Source: a virus
Reading direction: 5' to 3' (one strand)
Virus record (IMG/VR): IMGVR_UViG_3300010885_057925
Span: 32,001 to 96,000 of that record
DNA length: 64,000 bases
The notes under the pieces are model-generated. The model was not told the origin of the DNA. It made no database searches and worked only from the letters and a program-made list of their open reading frames with translations. A program made the translations under genes and the position numbers. Below, piece after piece: positions 1 through 64,000 of the stretch; within the stretch, counting starts at the first letter, position 1, and each line of letters starts with the position of its first letter.

Positions 1-2658
1 CGTCTTTTCCCTCTGTTCTTTAGAGACACCACCCGGAGCAGCTGCCTGCTGGTTGAACTCCGATGTCGGAATTCTGACGACGCTGAGCTGGTCGTCGCGC
101 GTTGCAGCAAGTATCTCTCCAAGAGTAGAGAACGGATCTTGGGCTGCATCGTAGATATGCAGCTTTATCATTGTCTTCTCGGAGATTTCGTTGTTTTCAC
201 CGTCCAAAAGTGGACAAGCTTCGACCTCTATCTGTATATTGGGCTGCACGAACCTTCCAGTTGTGATGCCTACGCTTTCCAGACGTTTTTCACGCGTAGT
301 TTCGTAATTCGGTTCGATTTTGTAGCCGTTCTTCTTAATAGCGGTCAGGTTAGACTTCACACCCGTCAATTCGTTTATCTGGGTTTCAATCGTTGACGCT
401 CTACCAGGGTCTTTCTCTGCTTCGCGCGCTTCGGTCAACTTGACTATTTTCGCGTCTATTTTCGCGATGTTTTCGTCAACAGCTGAGGTGTTGAGAGACA
501 CTGAGAGCTTCTCAAGCTCCGCTTCACCCTTTTGAGCTTTTGCAGAGTTGTAGAAGTTAGACATCAGGTAAGCGCGATCGGCTGGGAAGCTGACGAATCT
601 GTCGTTGATTATCGCGATCACGTCCCTTAGGGAAAGATCCTGAACCTTGCCCGCAGAAGTGGCAATAGCCGTGTTGAAAAGATTCGATTCGATCGGAAAA
701 CAGCTCACGGGTAGCGAGTTAACAGCGCCCGCGTATCTGTTGAATGGGTAGAATATCAGCTGAATCTCATCATAAAGCTGAGATTTTGCGAGTTGAGCCG
801 CCACGATGTTACTGAATATAGCTCCCAGTGATATGAAGTCTGAGGGCTCCTTAGTGTCTGTTATAACCTTGGCGTAATCATCGACCGTGAGCTTGTTATT
901 CATGTCGCTAAGACCAGCGTCACGGGCAGATTGAGACTCTGTAAAGAGTGCCCCGGGGTAGTAGTTACCGCTTCCCAGGGAGGCGTTCATGCTGGCAAAG
1001 CGTGCAGGTACCATGTTAGCAGCGAAAGGATCAACGTCCATCTTGGGAATATCCGATATGATCTTCGAATACTCTTGCTTTGTCGAAGCTTTGTACCTGG
1101 CGACGAGGCTGTCCTGACCGACTTCGTACAAGTTGTTCTCGCCTTTGCGCTCAACCTTTCCGTAGGCGGTCGCGAGAATAGCTCGTGCGGATGCTGGAAC
1201 TGCGTTAGATGCCAACGCTTCTGAAATCTGCTTCAGGATACCCTGATCGTCGGCAGCAGACAGAATAGAGTTCGGGTCGGTAAACTGAGTTATAGTGTCA
1301 ATCTTCGAGAGCGAAGGCGTTTTCGGCAGCCTCTGGTACTCCTGCAGGATATCGGAGAGCTGCCTTGCTAATCTTTCCAGTTGATTGTAAATTGAGACGT
1401 TGCCGCGCATGCGAAGGAACAGGAGATCCGTACTTCCCACGGTGGCCAAGCTCAGGCTCACTTTAACCTGACCGACCTCGTCGAAAGTGTAAGATGAGTT
1501 GATGATTCTGTATCGTTGCTTCACCTTGAGCGCGTCGAGCAACGTCCCGTAAGCATTGCTAGATGCTATCCCACCATCGATATGCGACCACCCGTACGTG
1601 ATGTCCATGAATGTCAAACCGTACAGGTCAGGTCGCACAAAGTCGACAAAATCACGTAGTCTAGAACGATCGTGTATCACGATCTCGAGACGCGCGGTCG
1701 CGAAAGAAAGTCCGCCGCCGGCCGGCCTAAGCTTGTTGGAGACCTGAAGTTGACCCAAGCTCATCGGTGGCCTGAAGCGATCGATCACAGGAACATCTTC
1801 TTTGCCTCTCGTCGCTGCGTCCATGTTGGTAAGCGTCGCAGGAGATGTGAACATCTCCATGCTGGACTTCGCGCCGATCAGCGGGACGCCGCCCTGCTTA
1901 ATCGCGCCGGCTTCGGTGACGACTTTGGTGTTTTGAGCGGACAAGATGCCTCGATCCACGTCGCTAGGCTGGCCTGGGTTTAAGAACTTTACGAGAGTTA
2001 TTCCTTCCCCTAGACTCTTCTCGTCGGGGGCCAGCGCGCTCCTGGGAGTGATAACGTCTATATCAACGTATGGGACACACTTGCTGAACTCGATGTTTGG
2101 TATACCGTTCAGAAAGATCTGTAGAGCTCCGACATCGCGAGTCGCAGGGCCCAGATAGGGATTCTCAACGTTGACAGCGTAGAGGTTGGGGCGTGCCTTT
2201 GTCGGGTTTGACATCAGCGTATTCGGCTGCTTCTTTCCCGGGAATAGCTTCGGCGGTATTATCGGTCCGCTGACGAAAATGTCTTTTGCTGGAGCCGGTA
2301 TGTCATCATTTACGCCGTAAATTTTCACCTGCTGCAGTCTTCGTTGATCAGTGGGAACATTTCCCTCTGCCGTTAACGAGCTCACCTTTTGGTTGAAGTA
2401 GAAAACTCCACGACTTCCGAAGATGAGTTCAGCCAGCTCGTCCTCGAATGAAATTCCAACCGAGACATCGGTGTTTCCCGCGTCTATAGCTCTTTGATAG
2501 TCTGCAGATCTTTGTGACTCGCTCTTGCCTGTGAGGATCGTCGACGCCTGCTCAGATGCGATTAAGCGTGACTTGGCAATGTACTCTGACGTCGTTGTCG
2601 CCCCGAAATACATCGAAAGCTTTCTGACAGCCTGGGTTATCAGCGGGCTACGAGGCAT
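1..2658 (-). CDS. Large tail-tip/baseplate hub-like protein, 3' end truncated by the window edge (>886 aa)
   Basis: Not in the ORF track, consistent with no stop inside the window. ATG at 2658-2656 overlaps the TAA of the upstream gene (TAATG) and reads MPRSPLITQAVRKLSMYFG..., and the frame is open where spot-checked, including codons at 1-60. It sits after the tube-initiator and LysM-like genes, the usual hub position. Confidence 0.65.
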   Translation of the reverse strand, partial: MPRSPLITQAVRKLSMYFGATTTSEYIAKSRLIASEQASTILTGKSESQRSADYQRAIDAGNTDVSVGISFEDELAELIFGSRGVFYFNQKVSSLTAEGNVPTDQRRLQQVKIYGVNDDIPAPAKDIFVSGPIIPPKLFPGKKQPNTLMSNPTKARPNLYAVNVENPYLGPATRDVGALQIFLNGIPNIEFSKCVPYVDIDVITPRSALAPDEKSLGEGITLVKFLNPGQPSDVDRGILSAQNTKVVTEAGAIKQGGVPLIGAKSSMEMFTSPATLTNMDAATRGKEDVPVIDRFRPPMSLGQLQVSNKLRPAGGGLSFATARLEIVIHDRSRLRDFVDFVRPDLYGLTFMDITYGWSHIDGGIASSNAYGTLLDALKVKQRYRIINSSYTFDEVGQVKVSLSLATVGSTDLLFLRMRGNVSIYNQLERLARQLSDILQEYQRLPKTPSLSKIDTITQFTDPNSILSAADDQGILKQISEALASNAVPASARAILATAYGKVERKGENNLYEVGQDSLVARYKASTKQEYSKIISDIPKMDVDPFAANMVPARFASMNASLGSGNYYPGALFTESQSARDAGLSDMNNKLTVDDYAKVITDTKEPSDFISLGAIFSNIVAAQLAKSQLYDEIQLIFYPFNRYAGAVNSLPVSCFPIESNLFNTAIATSAGKVQDLSLRDVIAIINDRFVSFPADRAYLMSNFYNSAKAQKGEAELEKLSVSLNTSAVDENIAKIDAKIVKLTEAREAEKDPGRASTIETQINELTGVKSNLTAIKKNGYKIEPNYETTREKRLESVGITTGRFVQPNIQIEVEACPLLDGENNEISEKTMIKLHIYDAAQDPFSTLGEILAATRDDQLSVVRIPTSEFNQQAAAPGGVSKEQREKT

Positions 2659-2951
2659 TAGAGAAGCCTCATAACGGCACCGATGTCAATCGGTACCAGA
2701 ACTCTAGTTCCCGGTGGCGATTGCAGCCACCACCCGATCCCGCTGGCAGCGGCAATAACCCACCACAATTTACCATCACCGTAAGAGTCGAAAGCTATCT
2801 GATCGAGACGCTGACCCTCGACCAGGACGAATTCGTTGCAGAGTAAGCCACCAGCGCTCGCTGCCTCTTTTATACGTCTAGCCGCGGCCGGGGTCGCCAA
2901 GCGACGTTGGGTATCCAGTATGGGGGTTCTAGAATATCTGCTGGTTGACAT
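2658..2951 (-). CDS. LysM-like baseplate protein (gp53/tail X-like)
   Basis: Motif EGQRLDQIAFDSYGDGKLWWVIAAASGI...PPGTRVLVP is typical of LysM-like baseplate wedge proteins, and it lies downstream of the tape measure. Confidence 0.8.
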   Translation of the reverse strand: MSTSRYSRTPILDTQRRLATPAAARRIKEAASAGGLLCNEFVLVEGQRLDQIAFDSYGDGKLWWVIAAASGIGWWLQSPPGTRVLVPIDIGAVMRLL

Positions 2952-5900
2952 CAGGCCCTTGTCTTAGGTACATTATTGTATTCATAGTGAGCCACTTGAT
3001 TACTGCGAGTTCCACGACCGTATGGGCTCTCCTCGCCGCCCTCCGTGATCTTGGTGATTGTCTCCCCGACCGGGTATATCGGGGCGCGGTTGAACCCTTC
3101 GTGGTCGAGGCCCGGGGCGATGTCGTGCATGACATCAAACTGCATATCGACGGTGCAGTAGCGTGGAGCTCGATTTCCTGGACCGTCATCACCAGCCCCC
3201 CAGGGCGCGTCCATCCACCCGAATTTGAGTGAGGTGCAGACGGCGGGTAGACCCTTGCCCATCGTCGATTCGAATGATCGAATGATAGCGTTGTTGTCAA
3301 CGTGGTAGAACGTATCTTTGTCCATGGCAGGACCAGAAGTGATTGATCCGCTGCTCACAAGAAACGGCTCCGGTTCTGTTCTGTTGACAAAGACAGCGTC
3401 CGTCGTTTCAACAGAAGTTTTTACAGCACCAGTAAATTCTGCAGGCCAAGCGCCATATTTTTTCCCGCTGACGTTGAATTGATAATAGTACTTGCCCTTT
3501 TCTTCAGCTTTTGTTTTAACTAATTTAGTCCCAGCGGGAACTTCCAATTTAACTACTTTTCCGCCGGGAGGATTGGCACTGATTGTTAGTTTTCTCGTTG
3601 TGGTGGTCGGACCAGCTTTCTTGCTCGCAGCTCTCAGAGTATCTTGAATTACGTTTCCGTTATCGTCTTTAACTTCACGTTGTCTTGTCCCGTATACATC
3701 GTCAGTCACCGTAGTGTACTGCAGGTTCGAATTTTCTTTTTGCTTGCTCGATATATCGGGGTCGGTGAACCCGAAGAGTCTTTTCAGGTTGAAACGTGAG
3801 TAGTTCGAACGGATCAGGTCACCAACGCGAACCCTTATGACTGGCGTCGCTGTCGGAATCTGGGAGAATGGCTGGATAAACGGAAACTTCGTCTGGTTCC
3901 CGCCCGCATTGTTCGTTCCTTGAACTATCTCAAGCTGACGACCCTTCGACCACTGCGGGTAGACCATCGTGGTCAGCTTATTGATCTGCCACCACATGTG
4001 ATCGAAATCGTCTGGGTTCGCGGCGAATAGGTGGAATTTAACGCTGAGCGATCGTTTCGTTCCCTTATAGATCTTCGCGTCCTCGATACGACCGTAGCCA
4101 GAGATAGATGAGTACTCAGCCTGAAATCCGTCCGAAACATCGTCCAGAAATGCGTTAAACGAGATGATCTCGTTCGTGCGAAGATCCTGGAAGTAGAAAG
4201 GCATGTACTCGGCGTCGAGGAGCTGCTCGATCTTACCGACTTGCTCCGGAGTGAAACGATTTTTTCCTTTCGGCGAGTCACCGAAGAGAAGATTAGTTTT
4301 AAACTGCGATGTTTCTAAAGCTTCGTTAATTCTTTTCTTATATTGCGCTGGCAACAGTCGCAGAGCAGGTATATTGTATCCATCGATAGAGGTTATTTTT
4401 GAACCCTCGGCTATTTTCGGTGATCTTATTCTGCCTGCAGCACGGGCGACTTCGGACCTAAAATCCTCGATCTCATTAATGTTGTACTCTCTCGATGCAT
4501 CGTATCGAAGATAAATCATATCGCCCGATTTGGCAAAAACCTCAACGATGTCGACGATGCCAGCGGAGAATATCGATTCTACGACACCTGAAGTTGCGAA
4601 ACTGATCACGTCCGGTGTCGACCTGACCTCAGCTGCTATCGAGTTGATGTTCTTTGATATGTTTCTGAAGATCGTCTCGTAATAACCTCGTTCCTGCTTT
4701 AGGGCAGCAAGTTCTAGCGTTCTTGCTGCTAGACCCAGGGAAATCTCGAGAAAAGAGAAAGCTTTATTTTGATCAGGTGAAGAGTCAGGATTGACGCCCA
4801 TGAAAGCCGAGAATCCGAGCATCGCGCATTCGAAGTACCCACGCCCAGACACTGGCCTGTAGAACTCTGGCGCCCCGGCGCTTTTGACGAGATTCGAAGC
4901 GAAAGACATCAGGCGATCGAACCCAGCAGAATCTCCAGCAGACGAGGGTTTAGTCCCGTACTTTCCTAGGATAAGAGAGTCATTTTCTGAACCCAGAATG
5001 CTATCGTGGGCACCGATGACCGGCGGTGGAGCACCATCGGCGCCAAAAAGATTCTGAGCTCCAACGATCACCGCGGCGACCGCGGCGATGGAAGCGTAGA
5101 TTGCGATTGAAGTGATCGCGAATGTCGAGATGTTCGATTGCGGAGCTGTGAAAGGCTCGAGCGGGCTGTACGCCACACCGGATGATTTACGGGCGTACCT
5201 ATCTTCTCCGATTCCGTCCGTGGTGATCACGGCGTCAGTTGAGCCCGGGTCGCCCGACATGCGGCGCGTTGTCGAGTTCATGTCGCGTAGAGGGACGTAC
5301 TTCGCGGGACGCAGATCATCAACGTCAACTCGTGATATTCCGGATTGAACTGTCGAAGGCTCAATGCCTGCTCTAAGCGGATTATTCTCATACTGCGCCG
5401 GATCGCCGTGTCCCTTGTTCTTTCCAGTGGCGGCAAGAAGCATGTCAAGGGTCGAGTTTCTGATGTCCTCGATTGATATTCTCTCCGCTCTTGGATCGTA
5501 GGAGCTGCTGAGACCCTCCTCGCCCAAAGTATCCGAAACTGTCGCTCTCGATGATGCAGTTGTCGTGTCCTGATCTGGGAAGTTCGGACGGGCCGGAGAG
5601 GCCGCGTTGCTGCTGTCGACGATCTCGGCGCCCGCTTGGGCTACCGCAGGTCGGTTGAGCATGTAGTGACCGAGCGTGCTCGGTCTTGTGGTCGGATTGT
5701 TGCTCTCTCCGAGTGTGCCCTTATCTACAAGATCGTTGAGGTCACCGCTCCGCCGACCGTCGAACTTGCCCGAGTTTGAGTACTCGAACGTATCGGCGAT
5801 ACGCTCTCCGATCAGATCGGTGAAACCCTTGGTCCTGCTCTCGCCTTCGGCAACAGGAAACGTGTTGGATCGCTCCGGGATCGAGCCTGCAAACTCGACG

Positions 5901-6061
5901 ACCTCATCTCTCGGAGCACGACCACGAGTGATCGAGGCAAGATACGAGCCGAGGGTTCTCTTCTGGTCGCGTGAGACGTCATTCTCGCCGGGAACGACGT
6001 AACCATCGCCATCGGCGTCCTCGAGCTTGGGGTAAGGAGGGTCAAATCGTGTCGTTGACAT
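2951..6061 (-). CDS. Baseplate/tail-tube initiator-like protein (1036 aa) with long N-terminal extension
   Basis: The C-terminal half has a tube-like baseplate signature (PFYFQDLRTNEIISFNAFLDDVSDGF...GYGRIEDAKIYKGTKRSLSVKF...P-VIRVRVGDLI...PRYCTVDMQF). Gene order is tape measure > this gene > LysM. Confidence 0.6.
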   Translation of the reverse strand: MSTTRFDPPYPKLEDADGDGYVVPGENDVSRDQKRTLGSYLASITRGRAPRDEVVEFAGSIPERSNTFPVAEGESRTKGFTDLIGERIADTFEYSNSGKFDGRRSGDLNDLVDKGTLGESNNPTTRPSTLGHYMLNRPAVAQAGAEIVDSSNAASPARPNFPDQDTTTASSRATVSDTLGEEGLSSSYDPRAERISIEDIRNSTLDMLLAATGKNKGHGDPAQYENNPLRAGIEPSTVQSGISRVDVDDLRPAKYVPLRDMNSTTRRMSGDPGSTDAVITTDGIGEDRYARKSSGVAYSPLEPFTAPQSNISTFAITSIAIYASIAAVAAVIVGAQNLFGADGAPPPVIGAHDSILGSENDSLILGKYGTKPSSAGDSAGFDRLMSFASNLVKSAGAPEFYRPVSGRGYFECAMLGFSAFMGVNPDSSPDQNKAFSFLEISLGLAARTLELAALKQERGYYETIFRNISKNINSIAAEVRSTPDVISFATSGVVESIFSAGIVDIVEVFAKSGDMIYLRYDASREYNINEIEDFRSEVARAAGRIRSPKIAEGSKITSIDGYNIPALRLLPAQYKKRINEALETSQFKTNLLFGDSPKGKNRFTPEQVGKIEQLLDAEYMPFYFQDLRTNEIISFNAFLDDVSDGFQAEYSSISGYGRIEDAKIYKGTKRSLSVKFHLFAANPDDFDHMWWQINKLTTMVYPQWSKGRQLEIVQGTNNAGGNQTKFPFIQPFSQIPTATPVIRVRVGDLIRSNYSRFNLKRLFGFTDPDISSKQKENSNLQYTTVTDDVYGTRQREVKDDNGNVIQDTLRAASKKAGPTTTTRKLTISANPPGGKVVKLEVPAGTKLVKTKAEEKGKYYYQFNVSGKKYGAWPAEFTGAVKTSVETTDAVFVNRTEPEPFLVSSGSITSGPAMDKDTFYHVDNNAIIRSFESTMGKGLPAVCTSLKFGWMDAPWGAGDDGPGNRAPRYCTVDMQFDVMHDIAPGLDHEGFNRAPIYPVGETITKITEGGEESPYGRGTRSNQVAHYEYNNVPKTRA

Positions 6062-6312
6062 CAGAATCTCCTAGGAGCTCGCTTTGTAGGTGTAGAACCG
6101 TCGTCGTCTATTGATTTCACCGTTTCTTCGCTTGACATTGCTCTTGATAGCTCTGTCAAAGTCCCACCGGGAAGCGCGGAGGTGACAGTGTTATAGTGCT
6201 GCAGGATCGAGGTGAGTTGCTCCTCCACGAGATATCTCTCGTTCTCAGGTACCTGCTCCATCATTGACCTGTAGAACGGGCTTGACTTTATCATGTCGCT
6301 GAAGTTTGTCAT
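6061..6312 (-). CDS. Hypothetical protein (83 aa)
   Basis: Fills the gap between the tape measure and the next gene, with a TGATG stop/start overlap at 6061. Confidence 0.65.
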   Translation of the reverse strand: MTNFSDMIKSSPFYRSMMEQVPENERYLVEEQLTSILQHYNTVTSALPGGTLTELSRAMSSEETVKSIDDDGSTPTKRAPRRF

Positions 6313-6315
6313 CTA

Positions 6316-9300
6316 TTATTTCCTGAACTCGCCTGTTTCTGCGCTTCTGCTGGAGCGAACGAGTGACTTGTTGGATTCGATGAACTTCTCCGTGCTGAAG
6401 AAGTCGTCGACGCCGTCTGTAGTTGTGAGGAACTTCTCAAACTGCTCCGTCGGCGCGATGTAACCGCTCATGACGAGCTCCTCGCTCATCTTCTGCGCGT
6501 TCATATTAACCGTCATCGCAACCTTAACGACCACCGCGCCACCGTTAACGCTCATCGTTGTCTTCGCGACATTCATGTTCTCCGACATAGCGTCGAGGGT
6601 CGCATCGAGCGGGATGGTGTCGAGGTTCTCCATGATCTCACGGATTGAGGTGATGTGACCCGTGACGGCCTTGAGTCGATCAGTGAACTGATCGAGCTTG
6701 TAACCCGCGAGCCTCTCGCTGATGCTCTCGGCACGATCAAGATAGGAATCCAAGGGATCGAAGACACCATCGAAGCTGAGATTTGAGCCTACGCTCTCGT
6801 AAGCTAATAGCGATAGAGCGCCCATTCCGTTGGGATTTATAGCAGCATCCTGGAAGAGCCAAGACAGCTCGGCGATGGGACCTCCCTCTTCGCCCAGGGC
6901 TTTCATCGATCTCGCGGCGCGTCTCTGATCGCCGACCGTCATTCCCGAAAGCTTCTGGACCAGCTCGGAAACTTTCTCTATCACGCTGGTCATGCTCAGC
7001 ATCGAGTCAACTTTCTGCTGCATTGAGGCCGCGTCCACGTTTGGAACACCTCTTAGTATATCCTGAATCGATTTTTGAGTTCCGTCTTTGGTCCCAACAG
7101 CTGAGAACAATTGCATCGCGCTCGCCATCGCAAACTTCATCTTCGTGATACTTTCACTTGTTATATTGGTACCGCCGATGTTCTTTGCGATGTCAGAGAT
7201 TGCAGAGATTACTTTTGAAATTGAGCCCAACGCGTTCGCTTTCGCTTCGAGGCCCGTCGCATCGAAATTTGGTATGATCTGCAAGTATGACTGTATACCG
7301 TGGAGCTGACCACTTGAGGAAACTGAGTATCTAAAGAGATCGACAAAATGCGAGACTACGGCCTTAACCCGTCCGATTCTATCTCCCATTTTTCCGTCTC
7401 CGAACGCATCGAATGATTTCATCGCGTTTCCGATCGATACGACGGCTTTTCCAAGAGATTCAACGACCTGGCTCAAGGCTGTGATGCTTCCGATCTTTCC
7501 TGCCATTGAAGACCCGACTGCAGCTGCGCTATTAATCGCCGTCTTAAAATCGTTACCACCCATTATGTCAACGATTCCGATGATAAGAGCTCTCATCGAT
7601 GTTAGCAGTGACTTGATGGTTGATGTTCCTTCTGTCTCGCCCTCTTCCTTCTTGCCACCAGGGAGGAACGACTTGATCGCCGCGAGAGCACCAGCGCCTG
7701 CAAGCACCACACCGACAGCGCTGGCTGGCATCTTGGATATCGCGAATCCGATGGCTGCGATAATCCCACCGACTGCCAGCATTATCGCGCCGAGAGTGCC
7801 TCCAAGCACGAGAAGTCCCGTTACACTCACACCGCTTAGCTTATTCGCTGCCTCTCCGATGTAATCGATGAAGCTTTTACCGTCCTCACCCGGTTTTATG
7901 AAGGATTCTATCGCGTCCTTTACGGCAGCCGATATCGTCTTAATTCCATACGCGATCGCGGCGTACGTTGCGGCGGATCCCATCGCCTTGACTATCGTGC
8001 CTAGACCCTCCATCATACCACGGCTACGTTCGGCCAGCGCTGTCAGCGCTCCTGCGACGCCCGTACCTGTTCCCCCACCGGTGCCCGGTGAACCGACCGA
8101 CTCAGTAGCTGCCCTCACATCTGAAGCTGTGTTGGAGAGCTCAGCTGGAACGGCAGAACCACCCGTGAATATGTTCTTGATGAACTCGATCAGGTTTCCA
8201 GCGAATCCGCTGACCATCGAAAAGATCGGACCGCCTGCGACGAACAGCCCACCCAGTGCCGTCGCGATCGGATACTCTTTGAACATACGGATCAACATGT
8301 CCATGAGCGCGTCACCGAATTCAACGATGAGAGGCATCAGCGTCGGCAGTTGGTCTTTCAGAGTGTTGAAGACATCGATGATTGCAGTGAGGAGCTCTCC
8401 CAGGATGCTTCCGCTCGTCTTCGGACCAGGCTGGAAGGCGCTCTTCATCGCGTCTATCATCGATTGCAGGCCAGTCTTGATCATGGGCACGAGGCTCTTG
8501 ATGATGGACGGTAGTGCCTTAAAGACTTCGGTGAATATCTTCCCGATAACAGAGAGCATCGTCGAGATTATTCCAGAGAGAGTTGATCCCGAGCCTGACA
8601 GCAGGTTCATCAGGCCGCCCTTGCCGTCCTCGCCCAGTATGAAGTGCTCGATCGCTTGTCCCAGCGTCTTTCCAGCCGTGAGATCGCCCGCAAAGATCTT
8701 GGCTAAATTCGAAAACCCCTTTGAAAAGTCGCTGATCAGCTTGATAAAGCCGCTGATTCCATCTCCCATCTCAGAATTCATGAATATCGATCCGATCATT
8801 CTACCGACGTCGACCCCGATGTGGAAAACCTCTCCAAGAGCGATTGCCAGATCAGTGATTATCGGCATGAGCGACGTTCCGAAGCCGCGCATGAAACCCT
8901 TCATAAACGCATCAAGGAACCCCATGAAGGGTTCCATCCTGACGATCACGTTCTCGATATTGTCAGCAAGCTCCGATATGATCTGCTGCTGTGACTTCTG
9001 CTGCTTGGCAGCGGCATCAGCTTTCCCAGAGACCTGATCATAGCTGAGACCCATGCCCTTTGACGAGAACGCTAACATCGCCTGTTGCTCATCGAGACCC
9101 GCAGAATCAGCGAGCAGCTTACGCTCGGCCCTGCTCATCGCTTCGATCGAGCGACCTGTCGCAGCGAACGCTTTCCTCATCTCGTCGAGTCGCTTCGCGG
9201 GATCCTGCTCACGCATCATCTTCAGTGGGTCGATGACGAGACCGAAGCCCTGGGCGAGCTGGGCTGCTGCCTCCGCGCCCTGCTCGAAATCGTCGAACTT

Positions 9301-10275
9301 GCCCGCTAAGTTTGCAAGCTCGTTGAGCTCGATACCGAGCTTACGGGTGAACGCAGCTGATATGATCGTCTGCTTGACGTAATCACCCGTTGTCTTACCA
9401 AGCACCTGGAAGTTTGTGATCGCAGCGGCAACGTCCTTGCCGAGAAGCTTGGTTGAGATTCCTAAAGACCTTCCGATCTTGTTGACATTGTTGAGGATGC
9501 CTTGGCTGAAATCCTTCAGGCTGAGAGACGACATCCTCGAGAGGACACCAACTTTCTTGAGCTGCTCACCGCTGAACCCGAGCGATTTGTTGAGCATGTA
9601 CGTCTGGGCAGTAGCCTGGCTGAAATCCTCTCCCAGGACATCGAACACTGCCCCAAGATCACCGGCGTATTCCTTCATCAGCTCGAGGCGCTCTATTGTT
9701 CCTTCAATCCCTGGTGCGAACTTGGAGCCGAAGTAATAAGCTCCATCAGCCGAATCTCTCAGCTGGCCATCGAAATCCCCTAGAGCGCGTTTGACTCTGC
9801 CCGATGTGTTCTCTGCAAAGCTTCCGAACGCTTCTCGAACTTTCTCAAAAGCGTCGCGAAGATTGTACATAGATTCGATCAGCTTGTTAGCCATCTCAAG
9901 CGCGCCTTCGTACGCCGTGCCGAGAAATCCGAGGATCGAAGTCATGGGAGTAGTGATAGCCGTGAACAGGGAGCTCACGTTCGTCTTGAGCAGCTCCCAC
10001 GAGTTCGACAGCATGTCGGTGATGCTAAGACCACGAGACATCGTGTCAAAGGCTCCCGAGGCGGCAGTAGCAGCGGCGTCTGCAGCGGCAGCGAAATCAT
10101 TTGTCGCGTTGCCTGCATCGCGCATGGAACCAGCGGCGATGCCGCCGGCCTCCTTGATCTCGCGGAGTATCTGGAGCTGCTCACCCATCGCGATAGTCAT
10201 ATCACGGGTGTTAGCAGCGTTCTCAGCGAGGAGACGCCGCATCTGCTCCATAAGCTCTATCTGTGCTGGATCCAT
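6316..10275 (-). CDS. Tail tape measure protein (1319 aa)
   Basis: Long Ala/Gly/Met-rich helical protein with hydrophobic segments (LLVLGGTLGAIMLAVGGIIAAIGFAIS), located downstream of tube and chaperone. Confidence 0.85.
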   Translation of the reverse strand: MDPAQIELMEQMRRLLAENAANTRDMTIAMGEQLQILREIKEAGGIAAGSMRDAGNATNDFAAAADAAATAASGAFDTMSRGLSITDMLSNSWELLKTNVSSLFTAITTPMTSILGFLGTAYEGALEMANKLIESMYNLRDAFEKVREAFGSFAENTSGRVKRALGDFDGQLRDSADGAYYFGSKFAPGIEGTIERLELMKEYAGDLGAVFDVLGEDFSQATAQTYMLNKSLGFSGEQLKKVGVLSRMSSLSLKDFSQGILNNVNKIGRSLGISTKLLGKDVAAAITNFQVLGKTTGDYVKQTIISAAFTRKLGIELNELANLAGKFDDFEQGAEAAAQLAQGFGLVIDPLKMMREQDPAKRLDEMRKAFAATGRSIEAMSRAERKLLADSAGLDEQQAMLAFSSKGMGLSYDQVSGKADAAAKQQKSQQQIISELADNIENVIVRMEPFMGFLDAFMKGFMRGFGTSLMPIITDLAIALGEVFHIGVDVGRMIGSIFMNSEMGDGISGFIKLISDFSKGFSNLAKIFAGDLTAGKTLGQAIEHFILGEDGKGGLMNLLSGSGSTLSGIISTMLSVIGKIFTEVFKALPSIIKSLVPMIKTGLQSMIDAMKSAFQPGPKTSGSILGELLTAIIDVFNTLKDQLPTLMPLIVEFGDALMDMLIRMFKEYPIATALGGLFVAGGPIFSMVSGFAGNLIEFIKNIFTGGSAVPAELSNTASDVRAATESVGSPGTGGGTGTGVAGALTALAERSRGMMEGLGTIVKAMGSAATYAAIAYGIKTISAAVKDAIESFIKPGEDGKSFIDYIGEAANKLSGVSVTGLLVLGGTLGAIMLAVGGIIAAIGFAISKMPASAVGVVLAGAGALAAIKSFLPGGKKEEGETEGTSTIKSLLTSMRALIIGIVDIMGGNDFKTAINSAAAVGSSMAGKIGSITALSQVVESLGKAVVSIGNAMKSFDAFGDGKMGDRIGRVKAVVSHFVDLFRYSVSSSGQLHGIQSYLQIIPNFDATGLEAKANALGSISKVISAISDIAKNIGGTNITSESITKMKFAMASAMQLFSAVGTKDGTQKSIQDILRGVPNVDAASMQQKVDSMLSMTSVIEKVSELVQKLSGMTVGDQRRAARSMKALGEEGGPIAELSWLFQDAAINPNGMGALSLLAYESVGSNLSFDGVFDPLDSYLDRAESISERLAGYKLDQFTDRLKAVTGHITSIREIMENLDTIPLDATLDAMSENMNVAKTTMSVNGGAVVVKVAMTVNMNAQKMSEELVMSGYIAPTEQFEKFLTTTDGVDDFFSTEKFIESNKSLVRSSRSAETGEFRK

Positions 10276-10303
10276 CTAGTACAGAACCTAACCTTTCTGA
10301 GCT

Positions 10304-10310
10304 TAACTAT
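10304..10310 (-). promoter_or_regulatory. Putative late promoter ATANNTA (ATAGTTA) upstream of tape measure
   Basis: Member of a motif recurring in intergenic gaps; 28 nt before the start. Confidence 0.5.
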
Positions 10311-10325
10311 GCCCGGAGCAAAAAA

Positions 10326-10601
10326 TCAGAGCTTCCACACAACGCCAGTAGCTTTCCAAAAATCCTCGGCTGCCGATCTTTTTTCCTCAGCGAGCTCAAT
10401 TGCTTTGACGACTGTGGTGTCACGTTCGCCCAGGGCCTCGTACAAGGCCCTTGAGGTCTCGATCGCTCGCTTTGTGGCGTCAACTTGTGCTGGATCGCCC
10501 GAAAGCTTCGGAAACTTTTTATTCTCTCCCAGGATGTACTTGGCCGATTCGATGAAAAGCTCGGCAACAATTTGCTTGTCGCCCTTTGTCTTTTTGCTCA
10601 T
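10326..10601 (-). CDS. Hypothetical protein (91 aa)
   Basis: GGAGAG Shine-Dalgarno and ATG, preceded by an ATATTTA motif, fills the gap. Confidence 0.7.
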   Translation of the reverse strand: MSKKTKGDKQIVAELFIESAKYILGENKKFPKLSGDPAQVDATKRAIETSRALYEALGERDTTVVKAIELAEEKRSAAEDFWKATGVVWKL

Positions 10602-10619
10602 TAGAACACTCTCCGGGAT

Positions 10620-10626
10620 TAAATAT
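10620..10626 (-). promoter_or_regulatory. Putative late promoter ATANNTA (ATATTTA)
   Basis: 18 nt upstream of the 10601 start. Confidence 0.5.
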
Positions 10627-10904
10627 CACGAGAATCGACGAAGCCGCGCAGGAGCTTCACCTCTGTGCATTCCGAGCATCGCTCGGGTCTGAGCGTCGTT
10701 CTGATGGGCTGCTCGGGTTGGATCACCCTTCTCTGAAGCTCTTGTGAGCTCCTTATTGAGACGGGTGATGAACCAACTCCTGTACTGCACCGGGATATTG
10801 TAGCATTCCCAGTAGCTGAACCCCATGTAATACATGAGGAGGAACGACTGCTCGAGGTAGTACTCCCTATCGCTCGGCGTCAGGCCAAAAAAAGCTTGCC
10901 CCAA
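10626..10904 (-). CDS. Tail chaperone second ORF (gpT-like extension, probably made by +1 frameshift from the upstream gene)
   Basis: Overlaps the upstream gene in the +1 frame across a T7 run. FLLMYYMGFSYWECYNIPVQYRSWFI resembles the C-terminal parts of chaperones/gp51-like proteins. Confidence 0.7.
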   Translation of the reverse strand: MGQAFFGLTPSDREYYLEQSFLLMYYMGFSYWECYNIPVQYRSWFITRLNKELTRASEKGDPTRAAHQNDAQTRAMLGMHRGEAPARLRRFS

Positions 10905-11712
10905 GCGGGATTCGCACCTCGCTTATCTCGTTGCAGGATGGGCAGTCGAGCTCTCCCTTCATGTCGATGCCGGGTTCGCTGGAGTCGATATGACGGCGTA
11001 GCTCCATCGAGTCGCGGGCGGGCATGTTCCTGATGAATCCGTTGATCGCACCGCGGTCTGTCTTGCTGTCGATCGCCACGATGGAGTACTGGAGACGGGA
11101 GGTGACGAGGTTGTCAGCAAGAGCCCCCTGCTTCTTGGCGCGCTCGAGGACGGTGTTGATCTCCTCCTCATCACGACCCGTGAGGAACTTGAAGTGGACC
11201 GTCTTCTTCGTGATCGGAAGCTTGAACTCGAAAATGTTCCTGCCGCTCTCGATTGGAGCATACTCGAGCCGCTTGATGGGAAGAGCCGAGAGATCGAACG
11301 TCTGCTTCGACCTAGCATTGCACTTCGGGCACTCCGCCTCGACGTTGTAGTCAGAGCCATAACCGGTGATCCGAAGAGCGACCATGATCGCATTTCTGTC
11401 TCCGACCAGCATGTCAGAAACGTTTATCCTCTTGTCCGTCAGGCAGCTCTTGATGAGCTCCGTGATAACCGTTCCTTTCTTGATGAGAGCACGGGAGGTG
11501 AGGATGTCCTCCTCACGAGCTGTCATCGCGCGAATATCGATCGTCTCTTGACCATGAAGGGGGGACTCCGGAGAATACGCGACACCGTTGGAGGGAAGTG
11601 GGACCGATTCGATCGGCACCTCGTATCCGAAATCGTCCTTCATAACATCACGGGTCTGAATTCCTGCGGGAACTGCGCCACCGAACAGCGCGCTGCGATC
11701 TGTCTCTGCCAA
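10867..11712 (-). CDS. Tail/baseplate assembly chaperone (T4 gp26/gp51-like), two CxxC motifs
   Basis: GGGAG SD with TTG start; VPLPSNG..Y, IRAMTAREEDIL, GDRNAIMVALRITGYG, CPKC and CPSC; ends FFWP; located between tube and tape measure. Confidence 0.75.
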   Translation of the reverse strand: MAETDRSALFGGAVPAGIQTRDVMKDDFGYEVPIESVPLPSNGVAYSPESPLHGQETIDIRAMTAREEDILTSRALIKKGTVITELIKSCLTDKRINVSDMLVGDRNAIMVALRITGYGSDYNVEAECPKCNARSKQTFDLSALPIKRLEYAPIESGRNIFEFKLPITKKTVHFKFLTGRDEEEINTVLERAKKQGALADNLVTSRLQYSIVAIDSKTDRGAINGFIRNMPARDSMELRRHIDSSEPGIDMKGELDCPSCNEISEVRIPLGASFFWPDAER

Positions 11713-11781
11713 TTGAATACTCCCAAAAGTTGCTAATGCAATTCTTTATCGCAGCTAGAGTTCGTAAACATGGCACGACTC

Positions 11782-11820
11782 AAAAGAAAACAAGCTCCGG
11801 AGATCGACTCTCGGAGCTTG
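11782..11820 (-). terminator. Rho-independent terminator after tail tube gene
   Basis: Minus strand CAAGCTCCG-AGAGTCGATCTC-CGGAGCTTG followed by TTTTCTTTT. Confidence 0.8.
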
Positions 11821-11862
11821 CTGACTCTTCAGTTCGATAGAAAAATCTATCGAATCATCACG

Positions 11863-12351
11863 TCAATACTGCAACACACAGTTGTCGAAGCGGAGCGTGA
11901 GCGAGATTTCCATGGGATCGTCACCGTCGTAAGCGAGATCACCGAAACCAGCCGACGTAATGAATGCTCCCTTGATGTCCCAGAGCTCGACGACGGTACC
12001 GACGGGGTCGAGCATCTTGAGCTGGCAGTCACGCTTGTAGAAGTCAGCGTAACCAGCGCGGCCTGACACCGACTCGAAGTGGGTACGAACCCATTCCATG
12101 ACCTGCTGCGCACCGGACGGTGCGATGGCATCGTAAAGAGTCACATCGAGAGTGTCGAATGTGGTCTTACCGGCGATGTAGCGGCGAGAGTTGATCCAGG
12201 GGATCTCCTTCTCCTCAGTCTTCACGCTGGGACGCTTCGTCGACTTGATGAGGTAAGCGTCAATTCCTTCGATCGCGAATACCCATCGGTTCTTCCTCTT
12301 TGGTTCGAACTTGTTGGGTAACATGTCAGTGACTGAGAGTGTCTCGGCCAT
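11863..12351 (-). CDS. gp19: Tail tube protein (T4 gp19-like)
   Basis: FEPKRKNRW, YIAGKTTF, VMEW, GYADFYK, LDPVGTVVELWDIKGAF, ISLTLRFD; directly after the sheath; GGAG SD. Confidence 0.9.
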   Translation of the reverse strand: MAETLSVTDMLPNKFEPKRKNRWVFAIEGIDAYLIKSTKRPSVKTEEKEIPWINSRRYIAGKTTFDTLDVTLYDAIAPSGAQQVMEWVRTHFESVSGRAGYADFYKRDCQLKMLDPVGTVVELWDIKGAFITSAGFGDLAYDGDDPMEISLTLRFDNCVLQY

Positions 12352-12367
12352 TTTATCTCCTGTTCCT

Positions 12368-12374
12368 TAACTAT
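12368..12374 (-). promoter_or_regulatory. Putative late promoter ATANNTA (ATAGTTA)
   Basis: 16 nt upstream of the tail tube start. Confidence 0.5.
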
Positions 12375-12392
12375 TGTGTTTGTCTTAAAATC

Positions 12393-15300
12393 TTAGAAAC
12401 TCGCGGCGTTTCTTGCTTCAAAGTCGATTGAGATGAACTCTGCCGACTTTGTGGGCTGGAGGAAGATCTTTCCGCGGATGGTGTTATTCTCGATATCGGC
12501 CTGTGTCGTTGTCGTCGTGTCGATCTGGACACGGTAACGGTCAACGCCACGCTGCTCCTGAACCTGCTTCATGATCGGTGAGACCGCTGCATTAAAGCGA
12601 GCAATCGTTGCCTCTCTGTTCGGCTCGAAGAGGATCGTGTTGGCGACGGCGCGGACGCGACGACGAACCTCGATCAGGAGTCGTCGAACGTTGATACGAT
12701 CAAGGGAGCTACCTTCTGCGAGGAGAGTACGCTGACCATTTACGACAGGGCCGACGCCGGGGGCGGACACAAGCGGATTGATGCCAGCGTCGTAGACTGT
12801 GTCAACGTTCTCAACAAGGAACTTGGTACCGAGCTCCTCAACGTTGAGAACCGCGCGATTGTAGCCAGCTGGTGCCGTCCAGGCGTAACCGAGAGAGTCG
12901 TTCTGCGCGAAAGCTCCGAGAACTGGAACTGAGGCGGGAACGCGGACTCTACGAGCTGGATCAGCGGGAAGTCCCATCACGGCATCCGGGAAGTAAGCAG
13001 CTCCGAAAGAGTTGTTCAGACCACGATTCGTGAAGCGTGTTGTTGTGTAGCTGACGTTGACTGCCGGATACGAGCTAGCTCCGAGAGAAGCTGTGATGAA
13101 GTTGTTCTGACCGTCCTTGTGCTCAACGTCCATGATGTAGAGGGCATCGAAACGCGTCTGCATCGCGGAGAGAGCGTAGTCAGTGACAACCGGATGACGC
13201 TGACCGGGAATCGCGAGGAGGTGGACATCGGCAAACGCCTTCTCTCCCATGATATCGACTGCCTTCCTGTAAGCAGCGACCGTGGGACCAGAGAGACCGC
13301 CCTGGTTCGAGTTGTCCATCTCGCGGCGGGTTGCAGCGTCAGTCATGCGAAGCTTGCTGGAGTCGAAGATGTTGGCACCGTCGAATCCACCCTGCATGAA
13401 TGTCGTGAGCTTCAGGTAGCTTCTAACTGAAGCATTTGAGAAGTCAGTCGGTGCGGCGATGAACCTTCCACCGATCGAGTTGTCAATGGCGCCATCGCGC
13501 TGGTAAACAGCCTCGTCCCAACGAGCTCCGTCAATCAGACCGTCAGATCCAGTCTGGACCTGAACTCTCTCGAGTGTGAAGCGATTGTTGTTGAAACGAT
13601 CGGCGTCAAGAACCGAGCCGCTGACATCTGCCGCGCCGGCGTTGTCACCGACCCAGGGGTTCTGGTAGGTCGTGTGGAACCTTGGGAAGTACTTCGCCTG
13701 CTGGGCGAGGGAAGCATCTCGAGTCGCTGCGGTGGTCGTTGAAACACCATCGTTGGGACGGGAGACAGAGTTCGCTGTGTCGAACTGGACGCCCCAGTAG
13801 TACTTGCTCTCTCCGACGGCAGTTGTTGCACCAGACGCACCACCGACGGTGATGGAGCGACGGAAAGGAATCGGGGGCTGACGTGCGCCTGTGGTGGGAA
13901 CGCTAAGATGCGCCGAGCTGTGCAGGCTTCCCGTGGATAGGAATCCTGTTCCAGCCGTGACAAGATGGTAATGACCGCGGAAGCCGACGGGCAGGGAGCT
14001 AACGGGTACAAGCTTGTCGATCACTTCGTCGGAGAGCTCGATGCGAACTCGTTGGGAGACCTTACCGTACAGACCTTCCTCGACTATCTTCTGCGATCCA
14101 GCAGCGCGATCGAAATCGTAGTAGGTGTTGAGATCGCCGATCTTCTTTCCTACGAAGTTGTCGCTATCAGGATCGAGATCGCAATCGAGATAGGACTCGA
14201 GAACGACGGGTGAATCGTCGGTGTCATTCCAGTCGCGGATCTCGACGGTGAACCTACCGTAAGCGCCCTCAGTCGTGGGAGCCTTGATGTTCTTGATCGA
14301 AACCTTGTACAGATCGTTCGCGTATGCACCGTCAGAGCGTGCGTGGATCTTGAAAAGATCCTTCGGGCTGTTACCCTGCGAGATGAAGAACGGAGTGGAT
14401 GGGTGGGTGAACCTATCCTCAAAGTTCTCATAGTTCGGGAAAACAGAAGTGCCGTCGTTGTAAGCCCGCGAGCCCGTTAGGCAGAACGCAACCTCCTCGA
14501 TCGCAGCAGTGGTGCTCACACGGCGGATGTTGGCCTGCGCAGCGACTCCTGAACCTGTAACCACCGCGTATGCATCGAAGATATCGTAGTGGGAGTAGAG
14601 CACGTAGCCGGCTCTCTCGAGAGCAAGCGGATCACGGTTGAACGTGTTGGCGAAGTATCCCTGATCCTTCGGGTTGAATGAAGCCGTGAGGATGCTGGGG
14701 TATTCGGCCGAGTCTGCGTGACCGTTGAGGAGGAGCACGAAATCCTGCTTTCCGCTGCGAAGATCGACAGATCCGGTGAACCAACCTTTCGCAGGAGATG
14801 CACCAACTGCCGTAGTACCGTACGTGTCTGATGTCGTACCCGGGGCGGAGCTCGAGAGAGTGAGCTGGACGCCCGACGCTGCCATGAGCACGCCTCTGAC
14901 GATGGGGGCTGCAGCAGTTGAGGTCTGAATCCCAGATTCTGAGAAGACCCAAGATCCTGCAGACTCTGACATATAGCAACCGAGGAAGTACGTTCTTCCG
15001 CTGATGCCACCTGCGACTGCGTAAGGATTGTTTCCGAGCTGTCCGTTTCCTTCCTGGATCTGCTTCGATCCAACGACGAATCCGGCGTTCGTAACTCTTC
15101 CGGTGTTGTTTCCGCTTGTCGTGCGCTTGTTTCCGTCGCCCGCGCCGAGAACTCGAACGTAAGTTCCAGCCGATGCGTTTCTCAACCATTCGTTGAGAGC
15201 TAACGGAGCGAACGTGTCTGCGTCTGCGTTTCCGAACTCTCTGCTGAATTGTGAGTTATTGGCGAAAGTGACAGGGACGAATGCAACGCCCTGATTCGCA

Positions 15301-15395
15301 GTTCCAATAACACCGGCCGAGCGGCCGGAGGGCTGCGCCTCGACCACTCCACCTGTGCTGTCAATCTCCCTAACGCTTATGCCTGGGGCTGCCAT
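12393..15395 (-). CDS. gp18: Tail sheath protein, paralogue 2 (1000 aa)
   Basis: N-terminal PGISVREID; C-terminal sheath signature WTAPAGYNRA...GINPL...GQRTL...RINVRRLL...FEPN...PTKSAEFISIDF. Confidence 0.92.
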   Translation of the reverse strand: MAAPGISVREIDSTGGVVEAQPSGRSAGVIGTANQGVAFVPVTFANNSQFSREFGNADADTFAPLALNEWLRNASAGTYVRVLGAGDGNKRTTSGNNTGRVTNAGFVVGSKQIQEGNGQLGNNPYAVAGGISGRTYFLGCYMSESAGSWVFSESGIQTSTAAAPIVRGVLMAASGVQLTLSSSAPGTTSDTYGTTAVGASPAKGWFTGSVDLRSGKQDFVLLLNGHADSAEYPSILTASFNPKDQGYFANTFNRDPLALERAGYVLYSHYDIFDAYAVVTGSGVAAQANIRRVSTTAAIEEVAFCLTGSRAYNDGTSVFPNYENFEDRFTHPSTPFFISQGNSPKDLFKIHARSDGAYANDLYKVSIKNIKAPTTEGAYGRFTVEIRDWNDTDDSPVVLESYLDCDLDPDSDNFVGKKIGDLNTYYDFDRAAGSQKIVEEGLYGKVSQRVRIELSDEVIDKLVPVSSLPVGFRGHYHLVTAGTGFLSTGSLHSSAHLSVPTTGARQPPIPFRRSITVGGASGATTAVGESKYYWGVQFDTANSVSRPNDGVSTTTAATRDASLAQQAKYFPRFHTTYQNPWVGDNAGAADVSGSVLDADRFNNNRFTLERVQVQTGSDGLIDGARWDEAVYQRDGAIDNSIGGRFIAAPTDFSNASVRSYLKLTTFMQGGFDGANIFDSSKLRMTDAATRREMDNSNQGGLSGPTVAAYRKAVDIMGEKAFADVHLLAIPGQRHPVVTDYALSAMQTRFDALYIMDVEHKDGQNNFITASLGASSYPAVNVSYTTTRFTNRGLNNSFGAAYFPDAVMGLPADPARRVRVPASVPVLGAFAQNDSLGYAWTAPAGYNRAVLNVEELGTKFLVENVDTVYDAGINPLVSAPGVGPVVNGQRTLLAEGSSLDRINVRRLLIEVRRRVRAVANTILFEPNREATIARFNAAVSPIMKQVQEQRGVDRYRVQIDTTTTTQADIENNTIRGKIFLQPTKSAEFISIDFEARNAASF

Positions 15396-15415
15396 TAAAA
15401 GCTCCTATCCTCGTG

Positions 15416-15422
15416 TAACTAT
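15416..15422 (-). promoter_or_regulatory. Putative late promoter ATANNTA (ATAGTTA)
   Basis: 20 nt upstream of the sheath 2 start. Confidence 0.5.
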
Positions 15423-15428
15423 TCTGGA

Positions 15429-18400
15429 TCAGACGAACTCGACGCCCGCCGGGGTGATGATAAAGTCGACCGCGATGAATTCGACTGCGCGGGTTGGGAC
15501 GAACACGATACGACCATTCAGTCTGCTGGCCGCGATGTCAGCTGGCGTATTGTTTGTCTCGTCCATGACGATTCTGAACTGCTCGATTCCGGCCTGCGCG
15601 CGGACGAGATTCAAGAGTGGTGTTGCCTGATCGATGAAACGCTGACGCGTGGTCTTGTCGTTCGGCTCGAAGATGAGACCGCGTGCCACCGCAGCGATGA
15701 CTCTCTTAAGCTCGAGGAAGAGACGACGGACGTTGACGCGATCCAGGGCCGACTTCGAGAGCTGCAGGGTCTTCTGTCCGAAGATGACGAACCCGCTTCC
15801 CGGGAATGTACCGATCGGGTTGATGTTTGCCTCGTAGAGGCTGTCACGATCCGCAGTGCTGAGACGAACCTCAACGTTCGAGACGAAATCGAGAGCTCCC
15901 CTGTTGAATCCTGCCGGAGCGTACCACGGGTACGAGACCTTATCACTGTAGGCAAGAGCGCCGAGAGCAGCGATTGAAGCGGGTACCTTGACGCGTCGGG
16001 CTGCGGCAGCGTCATTGACGTAGACATCCGGGAAGTACGTTGCTACGTAGCTGTTGTTGACGCCGCGAGAAGCGAAAGCGTCGATTGTCTTGGAGACGTT
16101 GGGACGACCCGCCGAATCATCGAAGAGTCTTACGTTGTTGTCATCATACGCCGGTGTGTCCATGACGTACATTCCGAAAGCGTAGGAATCGAGGCGACGC
16201 GCGAGGTACTCGGTCACGAGTGGGTCCTTGACACCGGGAACAGCGATCATGTTGACGTTGACTGTCAGCTTGTCGGTCATCATGCGGGAAGCAGCGCGGT
16301 AGGAGTTGACTGCGTTGTTCGCGAGTTCCTCTCCACCAGCGTTGTATCCAAGACCAGAAGCTGCAATCGGAGCAGCACCTACAGCGGCGCGCCCGCCAGC
16401 TTCGGTTGATGTTGCACGGTCACCGAGAAGAGCAGCAGCTTCGTCAAAGATGTTGACGCCGTCGAAACCACCGTAGAACATCGTCGAGAACTTCGCGTAC
16501 TCAGAGAACTTGTTAAACGTCTGCGCTGAGCCTGAGAGCAGAGACGCGAATGTCAGGCGATCGAGAGACGCTCCCGCGTCGTTGATCCTGTAATCCGTCG
16601 TAGAGGGAACACCGTTTCTGATGTAAGCAGCTTCTCTGATGTGAGACTCAACCGTTCCAGTGATGTCAGAAAGAGTCTGGTTGGAGAAAGCGACGCGGGC
16701 GAGAGTGAACTTGTTCGCGTTGAACGCGTCCGCATCAGAGCCCGTCACCAGCGCGTTGAGCTTCTGGATTCCCTGCATCTTCGCGTACGAAGTGATGAGG
16801 GAGTTGAACTCGGTTCCAGCGTTAGCGTTCATGACCGCGTTGGTCACGGAGCCGGTGGACGGAAGACGCTCGAACTTGACGCCCCAGTGAAGCCTCGAGT
16901 CAGGCGTCTCCAAGGGATCTGCTGCACCGATGTAGTTCAAACCGGCGAGAGCGCCCTGGGTGACCTTGAAGCGGAAGGGGAGCGGGGGAACGATCGCCGA
17001 ATCGAGCGTGTTGAACGTGCCGACGCCCTCCAGTCTCGTGGGACCGCCTGGTGTGCCATAGCTGCGCCCGCCGAGTGAGAGAGTCGCCGAAGTGTCGGTA
17101 AGTGTCTGGGTCGTTCTAACAACGGGAATACCCCTGAAACCGAAAGGAAGAGCTGACGCTGGGACCAGACCTGAATCAAGCTGGGTGGAGGGGACGACCC
17201 TTATGCGACGGCTGACGTTCGGGTAACGACCGCTCACCTGCAGGCGACGCTCAGACTCATCGACAGCGTCGAAGTTGAACGTGACCTTCTTGTCTCCGAC
17301 CTTCCGGGCAATGAAATTGGCGCTTGAAGGATTCAGATCACAACCGCCGAACACCTCAAGTATCCGCGGGTTCGTGTCGGTGTCATAGAGGTCTCTAACG
17401 ATGACATCGAACGTTCCATACGGGTTCTTCGGGTCAACGGACGCTCTCACATTCGCGATAGAAACCTTGCAAACTTCATTGGCACCCGCGCCGTCGGACA
17501 GAGTCTCAAAATTGAATAGATCGTACTCCATCGATCCATAAGGCTGTGAGATGATCGCAGGAGTTCTAGCGTTCGAGTAACGTGTATCGTATCGACCGAA
17601 GTTTTGCAGGTAAGCGCTTGAACCAGAGAGGATCGCGACGTGTCCCATTCCGACCGTGTCGATTCCCGTGAGCTCATCCTCGACAGCGAAGTCGAGGTAG
17701 AGACAGTGCTGCTCTTCCTGGAGACGACGGGGATCAGTGTTAAGAACCTTGCCGAAATAATCAGAAGAGCGAGGGTCAAGAGAGGCCGTGACCATCTTGA
17801 CACCGCCGATTCCGTCGGTGGAAGAGAACGCTGAACCGAGAGAAGAAGAGATCGCGAACTTGAACTTCTTGTAGGTCGGAGAAGCGCTGTTAAGATCGGT
17901 CGAGGCGACGTCGTCCGTCGAAGCTCCGGTTCCCGTCCACGCAGCACCCGAACCCGTCATATCGAGAAGCATACCACGCGCGCCGGTAGGGAACATAAGA
18001 ACGCCGCGAATGATATTCAGAGTGTCAGAAGATCCCGGATTGAAGCTTGGATTGTCGCTGAAGATCGGGAAGCCCTTCCATTCCGAAGGGTTGGTCGTGT
18101 CAGCTGGCAGAGCGTGACGAGCCGCGAGAAACTGAACGGTGTTCGTGTTGCGTAAATCACCGGGTGGGAGACCGACGTTGGATCCCGTGACCTTGAAACC
18201 AGCATTGCGCACGGTTCCCTGAGAAAGAGTGGTGTTGAAGTCTGATGTATTCGAGTTTGCACCGGCACCGAGGATCCTGATGAATGTAAGGGATCCCTTG
18301 TGCTTTAAAAATTCGTTCGCTGCGTAAGAGGCGGGGAACTTGGGGTCAAGTCCACCGAATCTAGCCTCGAAGTCCGAGAATGATGCCACCGTGGTGGGCA

Positions 18401-18527
18401 CGAAAGCGGGACCGGTGGCCGCCGCGCCGATAAGCCCACCCGGCACACCTGTGGGCTGCGCGCCCGGGGCGGCGAGTTCAATCTCCTGCTCAAAGAAACC
18501 AGGAGAGCGGAAGGTCTGTTCGGACAT
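15429..18527 (-). CDS. gp18: Tail sheath protein, paralogue 1 (1032 aa)
   Basis: N-terminal FRSPGFFEQEIE; C-terminal PWYAPAGFNRG...NINPI...FGQKTL...RVNVRRL...FEPND...PTRAVEFIAVDF. Confidence 0.92.
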   Translation of the reverse strand: MSEQTFRSPGFFEQEIELAAPGAQPTGVPGGLIGAAATGPAFVPTTVASFSDFEARFGGLDPKFPASYAANEFLKHKGSLTFIRILGAGANSNTSDFNTTLSQGTVRNAGFKVTGSNVGLPPGDLRNTNTVQFLAARHALPADTTNPSEWKGFPIFSDNPSFNPGSSDTLNIIRGVLMFPTGARGMLLDMTGSGAAWTGTGASTDDVASTDLNSASPTYKKFKFAISSSLGSAFSSTDGIGGVKMVTASLDPRSSDYFGKVLNTDPRRLQEEQHCLYLDFAVEDELTGIDTVGMGHVAILSGSSAYLQNFGRYDTRYSNARTPAIISQPYGSMEYDLFNFETLSDGAGANEVCKVSIANVRASVDPKNPYGTFDVIVRDLYDTDTNPRILEVFGGCDLNPSSANFIARKVGDKKVTFNFDAVDESERRLQVSGRYPNVSRRIRVVPSTQLDSGLVPASALPFGFRGIPVVRTTQTLTDTSATLSLGGRSYGTPGGPTRLEGVGTFNTLDSAIVPPLPFRFKVTQGALAGLNYIGAADPLETPDSRLHWGVKFERLPSTGSVTNAVMNANAGTEFNSLITSYAKMQGIQKLNALVTGSDADAFNANKFTLARVAFSNQTLSDITGTVESHIREAAYIRNGVPSTTDYRINDAGASLDRLTFASLLSGSAQTFNKFSEYAKFSTMFYGGFDGVNIFDEAAALLGDRATSTEAGGRAAVGAAPIAASGLGYNAGGEELANNAVNSYRAASRMMTDKLTVNVNMIAVPGVKDPLVTEYLARRLDSYAFGMYVMDTPAYDDNNVRLFDDSAGRPNVSKTIDAFASRGVNNSYVATYFPDVYVNDAAAARRVKVPASIAALGALAYSDKVSYPWYAPAGFNRGALDFVSNVEVRLSTADRDSLYEANINPIGTFPGSGFVIFGQKTLQLSKSALDRVNVRRLFLELKRVIAAVARGLIFEPNDKTTRQRFIDQATPLLNLVRAQAGIEQFRIVMDETNNTPADIAASRLNGRIVFVPTRAVEFIAVDFIITPAGVEFV

Positions 18528-18562
18528 TAATTTGCTCCTAAGCGTAAGGATAGTTCAGAAGC

Positions 18563-18569
18563 TAAGTAT
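18563..18569 (-). promoter_or_regulatory. Putative late promoter ATANNTA (ATACTTA)
   Basis: 35 nt upstream of the sheath 1 start. Confidence 0.5.
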
Positions 18570-18594
18570 CACGCTTGGAGTGAAACTTCGCAGC

Positions 18595-19857
18595 TTATGT
18601 GATGTCCTTGTTCGATCTAGCCGTAGCAGTGACAGTCGACAGAACCTCCTCTCCGTGCACCTTGGAGACATTTCGAACTTTGACTGTTACATCCATTGGC
18701 CTACCGGTCATCGGGTCAACAGAGAGGTTCCTGGTGGTGCTGGTGACCTTGATAGATGATGACTCGGTCCCGCCAAGAGCTGTCGATTCTTGAGGGGCGG
18801 AAGAGGTACCTTTTTTTTGCGTTCCGTGCGCAGAAAATTCTGCTTGTCCTATGGGCAAAGATCCGATAGCCCCCGTGAGAAGGGGATCATCGATCGTTGT
18901 GATGGGATCCAACATTCTAGAATCGTGACGCATATCCTGAACGCTACCCGGCAAATTCGCAGGTGATGCAGGGTCCTCGATTATTCCGAATGAGAATTGA
19001 GTCGCGGAAACGTGTCTGCGCGTTCCATTCGGAATACCCGGAAGATCTGGAGAGATAATGTACGCAGATACCTCGACGGTCAATGTGCTCTTGATGATCC
19101 TTTCCTCGTCCGTCATACCATCGAAATTATTATCAGAGCTGATTGCTGGTTCGAAAGTTGCCACGAACCAGTAGCCTGCAGGTGTTTCTATCCTGTAAGT
19201 GCGAGCTCGAGTGTTATGATATCCGCTCATGATCGTCGTCAGGATCGAGTTGCTGTGCTGGAGGTATTGTGCCCATAGCGTGATCTCATACTTCGCGGTG
19301 TAGAACTTCGGTGTTGGGATCGTGATGGTCTCGTAAAGTCCACCTGCCAGATTGGGCTCTAGCAATCTACCACCCGTTTTGCGTGAGGGCCTCGAAAGAG
19401 AGCTGGTTCGATTCCCCGCTCCGATCTGGGCATGCTCTAGGTTCAGAGAATTAACAACTCTCTGATAGAGCGGATCATCACTCGAGACTCTCCTTTTTAT
19501 AGAGATCGTCCCTGCGTCAGGCACCTCTATTATCTTGGGTGCCTGCTGCTCGATTCCCGTTCTCGTTATGGTAACGAGTGGTAGAATGAGAGCTCCGTTC
19601 TTGTCGCGCAGAGGTTCTCTTCTACGATTAATCGCGAACCGCTCTCCCGTGGCAAATATGACGGGGACCTTACGGGTCGTGCCGTCTTTCTGCTGATACA
19701 CTAGAGGTATATCATTATCGAAAAGTTTGAATAAGGCACGATCAACGTCTTCGAGACCGCATGAGGGAACAAGACGCTCTGGTATATTAGAGCCCTCGTA
19801 TCCCAGATTCAGTGACTCTACGCCGTATTTTTTCGTAGTTGAGAATCTGGTGCTCAT
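18595..19857 (-). CDS. Tail terminator / sheath stabiliser (gp15-like)
   Basis: VPVIFATGERF, LILPLVTITRTG, P.FYTAKYEITLW motifs; position between neck and sheath. Confidence 0.6.
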   Translation of the reverse strand: MSTRFSTTKKYGVESLNLGYEGSNIPERLVPSCGLEDVDRALFKLFDNDIPLVYQQKDGTTRKVPVIFATGERFAINRRREPLRDKNGALILPLVTITRTGIEQQAPKIIEVPDAGTISIKRRVSSDDPLYQRVVNSLNLEHAQIGAGNRTSSLSRPSRKTGGRLLEPNLAGGLYETITIPTPKFYTAKYEITLWAQYLQHSNSILTTIMSGYHNTRARTYRIETPAGYWFVATFEPAISSDNNFDGMTDEERIIKSTLTVEVSAYIISPDLPGIPNGTRRHVSATQFSFGIIEDPASPANLPGSVQDMRHDSRMLDPITTIDDPLLTGAIGSLPIGQAEFSAHGTQKKGTSSAPQESTALGGTESSSIKVTSTTRNLSVDPMTGRPMDVTVKVRNVSKVHGEEVLSTVTATARSNKDIT

Positions 19858-20510
19858 TCGTCACCGTAGAATGACGAATTGATTCCATCTGGCGACACTT
19901 TCTTCGGCCCCGTGAGCGGAGCGTCGAGCTTGCCATCAGCCTGAAGCTCTCGACGATCCGAAGTCTCGCCAAGTTCGTTCGTGGAGGATCCACGTTGCTG
20001 GACGAACGTATCCTGAGTGATCTTGTTCGTATCGAGATTCTGGGCTGCAGGACCGAGTTGCGTGACTCTGTTGATGAGACCTTCGCGAGCCTGCTTGCCA
20101 ACGAGTTTGTATCCTGTCACGTGCTCGACCTGTCCGAAGATCTTGCTGATCGAAATGACCTGCGCGATCTCGAACATGATCGATCCGTACGACATGAAAT
20201 CGCCCATCTTCATACGAAGATTCTTGTCGTTTAAATCCTGCGCGTGGACTCGAACTTCGATAGAATGATATTTCTCGCTTCCGAATTTGTTGGTTCTGAT
20301 TTCACCAGGTGACCATTCAACCAGCGCGTCGATCTCTATCGGAGGATCGAACACCTTCTCGATCGATTCTTCATAAACGTCGTGTACGGATGTTACGTCT
20401 GACCTGACAGGGTAGTAATAGATCTTCTGGCCTATCACGTCCTTCATGACCTCTTTCGTTAGATCACTGATCAGGTCTATTTCTCTAGGAGTGATAAAGA
20501 GTCTTGCCAT
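19854..20510 (-). CDS. Neck / head-closure protein (gp14-like)
   Basis: IGQKIYYY, VYEES..KVF.PPIEI, GDF motifs; follows the gp13-like gene. Confidence 0.7.
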   Translation of the reverse strand: MARLFITPREIDLISDLTKEVMKDVIGQKIYYYPVRSDVTSVHDVYEESIEKVFDPPIEIDALVEWSPGEIRTNKFGSEKYHSIEVRVHAQDLNDKNLRMKMGDFMSYGSIMFEIAQVISISKIFGQVEHVTGYKLVGKQAREGLINRVTQLGPAAQNLDTNKITQDTFVQQRGSSTNELGETSDRRELQADGKLDAPLTGPKKVSPDGINSSFYGDE

Positions 20511-20515
20511 CTCGA

Positions 20516-21694
20516 TTATCCTATGGTGATGACACGACCCATCGGGATCGGAGTCGCTCTCAGTATCTTCTGCAGGTTGTCGATTTCCGCAGCTTTCGTC
20601 TCTATGAGCTTGTTGTAGGTGAGGGTGTCGAGCATCTCTCGAAGGTCCGTCTTGAGCTTTTCCTTTTCTTCCTTCGCCGTGCTCTTCAGATCAGATCCAT
20701 CGAGTTGCAGCTCGCCACCGGGTATCGGTACCGACCCGAATTTAGACCTGATCATACCGAGAAGTTCCTTACAAAGAGCTAACGCGTATTGCCTCACCCA
20801 CTGACGTGCTATCGAATTTACCTTCGCGTATACGAAATTTCCATATGGGACGTTTGAGAGATTGGAAACGCCGTTTATGGAACCATCGCCGGGAATTGAG
20901 GACACCAATGGGTTGTTCTCGAAACCGACCCTGACCCAAAGCTTCAAGGGAATGTCGGCCGTGGGCATTGGGAATATCCTGAGCTTCGTTCCGGTCACAC
21001 GATAGCTGTAGTTAGATCGACGGACCCTGTTCGATATGTTCATCTGACCGCCGCGAAGGATGTCCTCGAAGACTGGCAGGACGTAAAACACAGTCTCTGG
21101 TGTGAATGACTCGAAAGAGAACTCGTTGTTGAGATAGTTGATCGCCGAAGTTGTATCGAAGAATCGATACGCAGCCATTGGATTAAAATGCATGATCTCG
21201 AAGATGCGCATCTTACCTTGCGTCGGATTCATCGATGAGCTGGCGATGGGAGCTCCCGAGGCGGGATCGAGAAGATCAGTGTACAGATCATAATCCTGAA
21301 CGTTCTGTCGAAGCTGAATCGATCCTGTCGCTGAATTGTATGTGCCTCCCAGACCTGCTTCAACCGCGTACGGTTCAGCCATACGAATAACATAGTTGAG
21401 CGTGTCTCTTGGGAATTTTTGCGTAGCCTCATTCAAGCTTCCGGTTTGCATTCCCAGAAGCGAGAGAAGTTGGCTTCTAGCCTGATACTGATTAACGATC
21501 GAGGCATACTCGAGAAATGACTCCTCGAAGCATGCCCAAATCTGCTTTTTTGTAAGTTCAACAGAAAGCACATCATCACCGAGACGACGCTTCACGAATG
21601 TGATCATCGCGTCAGCCTCTGTTTGAAAATCACCATCAGAGTCGAAGAATCCGAATGGAGTCGGATTAAGAGTTGATGTGAATGTTGTTGACAT
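20516..21694 (-). CDS. Neck protein (gp13-like head-tail adaptor)
   Basis: RRLG...VELT..QI, WVRQYALALCKELLG.IRSKF..VPIPGG...LDG motifs. Confidence 0.8.
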   Translation of the reverse strand: MSTTFTSTLNPTPFGFFDSDGDFQTEADAMITFVKRRLGDDVLSVELTKKQIWACFEESFLEYASIVNQYQARSQLLSLLGMQTGSLNEATQKFPRDTLNYVIRMAEPYAVEAGLGGTYNSATGSIQLRQNVQDYDLYTDLLDPASGAPIASSSMNPTQGKMRIFEIMHFNPMAAYRFFDTTSAINYLNNEFSFESFTPETVFYVLPVFEDILRGGQMNISNRVRRSNYSYRVTGTKLRIFPMPTADIPLKLWVRVGFENNPLVSSIPGDGSINGVSNLSNVPYGNFVYAKVNSIARQWVRQYALALCKELLGMIRSKFGSVPIPGGELQLDGSDLKSTAKEEKEKLKTDLREMLDTLTYNKLIETKAAEIDNLQKILRATPIPMGRVITIG

Positions 21695-21721
21695 GCTAGC
21701 TCCCTCAAGTAAATAGGAGCC

Positions 21722-23515
21722 TCACTCGTCTTTCATCATCTGCCTTTTCAAAGCTTCGTACAGTATCCGAGATATAGAATGACGCTTTGAATCCTGAACC
21801 TTACCGTATTCATTATTCAGAATTTTCCAGTATTTTTCCTTCATCTCTGGCGCGAGGGTGGCAGGAATAAACTTTTTGAAGCTGTCTTCGTCTCCGTCTT
21901 TCAGGAACTCTCGCATTTTTGTACCTGAAATAGAGACTGTCTCACTACGAGGCACGGGTCGCTGTCGAAATTTTTCGATGACGATCGGATCTCTGATCAT
22001 CGCTTCAAGCTTCTCTTTAGAGTATTTCGTCGATGTGTCCTCGTCATCAGCGTAAAATATGAAAGAGCTAACCACGTTTTTGAGCTCTCGCATCTTGTCG
22101 ACCGCAAGCCCGAGCGGAGAATCAGGGGTGATCACCAGCGTAGCGTTCGGATAATCTAGATGAAATTGCGGTTCTAGCACAACCCTCCAGGCATCGATCA
22201 TAACACCCGCGGGAAGCTCATCACGACCAGAAGTTGATGTCAAGACTAGAACTTCATCGCACTCTCTCGTCGCTAATTCAATAACGCCCCAGTGACCTGC
22301 GTGTACCGGCTTTCCAGATACGACGAAGATACCCAAAGTGAATCCGCTCTTGTCACCCACCTCGAGACGCTTCATGATGCGGCTCTTTGTGGTCAAGAAA
22401 AGATCCTCCTGCCTTTGAATCATGGACTTAGGATGCTCAAGCCGCCCTAGTCTGTTGGATATAGCGAGATCAAAGTAGCACTTATTTCTGATAGTCTCCA
22501 GAATGCCGTCGAGATCATTTTCAGGTATATTCTTACGAGACTCAGGAGCTATCTCACGAGCTAGCTCGTCCGCGATGACGATGACAGAATCCCAGTATGA
22601 CTGCTCTTTCTGAGGATCTTCTGCCCTAAACTTCTTCTTCATCCCGGAGCGGTGCTCAACGTCATGCTGATCGAATCTAAGAGCCTTGTACAGTGTCTTC
22701 GCTAGCGATGGCTTGAATACCGAACCTTCGGCGGCTGCTGTTTCAGACTCCGTTGATAGCGTTGTGTCGAAATCGGAGAAAATATCGTAAATAGCTTCAA
22801 CGATTTTGATCGGACGATCCGGGCTCGAGTCATCATACGCGGCGCGGAGCTTGTCCATCGAGCTTTCGATTCTACGCTTGATACTCGGGCTTTTTGTTCC
22901 CCTGATCAGATCTTCAATGCTTCCAAGATTTCCCTCGAATAGCGCTGGGTATGTTCCAACCTCCAGCATCTTAGCGTATTCTGCTAGCCGACCATCATCG
23001 TCGACCGGATTTATGTTGGAGACGAGATGAGTGCCAGTTACCTTGTAGCGTGTTGGACCGAAAAGCGTTAGAAAAATACCGTGTTTCTGAGGGTAGTCGC
23101 GGCTGATCGTTGGCTTTCTCTGCACAAATTCTAGGAAAAATTCTGTTCCTTGCGGGATTGAAGCAGTGCCAGAATGAACTCTTGCCATGTGATCATGCAC
23201 AAGAGAATACTGCGCAATGCCAGACGATTTCTCTCTAACTTCCTTCTCACGTGCAGCCAGTCCGCCGACCTCACCTGGGAAAATGACGTTCCCCTTGTAG
23301 GCGATGATCCAATTTTTGGCGTAATTATTGGGATCAAATTCGTTGTTACGACGAATCAGAGTGAGTTTTGTGCCGTCGATCTTTTCTTCGATTTTTAGAT
23401 TGGGGTCGCTCAGAAATGCTGCCGCTTTCACTCGATCATTAGCGCGAGCTTTCGCAGAAGTTCCAGCTCGAGCCATCGACCCCTTTAGGTCATCTATCGA
23501 AATGTTAGTCGACAT
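21722..23515 (-). CDS. Fusion: ATP-dependent RNA/DNA-ligase-like nucleotidyltransferase + HxGH (NMNAT/cytidylyltransferase-class) domain
   Basis: Ligase motifs I EKIDG, III FFLEF, IV EGSVF, V LYK. C-terminal GIFVVSGKPVHAGH and ISGTKMRE. The likely start is ATG 23515 (TAATG overlap, GGAGAG SD) rather than TTG 23527. Confidence 0.75.
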   Translation of the reverse strand: MSTNISIDDLKGSMARAGTSAKARANDRVKAAAFLSDPNLKIEEKIDGTKLTLIRRNNEFDPNNYAKNWIIAYKGNVIFPGEVGGLAAREKEVREKSSGIAQYSLVHDHMARVHSGTASIPQGTEFFLEFVQRKPTISRDYPQKHGIFLTLFGPTRYKVTGTHLVSNINPVDDDGRLAEYAKMLEVGTYPALFEGNLGSIEDLIRGTKSPSIKRRIESSMDKLRAAYDDSSPDRPIKIVEAIYDIFSDFDTTLSTESETAAAEGSVFKPSLAKTLYKALRFDQHDVEHRSGMKKKFRAEDPQKEQSYWDSVIVIADELAREIAPESRKNIPENDLDGILETIRNKCYFDLAISNRLGRLEHPKSMIQRQEDLFLTTKSRIMKRLEVGDKSGFTLGIFVVSGKPVHAGHWGVIELATRECDEVLVLTSTSGRDELPAGVMIDAWRVVLEPQFHLDYPNATLVITPDSPLGLAVDKMRELKNVVSSFIFYADDEDTSTKYSKEKLEAMIRDPIVIEKFRQRPVPRSETVSISGTKMREFLKDGDEDSFKKFIPATLAPEMKEKYWKILNNEYGKVQDSKRHSISRILYEALKRQMMKDE

Positions 23516-24915
23516 TAACTCTCCCAAATGATGGATTCTAGAATTCGATTCAATTTTCTACGATTCGATTCGTCAACCGAAGGTTGATCGGAGTCTTCCG
23601 AAAAACCTTCCTGACCTCTTACCTTGTACTTCGAGTAGAAATTCGATTTTAAACCCCTGAGATCTATTGTCGAAGATTCTACCTCGGGAACAGCCTGCTT
23701 GAACACCTCGAGTATTCTGTCTTTAACAGACTCGTCCTCTTTAGGGTCGGTAGCTGATAGCTGTTGACCTTCCTCTCCGAAGAATCTATTGACAACCTCT
23801 TCGTACAATCTAACAATCTCGGGTGGGCTCATCCTCTGTTTGATTATTTCCAGCAGACCGGTGAACGAGCCAAAGTTATTAATATCTTCCTCACTTGGCG
23901 GAGGATTTTCACCAAAAAGATTCGAAAAAATTTCGCTTAAATCTTGTGTGGAATCCGTGCGTTCGACGCGCTTCAAGTACTTGTAAGCTTGCTCACCATT
24001 CAAATTCCAATCCAACTTTACGTATCTGCTTCCATAACCCGAAACAAGATCAAATGACTTGAGAGGTCGAAGGGGAGCCGGCTCCATCACGCCGGTTTCT
24101 TTGTTCCTCGTGCGCTTGAACTTGGGCGCCTCTGGGGTTGCAGCCGGCGTGATCGCGCGCGCGTTTAAGGGCGGGGGCGATTTAATGGACGCTAGCGACA
24201 TGAGAAGCACCTTATGCGCTAGACCCTTAACGCCCTGAGTAATGTCTCGCCATGAGGAAGAATACGAGAATTTAGCCCATTCGGTGGGACGCCCTTGATT
24301 ATATTCGGAGCCCTCGAAATCTATCTGGAAGAAAGTATCTCCAGCGCCTTCCGGAACTGTAGAGTCCCATGTATATGAAAACAAAGAGTTTATCTGATGA
24401 GAACCCGGGACTTTTTTATTATGACCGATGTACGCAATCTTTCTTGTGAGCTGCTGGTCCTCTCTCCTATTCAAGGTAGAGTACAGATCATTCATTTTTT
24501 CAGCGGGAACTGTCAGGTCAATATCTCCGACAGTCGGCTTGTATTGTATAAATTCATCGTCCGAAAGAGTCTCGGGCGGCGCGAAAAGATGAGCGGATGA
24601 GCCGTTAAACGCGAATCCAGCTCCTAGAATATCGTCACGTTGACCTGGGTCCCATATCGTAGACCCGTGGTCTTTTTTGAACTCAGAGTCCAAAACTCTT
24701 AGCATCTCGATGACATCGCCTCTGAGCTGCTGACGAGTTATCCTACCAGTCGTGAGATCTATCTTTTCAGCCGTAGCTACACGACCCCGAAATTTTTTGA
24801 TAGCCTCAGGTCCTTTCACGAGTCCCGTTTCCGGATCTCTCACTAGAGCTCTGGTGTTTCCACCTTCGTTGATCGACTTTTCGTTACCAAACATGAAGCG
24901 AGTAATGCTAAACAT
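23515..24915 (-). CDS. Pol-beta superfamily nucleotidyltransferase (466 aa)
   Basis: FNGSS ... VGDIDLTV ... FQIDF provide the GS, DxD and third Asp catalytic pattern; N-terminal SINEGGN. Confidence 0.7.
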   Translation of the reverse strand: MFSITRFMFGNEKSINEGGNTRALVRDPETGLVKGPEAIKKFRGRVATAEKIDLTTGRITRQQLRGDVIEMLRVLDSEFKKDHGSTIWDPGQRDDILGAGFAFNGSSAHLFAPPETLSDDEFIQYKPTVGDIDLTVPAEKMNDLYSTLNRREDQQLTRKIAYIGHNKKVPGSHQINSLFSYTWDSTVPEGAGDTFFQIDFEGSEYNQGRPTEWAKFSYSSSWRDITQGVKGLAHKVLLMSLASIKSPPPLNARAITPAATPEAPKFKRTRNKETGVMEPAPLRPLKSFDLVSGYGSRYVKLDWNLNGEQAYKYLKRVERTDSTQDLSEIFSNLFGENPPPSEEDINNFGSFTGLLEIIKQRMSPPEIVRLYEEVVNRFFGEEGQQLSATDPKEDESVKDRILEVFKQAVPEVESSTIDLRGLKSNFYSKYKVRGQEGFSEDSDQPSVDESNRRKLNRILESIIWES

Positions 24916-24920
24916 GAAAC

Positions 24921-24927
24921 TATGTAT
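24921..24927 (-). promoter_or_regulatory. Putative late promoter ATANNTA (ATACATA), probably giving a leaderless mRNA
   Basis: Only 5 nt before ATG 24915, no SD, and located downstream of the capsid terminator. Confidence 0.45.
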
Positions 24928-24961
24928 GCGTTTTCCGCCCTAAATTGACCGTCGTCCGCCC

Positions 24962-24995
24962 AAATAAAAAGGGTCCACCCCGAAGGGTGGACCCT
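24962..24995 (-). terminator. Rho-independent terminator with C(UUCG)G tetraloop after major capsid gene
   Basis: Minus strand AGGGTCCACCC-TTCG-GGGTGGACCCT-TTTTATTT: perfect 11-bp stem plus U tract. Confidence 0.92.
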
Positions 24996-25021
24996 AGTTA
25001 GAGCCCTAGGCCCTCAGAGCA

Positions 25022-26905
25022 TCAGATGATGTTGAGGTCGAGGACGGTGACCGTTCCGTAGAAGTCGGAGCGGACCATCTTCTTGCCGTAGCGGGTCATC
25101 ACGCCCTTACGGGGTGTGAAGTCTTCCGGCGCGAAGATGGTGGGCGTGACGATGAGCGGCACGTACGGAGCGTAGACGTACCCGGTCTCGAGGTAGGAAC
25201 CGCCCTTGAAGCCGACGAGGATCTTGTTGCGGGGGAAGTAAGGATCCTTGTAGACCGTGAAGCGGTTGCTGAGAGTACCAACCTTCTCAGCGCCGATCGA
25301 GAACGGAGCGCCGACCTGGCCGGAGCCGTCGATGCTGTAGCTCGGGCGGTAGTACGTGGAAGCCTCGAGGATCGTGGCGACGTCCGGACCGACCACAATG
25401 AAGTTCGCGGAGCCGCGAAGCGTCTTGCGGTGGATCTCGTTGCCGACGTCGATGATCGTCTCGGTGAGGGTCTCGTACCACTCGCGAACGGTGCCGGTGA
25501 ACATCGGGCCGATGTTGCCAGCGCCGCCGGTTGTCTGGTAGTTACCGGTGGTCTTGTTGACGAACTTGCCAGGAGCGCGGCTCCAGAAGTAGTTCGCACC
25601 AGAGGCCTGTGTGAGGAGGTCGTTCAGGATCTCGCGATCGAGCTCGAGAGCAATCTGCTCGGAGAGGATCTGGGTGAGCTCAACCTCAGCGTCGATGCTG
25701 TGGTAGGCATTCAGATCCTGCGCGAGCTCCGGGGACCAGCGAGCGCGGAGCTTGCGGGTCGTCGCAGTGACGGCGATTGACTCGATCTTGATGTCGATCT
25801 CAGGGATGACCGGAGAGGGGCTCGTGCCGAAGTTCGACTCGAAGACCGGGATGGTGATCGTGGAGCCGGAGGAGCTCTCAACGTCGAGTGCCGTGCCGAG
25901 CGGGTAGCTGACTCGGAAAGCGTTCAAGCCGAGTGCACCAGCCGGGTCGGAGGTCACGACTGCCGTGGCCGGGATGACCATCAGGACGTGCGTGCCGGAG
26001 AGCGGTGTCGGAGTGAACACTGTGCCGCTCCAGGAGCCGAGCTGGTTGAGGCGACGGATGTTGACAACGCCGTTGCCACCCTGGAAAGTCTCGCCGGGGA
26101 CCCCGGTGCCCGCGAGGGTCGACGCGGTCGTGAAGAGCGCGATGTCCTTGACGAGCGTCTGATCCATGGAGGAGGAGAGCGGACCGGTCGGAACGACAGC
26201 GAACTTGAAGGTGGTGCCACCCTCGATCGCGGTCGTGACCTGGGGATCGAAGCCGATGAGTCGGCCGTCGGTACCGGACGTGAAGATGAAGCTGGATGCT
26301 GCACCGCTGAAACCCATCGAACCGAGGAACGAGCCGGTAGCTGAGAGCGTGAGGACGGTCTGGCCGTGGACGCGGCTGTAACCAGCGCCGGCGAGATCGT
26401 ACATACCACCGGTTGCGAGAGAGCCGCTCTGGACTCCCTTGCCCACGGGGTTGTTGTAGATCGACTGACCGACAGAGTAGGTCGCCTTTGTGGAGGCGTT
26501 GCCCTGGCCGTCGATGTCAGATGCGCCACCGCGGTTGGTGCCGTAGGTGTAATCCAGGTAGAAGAGCAGACCGGAAGGAAGGCTCATGGGCTGGATCGAG
26601 ACGAGCTCGTTCGCCACGAGACCGCCGAACACGCGGCGGACGATGGGGAACGCGATGTTCGAGAAGCCGCGGATGTCGCCAGAGCCCTGGCCCGAGGCGG
26701 CGCCGGTGGAGAGAGAGTTGCTCTCGCGGAGGAGGTTGGCGGTCTGGTTCTCGAGGAGACGAGCCATGTTCTCACGGTTGACACCGTCGAGGCCACGGAG
26801 GAGGCCGGTACGGTTCCACTTCTCGACGAGGCGGCTGTTCTCAGCGCCCACGTCACGGCCACGGATGCCCTCAGAGAGCTGCTCCAGTGTGAAAGTCTTA
26901 GACAT
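25022..26905 (-). CDS. gp23: Major capsid protein (T4 gp23-like)
   Basis: MARLLENQ, FPIVRRVFGGLVANELVSIQPMSLPSGLLFY, TRKLRARWSPELAQDLNAYHSIDAEVEL, GYVYAPYVPL, PRKGVMTRYG; very high GC and strong codon bias. Confidence 0.95.
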   Translation of the reverse strand: MSKTFTLEQLSEGIRGRDVGAENSRLVEKWNRTGLLRGLDGVNRENMARLLENQTANLLRESNSLSTGAASGQGSGDIRGFSNIAFPIVRRVFGGLVANELVSIQPMSLPSGLLFYLDYTYGTNRGGASDIDGQGNASTKATYSVGQSIYNNPVGKGVQSGSLATGGMYDLAGAGYSRVHGQTVLTLSATGSFLGSMGFSGAASSFIFTSGTDGRLIGFDPQVTTAIEGGTTFKFAVVPTGPLSSSMDQTLVKDIALFTTASTLAGTGVPGETFQGGNGVVNIRRLNQLGSWSGTVFTPTPLSGTHVLMVIPATAVVTSDPAGALGLNAFRVSYPLGTALDVESSSGSTITIPVFESNFGTSPSPVIPEIDIKIESIAVTATTRKLRARWSPELAQDLNAYHSIDAEVELTQILSEQIALELDREILNDLLTQASGANYFWSRAPGKFVNKTTGNYQTTGGAGNIGPMFTGTVREWYETLTETIIDVGNEIHRKTLRGSANFIVVGPDVATILEASTYYRPSYSIDGSGQVGAPFSIGAEKVGTLSNRFTVYKDPYFPRNKILVGFKGGSYLETGYVYAPYVPLIVTPTIFAPEDFTPRKGVMTRYGKKMVRSDFYGTVTVLDLNII

Positions 26906-26960
26906 ATCTTAAAAACTCCAATTTTAGAAATTTGAAACTTAACTGGACCTTACGATCCGA

Positions 26961-28679
26961 TTATTTGATGCCTGCGAGGATCGCCCAACGATCCACCTCG
27001 ACGGATTCATTAACGGCACTGCCGGACTTCGTCGATCTGGAGGATGAGCCGAGAACACGACCCTCGTTCACGGTGCCTGTCTTTGTCTTGAGCGACTCGG
27101 TAAGGCTCGTGTAGAGAAGTTTTGCCTCCCTAACTGACTTCGCAGCGTCGAGCGATTCAACAACGGCTCTCTGCTGACGGGGGGTGAGGTCACGGTTCTG
27201 CATAAGCTTATTGACGTAGAGAAGCTTAGCATTGAACAGGTTAACCTCCTCAAGCTGCTCGCGCAGGGTAGCATTCGCGCGCTCAGTCTCGGCGAGCTGG
27301 ACCTTGAGGTCCCGATTCATGCGGGCCTCCTGCACTCTGGCCTCGCGCTCTGACTTGGCTGCCTTGACGGCCTTCTTCGAGACCTCAAGCGCCTTCTTTG
27401 CGACCGCCTCGGTGTCGCTGGCGTCATCGTCGCCCTCGTTCACGTTGAGGTCTGTATCCTTGGACTGCATGACGAGGTGCTTGCCGGCCTTTCCACCGCC
27501 GAAGCTGCCTGCCATAGCGTCGGCGATCCCGCGGCCCTTGCCACGAACAGCGCCCTTCTTCGCTTCACGAAGACGTGTGAGCTCACGACGAAGCATGGAC
27601 TCGTCGACATGGAAAGTTCTCTCGTCCATATCCTCTTCCTCTTCCTCCTCGTCCTCGTCCTCGTCTTCCTCTTCGTACATCTCTTCGATGTCTTCGCCTT
27701 CTTCGTACTCTCCGTACTCTTCCTCGAGATCATCATATCCCTCAGAGGGAGCGGGGGGAGCTCCAGCAGCGGGTGCTGGGGTGGAGGACACATCGATCGG
27801 GGTCTCTTCGGCGCCGGCTTCGGGAGCTTCCTCGTCGCCGAACTCGATGCCGAAAGTCATACCCTTGAGCTTCTCCTTGAAGTCCTCGTCATCGAGACCC
27901 TCGAGGTCAGCGGGATCGAACACAAGCTTCGCCTCATTACGACGGGGCTTGGGTGATTCCATATTCTGTAGCAGGCGACGAAACCGCGCGCTGTTTGACA
28001 TAACACTCATCTCCTTTAAAAAATTATCGAATTGAGCTCTGTTGGACGAGCTCCCTCCATTAGATATGAGGCGCTCCTGCAACTTCATGACGTTTTTCAG
28101 AAGAATTGAGTAAGCAGCCTTGAAATTCTTGCTTTCGCTTAGAGAAATACGCCGGGAAACCCTGCCCAGGTCTCTCAGCTGGCCACGGACCTCGTCAAGG
28201 CTCGTGGACTTATTGTTCTTAGACCCTAGAACTAGATCGGCGAGGCCCTGCAGACCCTCTTTGTTGAGCTCGACCTCGACGTCGTCACCCTCGGCCTCAT
28301 CAGCCTCGGCTGTAGCAGAAGCTTCGCCGTGCTTGTCAACTCGAACGTTGATCTTAACCTCTGTTCCAGATGCAGTCTTTGTGGTAACGGTGTGCGTAAC
28401 CTCTTCGTCAGGATCAGGAGCACCAGCTCCCTGGATAGGAGACGGAGAGGCAGGCGGAAGAGCAGCTGGATTCATCGTCGGCTCGTCTGGAAGGGCGTCA
28501 AGATCGAGATTAGGAATCTCCTCGTCTACCTCTTCCTCCGCTTCGGACATGATCTGGCGTTCGATCAGATTCCTGATCTTGGGAGTCATAGCTTCGATGA
28601 TCTTATTCTTAGCATTACGCTCAGCCATCTCTCTGAGTGCTCTAGCGTCTGCGATTGCTTCTTGATACAAATTTGACAT
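26961..28679 (-). CDS. Prohead scaffold/core protein (gp22-like)
   Basis: Directly upstream of the capsid gene; coiled-coil, with an acidic tract; EAIADA..LRE.A..NAK and LEEVNLFNAKLLY; ends RWAILAGIK. Confidence 0.75.
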   Translation of the reverse strand: MSNLYQEAIADARALREMAERNAKNKIIEAMTPKIRNLIERQIMSEAEEEVDEEIPNLDLDALPDEPTMNPAALPPASPSPIQGAGAPDPDEEVTHTVTTKTASGTEVKINVRVDKHGEASATAEADEAEGDDVEVELNKEGLQGLADLVLGSKNNKSTSLDEVRGQLRDLGRVSRRISLSESKNFKAAYSILLKNVMKLQERLISNGGSSSNRAQFDNFLKEMSVMSNSARFRRLLQNMESPKPRRNEAKLVFDPADLEGLDDEDFKEKLKGMTFGIEFGDEEAPEAGAEETPIDVSSTPAPAAGAPPAPSEGYDDLEEEYGEYEEGEDIEEMYEEEDEDEDEEEEEEDMDERTFHVDESMLRRELTRLREAKKGAVRGKGRGIADAMAGSFGGGKAGKHLVMQSKDTDLNVNEGDDDASDTEAVAKKALEVSKKAVKAAKSEREARVQEARMNRDLKVQLAETERANATLREQLEEVNLFNAKLLYVNKLMQNRDLTPRQQRAVVESLDAAKSVREAKLLYTSLTESLKTKTGTVNEGRVLGSSSRSTKSGSAVNESVEVDRWAILAGIK

Positions 28680-28704
28680 CAGTGTTTCCTGCGTCCTGCT
28701 GTAG

Positions 28705-28711
28705 TAACTAT
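28705..28711 (-). promoter_or_regulatory. Putative late promoter ATANNTA (ATAGTTA) for scaffold-capsid operon
   Basis: 25 nt upstream of the 28679 start. Confidence 0.5.
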
Positions 28712-29307
28712 ATCGTTGTTTTGTCTTTTTCGAGCTCTTGTTCGTCGTGAATAGCTCTAATAAGACGTCTGAGCCTGGACATCGTCATCTCATCAGATGT
28801 TGGAATGTCAGCTAGATTATAAGCGTTTTCCGCAGATCCTAAATCACGCAATGGGTACGAATGTGACCAGCCCGCCGTCGAGCCTCCGAGAGATATTCTC
28901 GCTGGAGCTGGTCTAATCGACGGACCGTCAGCTCCCGCTCCGAGGACTCCCTGCTTGTTCTTGTAGAGATCTGGAATGGGAGACATGCTGCGGCCGGTCG
29001 TCTGCTCCCACATTCTGAAATCTGGACCTACGAAATTCCTGCGATCGATTGATCTCGTCGCGTATGAATCACCGGGAACATGACCCTGACCGGTCTTATT
29101 CCCGATCGCGACCTGCGTCTCTAGCTCGTTTTCGTCGTCTAACGGCTCTTCGTCATCAACATCAAATCTAGCTGGTTCGATGTACGGCCATGAAGACTGA
29201 CCATTGCGCGGCTTATTTCTACCCGCGTTATTAATAGAAACGTATCCGCGGTCAACTCCTGAATCGTAGTTCGGAAAGTTGGCCTCGGATACGCTTCTTC
29301 TCTTCAC
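28708..29307 (-). CDS. Hypothetical head-region protein (199 aa)
   Basis: AGGA SD with GTG start; tightly packed in the head cluster; C-terminal LRRLIRAI helix. Confidence 0.65.
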   Translation of the reverse strand: MKRRSVSEANFPNYDSGVDRGYVSINNAGRNKPRNGQSSWPYIEPARFDVDDEEPLDDENELETQVAIGNKTGQGHVPGDSYATRSIDRRNFVGPDFRMWEQTTGRSMSPIPDLYKNKQGVLGAGADGPSIRPAPARISLGGSTAGWSHSYPLRDLGSAENAYNLADIPTSDEMTMSRLRRLIRAIHDEQELEKDKTTI

Positions 29308-29314
29308 GTTGATC

Positions 29315-29860
29315 CTAGGAGATCGCGCCAGGGTTTAGTCTGTGAGCAGCGCTCTGACCCTGATTCGCGACCGGTCCGACCGCCTCGATGGATGTCTGAC
29401 CCATCAGGACTGTCGTTTCGGACGGATTGGCGATGCCAGTTCCTGTTCCGAAGTTGTCGTTCGCAGTGATTCCGTAACCGCCGGCCGGAGGTTCGGGCTG
29501 AGTGCTTGGGTCGGCTGGGTTCGGAGCCGACGCAAGGTTCGGGTAGTACGGGGAGGCAGGCAGACCGCCCCCGCCAGTAACAACGTCATTCATGTTGGGA
29601 GCATCGCCAAAATCGCGATTAACTGTTCCAACAGCGTCATCTCCCGTGATCGTACCATCCAGCAGAAGACGCTGAGCTCTCTGACGGAGTTGCTCTGCGG
29701 TTGTGCTGTAAATTGGAGAATTCGGAAAAATGGAGCGAAGGGTCGACGTATCAGAATTGGAGAGGCTGTAAGCTGAGTGCTCCACGTCGGGAGTCGTCCC
29801 TGGCGATATTGAAGAGCGCGACGTTATCGGCGCCTCTATTGTCGGATACTTTCCTGGCAT
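29315..29860 (-). CDS. Hypothetical Pro/Gly-rich head-region protein (181 aa)
   Basis: AGGAG SD with ATG; GGGGLPASPYYPN motif. Confidence 0.7.
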   Translation of the reverse strand: MPGKYPTIEAPITSRSSISPGTTPDVEHSAYSLSNSDTSTLRSIFPNSPIYSTTAEQLRQRAQRLLLDGTITGDDAVGTVNRDFGDAPNMNDVVTGGGGLPASPYYPNLASAPNPADPSTQPEPPAGGYGITANDNFGTGTGIANPSETTVLMGQTSIEAVGPVANQGQSAAHRLNPGAIS

Positions 29861-29886
29861 GTGCTATTTGTCTCCTAGCCTCTTCA

Positions 29887-29893
29887 TATGTAT
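29887..29893 (-). promoter_or_regulatory. Putative late promoter ATANNTA (ATACATA)
   Basis: 26 nt upstream of the 29860 start. Confidence 0.45.
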
Positions 29894-29901
29894 TCTCAAG
29901 A

Positions 29902-30219
29902 TCAGATGTTCTCGATGATCTCGCGGCGAAGCTTCTGAACGGCCTCATTGATCTCTGAAAGCTGATGAGCCAGCTCAGCGCTCTCCTTCTGGAGATTCTT
30001 CATGTGATCAACCTTCGAAGCGATCGTGTTGGCGAGCTCCGAAGCCTGAACTTCCTTCGTACCCTTGGCGACTTTCGCAAGATCATCAGGCTTTCCAGAG
30101 GGCATGCCCTTACGATTGGGGGCGGGCTTCCTGGACTTCTTGCGATCAGCCAGCTTCTTCTTCTCTTCGAGTATGATGCGGCGGAGGAGAGCGGGTGTGA
30201 GATTGACGACCTTAGACAT
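29902..30219 (-). CDS. Small basic coiled-coil head-region protein (105 aa)
   Basis: AAGGAG SD; N-terminal LTPALLRRIILEE. Confidence 0.75.
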   Translation of the reverse strand: MSKVVNLTPALLRRIILEEKKKLADRKKSRKPAPNRKGMPSGKPDDLAKVAKGTKEVQASELANTIASKVDHMKNLQKESAELAHQLSEINEAVQKLRREIIENI

Positions 30220-30252
30220 GATTAACGAACTCCTTGGTTAGGGTATCGTACT

Positions 30253-30259
30253 TAAATAT
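30253..30259 (-). promoter_or_regulatory. Putative late promoter ATANNTA (ATATTTA)
   Basis: 33 nt upstream of the 30219 start. Confidence 0.5.
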
Positions 30260-30278
30260 CAGCTAAATTGTCTTCTGA

Positions 30279-30731
30279 TCACTTTTTTGTCGTCGCGAAT
30301 GCCATGTCGGCCCAATTTCCCGCGCCTTCGAATATCTGCATCGGATCGATGCTGGAGACTGGACCTCCAGCTCCGGGATTTCTCTCTGCTTCCATCATGC
30401 TGGGCAGAGTGTTCTTCATAGTATCTTCAAAAATTGATTGCATCACGCTTCGTTGATTAGGCGGAAACGCTGAGGAAGCTTCGGCAGCGACAGCAGCGTA
30501 TTTCTGTGTTTGTCCCTGAGCGCGAGCAGCGACCTTGGAGACTCCGTCAGAGAACGACATGGAATCAAGATGCTTTTTTCCAGTAGGAAGCGGAGCGGGA
30601 ACTGGATCAGCTCGGCGAGTCGATTCACGAATACCGGGCGTCTTTCTCTCGGGTTGTGAGATTCCTTCCATGAGAATCTCGATCAAGCATTCCTTAACGA
30701 TATCTTTAAGATCAGATCTTGTCAAAGCCAT
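30279..30731 (-). CDS. Hypothetical head-region protein (150 aa)
   Basis: TAATG coupling to the protease gene; N-terminal DLKDIVKECLIEILMEG. Confidence 0.75.
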   Translation of the reverse strand: MALTRSDLKDIVKECLIEILMEGISQPERKTPGIRESTRRADPVPAPLPTGKKHLDSMSFSDGVSKVAARAQGQTQKYAAVAAEASSAFPPNQRSVMQSIFEDTMKNTLPSMMEAERNPGAGGPVSSIDPMQIFEGAGNWADMAFATTKK

Positions 30732-31351
30732 TATTTTTTCCAGGACATTATGTCGTTGAATATTCTATCGATTCTATCGCTACGATTAAATGTTCTGGAA
30801 AGTTCTGATGGAGCAATTTGACGACCCTCGCGCATCATGAAAGCGCCGGGTGTAGAAGGTTCTGAAACGAAGTCCCAGCATATAAGCTGGAAGTCATCCT
30901 GCACTATCTGCTGATCACCCGATTTTTTAGTAGAACCAACGCCTCTGGATGAGATTCCAAGAGTGACCCCACTCTCGACAAGGCTCTGGAGGATCTTACC
31001 CATCGGAGTATCAAGAATCTCAACCGTACCGTAGCAGACCAAGCCGTCCATGTAAGCTTCACGAACGATATGACTCACCTTCTTCAGCTCGACCACGGAC
31101 GAATCAGGGTGATCACACTCGCCCAGAGCCCTGTTTTCGCGAATGAACTTCTGGTAATTGCGAACCTCACGCTCGAGTATCTCACGTGGGTATATTCTTC
31201 CGTTCTGGTTGATCGTTTCAGCCTTCTGGAGAATTCCTTTCATCATAATCTTACCACCGTTCTGCTCGCGATTCTCCTTGATGGACTTCGTGTCATAGGA
31301 AAATGGAGACCACTCGGTTAGAAGCGTCAATGTAGAAGATTTGTCACTCAT
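30731..31351 (-). CDS. gp21: Prohead core protein protease (T4 gp21-like)
   Basis: NQNGRIYP, ALGECDHP (catalytic His), GISSRGVGS (catalytic Ser), WDFVSEPSTPGA. Confidence 0.95.
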   Translation of the reverse strand: MSDKSSTLTLLTEWSPFSYDTKSIKENREQNGGKIMMKGILQKAETINQNGRIYPREILEREVRNYQKFIRENRALGECDHPDSSVVELKKVSHIVREAYMDGLVCYGTVEILDTPMGKILQSLVESGVTLGISSRGVGSTKKSGDQQIVQDDFQLICWDFVSEPSTPGAFMMREGRQIAPSELSRTFNRSDRIDRIFNDIMSWKK

Positions 31352-32180
31352 CTTTTGACTCGAGCTCCTGCTGTAGCTGGGTTAGTTGCATGAACTTTAC
31401 GACAGTATCGTCATCGAGCCGAGTGATGTCTATACCGTTGACTTGCTTGCTTATATCGTCTATTTTCTCAAGAAGAATTGTGCTGTTTGTGTTTTCTTTG
31501 AGTCTTTGAAGGCCTCTGTTAACTCGACGCTTCGTAGATTCTAAGAGTTTAACATCGGTTCTTCCCATCACGTAATCCTTAATGATGGAAGCCTGCTCAT
31601 GCGTTAGCTTTCCCGACCATTTCTTCTCGAACTTCTCTGTCATGAGCTTAACGGACAGAGCGTTAACATTTTCATCCACCATTTCATCAAGATCGGGTGT
31701 GGTGCCCTTATCTTTCTTAAGCCATTCGACCAGCTTGTGCTCATAATCAGTGACTCTCACGAGAGATGCATCGTCCGACTTTCTCCAATCGTTTATTAGA
31801 GTTTGAATCGTAGCATAAAGACGATACTCTTTGACGGGTTGATTGAAAAAATCGACATCATCTAGCGTGTGATTTATCTCGCGAATCAATTTGGATTTCT
31901 CAACGTCTAGCTGCTGCTGCGAGAACATGCGCGCTCCACGACGAGCTTCTTCGAGTATCCTAACTGCAAGCGGCTCAGATCGAGTAGTCGTGTTCAGAAG
32001 AGCTTGAAATAGACGAAACTCACGATACAGCTCGCTCCCGGGCTTGAAATACTTCTTTGTGATTTTCATGCACTGCAGAGCTTTGTCTTCATTGTTCTCT
32101 AGCAAAAACGCAGAAGTACGACGTAGCAACTGCTCATAAATGATGCCCACGTTTCTTTTCTTATTATGCTGATTACTCAT
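31344..32180 (-). CDS. Conserved-type head-assembly region protein between portal and protease (278 aa)
   Basis: Likely start is ATG 32180 (MSNQHNKKRNVG) rather than GTG 32228; helical; overlaps both neighbours. Confidence 0.7.
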   Translation of the reverse strand: MSNQHNKKRNVGIIYEQLLRRTSAFLLENNEDKALQCMKITKKYFKPGSELYREFRLFQALLNTTTRSEPLAVRILEEARRGARMFSQQQLDVEKSKLIREINHTLDDVDFFNQPVKEYRLYATIQTLINDWRKSDDASLVRVTDYEHKLVEWLKKDKGTTPDLDEMVDENVNALSVKLMTEKFEKKWSGKLTHEQASIIKDYVMGRTDVKLLESTKRRVNRGLQRLKENTNSTILLEKIDDISKQVNGIDITRLDDDTVVKFMQLTQLQQELESKDE

Positions 32181-34089
32181 CTGCGCTTCCTGAGTTGATA
32201 ATCGCTTCTGGCGTCTCTGTGAGAACACCGTTGCTCTTCCTATTTATTCTGCTACTCATGTCTTTGAGAGCTGATCCGATCTCCGGAGTCATCTTGGGTC
32301 TGGGGAATTGAGGAGTGTCGTAAAGTTCCTCGACCAAACTTAACGGACGACGGGATTCAAGCTTAGAAGAGTCGCTGAAGTCGACGGAAAGATCGTCTTT
32401 GTTGAACGGATCATTGAACGTGTCCTGAGGGCGGCGGTTACTCAGCATGCCCTCGAAGTCTGTCATTCCAATTGAAGCTGCTGTACGCTTGTCTCTCTTG
32501 GGAGTGTGATCGTTGCCGAACACATTGCGAATCGTCTTCTCGGCTTTAAGAGGAAGATCTTCATTCTCTATTGACATAACGGCTGGTTTTTCGACTCCGG
32601 CAGAGACCAGTTCACCCTCACGTTCGAATCCAGCCGTGATGGCCCCTCCACCGGCGCCACCGCCCCCACCGAGACCACCTGCTCCTTCAGGTCCTGGGAC
32701 TGCCTCAAGCTCAGCGTCCTCGCCCTTGTCCTTCTTACGACCTTCCTTAATCTCATCGATCTCCTCATCGGAAAGACCCATGATATTCTTTCTCACCCAA
32801 CGACGATCGACAATACCTTCAGGCGCCTTACCCGCGATATCAAATCTGGATGATATCAGCTCAAGCTTCTGCTGCTGAGCGATGGTCGACGGGTTGGAGA
32901 GCTTTAAGGTGAAATCAAGAAGCTCTTCTCCTTCATATCCGTGGGAGTAAAGATGAATCATCGCCATCTTGTTAAGCTCAGAAATCACGACCTTCTGGAT
33001 CCTGGAGATCGTTCTTGAGAAACGAATGTCCTCTTGAGCCAGAGTCGCCTTCGCCCCGATATCCTCATCGTATCCAAGGTATGCCTTGGGAATCTTGAGA
33101 GCTGCAAAGAGCTTCTTCTGGATATACTGCACGTCCTCGATGGCCGCAGCGTTCGTGCCGCCGGCCAGCGAGTCTATCTTTGTTCCCGTCTCACCGCCGC
33201 GAACTGGAATGAAGTAGTCCTCGTCAACCGACAACGGGTTGTATCGAAGGTCCATCTTGCCGCTTGATTTATCGACGAGTCGATTACGCTTCAGGCTTGT
33301 CTGAGCCTGCTCCATGAAGTTAGCGACCTCCTCTGGTGGGACGTTACCAACATCGATGTAGAACACTCGTCGTTCAGGAGCACGAACAATACGATACACA
33401 AGCATCGCGTCCTCCATGAGGATCATCTGACGCCAGATTCTACGTGCCGATTCGAGAACTGATGATCCGTAAGGAAGGAAAGCATCGTTAGAAAGCAATC
33501 TGAAGTGTGAGACCTGCCAGTTCTCAAGAACCTGATTCCCTCGGGTGATCCAGCGGAATCGCACAGCCATCGGATCTTTGGGATCGTAGCCCTCTTCACG
33601 CTCCATCTCCGAAATGGGAATCGGATAAGCGTTGATGATGCCATAGTTCGGATGAACGTCGTTGAAGAGGAAAAAATCTCCGTACTTGCAGAGATTTCGA
33701 GTCCACATTGGGAGGTTAAACTCGATGTTCAGCGTGTCGTTGAAAAGAGTCTCAAGCAACTCCTTGATTCTTCTATTCTCGGAATGAATGTGGAGGACAT
33801 GACCGCGCTCATCTTGAGCAACAGTCTCCTCGGCGTAAATGTCAAGGGCTGAGGCTATTTCAGGCGTCGCCTCCATTTCCGAGAAGTCAGAGTATCTCGA
33901 CATTCTGTCGAAAGCTCCGTAAGCAGCGACCGTACTTGAGTAGATGTCGGACTGATTTTTCCTGAACATCTCATACGCTGACGATGCGGTGGGCTCGTGA
34001 TAATCCTTGACTTTTCTACGAATAACGGGCCCAGCTCTGAAGAGCTGAGTAAGACGCTGGAATAAGCTGCGGTTGTCTTTAGCTGCCAT
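32173..34089 (-). CDS. gp20: Portal vertex protein (T4 gp20-like)
   Basis: PEIASALD, MEDAMLVYRIVRAPERRVFYIDVGNVP, EDYFIPVRG, EDVQYIQKKLFAALKIP, DIRFSRTISRIQ. Confidence 0.95.
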   Translation of the reverse strand: MAAKDNRSLFQRLTQLFRAGPVIRRKVKDYHEPTASSAYEMFRKNQSDIYSSTVAAYGAFDRMSRYSDFSEMEATPEIASALDIYAEETVAQDERGHVLHIHSENRRIKELLETLFNDTLNIEFNLPMWTRNLCKYGDFFLFNDVHPNYGIINAYPIPISEMEREEGYDPKDPMAVRFRWITRGNQVLENWQVSHFRLLSNDAFLPYGSSVLESARRIWRQMILMEDAMLVYRIVRAPERRVFYIDVGNVPPEEVANFMEQAQTSLKRNRLVDKSSGKMDLRYNPLSVDEDYFIPVRGGETGTKIDSLAGGTNAAAIEDVQYIQKKLFAALKIPKAYLGYDEDIGAKATLAQEDIRFSRTISRIQKVVISELNKMAMIHLYSHGYEGEELLDFTLKLSNPSTIAQQQKLELISSRFDIAGKAPEGIVDRRWVRKNIMGLSDEEIDEIKEGRKKDKGEDAELEAVPGPEGAGGLGGGGGAGGGAITAGFEREGELVSAGVEKPAVMSIENEDLPLKAEKTIRNVFGNDHTPKRDKRTAASIGMTDFEGMLSNRRPQDTFNDPFNKDDLSVDFSDSSKLESRRPLSLVEELYDTPQFPRPKMTPEIGSALKDMSSRINRKSNGVLTETPEAIINSGSADE

Positions 34090-34103
34090 GATTCATAATC
34101 CTA

Positions 34104-35726
34104 CTATCTTCTCGTCCTACTTAAATCATTTACTAGCCATCCAAATTGCGCGTATGGATTTGAAGAGTTTATTGTTTTTCCTGATGATGGCATCGCCTCG
34201 ACCATAATGGGTGAGAAGGGATTCCTGGGGTGTGGAACGACCGGTTCCATATCGTCTCTGTTACGATTGACAGCAAATGCGGCCAGCATAGCCTTACTCA
34301 TTTCGTGGCTGTGCCGCGAATGATCTTCCGAAGAATCGTAGAGCCACGTTGCGATTGCTAATGAAATGACAAGATCATCGTTATACCCCTTCATGGCTCT
34401 GGGAGTTTGACCGATCCAAGTGAAAGTCTTCAGCTCGTCAAAAAGACGGGTTGATCTAACGCGAAGCTGCTTGTTTCTAAGGACTTCCTCGAGCTTCGTG
34501 AGCATCTTGGTCCTGTTGGAGGCGCCAGTCGTGAAACCGATGTTGGCGATGTCCTCGGACCCAGCGTATGCTCCCATGAACTGGTACTTCTTGTCCTTGT
34601 AATAGAGGTTCGGATACCCAAGCTCTTTCAGCTTCATGCAGACGGCGTACCCGTAGCTGTTGTTTTCGGGGCACAGCAACGCCTTGTTGTACCTCATACC
34701 GATCTCATTCAGGAGGACGGCATACTGGTCGGGAGGAACCTTACCCTTAAACTCACAAACTTGCTCACCCGACGTTATGTCTATAACATGACATGCTGAG
34801 TAATCTGCGCCGTCACCACGAGCAACGTCTGCCGCGATAATGTATTTGTGATCTGTCAGAGCATATCTCCAAACCCAAACTCCCATCTCGGGTCCCCATC
34901 TTTCGATGGGAGTTTGGGTCATTGACATTATATGATCTAGTTCATTCGCGCCAAGGAACGTATCTCCTGATGCAGCAAAGTCGCAGAGGAGCTCCTGGGC
35001 GACTTGCTTTCTGGTCATGTTCTTCGATTCATTCTCGAACCAGACGTCGTCACGCTCGGGATGGACATCCCACATGAGCTTGATCGCGTTGAACTCGTTA
35101 TGACCGCCCTCGGCCTCGGCGTAAATCTTGTGGTACTGGCCACCGACACCGTTCGGAGTCGAGAGAACAATCGCTCGACCGCCGGTCGACAGTGTGGGGT
35201 ATAGACCAGTCCAGAGCTCATCGAAGTTTCCGATGAATGCAGCCTCGTCGACGATCAGCAGCGTAAGAGCTTCTGAACGACCCGCGTCTTCCGAAGTGGG
35301 AATCGCTTTAATGGAAGATCCGTTGCTGAACTCGACCATCTGCTTGGTATCAGACTTCATCGATGGCATGATGAGCCACGAAGGCAGATTCTGCAGCATG
35401 ACCTTCACTTTCTTGATGAAGTTCTGCGCGACCGCGAGCTTTGTAGCGATGATCAGTATCGCCTTGTCCTTGTAGAACAAAGCTAGCCACAGGGCATAAG
35501 CTGCAGCGAGAGTCGAGATGCCGAGCTGCCGCGACTTCAGGATGACGTTGAATCGATGCTCTTCGAACTTATCGAGACACTCATCCTGAAACTTGTATGT
35601 TGTGAACGGAACGGTGCCACGTGTGGGGTGCTGAATCTTGACGTACTTGTTGATGAAGTACGATGAATTCTTCCCGCACGCGATTATCTCGGCCACCTGA
35701 CGGTCTTTCGACAGGACCGCCATCAC
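34104..35726 (-). CDS. gp17: Terminase large subunit (T4 gp17-like)
   Basis: KSRQLGIST, Walker B LLIVDEAA, motif C LSTP, nuclease AADVARG.G.DYS and DDLV; start is GTG 35726 or ATG 35723. Confidence 0.95.
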   Translation of the reverse strand: MMAVLSKDRQVAEIIACGKNSSYFINKYVKIQHPTRGTVPFTTYKFQDECLDKFEEHRFNVILKSRQLGISTLAAAYALWLALFYKDKAILIIATKLAVAQNFIKKVKVMLQNLPSWLIMPSMKSDTKQMVEFSNGSSIKAIPTSEDAGRSEALTLLIVDEAAFIGNFDELWTGLYPTLSTGGRAIVLSTPNGVGGQYHKIYAEAEGGHNEFNAIKLMWDVHPERDDVWFENESKNMTRKQVAQELLCDFAASGDTFLGANELDHIMSMTQTPIERWGPEMGVWVWRYALTDHKYIIAADVARGDGADYSACHVIDITSGEQVCEFKGKVPPDQYAVLLNEIGMRYNKALLCPENNSYGYAVCMKLKELGYPNLYYKDKKYQFMGAYAGSEDIANIGFTTGASNRTKMLTKLEEVLRNKQLRVRSTRLFDELKTFTWIGQTPRAMKGYNDDLVISLAIATWLYDSSEDHSRHSHEMSKAMLAAFAVNRNRDDMEPVVPHPRNPFSPIMVEAMPSSGKTINSSNPYAQFGWLVNDLSRTRR

Positions 35727-36094
35727 ACTACCTGTAGCGTCACCTGACGACGGTAGTAAGCAACACGACGAGGAGAATTATTGGTCGCGACGATCATCTC
35801 CAGAGAATCCTTGTTGGAGGTCTCCTTGAGTCGAAGAGAATCTCCCGTCTCTTCCTTGAAGCTCTTCTTGATATCATCCACACACTTGGTCAGGATCTGG
35901 ATCGACTCGTGGTTTATTCTGGCAACTTGATCACGCAGCGCGCTCTCAGCCGCGAAATGAACGACGGTCATATACTTCAGGGTGATTGCGTCATCGCCTA
36001 GAGAGCACGTAACAGAGTTGGGCATAGAAGAAACGCCCCAACCCTTTTGGGTGATTTGCCCCAACACTCTTAGATGCTTTTCAGTTAGGTTCAC
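35723..36094 (-). CDS. Hypothetical protein immediately upstream of terminase (~123 aa)
   Basis: GAGGAG SD points to GTG 36094 rather than 36109; the stop overlaps the terminase start. Confidence 0.65.
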   Translation of the reverse strand: MNLTEKHLRVLGQITQKGWGVSSMPNSVTCSLGDDAITLKYMTVVHFAAESALRDQVARINHESIQILTKCVDDIKKSFKEETGDSLRLKETSNKDSLEMIVATNNSPRRVAYYRRQVTLQVV

Positions 36095-36109
36095 GATTAA
36101 ACTCCTCAC

Positions 36110-36391
36110 TTAATTATGTCGTCTCGAATGCGCGGACGACAGTCTTTTTATACGTATTGCGTCCAGATCTTTTCCCACAGGACGCCAACCTTCCATCCAG
36201 CGTTCTCGATTTGAGTCAGCCACTTCACTTTCGCAATCAAAGCAACAGCCTGTTCTGCTTATGGACGTGATGTCGATCTCATCTCTAACCACGCAGGTGC
36301 AGAGCGGGCAATCTATGGGCGTCATATCTTTCGCTAAATTACCGCGTTTGATGATGATGAAATCTCCAAAATCTTCATAGTAATTTTTCAA
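36110..36391 (-). CDS. Small Cys-rich putative zinc-finger protein (93 aa)
   Basis: CPLC ... CCFDC, W.EGWRP; TTGA overlap with the SbcDC stop. Confidence 0.7.
   Translation of the reverse strand: MKNYYEDFGDFIIIKRGNLAKDMTPIDCPLCTCVVRDEIDITSISRTGCCFDCESEVADSNRERWMEGWRPVGKDLDAIRIKRLSSAHSRRHN
36111..36117 (-). promoter_or_regulatory. Putative late promoter ATANNTA (ATAATTA) for the packaging operon
   Basis: 16 nt upstream of GTG 36094. Confidence 0.45.
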
Positions 36392-39300
36392 AAGTACCTC
36401 ACGTTAGCGTCGATTCCATCATGGGAAATCTCTATAACATTATCAACAATATCTTTGATACTGTCAACGTGAGAAATCACAAGCATATTCTTAAAATTAC
36501 GCTTAAGCGATGTGAGAAGTCGAGCGCAAGCCTCGAGGTTGGTGTCGTCCAGAGCTCCGAAGCCCTCATCGATGATGAATAGATCGGGCTTGGGAATCGC
36601 CGAGACCTCGATCAGGGCAGTCCTGATAGCCAACGAAGAAATCATCTTCTCCATGCCAGAGGACAGCTCTATTGGACGCTTCGAATCGCCGTAATCGATG
36701 AAGATCTCAAGATCACCATCGTCCTCATTCGCAACCAGCTCAACAATGAAATTGACAACTCCCGTTAGGACCTTCGAAATTTCATTATTGATCCTGGGAA
36801 GCTGAGATGCGATGATCTGCAACGGGATCCCGTCCTTACCAGTTGCAGCCAGGATTGTCTCGTAGATCTTCCAATCCGCCTGCAGCCTCTCGATTCTTTC
36901 GATGTCCTGCTCGAGTCGAGAGATTTCAGATCCGATAGCGCCCAAACGTTGATTGTCTTTGAGCATCTTCTTCGTTGTTTCCTGGATCTTCTTCTCTTCC
37001 TCTTCGATCTCCTGCTGCATCTTCTTGACCTCCTCGAGCGCCGATATCGAGGTTGCTGCCCGAAGCTCCTGCAGCGCCTTTCTCACTCTATCAAGATCCT
37101 TCTTGTGAGAATCGCCCAACGAGCTTAAGCTCTCTGCACGACTCTCGTGAGCTTGCAGTGAAGTCTTCGCTCCTGGAAGCTTGGACTGGAGGCCCGTCAC
37201 TTTCTCAAGTCGATCCTTCGTCTCCTTAAGCGCACCGGCATCAAACGATTGACGCAACTCCTCAAGCGTTGTTGCGATGTCATCGAAAGCTTTCTGCTTC
37301 TGCGGTAGGAGCTCGCGATCCTTATGGGAGTCCTTGATGTACTTGCAGGTCGGGAAAGAGTTTCCACAGGGAACTTCGCCAAGTTTCTTGACGGATCTCT
37401 CAAGGAGCTTGATCCCCTCGGACTCAGTCCTGGATCGAACCTCAACCTCATTTATCTTGCTGGAGATCCGCTCCATTCTCTCAACGTCGCGACGAAGAGC
37501 GTCAATATCGAAACCTGCGATGACGCTCTCGATTTTGTCAAGCTTTGTCTTCAGATCATCTCGCTCCTGGATCGCTGCAGACAGGTCCTTTTCATTCTGC
37601 TGAATCTTCTTCTCGAGACCTACAACTTCAGTTTCGTATCTCTTGATGTCGTCCAGAGTATGAGAAGATCCGGGAGATTCACGCTCAAGGATGGCTCGAA
37701 GCTTCTTGACATGAGCATCAAGAGTCGAGCGTTCGGATTCGAGAATCTCCACCTCAGCGTGAAGTGTTGCCTCCTCCTTCCTCTTGTCGTCGATTGCAGA
37801 TCTGATATTGATCGCTGGCACCCGCTTGAGCTCTGACTTGATTGAGCTCGCGCTCTCCTTGGCCAGGAGGTTCAGAGAGTCAAAGACCTGCAGGTTCAGG
37901 AACTTCGACAGGATATTCTTTCGAGCCGTGGCACGCTCTTTGAGGAAGGCGTTCATCTCGCCCTGGGCAGCGAATGAAGTCAGGAGGAAATCATCCGATG
38001 TTCCGATGAGGGAGCGAAGTGCCTTGTCAGAATCCTTGCGCTGCTCTCCCGAAATATCTTCAATCGGATTACCGTCCTGATCAAGCCTGAACAGGTTAAG
38101 ATGGGTGACAGCATGCTGGATACCAGCCTTCGTCTGGTGCTTTACCGATTGACGCTCCGATAGATAGACATCATTTCCCGACTGGAATTCCACGGATGCC
38201 TTGCAGTAATCCTTCCTCGTGTTGATGATGTGAAGGTTCTTGATCGGACCTCGATCCGTGGTGTTGAACAGCGAGTACATGATGGTTCCGGGAATGGATG
38301 ACTTCCCTTGGGCATTTCGACCAAAGATTCCCGTGATCCCGCTCATATTCTCGAAATCGATCTCGTTCTCCTTCCCGTACGCGTAGGTGTTATCCCAGCG
38401 CAAACGCTTAATGGACCACTTGACGTTGCCCAGACGTTCGTCCTCAGGTAGGGAATCGATCAGCTTCGAGACCGTGGAATCAATCTTCGAGAGAGCACCG
38501 GCGTCAAGACCCTTCGATTCAGCGTACCCCTTGAACAGCCCCTTTATCGTCGCTGGATCTCGCAGATTCTCGCGCGATAGAGATGTCGTGCCAGCACGCA
38601 TGTCCTCCTTCGATTGCTCACCCACGAACTTCCAAACTACCTCGGACGCGCCCCGCTTCTTCTTCAGCTCACCAGCCAGCTGACGAGATTCGGAAATCGC
38701 CACGTTCTCATCATTGAGAATCCTGAACCTGGAGCCCGTTGGGAGCTTCTCACAGACTTGTACGGTGGAAGAGACATCTCCCTGCCACTCGATCGAGTGG
38801 AAAGGCTTGGGGTTCTTGAGCTTGACAAAGTTGACGCGGTACTCGTCACGATTCTTAATCTGCCAGAAGAGGAACCCTTTCTCGATCTCCTCACCGTAGT
38901 TCTGCTGGACGGTTGAACCCGGATAAGCGATCCTAGTGCCTCCATCAAGGAACTGCCGACGGTGAATATCACCGAGAAGTGAGAAATCGTATGGTCTGAA
39001 CATGTCAACTGTCACCTCGCCGTCGATAGGCATTCCAGTATCGAGCAGTGATCCACCCACGGCCCCGTGGTAGAGCGCGATGTTGATCAGATTCGGATCG
39101 CTACTTGGACTGCACTTGCTCCAGTTCTCCTCGTCGAAGCATGAGAAGTTGGCAAAGTTGATACCATCAAGCTCGTAGTTGCCAGAATCCTTGAGAAAGT
39201 GGATGTTATGGTGGTCAAGAGCGGCAACAATCGGTGAGATCGCATCGAGGCGCGACTTGTTGTGGATAAGACCATCATGATTTCCGAGGATAACGACGGT

Positions 39301-39519
39301 AGGCCAGTTGGCCAGCTTCTGAAACCACCAACGGAGGCGATCGACAAGCTCAGGAGTAATGCCCTGCGTCTTCGAATGAACGATGTCTCCGCCCACAACG
39401 ATCATGTTTGGCTGAAGTTCGTCCAGCTTCTTGAAGAAGTCCTCAAAAACTTCAGTGTACTCATCATGACGTTGTAGTCCACGCCAGTGGATGTCGGACA
39501 GGTGTGCGATCTTGATCAA
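36388..39519 (-). CDS. Fused SbcD/Mre11 nuclease - SbcC/Rad50 ATPase (gp47-gp46-like), 1043 aa
   Basis: Metallophosphoesterase motifs HLSDIH, GGDIVH, GNHD, YHG, LGDIH; Walker A GRNAQGKSS, coiled coil, signature SSGMEK, Walker B FIIDEGFGALD, ISH. Confidence 0.92.
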   Translation of the reverse strand: MIKIAHLSDIHWRGLQRHDEYTEVFEDFFKKLDELQPNMIVVGGDIVHSKTQGITPELVDRLRWWFQKLANWPTVVILGNHDGLIHNKSRLDAISPIVAALDHHNIHFLKDSGNYELDGINFANFSCFDEENWSKCSPSSDPNLINIALYHGAVGGSLLDTGMPIDGEVTVDMFRPYDFSLLGDIHRRQFLDGGTRIAYPGSTVQQNYGEEIEKGFLFWQIKNRDEYRVNFVKLKNPKPFHSIEWQGDVSSTVQVCEKLPTGSRFRILNDENVAISESRQLAGELKKKRGASEVVWKFVGEQSKEDMRAGTTSLSRENLRDPATIKGLFKGYAESKGLDAGALSKIDSTVSKLIDSLPEDERLGNVKWSIKRLRWDNTYAYGKENEIDFENMSGITGIFGRNAQGKSSIPGTIMYSLFNTTDRGPIKNLHIINTRKDYCKASVEFQSGNDVYLSERQSVKHQTKAGIQHAVTHLNLFRLDQDGNPIEDISGEQRKDSDKALRSLIGTSDDFLLTSFAAQGEMNAFLKERATARKNILSKFLNLQVFDSLNLLAKESASSIKSELKRVPAINIRSAIDDKRKEEATLHAEVEILESERSTLDAHVKKLRAILERESPGSSHTLDDIKRYETEVVGLEKKIQQNEKDLSAAIQERDDLKTKLDKIESVIAGFDIDALRRDVERMERISSKINEVEVRSRTESEGIKLLERSVKKLGEVPCGNSFPTCKYIKDSHKDRELLPQKQKAFDDIATTLEELRQSFDAGALKETKDRLEKVTGLQSKLPGAKTSLQAHESRAESLSSLGDSHKKDLDRVRKALQELRAATSISALEEVKKMQQEIEEEEKKIQETTKKMLKDNQRLGAIGSEISRLEQDIERIERLQADWKIYETILAATGKDGIPLQIIASQLPRINNEISKVLTGVVNFIVELVANEDDGDLEIFIDYGDSKRPIELSSGMEKMISSLAIRTALIEVSAIPKPDLFIIDEGFGALDDTNLEACARLLTSLKRNFKNMLVISHVDSIKDIVDNVIEISHDGIDANVRYF

Positions 39520-40472
39520 AGGATGCTCCCGCTTCTCATAATTCTAGAAAGATTAATAATACCCTGAAATTTGTCCCAGTTTCGTGCCGATGCTTTCGCA
39601 GCTAAAAATTCCTCGCGGGTCATCTCACCCACATCTTTCTTGTCACCAAGATTGAGGATTTTAACTGGAACATCAAACTCTGATAGAGCTGCTGCCCACT
39701 TATGCTGCTTCTCGGGCATGTCACTGTCAAGCGCCAGAATGACAGGTGTTCTATTCCTGGCGATGGCTTGGAAAAGAGCCGACTTCCTAGACATGTTGGA
39801 TCCCAATATCGCTGTCGCGTTGCTATCACATTTCGTGAGGTCGAACGGTCCTTCGACCAGAGTGAGCTCCTGACGCCAGTCGATGTTCAGTTCATTGAAG
39901 ATGAACTCTCCTCGTGGGACTGGGGGATTCACGTACTTGCCGATCACATCACTGTCGATCGCTCGAGCGGTCCAATAGTTGACCTTCCCTTCGGAATCGA
40001 AAGACGGCATGATAATACGACGTGACAACCTTCCACGCTTGACGCAACCGAGCCTGAAGTACCACATCTCGCGGACTCCAAGTCCGCGAGAACGAATGTA
40101 CTCTAGGCACCCTCGCGTATCCGGATCTTTTGAGTCCTGAAGCTCTGCTAGCAAACGAAACCCAATTGGGATCTCAACCCGTGGTTTCTCGATGACTTCA
40201 TCAAGGAACCTACGCTGGTGTGAACCAGTTATGGTGTCCCACCTCGAAGCCACTTCGGGTGATGACTTCCTCAGCAGCTTCGAGATCGAGGCACCACGGG
40301 CATCGCAGACCCAGCAGTGATACTGCCCCGTGTCGAGCTTAACGACAAGCTTCTGCTTCTTCGAGTGCTGGCATACCGGACAGCGAAATGCTGCGTTGAT
40401 GCCCTTCCTGTCGAGGGAGCACGTGCCGAGAGCCCGTGTCAGTATCTCAATTCTTTCTCGTGTGTCTATCAC
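39516..40472 (-). CDS. DnaG-type DNA primase (Zn finger + TOPRIM)
   Basis: CPVC...HCWVC zinc ribbon, YIRSRG, RIIMP, KYVNP, LVEGPFD, LALDSD, KDVGE. Confidence 0.88.
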   Translation of the reverse strand: MIDTRERIEILTRALGTCSLDRKGINAAFRCPVCQHSKKQKLVVKLDTGQYHCWVCDARGASISKLLRKSSPEVASRWDTITGSHQRRFLDEVIEKPRVEIPIGFRLLAELQDSKDPDTRGCLEYIRSRGLGVREMWYFRLGCVKRGRLSRRIIMPSFDSEGKVNYWTARAIDSDVIGKYVNPPVPRGEFIFNELNIDWRQELTLVEGPFDLTKCDSNATAILGSNMSRKSALFQAIARNRTPVILALDSDMPEKQHKWAAALSEFDVPVKILNLGDKKDVGEMTREEFLAAKASARNWDKFQGIINLSRIMRSGSIL

Positions 40473-40478
40473 AAGTAC

Positions 40479-40507
40479 ATTTTACTTGTGAACTACGGTT
40501 TTAACAA
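40479..40507 (-). promoter_or_regulatory. Sigma70-like promoter TTGTTA-N17-TAAAAT for primase-SbcDC
   Basis: -35 at 40507-40502, -10 at 40484-40479, 17-nt spacer; the GTG start follows 6 nt after the -10. Confidence 0.55.
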
Positions 40508-41029
40508 GTACGCCGCTCGAGCCATCACATAAGCGTCAGCAGCATCGTTCACGCCCTTATCGTAGACGATCTGACCTTTCTTCTTGCCAGCCTTGACTGT
40601 CCTCCTAGCGAGAGGTTGACCAGTCACGACCTCGACCCACTCCATGATCTGGTCCTTCGTGTCCCGATCCTTGCTGAGACTGATCCCCAGACCCTTACGG
40701 GCAGCTGACGAGTTGAAAAAAATCGGTTCGAAACCAAAAACGACGAACGACTGCCAGGAGACCATACCATTGAATCGACCCAAGGTGAGCAGAGTCGATG
40801 CGGAGCTGAGCCCACGACGAAATCCCTGAAGTGGCTCCTCGATTGAGACTCTCTTTATCTCAGGATATTTCAATCGCAGATTCAGTAGTCCCTGATTAAC
40901 GACGTCCGCCTTGTTGAATAGCCCTTCCTGCTTGTCAAGCTGAAAGCTTCCCATCTCAACGAGATTTCCAGCTTCATCGAGAACAGCCCAGCCAGTCGAG
41001 CTTGTCGAAACGTCGAGTCCAAGTATCAA
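40493..41029 (-). CDS. ruvC: RuvC-like Holliday junction resolvase
   Basis: ILGLDVSTSSTGWAV, SIEE, DTKDQI, DAADAYVMA: RuvC acidic tetrad pattern. Confidence 0.85.
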   Translation of the reverse strand: MILGLDVSTSSTGWAVLDEAGNLVEMGSFQLDKQEGLFNKADVVNQGLLNLRLKYPEIKRVSIEEPLQGFRRGLSSASTLLTLGRFNGMVSWQSFVVFGFEPIFFNSSAARKGLGISLSKDRDTKDQIMEWVEVVTGQPLARRTVKAGKKKGQIVYDKGVNDAADAYVMARAAYLLKP

Positions 41030-41033
41030 GTGA

Positions 41034-43283
41034 TCACCAGTCGATCTTGGTTCTGAAGAGGAATCTGTCCTCGCTTCTCTTCACGATCGGCTGGGCGAGC
41101 TGGGATCTCGCGACGACGTTCAAGTTGTCATCATGGAAATTAATGCCCGTGATGATGACAGGTCCGACTGAGGTCTCAGAGGGAACGTCAGAGGCAGTTA
41201 GGGGTTGGAAAGACGGGTTCGAGCTCGAGTTGATCTGTCCCGCAGGGCATGGGACGGCTATCTGCATCACGTGAACCGGGCGCTCGCCACGCATTTCCAT
41301 TGTGAAAGAGCTTGTACCGAACTGTGCCAGCATGGGAGACTTTATCACAGTGATACCCTCATCGTATAGGACAGTGCCGACACCAGCCCATGTCGCGTGG
41401 GGCGTGAGAGCGTCAGCTCGATAGAGGCCTCCGAAGCCATTGTCTTTCAGGGTGATTGCAATCTCTCCGCTAGAGCCCGTCAGATCGGGGTCGACCAGTT
41501 TCAAGCTTCCCGGGTGTATCCTGGCACCGTAGAAGAGATTGCTAGAATCGAAGATTACAACAGCGTCCGACGAGTTGTCTCCAGTCCTAGTGTAGCGCTC
41601 TGGTATATCCACACCAGCGTGAGGAGCGTCGTATGTTGCGGGTGACGTGGCAATGGGCAAAGACGCTGTCGGGATTACGTCTCTTAGAGACACCAGCGAC
41701 AGATCAAGGTTTCCGAAATCATCCACAAACCTCCAGTGAGCCGATCCTGTCACTGGAGGTCTTTGCTCTAGCGTTCCGCTGACCAGTACCCCGTAATCAA
41801 CCTGGAGCTTACCATTATCGCATGGTAGGATCGTCAGATTTCTTTTTTTGAATTTTGACTGGTTGTACAGAGATTGCCCTGCAACGGCATTCGCAGATCC
41901 TGTTAGATTGTAAAGTCTCGGATAGACTCCGGTCGCAAAATCTCTAACGTAATTTTCAACGTTGACTTCTATTTCGTTAGAGTTGAAATGAAGCAGAGAA
42001 TTGTACGGGCTTGATCCCGCACGTTGAGTGACAAAATTAAGATTAAGGTTGGACTTGCTCGTTCCCAAATCTTTCAATATTTCTGGGTATGAGCCCATAA
42101 CTTTGTGATAAGACTGACTGGTGAATAGCACGGGAACATAAAAAACAAGGTGCTCTGGTATCGAGGAGCCGACGCTGTTGGATTGATAATTCTTTATCTC
42201 TGAATCAGAGAGATACTTGTTCCATATCTTCACATCATGAATTTCTGAACGAAGCGGATGAGAAAGAGCGCCAGGATAGTCGTTAGAATAATTTCCGACC
42301 AGGCTGCTCAAGTTGACTCCTTCATAGAAATTCCCAAGCACGACAGAGCTATTCGGTCGAGTAAAGAACACGCTTGACGCGCTGAACGCTCCAACCTCGG
42401 TTCCATCAACCACGAAAGATCCGTACCCTAAAGCGCTGGATCTCGATCGCGACCATCTCACAGCGACGTGATGCCAGCAATTATAGCTCAGAGCGTTGTC
42501 GTTAGACTTGAAGACATAGGATCCCGATGCTGTGGACGGCGCCAGATAAGACGCTGCAGTTCCTAGCTGGAGCTGAAGTCTGAACTTATCGTTTCGACCA
42601 GATTCATCTTTGTGCGAACCAGTAATGATCGAAAGCGTGAAAGATCCAGATATCTGGGCTATCGTTCCTGCTTTATACTCTTCTCCAACTTCCGGCTTGT
42701 ACCTAGGGTTTAGGTAAAAATCAATTGAAAATTCGCTGTTTGTAGTAGCAGATGGGTCGAAAATCCCATGTGGATACATCAACGATGATGAATTCGCAGT
42801 TACGTCCGAAGATAAGAAGAAGTTCAGACACTGGTAATTGGTGAAAGACCAGTCGGCGTAGTGATTCTTAGGCTTATGATAATGAAAAAGATTACGTTGA
42901 ATCGCAGATTTTTTAAGCGAACCCGTGTCAAAACTAAATGGAGGAACGAATCTCGTGATCTCCATCTTTTTTGACTTGTCAGCGTTACGACTGAATGATG
43001 AAACGTACTTGTCAAAAGCAGAGCTTACGACGCTCTGGGCGACGCCCGGGTCTGGTCGAAGAGCAAAAAGATCGCTGTACGACGTTAACGTGGTGCCCTC
43101 GTCCGGGTACGGGCTGGCGCCGAATGACGCTGATACAACGTCCTTCTCTATCGTAGAAAGACGCGGAAACACGGGCACAGAGCCCGTGACCCCAGTCAAC
43201 GAAGACGATGAGAAGTAACGGCGAGGTCTCGCAATGACAGTGAATCTCTCAAAGTTATCCGGACCGAGCTTGATTATCGACAA
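41034..43283 (-). CDS. Baseplate-associated protein with LamG/concanavalin-like domain
   Basis: FSIDFYLNP, WHHVAVRW, VDG, IHDVKIWNKYLS..EI LamG pattern; C-terminal ITGINFHDDNLNVVARSQLAQPIVK; AAGGAGG SD with TTG. Confidence 0.65.
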   Translation of the reverse strand: MSIIKLGPDNFERFTVIARPRRYFSSSSLTGVTGSVPVFPRLSTIEKDVVSASFGASPYPDEGTTLTSYSDLFALRPDPGVAQSVVSSAFDKYVSSFSRNADKSKKMEITRFVPPFSFDTGSLKKSAIQRNLFHYHKPKNHYADWSFTNYQCLNFFLSSDVTANSSSLMYPHGIFDPSATTNSEFSIDFYLNPRYKPEVGEEYKAGTIAQISGSFTLSIITGSHKDESGRNDKFRLQLQLGTAASYLAPSTASGSYVFKSNDNALSYNCWHHVAVRWSRSRSSALGYGSFVVDGTEVGAFSASSVFFTRPNSSVVLGNFYEGVNLSSLVGNYSNDYPGALSHPLRSEIHDVKIWNKYLSDSEIKNYQSNSVGSSIPEHLVFYVPVLFTSQSYHKVMGSYPEILKDLGTSKSNLNLNFVTQRAGSSPYNSLLHFNSNEIEVNVENYVRDFATGVYPRLYNLTGSANAVAGQSLYNQSKFKKRNLTILPCDNGKLQVDYGVLVSGTLEQRPPVTGSAHWRFVDDFGNLDLSLVSLRDVIPTASLPIATSPATYDAPHAGVDIPERYTRTGDNSSDAVVIFDSSNLFYGARIHPGSLKLVDPDLTGSSGEIAITLKDNGFGGLYRADALTPHATWAGVGTVLYDEGITVIKSPMLAQFGTSSFTMEMRGERPVHVMQIAVPCPAGQINSSSNPSFQPLTASDVPSETSVGPVIITGINFHDDNLNVVARSQLAQPIVKRSEDRFLFRTKIDW

Positions 43284-43292
43284 GATTCCTCC

Positions 43293-44600
43293 TTAGAAGT
43301 CCAGGCGAATTCTTATCGTCAGGTCCTTTTCATCATTTTTTTCAACCGGTCTCGAGAGCTTTGCGACTGCCAGCAGATTGTCGTTCGCATCGTAGAGGCC
43401 GACCGTCGTGGCGAAGTTGAAGGCACGCTGAGTATCTTCTTGACCCGCATCGATAACGACGATCCTTCCGTCTCCGTCAACATATGTTGGGTTGGACGAG
43501 TAGTTGAACTCATCAGCCCCTGCGCGACAGAAGACGAGAGTGCTATTGATGTTTGTCGTATTCTGGAATGTGACCGCTGTGTTTGAGCCAGAGCTAAAAC
43601 GACAGGAGGCAATGTGATCGACGATGTCGTCCATACTGCCCGATGTCAGGAAGTCGGGGATGAAGCGAGCCGATGGGTTAGAACCGTAGGAGGACTGTAG
43701 CACGCTGCCCGACCCGATGATCGTTTCGTTAGTCGCTAGACCAGAGACCCCCGGATTTCCAACGACGGAAGAGATAGTTCCAGAGACATGCTGACCGCCC
43801 CACATGATTTTCGAGAGATCGAGAACTGCAGTTCCAGCGTCGTAGAACATAAGTCCGATCTTGCGGCTCGTGTTCGACGCATCGACGATCTCACCGACCT
43901 CTCCGCCGAATGTGGTTCGCTTAGAGCTCGCAGCCCCGACATCCGTGAAGATGGCAGATCCGGAGATCGAAGTCCTGAAGAGATTGCTGCCAGTCGTAAT
44001 TGTGGCTGCCGATGCGAGGCTGGACTCCTGTGATGACTTATTCGCCGTGGGAGCACCGTCCAGCGTCGCGGTCGTGTAGAAGCGCATCGCAAAAGTCTCA
44101 CGCTTGATCTTGTCACGTGCGAAGAGGCGCTTGAAGTTGAGGAACAGAGCTTCGTTGATACGATCCGATGATGTGGCTGTCGGGTCTGTCGCAACCTGAA
44201 AGGGGGAGTAGAAAGCCTGATCAGCGTCGCCGAGTAGGCGGGATGCCTGCTGGCGGTACATGTCTACCTTCTCTCTCATCTGCATGGAGGAGCTTGGGAA
44301 GAGAAGCTTTCCCGCAGTGTCCTCTCCGATCTTAACGTTCTGAACCGTGCTACCTGAGTACCACAACCCCACTGTCATGTCGAATATCGGATTTGCAGTC
44401 TGGAGCGTGTAATCCTGATCGTACACAGTCTGGAAGAGAGAAGCAGTGACGCTTGTCGCTCCAGATCCCGTCACGAATACCTGATATGCGCGTCGAGTAG
44501 CGGATCCAGAGACATCCTCTTGGATCACGTCTACGAGCTGATTGAGAGCAGACCGGCTAGTCTTGATGTCTGCCGATGATATTTCTTTAAAAGTGGCCAT
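43293..44600 (-). CDS. Virion structural protein (baseplate/fibre-attachment-like)
   Basis: C-terminal FCRA..DEFNYSSNPT...TTVGLYDANDNLLAVAKLSRPVEK..IRIRLDF, paralogous to the C-terminus of the 749-aa neighbour. Confidence 0.65.
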   Translation of the reverse strand: MATFKEISSADIKTSRSALNQLVDVIQEDVSGSATRRAYQVFVTGSGATSVTASLFQTVYDQDYTLQTANPIFDMTVGLWYSGSTVQNVKIGEDTAGKLLFPSSSMQMREKVDMYRQQASRLLGDADQAFYSPFQVATDPTATSSDRINEALFLNFKRLFARDKIKRETFAMRFYTTATLDGAPTANKSSQESSLASAATITTGSNLFRTSISGSAIFTDVGAASSKRTTFGGEVGEIVDASNTSRKIGLMFYDAGTAVLDLSKIMWGGQHVSGTISSVVGNPGVSGLATNETIIGSGSVLQSSYGSNPSARFIPDFLTSGSMDDIVDHIASCRFSSGSNTAVTFQNTTNINSTLVFCRAGADEFNYSSNPTYVDGDGRIVVIDAGQEDTQRAFNFATTVGLYDANDNLLAVAKLSRPVEKNDEKDLTIRIRLDF

Positions 44601-44617
44601 TTGTTAGAGCTTGCCTC

Positions 44618-45328
44618 TTACTTTGTAATCTGGACCTGGAATTCTTTCACGGCTCCCGACTGGAGGCCTGTGATGCTTACGACAGTCGTGATGATCGACT
44701 TGTTCTGTGAGTTACCGTAGACGGTGAACTGCGTATCAGTGAGTGATCTCACTGCGATCGGAAGCGTGACGCGAGAACCACCGGCTGACGTCTCGCCGGC
44801 AGAACGAAGGAGCAGGTACGTTGCGACGCCGTCCTTGTCGATCGTGTCAGGAGTGAGACCCGTGAGTGTGATGAACTGGTTCGCCATCTTAACGATGTAC
44901 GATTGATCGCGAAGCTCTGGGTCGATCAGGCTCTCGCCTGTGATCGTCTGCTCTAGTGTGACCTGGCGTGTTGCTGCTGTTCCGGTTCTCGTCATCGAGA
45001 TGATCGTACCCGTCGAGTCAGCGCCCGTCGAGGTCAGAGCGATCAGAGGAATACGCACAAGATTCGGATTGGAGATCGAAATCGCGCGATACTTGAGAGC
45101 TAGGTTCGCGTTTGTCTGAGCTTCGAAAACCGGGGTATTTTTCTCGATCTTCTCCTTTCCGACCGTGCGTCCGAACTTCTGAATCATTGTGTAGTCGACC
45201 TCATCATCGCCCAACGCGAACTTGATGATGGAGAAGCTACCGTCGTTACGTGCCAAGAATTCACGACCGATGTCGGTCAGCACAGCATCGACTATGATGT
45301 TGTTTGTTGAGTGGTCAAGAAATCCCAT
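44618..45328 (-). CDS. Virion structural protein (baseplate/fibre-attachment-like)
   Basis: N-terminal DAVLTDIGREFLA...KFALGDDEVDY. Confidence 0.65.
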   Translation of the reverse strand: MGFLDHSTNNIIVDAVLTDIGREFLARNDGSFSIIKFALGDDEVDYTMIQKFGRTVGKEKIEKNTPVFEAQTNANLALKYRAISISNPNLVRIPLIALTSTGADSTGTIISMTRTGTAATRQVTLEQTITGESLIDPELRDQSYIVKMANQFITLTGLTPDTIDKDGVATYLLLRSAGETSAGGSRVTLPIAVRSLTDTQFTVYGNSQNKSIITTVVSITGLQSGAVKEFQVQITK

Positions 45329-45348
45329 CTTCTAGTTGTCCCTGCTCA

Positions 45349-45355
45349 TAGATAT
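45349..45355 (-). promoter_or_regulatory. Putative late promoter ATANNTA (ATATCTA)
   Basis: 20 nt upstream of the 45328 start. Confidence 0.45.
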
Positions 45356-45361
45356 TAGAAT

Positions 45362-45402
45362 TTTCAAGTTCTCCTATAAACTTTTTTGATGAGAACTTGA
45401 AA
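45362..45402. repeat. Perfect 12-bp inverted repeat TTTCAAGTTCTC-N17-GAGAACTTGAAA
   Basis: Read directly from the intergenic gap 45329-45405. Confidence 0.85.
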
Positions 45403-45405
45403 GAA

Positions 45406-47130
45406 TTAAGTTGTGGTCGCAGATTCTACGACGCCAGCGACGTAATTCGTCGGATCGCTGATCGAAACGCTGATGCTTGATTGCTTCTGCCTGTCGATGT
45501 TGATCAGTTGAATCTGGTATATCGCTGAATTAGAGGTGCGGAGGAATCCCTGGTCGCGCTTGTCAGAATTTGTGACTGCCAAGTACTCGGGATCGAAGTA
45601 GACTCTCATTTTGGTTGATCCGCTTGATTTAACGCTGTCTAGGGTGAGCTCAGCGTTTAAATATGTGTTCGGGTATTGCTTCGCGGCACCGGACGGAGAG
45701 ATGAGCTCTTTGATGAGCTTGTTCCTGTATCTGTCGAATCTCGCCCTGAACTGCATACCGTAGTTCGATGATTGGCCGTGCGCGTCAACGGAACACATCG
45801 TGTAGATGTAATCAGAGTCTTTATTGAACTCAGAATCCACGTAGTAATTTACCGGACCTTGAAATTTCGATATCAAAGAGTTGTCGATGGTCTCGGGAAA
45901 TGGAGTTCTCTCAACTGAATCGTCGAAATCTATCATTCTTATCAACGAGTACGGTTCGTTGATCGAGCTTCTACGAAATACCTGCCAGTATTTGATGTCT
46001 CTCTGCGAGTTGCTGGGAAACGACCAAACGATCTGAAGCGTGGAATCCTGATAATTCCAATGAAGATTGAAATCAGCGGGCGAGGGAGGCGGGACCGTCT
46101 CCTCTGCGGTTAGTGAAACAGACTTCGAAGGATCTGACAGGAACGGAATCAAGCAGAGCTTGTCCTCTCTAGCAGCTCCCTCTCCGACCGTTAAGTTGTT
46201 GTAGACCGCTGTGATGGATCTAATTCTGTAAGAATACGTTTGACCGTACACGATATTGGTGTCCAAGTAGCTTTTCGTTCCGCGCCTGACAACATGCCTC
46301 GTTGGCTGTGGGTCGGTAGAGACGCTAGAGAACTTCTCTATCATATACCCTAGCAACACTGGTCGACTGGCTAATGAGCCCTCGTCTGGAATCTCGGAAG
46401 CCTCGAACGAAGGGTCGGTGTCCCCCAACGTCGGAGCATCGTCGGTATTGACGAATAGGGATTTTAAAGAACTAACGGCGTTGTAGGAAGCTCGGGCTGC
46501 CGGAGATCCCTCAAACTCTCTGAACGCTGCTCTGGCGCGTTCCTCGTCCAGTAACGCCTGAAACGACTCATCGTTAGAATCATCATCGACTGCGACTGTG
46601 GCACGTTCTAATCCACCGTACGACTCTGGTCCTAATCCGGCTATCTCTAGCCATTGCTGGTCGAAACTTTCACCCAAGATAGCCTTAACGGAAATAGCTG
46701 TGTCTGCTATTGATCCCGTGCTAAGACCTCTTAGGGCTGCGGACTCTCTTAATCTTTCTCCGACTCTAACGTTGAAATCATAATCCTGGACAGCTGCAAA
46801 ATATGAGTTGCGTGTAAGAGTGTCTGCGCTATTAATAGCATCCAGCGGATCCTGACTGCCCTCTATCGATGCGAAAAGCTCCTCCTGCCGAGTCGTTAAA
46901 TCAGAATTTTCAGGTATGATCCCGAGACTAGATCCCACAAAGTTTCCAGACTCCAGCGGTGACCAGTCAAGCTTAAACGCGCGTGGGTATCGATCCGGGG
47001 GTTGAGTCCCGATCGCAACTTTCTCGTCAGCTTCGAAAAAGTTGTATATGAACTGTAGTCTCAAACTAGACGGAGAGGGTATATCAGCCGCGTGAAATGG
47101 GCGGCTGACGTCTCGAGTGATTATGGACAA
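45406..47130 (-). CDS. Putative structural protein with fibronectin III-like domains
   Basis: YLDTNIVYGQTYSYRIRS, PPPSP, WSFP...WQVFRR, YIYTMCSVDAHG.SSNY. Confidence 0.6.
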   Translation of the reverse strand: MSIITRDVSRPFHAADIPSPSSLRLQFIYNFFEADEKVAIGTQPPDRYPRAFKLDWSPLESGNFVGSSLGIIPENSDLTTRQEELFASIEGSQDPLDAINSADTLTRNSYFAAVQDYDFNVRVGERLRESAALRGLSTGSIADTAISVKAILGESFDQQWLEIAGLGPESYGGLERATVAVDDDSNDESFQALLDEERARAAFREFEGSPAARASYNAVSSLKSLFVNTDDAPTLGDTDPSFEASEIPDEGSLASRPVLLGYMIEKFSSVSTDPQPTRHVVRRGTKSYLDTNIVYGQTYSYRIRSITAVYNNLTVGEGAAREDKLCLIPFLSDPSKSVSLTAEETVPPPSPADFNLHWNYQDSTLQIVWSFPSNSQRDIKYWQVFRRSSINEPYSLIRMIDFDDSVERTPFPETIDNSLISKFQGPVNYYVDSEFNKDSDYIYTMCSVDAHGQSSNYGMQFRARFDRYRNKLIKELISPSGAAKQYPNTYLNAELTLDSVKSSGSTKMRVYFDPEYLAVTNSDKRDQGFLRTSNSAIYQIQLINIDRQKQSSISVSISDPTNYVAGVVESATTT

Positions 47131-47134
47131 TTTC

Positions 47135-50100
47135 TCATCTCCGCTTTTTTGGGTTGAAGCTCTTCATAGCAGTAGAACCATTTTGAATTATACTTGAAAC
47201 TTGAGACGATTGAGCGATTGTTTCGGTGGTAATTTTTTGGGGTCTACGTGAGTTAGTTCTGCGTCTAGATGGAGGCGTATCAGAATTCCTGTCTCTTTGA
47301 TCTCTGCCTGGATCAGAACTCTCAAGCTCTGGTGGGGTTATGACTACCTGCTCTGGCGGCCTGCTTCCCCATGAGCCTCGTGATCTAGGAGTTCCATCGT
47401 CAACTCGAGGATTCACGCTCTCGTCGGGCACATCATCCTGCGATTCAGGAGCTGTCGCAGGAGCTTCGATTATGGGCCTGTAATCTGAGACAAGCGCAGA
47501 GAAGCTGCAGACTGACATTCCACCGTTATGCGGATCTTGATCCTTCAAAAACACCCTTGTGGATGAGTCGGAGTTGGAAACTGGTCTCACATCAGAGAAT
47601 GTTAGACCGTAGTCCAGCACGATATTTGAATTTATTTCCAAAGTGAAGCTGTCTGGGTCAACGGGTATCATGAGGACCCTGTCGTGATTAAAGTCACGAG
47701 CCAACCTGGATAGAAGTCTGGAAGATCTAAGAATGTAGGACGAAGCGAGGTTCGCAAGAATCTCTTTCTTGGGAGTGCTCACTCCGCTTGACGTCTCATT
47801 AAAGTTTACGTATCCGTCCTGGAATATGGATGAAATCGATGACGCTGGTGGAAGAGAAATATCGGGTATGCTCAAATTCGAAAGAGAATTTAGCGCGTTT
47901 ATTCCAACGTTGGAGATTGACGTGTCGTTGTCGATCGCAGTCGATTCGTCAAGAACAAAACCCGACGTGTAATAATGGTATCTCTCTATCATAGCAGAGT
48001 TGTAGGCGTTTACGACAACTTGTTTCAACGTCGCAGCGTCCACATCTGGGTTCAAGCTAGCGTACTTGACGTTGATGTCGAAGTACGAATACGGACCGAG
48101 CTCTCCGCTTCTATCGAAAAGATAATACTCGGTCTCAGAACTTTCTACATTGGGACCTAGATTTCCCAGGAACAGCGCTGGGTCGAAGACGTAATCTTTT
48201 CTTTCGAAAGCATTAGCGATGTGGTATCGATAATCGACCTTTCCGATCGACACCTTGACAAGATTACTCTTATCAGACATCTGTCCGGTAATCGTGGATT
48301 TCGGAACTCCTACGTGAAGAACTCGTAGATTTTTTAAGCTGTTGTCAGCGAAACAATTCGGAATAGCTTCGGAGTTGAGATTCGAAAGGTAAGAGACAAC
48401 GGGCGAGACATTCGAAAAGACTCGAGGCAGATATCCTGATGTTTCAGACGGGCTCCATTTTTTCAGCATAGCACGTCTAAGCGCAACACCATGCGGAGTA
48501 ATCTCTGACAAGGCTTTGAGACGACCCTCATCGCTTGAGAAGCTCAAATCTTTCGAGAGCTCGGTGAAGTTTGTAATCGCGAGTCTTCTAAATTCTTTGA
48601 TGCTTCTAGAGTACGCGTTCAAGAAAGCATAAGCGTTCTGATAAGTTTCAACGTACTTTCTTGTATTAATGAAATCGACCGAAGCAGAGTTACTCGCAGT
48701 GTCGTTATTTGAAGATATCAAAGAGCGTATGCTAGAACCGACCGGACTGAGTGTGTTTCCACCGAAATTGAACCCAAATTTAGCGTGCCAATAGCCTCCA
48801 GATGACACTCTTTCTACTGAAAGCCCGAGGTTTATCGGAAACGTTGAATAACAAATAAAAGAAAAACAGCTTACTATCAACGACATAATCGCGTATTCAT
48901 CCATTTTTCCGTAAGCAGTGAAACCGCTCGTTTCAACGACGCTGTAACCGTCTGGAGCAGAATTTTTGCATTTTTCGATTAGATCGTCGTAGATATCGAC
49001 CATTAAGCTGAATATTGTTCCTTCTGCATCCCAAGATTCACGATAGTAATTGTACGGATGATCCGAGATATCGACTTGAAATCCTTCTGGATATTCATCT
49101 GTAGAAATTCTTGAAGCAACGTCTTTGTCGTATGTCCCGATTCCAACTACATTTCCTCTTTTCGATATCGCAACCTTAGTGAATCGATCGGCTTTCTCAT
49201 CTATATTCGAGTTATCACTAGCAGCACGAGCAATGACACGACCTGAAATGGTATTTTGAGAACTGGCGGAGATCACGTTCGTTTTTGTTTGGGTCGTCAC
49301 GACTTTAGCGTCGCTTTTTAACGTCTCGCTGTCTTCTGATGTCTTAGTCGTCGAAACAGTGACAGAAGAAGCCGGTGATTCTGACGAAAAAGACGCGCTT
49401 TCTATGTTTTGCTTGATTCTATTGTATTTAATAGATCCCAAGCATCGAAGTATGTACTGCCTAAACTCTGATTTGCTTATTATTCTGCCTTCTGAATCTT
49501 TGATTTTTGATTCATCGTTCGCTGCCTCTTGCAAAGCAATAAGCTGATATTTGTTTATAGCGCTTTGGTCAGCAAGAGCTAACGCGTCAGCGAAACTTTC
49601 CAAAACTTTCTTGAAAATCGAAATTGGAGTCAATCCGTTCTGTTCATCTAGAAAACTGACAAGGCTTTCAGTTATTCTTTGAAGTTGAGATATCGATGCT
49701 TCAAGCTGGTCGTTGTAAGAACTCAATTCATCGAAATTCAAATTACCAACCGCGATGGCATCTCTTACCAAAGCGCGCTCGCCAGACACGTAATTTTCGC
49801 CCGATAGTTTTCTACTCGGTATGACTTTCGTCCCGTCCGTCTTATCGTATCTAGCTATTTTCAAAGCGTGATTGAACGGCTCGATTCTTTTGGTGTATAA
49901 AGATCCGTCAGAAACGACTTTGGTCGTCGTGTCATCCAGCTTCTGAACTGACGTTAATTTGGCTCCATCGAAAATTTTATCAGCGTCCGCTATTGTTGAA
50001 ACGTTCAATCCAATTTCTGATTGAATGCTTTTTGCCCTTGCAATTCCTGCCGATAAATTCATCGTGCTGGACAAAGCGTGAACGCACAGTAGGAGCTCTG

Positions 50101-50848
50101 ATATGTTATTGGATTGAGAAAATCTAGTGATCGCTTCCCATGGATAATTTCCCTCTGCATTCGGATCGTAAGATCTGGTTTGACCTATGACGCTAGTCAG
50201 CTCGAAAGCTGCTTTCGCGTATCCGTTGTTAAAATTTGTGGATCTTGATCGCAGCTCTCTGAACAGCAGCAGCATGATATCGCTGCTTGAGAGATTGTCG
50301 ATCGGGACGCTGATTATGTCAGAGATTGAAACTGATCTAGCGGAAGCCGGTGACAGGCCATCGACCAGCTTGCCTGTGAGAAAATCTCTGAACTTCTCTT
50401 CGAATCCTTTCTGGGATGATGAGACATCGAGAGAACCTATCAAGCTCTCGACCGATGTCAAAAAGACATTGAGGTCATCGACAAATTTTTTCGCAGCTAC
50501 GACATCATCCTCCGTGGCTTTTTTCAAAGACGACCAGGTCCCCGCTGGATCTTCTTCAAGCGCACGGGTGATCACGTGGGTGACGTCCTGGATCTTGAGT
50601 TGCTCGAGTGATTGAGAGACTTTCAAGTAATTTAAGACTCTCTCATTTCCTGCTAGAAGCTTTGAAATTCCGAGTATCTCCGTCGGAATTTTGGTTGATT
50701 CGACCGCTGGCGTTTCGTCTCGAGATGGAGTTGGTTTCGAGCCCCCAAGAGCAGCTGGAAGATTGGCCCTATTCTTTTCTTGCGATGCTTCTAACCCGCG
50801 AGGCAATCCGCTTGATTTTCTATCTGAGCCTTTCGAAGGAATTGCCAT
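47135..50848 (-). CDS. Large hypothetical protein (1237 aa), low-GC
   Basis: Long ORF packed in the tail/baseplate region; no recognisable motif. Confidence 0.7.
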   Translation of the reverse strand: MAIPSKGSDRKSSGLPRGLEASQEKNRANLPAALGGSKPTPSRDETPAVESTKIPTEILGISKLLAGNERVLNYLKVSQSLEQLKIQDVTHVITRALEEDPAGTWSSLKKATEDDVVAAKKFVDDLNVFLTSVESLIGSLDVSSSQKGFEEKFRDFLTGKLVDGLSPASARSVSISDIISVPIDNLSSSDIMLLLFRELRSRSTNFNNGYAKAAFELTSVIGQTRSYDPNAEGNYPWEAITRFSQSNNISELLLCVHALSSTMNLSAGIARAKSIQSEIGLNVSTIADADKIFDGAKLTSVQKLDDTTTKVVSDGSLYTKRIEPFNHALKIARYDKTDGTKVIPSRKLSGENYVSGERALVRDAIAVGNLNFDELSSYNDQLEASISQLQRITESLVSFLDEQNGLTPISIFKKVLESFADALALADQSAINKYQLIALQEAANDESKIKDSEGRIISKSEFRQYILRCLGSIKYNRIKQNIESASFSSESPASSVTVSTTKTSEDSETLKSDAKVVTTQTKTNVISASSQNTISGRVIARAASDNSNIDEKADRFTKVAISKRGNVVGIGTYDKDVASRISTDEYPEGFQVDISDHPYNYYRESWDAEGTIFSLMVDIYDDLIEKCKNSAPDGYSVVETSGFTAYGKMDEYAIMSLIVSCFSFICYSTFPINLGLSVERVSSGGYWHAKFGFNFGGNTLSPVGSSIRSLISSNNDTASNSASVDFINTRKYVETYQNAYAFLNAYSRSIKEFRRLAITNFTELSKDLSFSSDEGRLKALSEITPHGVALRRAMLKKWSPSETSGYLPRVFSNVSPVVSYLSNLNSEAIPNCFADNSLKNLRVLHVGVPKSTITGQMSDKSNLVKVSIGKVDYRYHIANAFERKDYVFDPALFLGNLGPNVESSETEYYLFDRSGELGPYSYFDINVKYASLNPDVDAATLKQVVVNAYNSAMIERYHYYTSGFVLDESTAIDNDTSISNVGINALNSLSNLSIPDISLPPASSISSIFQDGYVNFNETSSGVSTPKKEILANLASSYILRSSRLLSRLARDFNHDRVLMIPVDPDSFTLEINSNIVLDYGLTFSDVRPVSNSDSSTRVFLKDQDPHNGGMSVCSFSALVSDYRPIIEAPATAPESQDDVPDESVNPRVDDGTPRSRGSWGSRPPEQVVITPPELESSDPGRDQRDRNSDTPPSRRRTNSRRPQKITTETIAQSSQVSSIIQNGSTAMKSFNPKKRR

Positions 50849-53215
50849 TTATCTGCTCCTCGCAGGTCCAAGCGTAGGACCCATATCGTAATTCGAATAG
50901 ACAACTTGAACGTAATAGTTCACGGGCGTTGATTCGGAGGCTAGCGTTTCATCTATAAACATCATTTTCGTGTTTCCGTCGAAGTGAACAGCCCGAAGTG
51001 GCGCCAAAACCCCATTATAGTCCGCGTGCACGATAAGGTGATCTATTTTTCTATCATTCGGAAGAAGAGTCCAGCTTATTTCATTTCCTCTCTGGATTTT
51101 TCTAACGAATACCTCTCCTACCTCAGTGTCTTTACGTGGTATTTCTACAATGACGGCCACTGTGGTCGATGTTGCGCCGGCTATCATCTCGTCGCTTGTA
51201 GAAGATGACGGGTCGTCAGATATCCCTGTCGCTGATACGGCTCTCTTTTGAACCACATTAGACGATAGCACTCCCTTTCTCAGAGATTTTGGAGAGTTGT
51301 ATTTTTTGAGATTGGTGTCAAAATGCTTTCCAGTCTCAACGTCGACTCTGTTTAAATTTGTCTGACTAAAGATCGTGCTCGGTGATCTCACCAGCAGACG
51401 CGCGAAATATATGTACTTCCTACCGGGAACAATATCAGACACGTTGTAGACGCTTCTAGTTCTTGAGCTGTCCTCGAAGACTCCAGAGTTGACGACGCCA
51501 AAATTTTCGACTTGGCCAGTGACGCAATCGAACCTTACGATCTCCAGAGCTGTGAGTTTGTTGAGAAGCTCGCGATTAGATTTAATCTCATTGAGATACT
51601 GCGAGCTTAGTCCGGTCGAGACCAATAATTCATAGACTTGATCTAAAGTTGTTTTCGATGATGACACATCGATTTGAAACGTGACCGTCTTTCCAGAGCC
51701 GTCAGATTCGATTCTGTAATCTTGACTTATCAGAGATTTAGACTCTTCGATGCTCTTGCTGCCGACGTAATGAACCACTGTCGATCGCTGAGATTCATAC
51801 ACATTTCCTCGGATATCGATCAACGCCACCTTGTATTCGAAAGCGGTGTCAGGCCTGAGAGGTTTGTCAAAAAATGAGGTGCTTGACGTCTCTTTATCGA
51901 GAGCTTTCTGATTGCTTCCGTCTACAGATGCAGGGACAGTGAACTCTTTTTCTCGAGTTGTCAGATTTCTTCTTACGATTCTTGTCGCTATCACGCCGTA
52001 CGGAATATTGTGAACGGCAACTTGTATCCCGCTGGATGTCTCATACGCGAAGATCGTAACAGGATCTTCAACGTTCTTCTGCTTTGACAATTTGCTTTTC
52101 GCGATTGTAGAGCTTGAAAATTCTCCGATTGTCTTTCCGGAAGCGTCGTATGAAACAGCGCGGTAAATTCCTGACTGGGCAGATGTCATCGTATCGGGAA
52201 TGTTGAAGGTATCCCCGGAGGACGCGCTCAAATTAGCGATCAGCTCATATGAATCTTCGGTAGCAACGTCTTTGTTTAGAGATTTTCTGTATATCCGAAT
52301 TCCCGCAGCTCGAGGATCCAGCTGCTTGACTCCGATTTTTCTCTTTGTTCCGTTGTCGATGACTGAGATCTTGGGGGCGATCGATGGAACCATCGCATCC
52401 CTTAGCAAGCTCGAGAAATCAACGATCTGATCGATACGCTGAGCGCTGACGCTACCTTTCATAGCTTTCGCTACGACGTTGTAACTGCCAACTCTATCAT
52501 TAGGTATGTACACATCGATCGGGACGGTCACGAAAGTTATCGCTTGCTCCGCTCTTTCAATAGAAGAAAACGTGTTTCCGCTCTTTTGCATTTCTGATCT
52601 CGCAACTTCGAAATGCAGATCTGCGTTGCTGTAATTTCCAGTTGTTCTAATTCCTGATACGCTCTTGGAAAGCGGAGCGTGAAATGGTTTGGAGTTCAGC
52701 TCGCCAGCCGGGTCTTTTTTCTTGTACTCCGCGATTGTCTTATATGAGCTCTTTGCGATTGCAGAGTTAGGAACTACGTTGGCGCTCGCGCCAGACCTAA
52801 CTATCGGTGGCCTGATCGAGTTTTGAGAATTTGAAAGACGAACTGTTGTCAGCTTCTTAAGCTGAGCCCCTGCTTTAATCTCTCGAAGCCTGTCATTCGG
52901 CAAATACTTCGTTATGTCCGACCTGCCAGAATAGACGACAAGATCTTTGTCGCGCTTTAATTTCTCGGAACGTAATGCTGCAACCTGATAGATTCCGGCT
53001 GAATTTGTAGCAGAGAGCTTGGGCGTCGTAACTTTCTCCACGTCCGCCGGCATTACTTCGTAATCCAAAAACAGGATATTATTTTTCACAGCGATCGTAG
53101 CGTCAACGTCAATATAGACCCTGAACATGACGCTTCCGTCCTTAGAACCGATTGCCTCGGGTAAGGTCGAGCTTTTCTTTATCGCCTGAAGCTGAGATTT
53201 AGACTTTAGTCTCAC
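50849..53215 (-). CDS. Hypothetical structural protein, beta-rich/Ig-FN3-like (788 aa)
   Basis: IRIYRK, IYRAVSYD, FFDKPLRPDTAFEYKV, YYVQVVYSN patterns. Confidence 0.6.
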   Translation of the reverse strand: MRLKSKSQLQAIKKSSTLPEAIGSKDGSVMFRVYIDVDATIAVKNNILFLDYEVMPADVEKVTTPKLSATNSAGIYQVAALRSEKLKRDKDLVVYSGRSDITKYLPNDRLREIKAGAQLKKLTTVRLSNSQNSIRPPIVRSGASANVVPNSAIAKSSYKTIAEYKKKDPAGELNSKPFHAPLSKSVSGIRTTGNYSNADLHFEVARSEMQKSGNTFSSIERAEQAITFVTVPIDVYIPNDRVGSYNVVAKAMKGSVSAQRIDQIVDFSSLLRDAMVPSIAPKISVIDNGTKRKIGVKQLDPRAAGIRIYRKSLNKDVATEDSYELIANLSASSGDTFNIPDTMTSAQSGIYRAVSYDASGKTIGEFSSSTIAKSKLSKQKNVEDPVTIFAYETSSGIQVAVHNIPYGVIATRIVRRNLTTREKEFTVPASVDGSNQKALDKETSSTSFFDKPLRPDTAFEYKVALIDIRGNVYESQRSTVVHYVGSKSIEESKSLISQDYRIESDGSGKTVTFQIDVSSSKTTLDQVYELLVSTGLSSQYLNEIKSNRELLNKLTALEIVRFDCVTGQVENFGVVNSGVFEDSSRTRSVYNVSDIVPGRKYIYFARLLVRSPSTIFSQTNLNRVDVETGKHFDTNLKKYNSPKSLRKGVLSSNVVQKRAVSATGISDDPSSSTSDEMIAGATSTTVAVIVEIPRKDTEVGEVFVRKIQRGNEISWTLLPNDRKIDHLIVHADYNGVLAPLRAVHFDGNTKMMFIDETLASESTPVNYYVQVVYSNYDMGPTLGPARSR

Positions 53216-53218
53216 TTT

Positions 53219-54139
53219 TTACTCCAGCTCCAATGTGAACATGTTGATGAAAGTTGGATCGTTCGAGCTGTCAAAATAGATCTTACCGAGGAATATCGTT
53301 CTAACAAGCTTCTGCGGATCTGTCAAAGAACTTCTGTATCCGTAATCGATCGCGTCCAACTTGTTGATTAAGGAATCCGTTCCTATCTCAAACGCCTGCA
53401 TGATAAAATTGTTCTCGCTTGACGCCTCCAAGAACGTTATCTCTGCGCTCTCAAGCTGAGACAAGCGCGACTGCATCGCGATTCTGTCGGTATCACTCTT
53501 CTCATTGTAATCAGGATAATTAGCCAGCGTCTTACCAGCTAGAGCTCCAGCTGAGTTGACGGGTGGAAGGTATTTGAAGTTTGGAAGATTGGAGAGTCGC
53601 ATATCATTCTGCAGTGACTCTATCGAATCTAGGGTGGCCCACTCGACGTCGCCGCGGGAAGAATCGAAGGGAAATCCATCACGAACATTGAATGTGATGG
53701 AGGGCTGAGACACCTGGAACCCTGTGGTTTCAGCAAGTGGGTCATTCGTTCCGATTATCTGATTCCAGCCAAGCGACTGCGTGATTGACTGTAGCAGGAA
53801 GTCTGAAGCCTGGGATATGCTGCCGACCAGATTGGTAGATCCGGAGAGAAGATTCCCGCCAGCAGAGACGGCGATCCCATCTCCAGTGAACGGTCTCAGG
53901 TATCCGGAGTCGTCCGTCTCGAATGTTATCATGTCCGCAGATACATCACCTAGTGCTTCCAGGTATATCTTGGATGATGGATCCTCTATTGATCCGTCTG
54001 TTGTCGCATCGTAAGAAGCTCCAAGATCTGTGAACGTTGCGTACTCGATCTTCATCCTTCCAGATGCGATCTGACGTCGTCCCTGCTGAGTGAGAACGAC
54101 GTCCATGATCCTTGATTTCGGGTCGAGTATACCTGCCAT
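53219..54139 (-). CDS. Virion structural protein, N-terminus paralogous to 44618-45328
   Basis: MAGILD...DVVLTQQGRRQIA...ATFTD versus MGFLD...DAVLTDIGREFLA...ALGD. Confidence 0.65.
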   Translation of the reverse strand: MAGILDPKSRIMDVVLTQQGRRQIASGRMKIEYATFTDLGASYDATTDGSIEDPSSKIYLEALGDVSADMITFETDDSGYLRPFTGDGIAVSAGGNLLSGSTNLVGSISQASDFLLQSITQSLGWNQIIGTNDPLAETTGFQVSQPSITFNVRDGFPFDSSRGDVEWATLDSIESLQNDMRLSNLPNFKYLPPVNSAGALAGKTLANYPDYNEKSDTDRIAMQSRLSQLESAEITFLEASSENNFIMQAFEIGTDSLINKLDAIDYGYRSSLTDPQKLVRTIFLGKIYFDSSNDPTFINMFTLELE

Positions 54140-54158
54140 CTATTTGCACCACCAACCT

Positions 54159-54165
54159 TAATTAT
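54159..54165 (-). promoter_or_regulatory. Putative late promoter ATANNTA (ATAATTA)
   Basis: 19 nt upstream of the 54139 start. Confidence 0.5.
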
Positions 54166-54184
54166 CAGCGGCGCAAGTTCTCAG

Positions 54185-57100
54185 TTAAAGCTTGGTGATC
54201 GTAAGAATTGTATCCTCGGCAGACTGAATTTCTGAGTCGGTCGCGAGCTCGAGATATGAAGTTCCACCTGACGTTGTTGAGGTCTTGGCTTGCATCTTCA
54301 GTGTGGTTCCAGCTGCCAAGAAAACAGTTTTGCTTATTGTGATCGCGCTGGATGCGTAAGCGGCGGACGAGACGGCGTATGCGGCGAGAGTGGCTGACAG
54401 TGAGGAGGTGCTGGAGCTCCAAACCGTGGGGGTAGCTCCACTCTTCAATATCTGAGCAGAGCATATTGCCGAGTATGTTGATCCCTTCGTGACGTTCTTT
54501 ACTCTGAACGCTGCTTGAAGCTCGATCTTGTATCTTCCGCTTTCATTTATCGTGAAAGTTGTCGCAGACTTAGAGCTTGCCGCCGTCAGGATGTCGCTTT
54601 CATTTGTGATGACGTCAGCGAGGTACATGTCCTTGTAGCTTGTTGTGAGCTCAACGTCAGATGTCGAAGAATCTGATCCGAGAGCGACGCAGTAAACTTT
54701 GATACCAGGGCCTGTCTTAGACTTGGTGACGTTGTAGATTTTCGTTACTGTAGAGCCGCTGTAAGTAGCCCGCATTGTGAATGACGTCGAGTCCGCGTTC
54801 CAGGTTACGCATGACAACGAGAACTGGCCGGTAGTCTTATTCAGGTTCAGCTGAAGCTCGTCGATGTAAGCAATGTAATCATTGCCAGACAGCTCACCGC
54901 CCGGGATGCTGAACGTACATGCCGCTGTCACGTCGGTCTTTCCGTTGTACACCTTGAAATATCCGCCGCCGAGGGCTGTCAAGTTCTCTGCGGTGACGAT
55001 TCCACTCGAGTTTGCCGGAATGACCGCGACCTCTTTGGTGAGCTGTCCGGTAAGCGAAGATTCACCGGCGGTTCCCTTGAACGATGACCCGTTCAGCGTC
55101 CAAGTTGAGGAGTTGGTGCGAGTGTAGACCTTGTGGTTGACCGTATCGATGAGTGTGTCACCGACTTCGCAACCATAGCTTGTTGCTCCAGTTGGAGAGC
55201 CAGAAGCTGATATCGCGGATGACGCTACTACTTTCTTCCCGTTGGAGCCGTCCGTTCCATCTTTCCCGTTGCTACCTGGCAGTCCGTCGGCACCGTTAAT
55301 ACCGTTAGCACCGGCAACGCCACCGCGGGCTTTCGTTACCTTGTACACCTTGGTGTACGTCACGCCGTTGTGGATCGCGCGCATCGTAAATTTCGCGAAA
55401 GGTTGGGTCCAGTTAGCTCCAGACAGTGAGTAAGCTCCACCTGATGTGATCGAGAGAGTGAGACCGTTGACAGTAGCGCTTGAGCTTGTGCCCGACGTGC
55501 TGGTGTAGTAAGTGATCCCCGATGCTATCTTCGATCCGCCTGATCGAAGCTCAAACTCTCCCCCTGTATCAGAGAAGTCGTACCCAGCTCCATCGCTGTT
55601 GGTTGGAATAACATCGGAATCGTTCGTGAGCTGGGCAGATATTCCGTCTTTTCCGGGAGTGCCGTCGGTCCCATCCTTGCCGTTCGATCCGTTGCTTCCC
55701 TTAAATGCTAAGCCTGAGTTCCAAGATCCGGTTGCTTTCGTATGAACTTTGAAATTTGAGAGGTCGAGGTAGACTTCATCGTCGTCTCCGTCAGTGTTAG
55801 ACGGAGATCCATTCCCGAATTTAATTGACTTGCCGTTCAACCCAGGAGCACCATCGTTTCCCTTGAACGCAGAGCCTCCGCTCCAATATCCTGACGACTT
55901 TGTGTGAACTTTGAAATCGTTTAGATCAAAGTAGACTTCATCATCATCTCCCAGAGAATCGGATGGTGAACCGTTTCCGAACCTGACGGATTTACCGTTT
56001 AAACCGCTCTGACCGTCATTTCCTCTGAAGCCTAGTCCGATCCCCCACGATCCAGCTGATTTAGAATGAACTTTGAAGCTCGAAAGATCGAGGTAGACTT
56101 CATCGTCGTCTCCGTCAGAGTCCAATGGTGCCCCATTTCCGAACCTGAGAGACTTTCCGTTAATTCCGTTTTGACCGTTGTCTCCAGCGTCTCCCTTATC
56201 CCCTTTTCCTCCAGCAATGCTTCCTTGATCTTCCCAACCCGCTGATGTCCTTTTGTACATCCTCTTGTTGTTCGAATCTACTACGGTATCTCCCACTTTT
56301 GCAGACGCTAATATCGCGTTGGCAGACCACACTGTTTGAGAAAGCTCTGCGAGATTGACCGAATTGGAAAGAGAGACATTCTTTAATTCGCTCGGCTTGT
56401 ATGAATTTCTAGGATCCCAACGATCTCCCGGAACACCGGATGAGTTTCTCTTGTACCACTTGAAGTTTGTCACATCGTGGTAGAGGTCACCAGCTACAGC
56501 ATCACCGATGTCTGATGGGAGCTCTGAAGATGGATCGTCAGGATCACCGGATCCATCGAATACCGTCTTTCCGCTCTTTCCCTTATGGGATGTACGAGAG
56601 ACCCAAGCATCCGATGTCCTCTTGTAGAAGACATGGTTCAGAGTGTCAAGGTAGAGATCACCGTTTTTTACCTCAGACTCCTCGACCCCTGCATCAGCGA
56701 GAGCTGCAGCGTAGACAGTTGGGTTTGTTGGAGAGCCTGCGCCCTCTATAGTGGTTCGACCGTCGTTTCCGTTCGAACCGTTTGAACCGTTCAAACCGCT
56801 CGGTCCAATAGAGCCCAGATACGCGCTTCTGGCGTCCCATCTGTCTCCAGGGATACCGGACGAGTTTCTGCGGTGCCATTTGAAATTCACTACGTCGTGG
56901 TAGAGATCTCCCTCCTCTGCGTCAGAAATATCTGATGGAAGCTCTGAGGCTGGGTCATCCGGATCTCCCGACCCTTCGAATATCGTTCTGCCCCTCTTAC
57001 CCTTGTGAGACGATCTTGAGACCCAGGCGCCAGACACTCTCTTGTAGAAGACGTGATCCGCAGTGTCGAGGAATAAATCACCGTTTTGAACGCCAGAAGA

Positions 57101-57472
57101 CGTTATACCGGCTTCAGAGAGAGCTGCTGCGTAGACAGTTGGGTTCGACGGAGGACCATTACCCTCAAGTGTGGTTCTTCCGTTTGCACCATTCGCTCCG
57201 CCTGAGCCCGAGCCCCCCATCTCAAATCCATCATCCCACCCCGAGAAATCTTTAACATGAATCTTTTTATTGACAGAGTCAAGGTAAATAGACCCATTTT
57301 TTCCTAGCTCTAATGATGGAAGTCCCGATCCAACGTGAACATTTGAAGCCGCTGCATCCGCAAAGCTAGAGGGCGCCTCGGTCAGATCTCCCACGATGAT
57401 AGTATACGTCGAGACCGCGTCTCTGATCGTGTACGTTTTTCCGGGTTCAATTTTAGCCATTTTCTTGTTCAT
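54185..57472 (-). CDS. Tail fibre / receptor-binding protein with short collagen-like segments and tandem beta modules
   Basis: G-X-Y runs (GKGDKGDAGDNGQNG), repeated G.P......G..GD.YLD....Y.K..G.W modules (Mtd N-terminal-like), C-terminal FTINESGRYKIE (BclA/C1q-like). Confidence 0.8.
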   Translation of the reverse strand: MNKKMAKIEPGKTYTIRDAVSTYTIIVGDLTEAPSSFADAAASNVHVGSGLPSLELGKNGSIYLDSVNKKIHVKDFSGWDDGFEMGGSGSGGANGANGRTTLEGNGPPSNPTVYAAALSEAGITSSGVQNGDLFLDTADHVFYKRVSGAWVSRSSHKGKRGRTIFEGSGDPDDPASELPSDISDAEEGDLYHDVVNFKWHRRNSSGIPGDRWDARSAYLGSIGPSGLNGSNGSNGNDGRTTIEGAGSPTNPTVYAAALADAGVEESEVKNGDLYLDTLNHVFYKRTSDAWVSRTSHKGKSGKTVFDGSGDPDDPSSELPSDIGDAVAGDLYHDVTNFKWYKRNSSGVPGDRWDPRNSYKPSELKNVSLSNSVNLAELSQTVWSANAILASAKVGDTVVDSNNKRMYKRTSAGWEDQGSIAGGKGDKGDAGDNGQNGINGKSLRFGNGAPLDSDGDDDEVYLDLSSFKVHSKSAGSWGIGLGFRGNDGQSGLNGKSVRFGNGSPSDSLGDDDEVYFDLNDFKVHTKSSGYWSGGSAFKGNDGAPGLNGKSIKFGNGSPSNTDGDDDEVYLDLSNFKVHTKATGSWNSGLAFKGSNGSNGKDGTDGTPGKDGISAQLTNDSDVIPTNSDGAGYDFSDTGGEFELRSGGSKIASGITYYTSTSGTSSSATVNGLTLSITSGGAYSLSGANWTQPFAKFTMRAIHNGVTYTKVYKVTKARGGVAGANGINGADGLPGSNGKDGTDGSNGKKVVASSAISASGSPTGATSYGCEVGDTLIDTVNHKVYTRTNSSTWTLNGSSFKGTAGESSLTGQLTKEVAVIPANSSGIVTAENLTALGGGYFKVYNGKTDVTAACTFSIPGGELSGNDYIAYIDELQLNLNKTTGQFSLSCVTWNADSTSFTMRATYSGSTVTKIYNVTKSKTGPGIKVYCVALGSDSSTSDVELTTSYKDMYLADVITNESDILTAASSKSATTFTINESGRYKIELQAAFRVKNVTKGSTYSAICSAQILKSGATPTVWSSSTSSLSATLAAYAVSSAAYASSAITISKTVFLAAGTTLKMQAKTSTTSGGTSYLELATDSEIQSAEDTILTITKL
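55690..56161 (-). repeat. Three tandem 162-nt (54-aa) repeats within the fibre gene
   Basis: NGKS[LVI][RK]FGNG.P....GDDDEVY.DL..FKVH.K..G.W..G..F.G repeated at about 56161, 55999 and 55837. Confidence 0.85.
56410..57181 (-). repeat. Two tandem 420-nt (140-aa) repeats within the fibre gene
   Basis: GRTT.EG.G.P.NPTVYAAAL...SHKGK.G.T.F.GSGDPDDP.SELPSDI...GDRWD.R starting at 57181 and 56761. Confidence 0.85.
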
Positions 57473-57490
57473 TTTCGCTCTCTAGGTTTG

Positions 57491-60400
57491 CTATATGATC
57501 AGATCATCGTCTGGATTGTCAGACCTATTTCTAGCCGTCCCATCATCAAAATATGGAAGAGATGACGTTGCGAACGTGCTGACGTTCTGAGAATGTGTGT
57601 TCAGTGGACTGACGTTTTGCGAGCCTGACATGAACTTGCAAGCGATCGGAGGATTGGATCCGGCGAAAGCTGTGTCTTTTCTTTGCTCCAGAACGTCCCT
57701 GGCAAAACCGAAATGACCCGGTAGAAATACGAAGCTCGAAGTTTCCTGGTTGATATTAGAGATACCATAGCGATACGTGCCCTGGCGAATTGGGCCGTCG
57801 TACCTTGCTAGGCCAAAATTAGCCCTGTGCTTGATAACTCCGTTGGAGATACCAGAAAGCTCAGCCCTTGAGAGAGCCGCAGCCTCGGATGACGTTAAAG
57901 CCCTTCCCTTCCAGACATGAAGAGCGTGGATGTAACCGTTGAACTCTTTCGTTTCATCAGGTTCCCATGAGCCATTCTTTTTCCCAGCAGCCACCAGAAT
58001 CCTGGAGCTTAAACTGGAATACATTACTGTTCCAGTATGGCCCGACGACTCATCTATCTTAGCTCTCAGCGTTCCGTTTATGTATATGTTCATTCCCGCG
58101 CCGGTAGTTTTGGTTTTATCACCGTCATATGTGACCGTAACGTTTGTCCAGTTCGTACTGATCGGAAACGTAGTTGTCCTTGCACCCTTGTAGGTGCTAT
58201 TTCCGTTGTCGTATATTCTGAAGTGAACAAATCCAGAGGAATCGAGCCAGACCCTGTACTCAGTGTTGAATGGTGTGGAAGTGCCGGGGACCGACCTCTC
58301 GATCAGAACCATCTCCGTTGAAGACGAGTCGGACTTGAAAGTTATGGATAGCGTGAACGCAGAATCGACAACCCCGTTTGTCATTCTGTGGTCTGGTATC
58401 GAAGACGTTGCGGCAACGTAGCTGACGTTGATGTCTAGAGCGGCAGGCGGGAAATACAGTGAACCATCACTGAGAAGACCCGAGACCGGGACGTCGGTAG
58501 ATTCGGTCGGAGATGGATGGACGGATCCCGTGCTATCAGGTCGAGGGGTGAGATCTAGATGGTTGTATTGGCCAGACAGATCGTAAAGAACTCCATCGTC
58601 CGAACCAGTGAAGAAATAACTCGAGACCAACGACGTTGAAAGATCGTAGCTCAATCTATCAGGATCGGTGGCGGGAATAAAAGCTTGCCTGTAGTTGGGC
58701 TTTACGACCCCTGGAGATTGCGAGTTAAAAGCATATCTTGTCAAGAACACGGTCTTTAGAGAGTCCAGAGTCTTTCCCGTGAGGTCGACGGGGTCTGACA
58801 GTATGTCATTCGCACCCGAGTCAACTATCGAGACAAGAGCTGCAGTTTTTTCAATTCTGCGAGCAGGATTTTCCTCGAACGGAAACTGCTTCAGCGCGGA
58901 CTCGAAGTTAGCGCCTGTCTCATAGATGAGCTCAGCATCACCAGGATACCTTAAGACTGCGTCTCCACGATATTGATACTGAGACTTTGCGGGAGCGATG
59001 TTTACAACATCGAAATAGTCAGGTAGGCAGCTGTCGTAGATGATCTCAGTAGAGTCAACGTATCTTTCGAATCTCTGAAGTGATCCAGTCACTCCAGCTT
59101 GGCCCAGAGAGACTCTGCTTATCACTCGACGAGAGTTATCCTCGCTCTGTGTTACGAAGAGCAGCCCATCTGACACGGGTGTGAGCATGCTTCCCGTGAT
59201 GATCCCGTCGAGGTAAGATCCGTAGTACGACGAGACGGGTTCAATCTGGAAGCGATCAAGAACCGGCTCTGCACCGACGATCTCATGAATGGAGTCGGAG
59301 GAAAGATTTTGATTGAGAGAGTGATGAAATTGCTTTTCGTCTTGAATGAGAGATCCATAAAGGACAACTTTGCAAGTCTTGTTTTTCACTCTCAAAAATG
59401 AACCGGTTATATGAGAGAAATTTGAATTAAACAATACGGGGGCCACACCAGCCTCTATCCCGAATATTAATTCGTCATCTGGCATTAAAAGATACGGAGA
59501 AATATTAGATTGCGGTGTCGATGTTGAAAAATTTTGTCCAAAGCTGCTGGATGTCGGAGAGGCTGCTTCTCCACCGAATTTTCTAGTTGATCGAGAATCT
59601 AATCTTGAGTATTTTGCAGATATTTGACCGACGTCATCGCTAAGTTCGTTAGCGATGACGTATCCAGAGCTTCGAAACAGCCCTGGGTAATTTTGCGCTG
59701 ATGTTCCCCCTGGCCATGATGACATAAGAAAATTTGTTCCGCTTCCGTCAGCCTGCTGAATGATGGAAGTCCCTGCAAATTGGGAGCCGGCAACAGCTGG
59801 TTTCAAGTTCATCCGAATTGATCCCGTGAAAGATCCAACCGCGTATGTGTCAGTATACGGAAGACCAAAATCATGATCAAAAGCAGGAGTGTGTGAAATT
59901 CCGTGATACAACGACGCGGAATTCCAAAAAGTCATAGACCCTGAAAAAACTAAAAATCTTGAAGACCCTGATACGTCATTAAGGCTATCACGTAGATGTG
60001 ACTGCCTAGATTGTCTATAAGCGAAAAATACGTAATTGTCTATGTCTCTGTTGGATCCGCTTTTGACAACTGACGAAACTTGCGGTAGATGTGAGCTGGG
60101 GGCAACGCATCCGTTGATTCTTTGAGCTTGTATTTCACCGAAATTCACTTCGACAGATTCAAGCAAAAACGGATGCCTAATATAGCTAGAAAGCTTTAAA
60201 GATTGAGAACCAGTAGCGTGATATTTTGCGTCGAACGGAGCGCCTAACGAAAATGTGGGAGATCCGATTTTTGGATATCCCAAAGACTTTATTTGATTTT
60301 CGTCAGTTTCCGTCCCAAAATCAGTCGTAATCTGAAATTGCATTGGAAACGTCCCGCTTAGAGCTGCTAAAGACGAATTATCGATCGCGTAATCGTAATA

Positions 60401-61045
60401 TAGGGGCCCACCGGTTGTGGGATCTATCGATCCAATCTGTTCCCACACACGTTTCGTAAAGTTGTAATACAAAAACCCCGTATTATCGTCAGATATGGGC
60501 TGGCTCTCTGAGACATTCCTGCGACGAACGTTTCTCATCACCATCGCGTCAGATTGCGGCGTGATGTCTATCTCGATTGCGATCTTAGAGCGAACGGGAG
60601 AAGTGAAGCCAGGAAGAATATCAGGGTCGGTTCCGCTCAGGTAGAAATCCGTCGCAGGCATTGCTCGATTCTCGTCGAATGGTCCCATCTCCTCCACAGG
60701 TGAGTAATGCAGGTGAGTGGGATGCTGGAATGAGCGGATCGGAGCCGTGATCGATATGTCCGATTGCTCACCGATGATATCGACAGATTGCGTGATGAAA
60801 GAGCTGTTCCTTGGCAGCATCATCGGGAAAACTGGGTTTCCGTTTGAGACAAAGTCTATCGTTGTCCCGTCATTGAAGCTGACGTTTTTTGTTCCCGATC
60901 TCGTTGGATCTCCGGTCCTTCTGACAGTTGGATACGAGCCGGGATTATCATCAAGCTCATTGAGTAGAATTCGAGGTGATCGAACTATGAATCCAGAACC
61001 AGTTACAAAGCTGGACCCGGTTACGCTCTGTCTTATTCTCGGCAT
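57491..61045 (-). CDS. Large baseplate/tail-associated protein with LamG-like domain (1184 aa)
   Basis: AFTLSITFK, WTNVTVTYDG, IYINGT, FNGYIHALHVW..RALTSSE LamG pattern. Confidence 0.65.
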   Translation of the reverse strand: MPRIRQSVTGSSFVTGSGFIVRSPRILLNELDDNPGSYPTVRRTGDPTRSGTKNVSFNDGTTIDFVSNGNPVFPMMLPRNSSFITQSVDIIGEQSDISITAPIRSFQHPTHLHYSPVEEMGPFDENRAMPATDFYLSGTDPDILPGFTSPVRSKIAIEIDITPQSDAMVMRNVRRRNVSESQPISDDNTGFLYYNFTKRVWEQIGSIDPTTGGPLYYDYAIDNSSLAALSGTFPMQFQITTDFGTETDENQIKSLGYPKIGSPTFSLGAPFDAKYHATGSQSLKLSSYIRHPFLLESVEVNFGEIQAQRINGCVAPSSHLPQVSSVVKSGSNRDIDNYVFFAYRQSRQSHLRDSLNDVSGSSRFLVFSGSMTFWNSASLYHGISHTPAFDHDFGLPYTDTYAVGSFTGSIRMNLKPAVAGSQFAGTSIIQQADGSGTNFLMSSWPGGTSAQNYPGLFRSSGYVIANELSDDVGQISAKYSRLDSRSTRKFGGEAASPTSSSFGQNFSTSTPQSNISPYLLMPDDELIFGIEAGVAPVLFNSNFSHITGSFLRVKNKTCKVVLYGSLIQDEKQFHHSLNQNLSSDSIHEIVGAEPVLDRFQIEPVSSYYGSYLDGIITGSMLTPVSDGLLFVTQSEDNSRRVISRVSLGQAGVTGSLQRFERYVDSTEIIYDSCLPDYFDVVNIAPAKSQYQYRGDAVLRYPGDAELIYETGANFESALKQFPFEENPARRIEKTAALVSIVDSGANDILSDPVDLTGKTLDSLKTVFLTRYAFNSQSPGVVKPNYRQAFIPATDPDRLSYDLSTSLVSSYFFTGSDDGVLYDLSGQYNHLDLTPRPDSTGSVHPSPTESTDVPVSGLLSDGSLYFPPAALDINVSYVAATSSIPDHRMTNGVVDSAFTLSITFKSDSSSTEMVLIERSVPGTSTPFNTEYRVWLDSSGFVHFRIYDNGNSTYKGARTTTFPISTNWTNVTVTYDGDKTKTTGAGMNIYINGTLRAKIDESSGHTGTVMYSSLSSRILVAAGKKNGSWEPDETKEFNGYIHALHVWKGRALTSSEAAALSRAELSGISNGVIKHRANFGLARYDGPIRQGTYRYGISNINQETSSFVFLPGHFGFARDVLEQRKDTAFAGSNPPIACKFMSGSQNVSPLNTHSQNVSTFATSSLPYFDDGTARNRSDNPDDDLII

Positions 61046-61046
61046 C

Positions 61047-61898
61047 TTATCTCTTCATTCCTGCGTATGTGATTGAGTCAGTTCCCGGTGAATCAGCCAA
61101 GCTAACGATCTGTCCGCAACTTGCCGATGTGCTTCCACGTGGGAACATCTGATCTGTCGATTCTCTGCTGAGAAGGAGCGCAGCTCTAATTTCGCCAGAT
61201 AGCAGCTCAGCATTATCCTCCCAATCACTCCCCTCAGTAAACGGGGTGTCGCTATCTGAGGGAGCTGATAAAAATGGAGGTTGCGACAGCCCAAGAGTGT
61301 CATGCTCGAATATCTCATCGAGATACGGCTCAACTGAGAGATCTATGGGAAATACAAAATCAACGATCCTATTGTTTCTCCTTCTAACGTCCTCTGCGGC
61401 GTTTGAAAGAGCTCCACGAACATCATGAGATTCATAAGGCCAATCTATCGAATTTCTGGATGCTCTAGATCTGATTGTTAGAGGCTCAATGACGCCATCA
61501 TATGAATCAGTGCTGTTGGCAGACGCGTTTAAAAGTACCTGAGGATAGATGAGAGTGGAACCTTCGTCTTCTATGAACACAACAGGATCGAAACGTTGCA
61601 TGTCCTCGTAGGCAGAGTCTGACGTGAAATCCCTAGGAACTCCGAAAGAGCGTTGCTCTGTCTCGAAGTTAGGATACTCTTCCACCTTTTCGGTGCCGAC
61701 AGACGTCGAAAAATTCTCGTCGTATGTCTTGAGGTTATCGACTCTCTTTCCGCCCACGACAATGATCGAACCATCACCAGATCTCATGACTGGAGTGATA
61801 CCAGCTCGATACTGACCGTAGGTTCGAACCTCTACCCCCTGCAGAAAGTTCTCAACGGCGCCTGACTCCGCTCCAATTTCGACAGCTGTCGTTGCCAA
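61047..61898 (-). CDS. Hypothetical virion-region protein (283 aa)
   Basis: GGAGG SD with TTG; DGVIEPLTIR and GTDSITYAG motifs. Confidence 0.7.
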   Translation of the reverse strand: MATTAVEIGAESGAVENFLQGVEVRTYGQYRAGITPVMRSGDGSIIVVGGKRVDNLKTYDENFSTSVGTEKVEEYPNFETEQRSFGVPRDFTSDSAYEDMQRFDPVVFIEDEGSTLIYPQVLLNASANSTDSYDGVIEPLTIRSRASRNSIDWPYESHDVRGALSNAAEDVRRRNNRIVDFVFPIDLSVEPYLDEIFEHDTLGLSQPPFLSAPSDSDTPFTEGSDWEDNAELLSGEIRAALLLSRESTDQMFPRGSTSASCGQIVSLADSPGTDSITYAGMKR

Positions 61899-61901
61899 AT
61901 C

Positions 61902-64000
61902 TTACCTCCCGACTCTAACGACCGCGAACTCTCCTACTGGATCAGTTGGGAACAGGCGGACGTACGTTCCAAAGTTTAAGTATTGGACTTTGGAACGTTC
62001 AAGAGCGTGAGGCTCGATAACGAAGTTGGAGCCCAGGAAGCGAGTGTTGCTAGGGATGAAATTTTCGATCAATGAACCCATCGACAAGTCGAACCACCTG
62101 AAGAACTCGTACAGTTGCTTCATCTTTATCCTTTCCGTCAATCGATTGAAGTAAACGTCTCTAAGAACTTCAAGCCTGACGTAATCAGGAGAGAATTGCA
62201 TCTCGGGAGCTCCGATTGCGTCGTCAAGCTCGTCCAAGGTCGCGAATATCTTGGCGATATCCTCATCTAACGATCTAACTGCAGAAACTTCGATAGAGAA
62301 ACGTAGATCATCGCTTGGTTCTTCCGATCTCGGGATCTCGTACACGGGAGCTACACCTGCGTGTAGATTGGGAGATATTTCCGGCTCTTGTAAGCTTCGT
62401 ATCCTGATTTTATTGTCCGTGGACGCTTCATCAAATCTGAGCGATGGAACGGAGCTCATGACTCTCTCGTTGTCAATGACTCTTGCAGAATTTTGAAATC
62501 CTTGACCCGCGAGATTGAAGTTATTCTGCGAGTAATCGACCAGGGATATAGTTCCATTGCTATAAGACGACGTAATTTCCTGGCTCGCCCACGCGTCGAT
62601 TCGAAGTCTTTCCCATGAACCCGTTACTTTAGTAACAAAGTTATAGTTTAGGGCTGGATTTTCGACTCCAACAGACTCAAAATTGGTAGCATGCTCATTA
62701 AGCTCGGGCAACGTGAGCTGCTTTGTCCAGAATCTTACTCTGGCAACTTTTCCGCTGAAGATTGTCTGGCGCGCAGTATCAGAAAAGCTAGATGAGTTCA
62801 AAAGTGGGTAAGCAGATGAGTAGCCGATCTCCTGCGGTCCGATGCACAGGAACGGCCCAGATGCATTCAAGGTCGGAGACAAGGTGTTCCAGGCAGAACC
62901 GCTGTCGAATAGGCTACCGGTCACCAGAGTGCCCTCTGGTGATGTGGCAGAGAGCCTTGATGCCCACAGGTAATAGGACGAGCTGGACTCGTTGTAAGAT
63001 CCGCTTCGTCCGAAAGATATGTGCCAGTTCTCTCCGTCGAAGACGTTACTTCCAGTGATCGTTAATCTCAGGAAGTTGCTTCTGCTGAAGTTGGGAGCTA
63101 CGTACAGGTCGATCGATGAGGTTGTAGATCCCTTTGTCACGACAAGGTTGGAGACCATTCCATGCTCGCTGGATGGTAATGAATTTCCGGTGACGTGGAA
63201 CCTCGCTAAGCTTTGCTCCGTGTTGTGCTGAAGACCCGGACCAAATTTATAGATCGCTTCGTAAGACCATGATCCTGACGTGAAGAGCCTGTCAGCAGAA
63301 TTTCCGGTAAGCGGTGGTCCTCCGGGCTCGGACCTTGATCCGCTGAGATACGAGCTCGACAAGAAAGGAACACCAGAGTATATGCCCTGAGGATTTGAAG
63401 CTGTCGTGAAATTGACCAACGATCCGCTGAAGTTCAAGAATCCCTGCACAATCGAGCGTGGAGATCTCGTCGGAAGCACGTATCCTGTGCTTTTTCCTCC
63501 GTACTCCTTGAACTTCATGATACTTTCAGGCTCAATTCCTGCAGCCCTGATCATAGATTTGATAGAATGGATTGTTCCCTTGGACCTAACAAGAGAAGGC
63601 AATTCCTTCAGTATACGACGCCATACGAGATTTTGAGTGTATTGGTATGTTGACTGCAGAGTTCCAACGTCGGACCTACTGCTCTCTCCTACGACACCTA
63701 GTTCCGGGCCGATCTGCGAGAACATATTAGGCAGCTGAATTCCGTAATAGTCGGCTAGCGCTGGCAAGAATTGATCAGAAACTGTTCCTACGTCTGTGTA
63801 TCCAACGTTCCTTAATTTAGATACGTGATCTATGTGACACTTCACCTCATCGAACTGCTTTGCCCAGATGTATAGAAGCGCAGATATGATCTGCACAGAT
63901 CCAAGCTTTGTTTTTCCGGGAAGTGTTCCGTCAGTGTCTATTGGTTGACCCACCTCACCCTCTATCGAATTTAAATCGTAGAATTCCTGCTCTTGCTTGA
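61902..64000 (-). CDS. Large baseplate wedge-like protein with LamG domain, 5' end beyond the window
   Basis: The frame stays open from 63953 to the edge (..KQEQEFYDLNSIEGEVGQP), so the GTG at 63953 is probably internal. LPALADYYG...WRRIL..LP...RSKGT..SIK resembles the P2 gpI/T4 gp7-type wedge signature, followed by WHISF/VRFW LamG motifs. Confidence 0.7.
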   Translation of the reverse strand, partial: KQEQEFYDLNSIEGEVGQPIDTDGTLPGKTKLGSVQIISALLYIWAKQFDEVKCHIDHVSKLRNVGYTDVGTVSDQFLPALADYYGIQLPNMFSQIGPELGVVGESSRSDVGTLQSTYQYTQNLVWRRILKELPSLVRSKGTIHSIKSMIRAAGIEPESIMKFKEYGGKSTGYVLPTRSPRSIVQGFLNFSGSLVNFTTASNPQGIYSGVPFLSSSYLSGSRSEPGGPPLTGNSADRLFTSGSWSYEAIYKFGPGLQHNTEQSLARFHVTGNSLPSSEHGMVSNLVVTKGSTTSSIDLYVAPNFSRSNFLRLTITGSNVFDGENWHISFGRSGSYNESSSSYYLWASRLSATSPEGTLVTGSLFDSGSAWNTLSPTLNASGPFLCIGPQEIGYSSAYPLLNSSSFSDTARQTIFSGKVARVRFWTKQLTLPELNEHATNFESVGVENPALNYNFVTKVTGSWERLRIDAWASQEITSSYSNGTISLVDYSQNNFNLAGQGFQNSARVIDNERVMSSVPSLRFDEASTDNKIRIRSLQEPEISPNLHAGVAPVYEIPRSEEPSDDLRFSIEVSAVRSLDEDIAKIFATLDELDDAIGAPEMQFSPDYVRLEVLRDVYFNRLTERIKMKQLYEFFRWFDLSMGSLIENFIPSNTRFLGSNFVIEPHALERSKVQYLNFGTYVRLFPTDPVGEFAVVRVGR

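Follow-up and report, generated by a model that had tools for sequence, protein, structure and literature searches.

A PolX-like nucleotidyltransferase with a candidate capsid-targeting leader and a ligase-HxGH fusion protein encoded next to the major capsid gene of a T4-like phage

Gene layout and expression signals

We analyzed a window of 64,000 nucleotides (positions 32,001 to 96,000 of the virus record IMGVR_UViG_3300010885_057925) from a large T4-like phage whose contig carries 20 tRNA genes. Two genes, whose products are designated P0001 and P0002, were found between the terminator of the major capsid gene and a gp13-like neck gene:

20516-21694, minus strand: gp13-type neck/adaptor gene, downstream neighbor
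21722-23515, minus strand: P0002 gene, 597 aa, predicted Rnl2-type ligase fused to an HxGH nucleotidyltransferase (from ORF, motifs and fold)
23513-23517, minus strand: TAATG stop/start overlap coupling the P0001 and P0002 genes
23515-24915, minus strand: P0001 gene, 466 aa, predicted PolX-like nucleotidyltransferase of Pol-beta fold (from ORF, motifs and fold)
24921-24927, minus strand: promoter-like ATACATA, 5 nt before the P0001 ATG, one mismatch from ATAnTTA
24970-24995, minus strand: intrinsic terminator after the major capsid gene, with an 11-bp stem, UUCG loop and U-tract (fold z -3.7)
25022-26905, minus strand: major capsid protein gene, phrog_138, upstream neighbor

The layout agreed with a first-pass annotation of this DNA. 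The two translationally coupled genes it described are present, with the TAA stop of P0001 and the ATG start of P0002 sharing TAATG and GGGAGAG immediately upstream. The flanks it took for capsid and neck genes were identified as the major head protein phrog_138 and a gp13-type adaptor, and its capsid terminator corresponds to the 11-bp-stem hairpin at 24995-24970. It had also given the pair its own ATACATA promoter and late expression. The element is indeed of the late type: ATAnTTA is enriched in this genome (28 of 163 ORFs), and a consensus ATA(C/T)TTA was observed 5-9 nt ahead of the orthologous ATG in 10 of 11 relatives. Because the element lies 5 nt before the ATG and the P0001 start has no Shine-Dalgarno sequence, the P0001 mRNA probably has little or no 5' leader. 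The synteny of the module was retained in a relative at 52% identity.

Predicted enzymes and their partners

The domains of the two proteins map to the following positions:

23623-24864, minus strand: conserved core of P0001 (residues 18-431), with palm, thumb-like region and helical C-terminal domain
22361-23515, minus strand: ligase part of P0002 (residues 1-385), with motifs I, III, IV and V, a helical domain and no OB fold
21809-22345, minus strand: HxGH domain of P0002 (residues 391-569), with H405-A-G-H408 and I-S530-G-T-K-M-R535

The palm of P0001 contains the motifs G105-S106, D131-I-D133 and Q197-I-D199. In the structure model, the catalytic residues are located on the expected helix and strands in the canonical family X order, and G105, S106, D131, D133 and D199 were invariant in 30 homologues. 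The best structural matches were family X DNA polymerases, which aligned with the palm and thumb-like region over approximately 160-200 residues, whereas CD-NTases matched either through the generic palm only or with an rmsd above 8 A. Motifs and models thus point to a Pol-beta-type enzyme that is closest to family X polymerases, with a predicted activity of that kind. The Pol-beta nucleotidyltransferase fold and the GS/DID/QID motifs proposed earlier were retained; within this class, for which CCA-adding enzymes and CD-NTases had been named as known members, the assignment is more specifically PolX-like.

Searches of the protein, its relatives and the phage genome with the PolX palm and thumb models (PF14792/PF14791) gave no match. 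RlaP (PF10127) did not match P0001 at E <= 1 or any of 30 relatives at E <= 0.01, and neither an HhH nor an 8-kDa lyase domain was detected in P0001. The P0001 family comprised 753 clusters at 50% identity, has no Pfam model and is labeled 'unknown function' in PHROGs. Foldseek against viral models returned uncharacterized phage proteins only, and a scan of 185,579 cellular genomes with a single peptide pattern yielded no relative. With P0001 and P0002 as single sequences, a PDB sequence search found no match and Pfam gave nothing usable.

P0002 combines ligase motifs I (E44-K45-I-D47-G48-T-K), III (E129-F130), IV (E263-G-S-V-F) and V (Y276-K277) with the HxGH motifs K402-P-V-H-A-G-H408 and I529-S-G-T-K-M-R-E536. 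Among 33 homologues, K45, D47, G48, E125, E129, F130, E263, G264, K277 and H408 were invariant, P403 was nearly so, and S530 and R535 were at least 90% conserved. Because the catalytic residues are invariant among these 33 homologues and the 30 of P0001, the motifs of both proteins are more than chance. Foldseek matched the ligase part to 2hvr (E 1e-7), Trl1-LIG (E 2.5e-6) and 1s68 (E 7.5e-6), and the model has helices at residues 301-386, forming a helical rather than OB C-terminal domain after the adenylyltransferase domain. PF09414 did not match P0002 in searches of the protein and the phage genome; it did match 10 of the 33 homologues at E <= 0.01 (best 7e-7). An hhalign comparison of the ligase family with the single T4 Rnl2 sequence had a probability of 1%, with motifs I and III aligned and EKIDGTK of P0002 placed against EKIHGTN. 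The C-terminal domain has the fold of the HxGH superfamily (PF01467), for which PPAT and NadD scored equally. We therefore describe P0002 as a predicted Rnl2-type ligase joined to a PPAT/NadD-like HxGH domain. Three distinct nucleotidyl-transfer folds had been read from the sequence at first; the comparison of models then proposed matched the domains to Pol-beta/PolX, Rnl2 ligase and HxGH, and the catalytic residues are conserved across homologues.

The three domains are linked well beyond this phage. Of 80 viral loci, 50 had a ligase-HxGH gene no more than 10 kb from the PolX-like gene, and in all 50 the ligase and HxGH domains occurred together. Single-chain PolX-ligase-HxGH fusions were identified (P0178, P0212 and P0252), as were HxGH-PolX fusions (P0242, P0263, P0270 and P0271). 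As judged from this gene linkage, the PolX-like, ligase and HxGH domains form one unit. Additional partners included a P-loop kinase fused to the PolX-like domain (P0138 and P0205), a calcineurin-like phosphoesterase adjacent to the module in 19 loci and an ATP-dependent DNA ligase as a recurrent neighbor in 8 loci. One of the 19 loci (L031) has the order ligase-HxGH, phosphoesterase, kinase-PolX. In relatives, the kinase and phosphoesterase would complete the inventory of polynucleotide heal-and-seal repair. Both are absent beside the module in this window; the phosphoesterase HMM had no match in the 171 kb of this phage, and the fused kinase domains had no BLAST relative in its genome, which encodes a tagged AAA_33 kinase elsewhere.

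The leader of P0001 and the virion

The conserved core of P0001 is preceded by a short N-terminal extension, and the head module includes a protease that may process it:

24865-24915, minus strand: P0001 leader (residues 1-17), candidate capsid-targeting propeptide, ending I15-N-E17 before the invariant G18-G19-N20
30731-31351, minus strand: T4 gp21-type prohead protease (Peptidase_S77, PF03420; E 2.5e-25, above the Pfam cut-off), presumed processing enzyme

In the model, residues 1-17 had pLDDT < 50. Among 67 distinct loci, GGN follows Glu in 48, the initiating Met in 18 (in L003 a true M-GGN start was confirmed by an in-frame stop) and Leu in 1. In all 48 Glu cases the -3 residue was L, I, V, F or M, compared to a background of 2.1%, and the leaders were otherwise unrelated. 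The capsid-targeting sequence (CTS) of T4 is a short N-terminal propeptide that ends in L/I-x-Glu and is removed by gp21, and the I15-N-E17/G18 junction fits this rule (PMC9026906). The SINE|GG site noted earlier as gp21-like is thus a conserved E17|G18-G19 junction in a phage that encodes a gp21-type protease. In addition, one homologue (P0044) has an LRxIIRE-type leader, as found on many proteins of this genome, and a few ligase-HxGH homologues bear L-x-E leaders of their own.

Mass spectrometry of virions of Campylobacter phage IBB_35 detected its homologue of P0001 (gene 1-56), whose leader reads MKLSELMFILE|GGN, at 17% coverage; the ligase homologue (gene 2-25) is listed at 2.9%, the portal at 2.5%, and the list includes a non-structural enzyme. 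Since its leader is of the head-targeting type, P0001, with a candidate cleavable leader, is probably carried in the virion. For this phage, both the trimming and the packaging of P0001 are inferences, as would be any loading of P0002 into the head. Of the earlier proposal that the enzymes are loaded into the head, the part on P0001 is favored by the IBB_35 virions, while for P0002 the coverage of the homologue was only 2.9%. C-terminal amphipathic helices had been suggested as a further loading signal. As copies of the LRxIIRE tag, the helices of P0001 and P0002 scored no more than 0.7 and 2.1 bits with a weight matrix (ranks 222 and 143 among 53,458 positions), which led us to drop this idea; the P0002 helix does not score as the tag of this genome. 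Separately, a conserved h-x-E was observed in the C-terminal tails of both proteins, which we mention as a lead only.

Alternatively, P0001 and P0002 may be an ordinary cytoplasmic late repair pair that stays out of the virion, the leader and EGGN junction serving folding, regulation or translation initiation and the IBB_35 detection being carry-over. We give this perhaps one chance in four. A position among head and neck genes, cited at first in favor of packaging, is by itself insufficient, since in T4 the rnlB gene likewise adjoins head gene 24, yet its product is not a known virion protein. Many family members are leaderless, the GC content of the module is 47% compared to 55-60% in the flanking structural genes, and carry-over would suit a list that includes a non-structural enzyme. 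Near-complete genomes encoded the S77 protease whether they were of the leader-bearing or the leaderless type, so its presence neither refutes cleavage nor discriminates. However, an invariable [LIVMF]-x-E at the ends of 48 otherwise unrelated leaders is hard to explain without a protease, the coverage of the IBB_35 homologue exceeds that of the portal, and the leader type of P0044 is shared with many proteins of this genome.

Proposed role and comparison with known systems

The explanation we prefer, at about even odds, is that P0001 and P0002 are a fill-and-seal polynucleotide repair pair whose PolX-like member is capsid-targeted and whose substrate is more likely RNA than DNA. Both genes would be transcribed from the late-type ATAnTTA element, and P0001 would be made with its 17-residue leader and targeted to the prohead core, where cleavage after Glu17 by the gp21-type protease would expose an N-terminal Gly-Gly-Asn. 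Injected with the genome, P0001 would be present ahead of any phage gene expression and could extend a 3'-OH end by one nucleotide or a few; the P0002 ligase, self-adenylylated on K45, would then seal the 3'-OH/5'-phosphate break. The HxGH domain is predicted to transfer a nucleotidyl group to a phosphate; we speculate that it forms or resolves an intermediate of the A(5')pp(5')N type, or else provides a dinucleotide as cofactor. Activities and substrate are deduced here from folds, motifs and partners. A bolder version, which we hold only tentatively, is that a loaded and injected repair enzyme, possibly the whole PolX-ligase-HxGH unit, mends RNA or DNA cut by host defense nucleases before phage expression, with the HxGH domain adenylylating polynucleotide 5'-phosphates or reversing abortive App-ends. 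We know of no HxGH-superfamily member with either activity.

As the substrate, RNA (such as tRNA cleaved by ribotoxins of the host) is somewhat favored over DNA because relatives link the module to a kinase and a phosphoesterase, which also favors the RNA-repair reading of the first-pass annotation. A rival view, to which we assign roughly one chance in five, keeps the same enzymes and takes the DNA of the phage itself as the substrate: the injected PolX-like enzyme would fill gaps or add ribonucleotides at nicks or breaks in the entering genome and the ligase would seal them, by analogy with LigD-mediated end joining in bacteria or with the ASFV pairing of Pol X and ligase. Family X DNA polymerases are the best structural matches, an enzyme inside the capsid adjoins DNA and not RNA, the DNA ligase recurs in 8 loci, and polymerase, ligase, kinase and phosphoesterase are an inventory of DNA single-strand-break repair too. 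On the other hand, the ligase has Rnl2 architecture with a helical C-domain and no OB fold, an HhH or 8-kDa lyase domain was not detected, a kinase with a calcineurin-type phosphoesterase is typical of RNA heal-and-seal, and the published precedent for a Pol-beta nucleotidyltransferase with an RNA ligase is RNA repair.

Two further readings appear improbable. In the first, a small-molecule pathway, the HxGH domain would restore a dinucleotide such as NAD+, while a signal nucleotide made or mimicked by the Pol-beta enzyme would blunt defenses of the Thoeris or CBASS type; these NAD+-restoring and signal-decoy roles, raised at the outset, gained no support, since the obligate ligase linkage (50/50 loci) and the kinase and phosphoesterase partners fit polymer ends rather than small molecules, the CD-NTase matches were as poor as stated above, and no Nampt or Nudix partner was noticed beside the module in the loci examined. 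Slightly less probable still is offensive modification of host RNA, in which the nucleotidyltransferase tails or blocks tRNA or rRNA 3' ends or the ligase circularizes or joins host RNAs for early shut-off: delivery with the genome would suit such a factor and Pol-beta nucleotidyltransferases include tRNA-modifying toxins (MenT-like, for instance), whereas the conserved ligase, kinase and phosphoesterase partnership is a repair signature and no toxin-antitoxin-like context was seen.

Pairs of a Pol-beta nucleotidyltransferase and an RNA ligase are a recognized, barely tested phage answer to ribotoxin defenses, and this widespread, unstudied module brings to them a PolX-like enzyme and an HxGH domain as an obligate partner. 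A leader ending in h-x-Glu before Gly-Gly-Asn is a clean candidate sequence rule for capsid targeting that could predict injected proteins in uncultured T4-like phages. If P0001 is such cargo, repair-based counter-defense would be in place from the moment infection begins, and P0001 would be the first known nucleic-acid repair enzyme to be injected as cargo. The ligase-HxGH fusion may also hide a new end-activation chemistry, useful for RNA ligation tools.

Each part of the proposed system has known counterparts. P0001 shares the order of G-S, D-x-D and third Asp with family X polymerases (Pol beta, lambda, mu, TdT and ASFV Pol X), but differs in having no PF14792/PF14791 sequence match, a GS-DxD spacing of 25 residues, no 8-kDa/HhH domain, and an extra N-terminal beta element and C-terminal helical domain. 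P0002 shares the nucleotidyltransferase fold (Foldseek E 1e-7) and helical C-terminal domain of T4 RNA ligase 2 (RnlB, gp24.1; PF09414), which needs a 3' ribonucleotide for sealing and whose gene likewise adjoins head genes. Unlike it, P0002 has a similarity below the Pfam threshold, an extra 210-residue HxGH domain and a gene co-oriented and coupled with a PolX-like gene. This extra domain has the minimal, approximately 160-residue Rossmann-like fold and the H-x-G-H and I-S-x-T..R motifs of PPAT (CoaD) and NMN/NaMN adenylyltransferases (PF01467), but is fused to a polynucleotide ligase. The leader resembles those of T4 internal proteins and Alt, which are short and end in L/I-x-Glu; in both cases the head module also encodes an S77 protease. 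These T4 proteins are enzymes delivered with the DNA, as we propose for P0001 by analogy; the candidate cargo here would be a nucleotidyltransferase instead of a nuclease inhibitor or ADP-ribosyltransferase.

At the level of the whole system, heal-and-seal repair by T4 Pnkp with Rnl1, or by bacterial Pnkp (kinase, calcineurin-type phosphoesterase and ligase) working with Hen1, is matched by relatives in which the module occurs with a P-loop kinase and a calcineurin-like phosphoesterase. The copy in this phage differs in having neither beside it and no Hen1, with a PolX-like nucleotidyltransferase and an HxGH domain added. In kinetoplastid U-insertion editing, the TUTase RET2 is likewise a Pol-beta nucleotidyltransferase that adds at the nick and REL2 an Rnl2-family ligase that seals it, although the biological setting is unrelated and no guide-RNA machinery is present here. 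RlaP (PF10127) is a Pol-beta nucleotidyltransferase that Burroughs and Aravind reportedly found paired with Rnl1/Rnl2 RNA ligases of phages and bacteria in 2016. In jumbo phages, RlaP enzymes are paired with RNA ligases and extend RNA 3' ends by 1-2 NMP, and the pairs are common in large phages with many tRNA genes (Iyer et al. 2021, PMC7824862; Carruthers et al. 2025, PMC12776372). P0001 and 30 relatives differ from RlaP in lacking PF10127 and P0001 in having a predicted fold that comes closest to the palm and thumb of PolX; in the present family the ligase never occurs without a fused HxGH domain, and many PolX-like members carry a putative cleavable leader. Nevertheless, RlaP couples a Pol-beta-superfamily nucleotidyltransferase to an ATP-dependent RNA ligase as P0001 and P0002 do, with the same predicted order of adding 3' nucleotides and then ligating.

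Gene pair and predicted folds

The window lies within a viral contig of 171.5 kb (completeness estimate ~51%) from a T4-like myophage. A PolX-like Pol-beta-fold nucleotidyltransferase (P0001) and a Rnl2-type ligase with an HxGH domain (P0002) are encoded by overlapping genes:

window 23515-24915, minus strand: P0001, 466 aa
window 21722-23515, minus strand: P0002, 597 aa

The P0001 stop overlaps the P0002 start (TAATG), with GGGAGAG upstream. On this strand, the order is portal, S77 (T4 gp21-type) prohead protease, small core proteins, scaffold, major capsid protein, terminator, P0001, P0002, gp13-type adaptor, gp15-type protein, two sheath paralogues and tube. Because this order is kept in a relative at 52% identity, in which one additional small gene lies on either side of the pair, the capsid-neck interval is both a conserved home of the pair and a variable slot. 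Position beside head genes alone proves nothing, since T4 rnlB likewise adjoins head gene 24. The capsid and scaffold genes have a GC content of 0.56-0.60 (window 24001-28000) versus ~0.47 in the enzyme pair (window 20001-24000) and most of the genome. The neighbouring ~1000-aa sheath paralogues (window 12393-15395 and 15429-18527, both minus) match phrog_23 only in the C-terminal third of each; Campylobacter phage vB_CcoM-IBB_35 has three gp18 copies.

Neither protein matched Pfam. The PHROGs families of both have no assigned function, although the P0002 C-terminus gave a weak 'cytidyltransferase' signal there. AlphaFold models built from 30-33 homologues were confident (pLDDT 85 and 89 for the two proteins) and matched three distinct nucleotidyl-transfer folds, as the first-pass annotation had proposed. 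Residues 1-385 of P0002 resembled T4 RNA ligase 2 (Foldseek, E 1e-7) and also the fungal Trl1 ligase domain, and 10 of 33 P0002 homologues reached PF09414. Invariant ligase motifs were I (K45-x-D-G), III (E129-F130), IV (E263-G264) and V (K277); the domain following the adenylyltransferase part was modeled as helical, not as an OB fold.

Linkage and domain fusions

In an exhaustive profile search, the P0001 family comprised 753 representatives at 50% identity, all of them unnamed. We also surveyed 80 viral loci with local HMMs of the three domains. Ligase and HxGH domains were never apart in these loci; in 50 of the 80, they were no more than 10 kb from the PolX-like gene, mostly as the next gene. 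Three cluster representatives were single chains with PolX-like, ligase and HxGH domains in the order of the two genes here, and four others were HxGH-PolX-like fusions. Both homologues were also present in cultured phages, 2.5 kb apart in ~190-kb Vibrio phages and ~65 kb apart in Campylobacter Firehammerviruses. As read from sequence, the three domains are one functional unit.

Other arrangements were seen in individual loci. A 2073-aa single ORF (L078:10025-16243, and L081) opens with the leader MINKTILNE directly before GGN and a PolX-like domain, and runs on into Amidoligase_2 and DUF6934 domains. In this ORF, the family takes the form of a polyvalent protein. In IBB_35, the PolX-like and ligase homologues are on separate contigs (L005 and L006), and each has a radical-SAM gene close by. 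Vibrio phage Va1 (L001) has a CCA-adding tRNA nucleotidyltransferase gene ~4 kb upstream of a leaderless PolX-like gene and the ligase-HxGH gene 1.3 kb downstream of it.

Leader, proposed packaging and expression

The conserved core of the P0001 family starts at an invariant Gly-Gly-Asn (GGN). Across 67 distinct viral loci, GGN was preceded by Glu (48), initiator Met (18) or Leu (1), and position -3 was L, I, V, F or M in 48/48 Glu cases (background 2.1% per position), giving an h-x-E rule. Leaders were 4-45 residues long and otherwise mutually unrelated; at one locus, an in-frame stop four codons upstream confirmed a leaderless start. A protein cut after Glu and one that loses its Met ahead of Gly would have identical N-termini. 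In the T4 capsid-targeting sequence, ten residues are enough for targeting, positions 8 and 10 govern processing, and cleavage follows an L/I-x-E logo (PMC9026906), in agreement with the leader-end rule. The suggested likeness of SINE/GG in P0001 to a gp21 cleavage site therefore holds as a candidate site, given this rule and the S77 protease encoded by the genome; such proteases are found in phages of both the leader-bearing and the leaderless type, and their presence does not separate the two.

The leader of the homologue P0044 is of an LRxIIRE type found on at least 15 unrelated proteins of the phage genome, including two small head-module proteins. Genes with this amphipathic L-R-x-I-I-R-E-E-type N-terminal tag include the following (a genome coordinate is the window coordinate plus 32000):

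window 29902-30219, minus strand: small head-module protein
window 30279-30731, minus strand: small head-module protein
genome coordinates, outside the window: 5590, 14216, 28455, 144956, 148733, 151347, 157020, 163380, 164466, 168116, 168916, 169588, 170874

Tagged proteins include an AAA_33 P-loop kinase (PF13671, E 1.2e-11) and an LRV/HEAT-repeat protein tagged at both ends, and a weight-matrix scan found untrained copies at C-termini too (e.g. window 28708-29307). The tag appears to be a code that directs a large set of cargo proteins to the capsid.

Loading of both enzymes into the head, also proposed initially, fared differently for the two proteins. In the virion proteome of IBB_35, gene 1-56 was detected with 17% coverage (Carvalho et al. 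2012, PMC3322345); by coordinates this is the P0001 homologue, which starts with MKLSELMFILE before GGN, and the listing shows presence, not trimming. Gene 2-25, the ligase homologue, had only 2.9% coverage, and carry-over of non-structural proteins is possible because the list also includes an ExsB homologue (PMC3322345). A leader is absent from P0002 but present on a few distant ligase-HxGH proteins. The C-terminal amphipathic helices, put forward as loading signals, did not score as the genome's tag in the weight-matrix scan. We consider it fairly likely that P0001 is packaged; packaging of P0002 is somewhat less likely than not. In the close clade, both proteins finish in a conserved amphipathic helix with h-x-E, absent from distant homologues; these tails are possible processing sites like the C-terminal ones of T4 Alt:

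window 23515-23623: P0001 tail, V-D-E-S...L-I-E-S
window 21722-21808: P0002 tail, L-Y/F-E-A/S

A terminator with an 11-bp stem follows the capsid gene. The genome has an enriched upstream motif, ATAnTTA (28 of 163 ORFs; ATATTTA occurs 8 times versus 0.23 expected), and its one-mismatch copy ATACATA lies 5 nt from the P0001 ATG, with no Shine-Dalgarno. The consensus ATA(C/T)TTA was at the same place in 10 of 11 relatives (5-9 nt from ATG, after a hairpin); the promoter-like element is thus conserved, consistent with the late expression originally assigned to it, and its closeness to the ATG implies that the P0001 late transcript would be leaderless or nearly so. Several tagged genes share this architecture. 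Across the contig, spacing of the motif to the start codon was bimodal (e.g. upstream of window 11863, 12393, 15429, 26961 and 29902): 14-35 nt with a Shine-Dalgarno (tube, sheaths, scaffold) or 1-10 nt without one (many tagged genes, P0001), which suggests a class of leaderless late mRNAs.

Probable function

The earlier ideas of NAD rebuilding and a signal decoy gained no support. The PolX-like domain was joined to a Zeta/AAA_33-type P-loop kinase in two independent fusions, and a calcineurin-like phosphoesterase (Metallophos_2, E 2e-12) adjoined the module in 19 of 61 more distant loci; one locus (L031) had the order ligase-HxGH, phosphoesterase, kinase-PolX-like. Polynucleotide heal-and-seal systems (such as T4 Pnkp/Rnl1 and bacterial Pnkp) draw on a kinase, a phosphoesterase, a nucleotide adder and a ligase, and relatives of the module assemble the same set. 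The kinetoplastid TUTase/REL pair works by nucleotide addition and then sealing, as we read P0001-P0002. The partnership has a published analogue in RlaP, a Pol-beta NTase that accompanies RNA ligases in jumbo phages; it extends damaged RNA 3' ends by one or two NMPs, and ligation follows (PMC7824862, PMC12776372). From these partners and analogues, P0001-P0002 is probably a fill-and-seal repair unit, in which P0001 would add nucleotides at a broken end and the P0002 ligase would then seal it.

RNA is the favoured substrate because of the Rnl2 architecture, the partner enzymes and the presence of 20 tRNA genes in the contig; DNA stays an alternative in view of the PolX resemblance of P0001 and its probable capsid location. 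The tRNA genes lie within 16 kb (genome 147053-163242, outside the window), with tagged genes interspersed. HxGH enzymes transfer a nucleotidyl group to a phosphate, giving A(5')pp(5')X, formally the same as ligase step 2; our guess is therefore that the HxGH domain of P0002 would 5'-adenylylate ends directly or reverse abortive App-ends. The module shares the known theme of a Pol-beta NTase and RNA ligase in repair; what sets it apart is that its enzyme is PolX-like, that the HxGH fusion is obligatory and that a capsid-targeting leader is optional.
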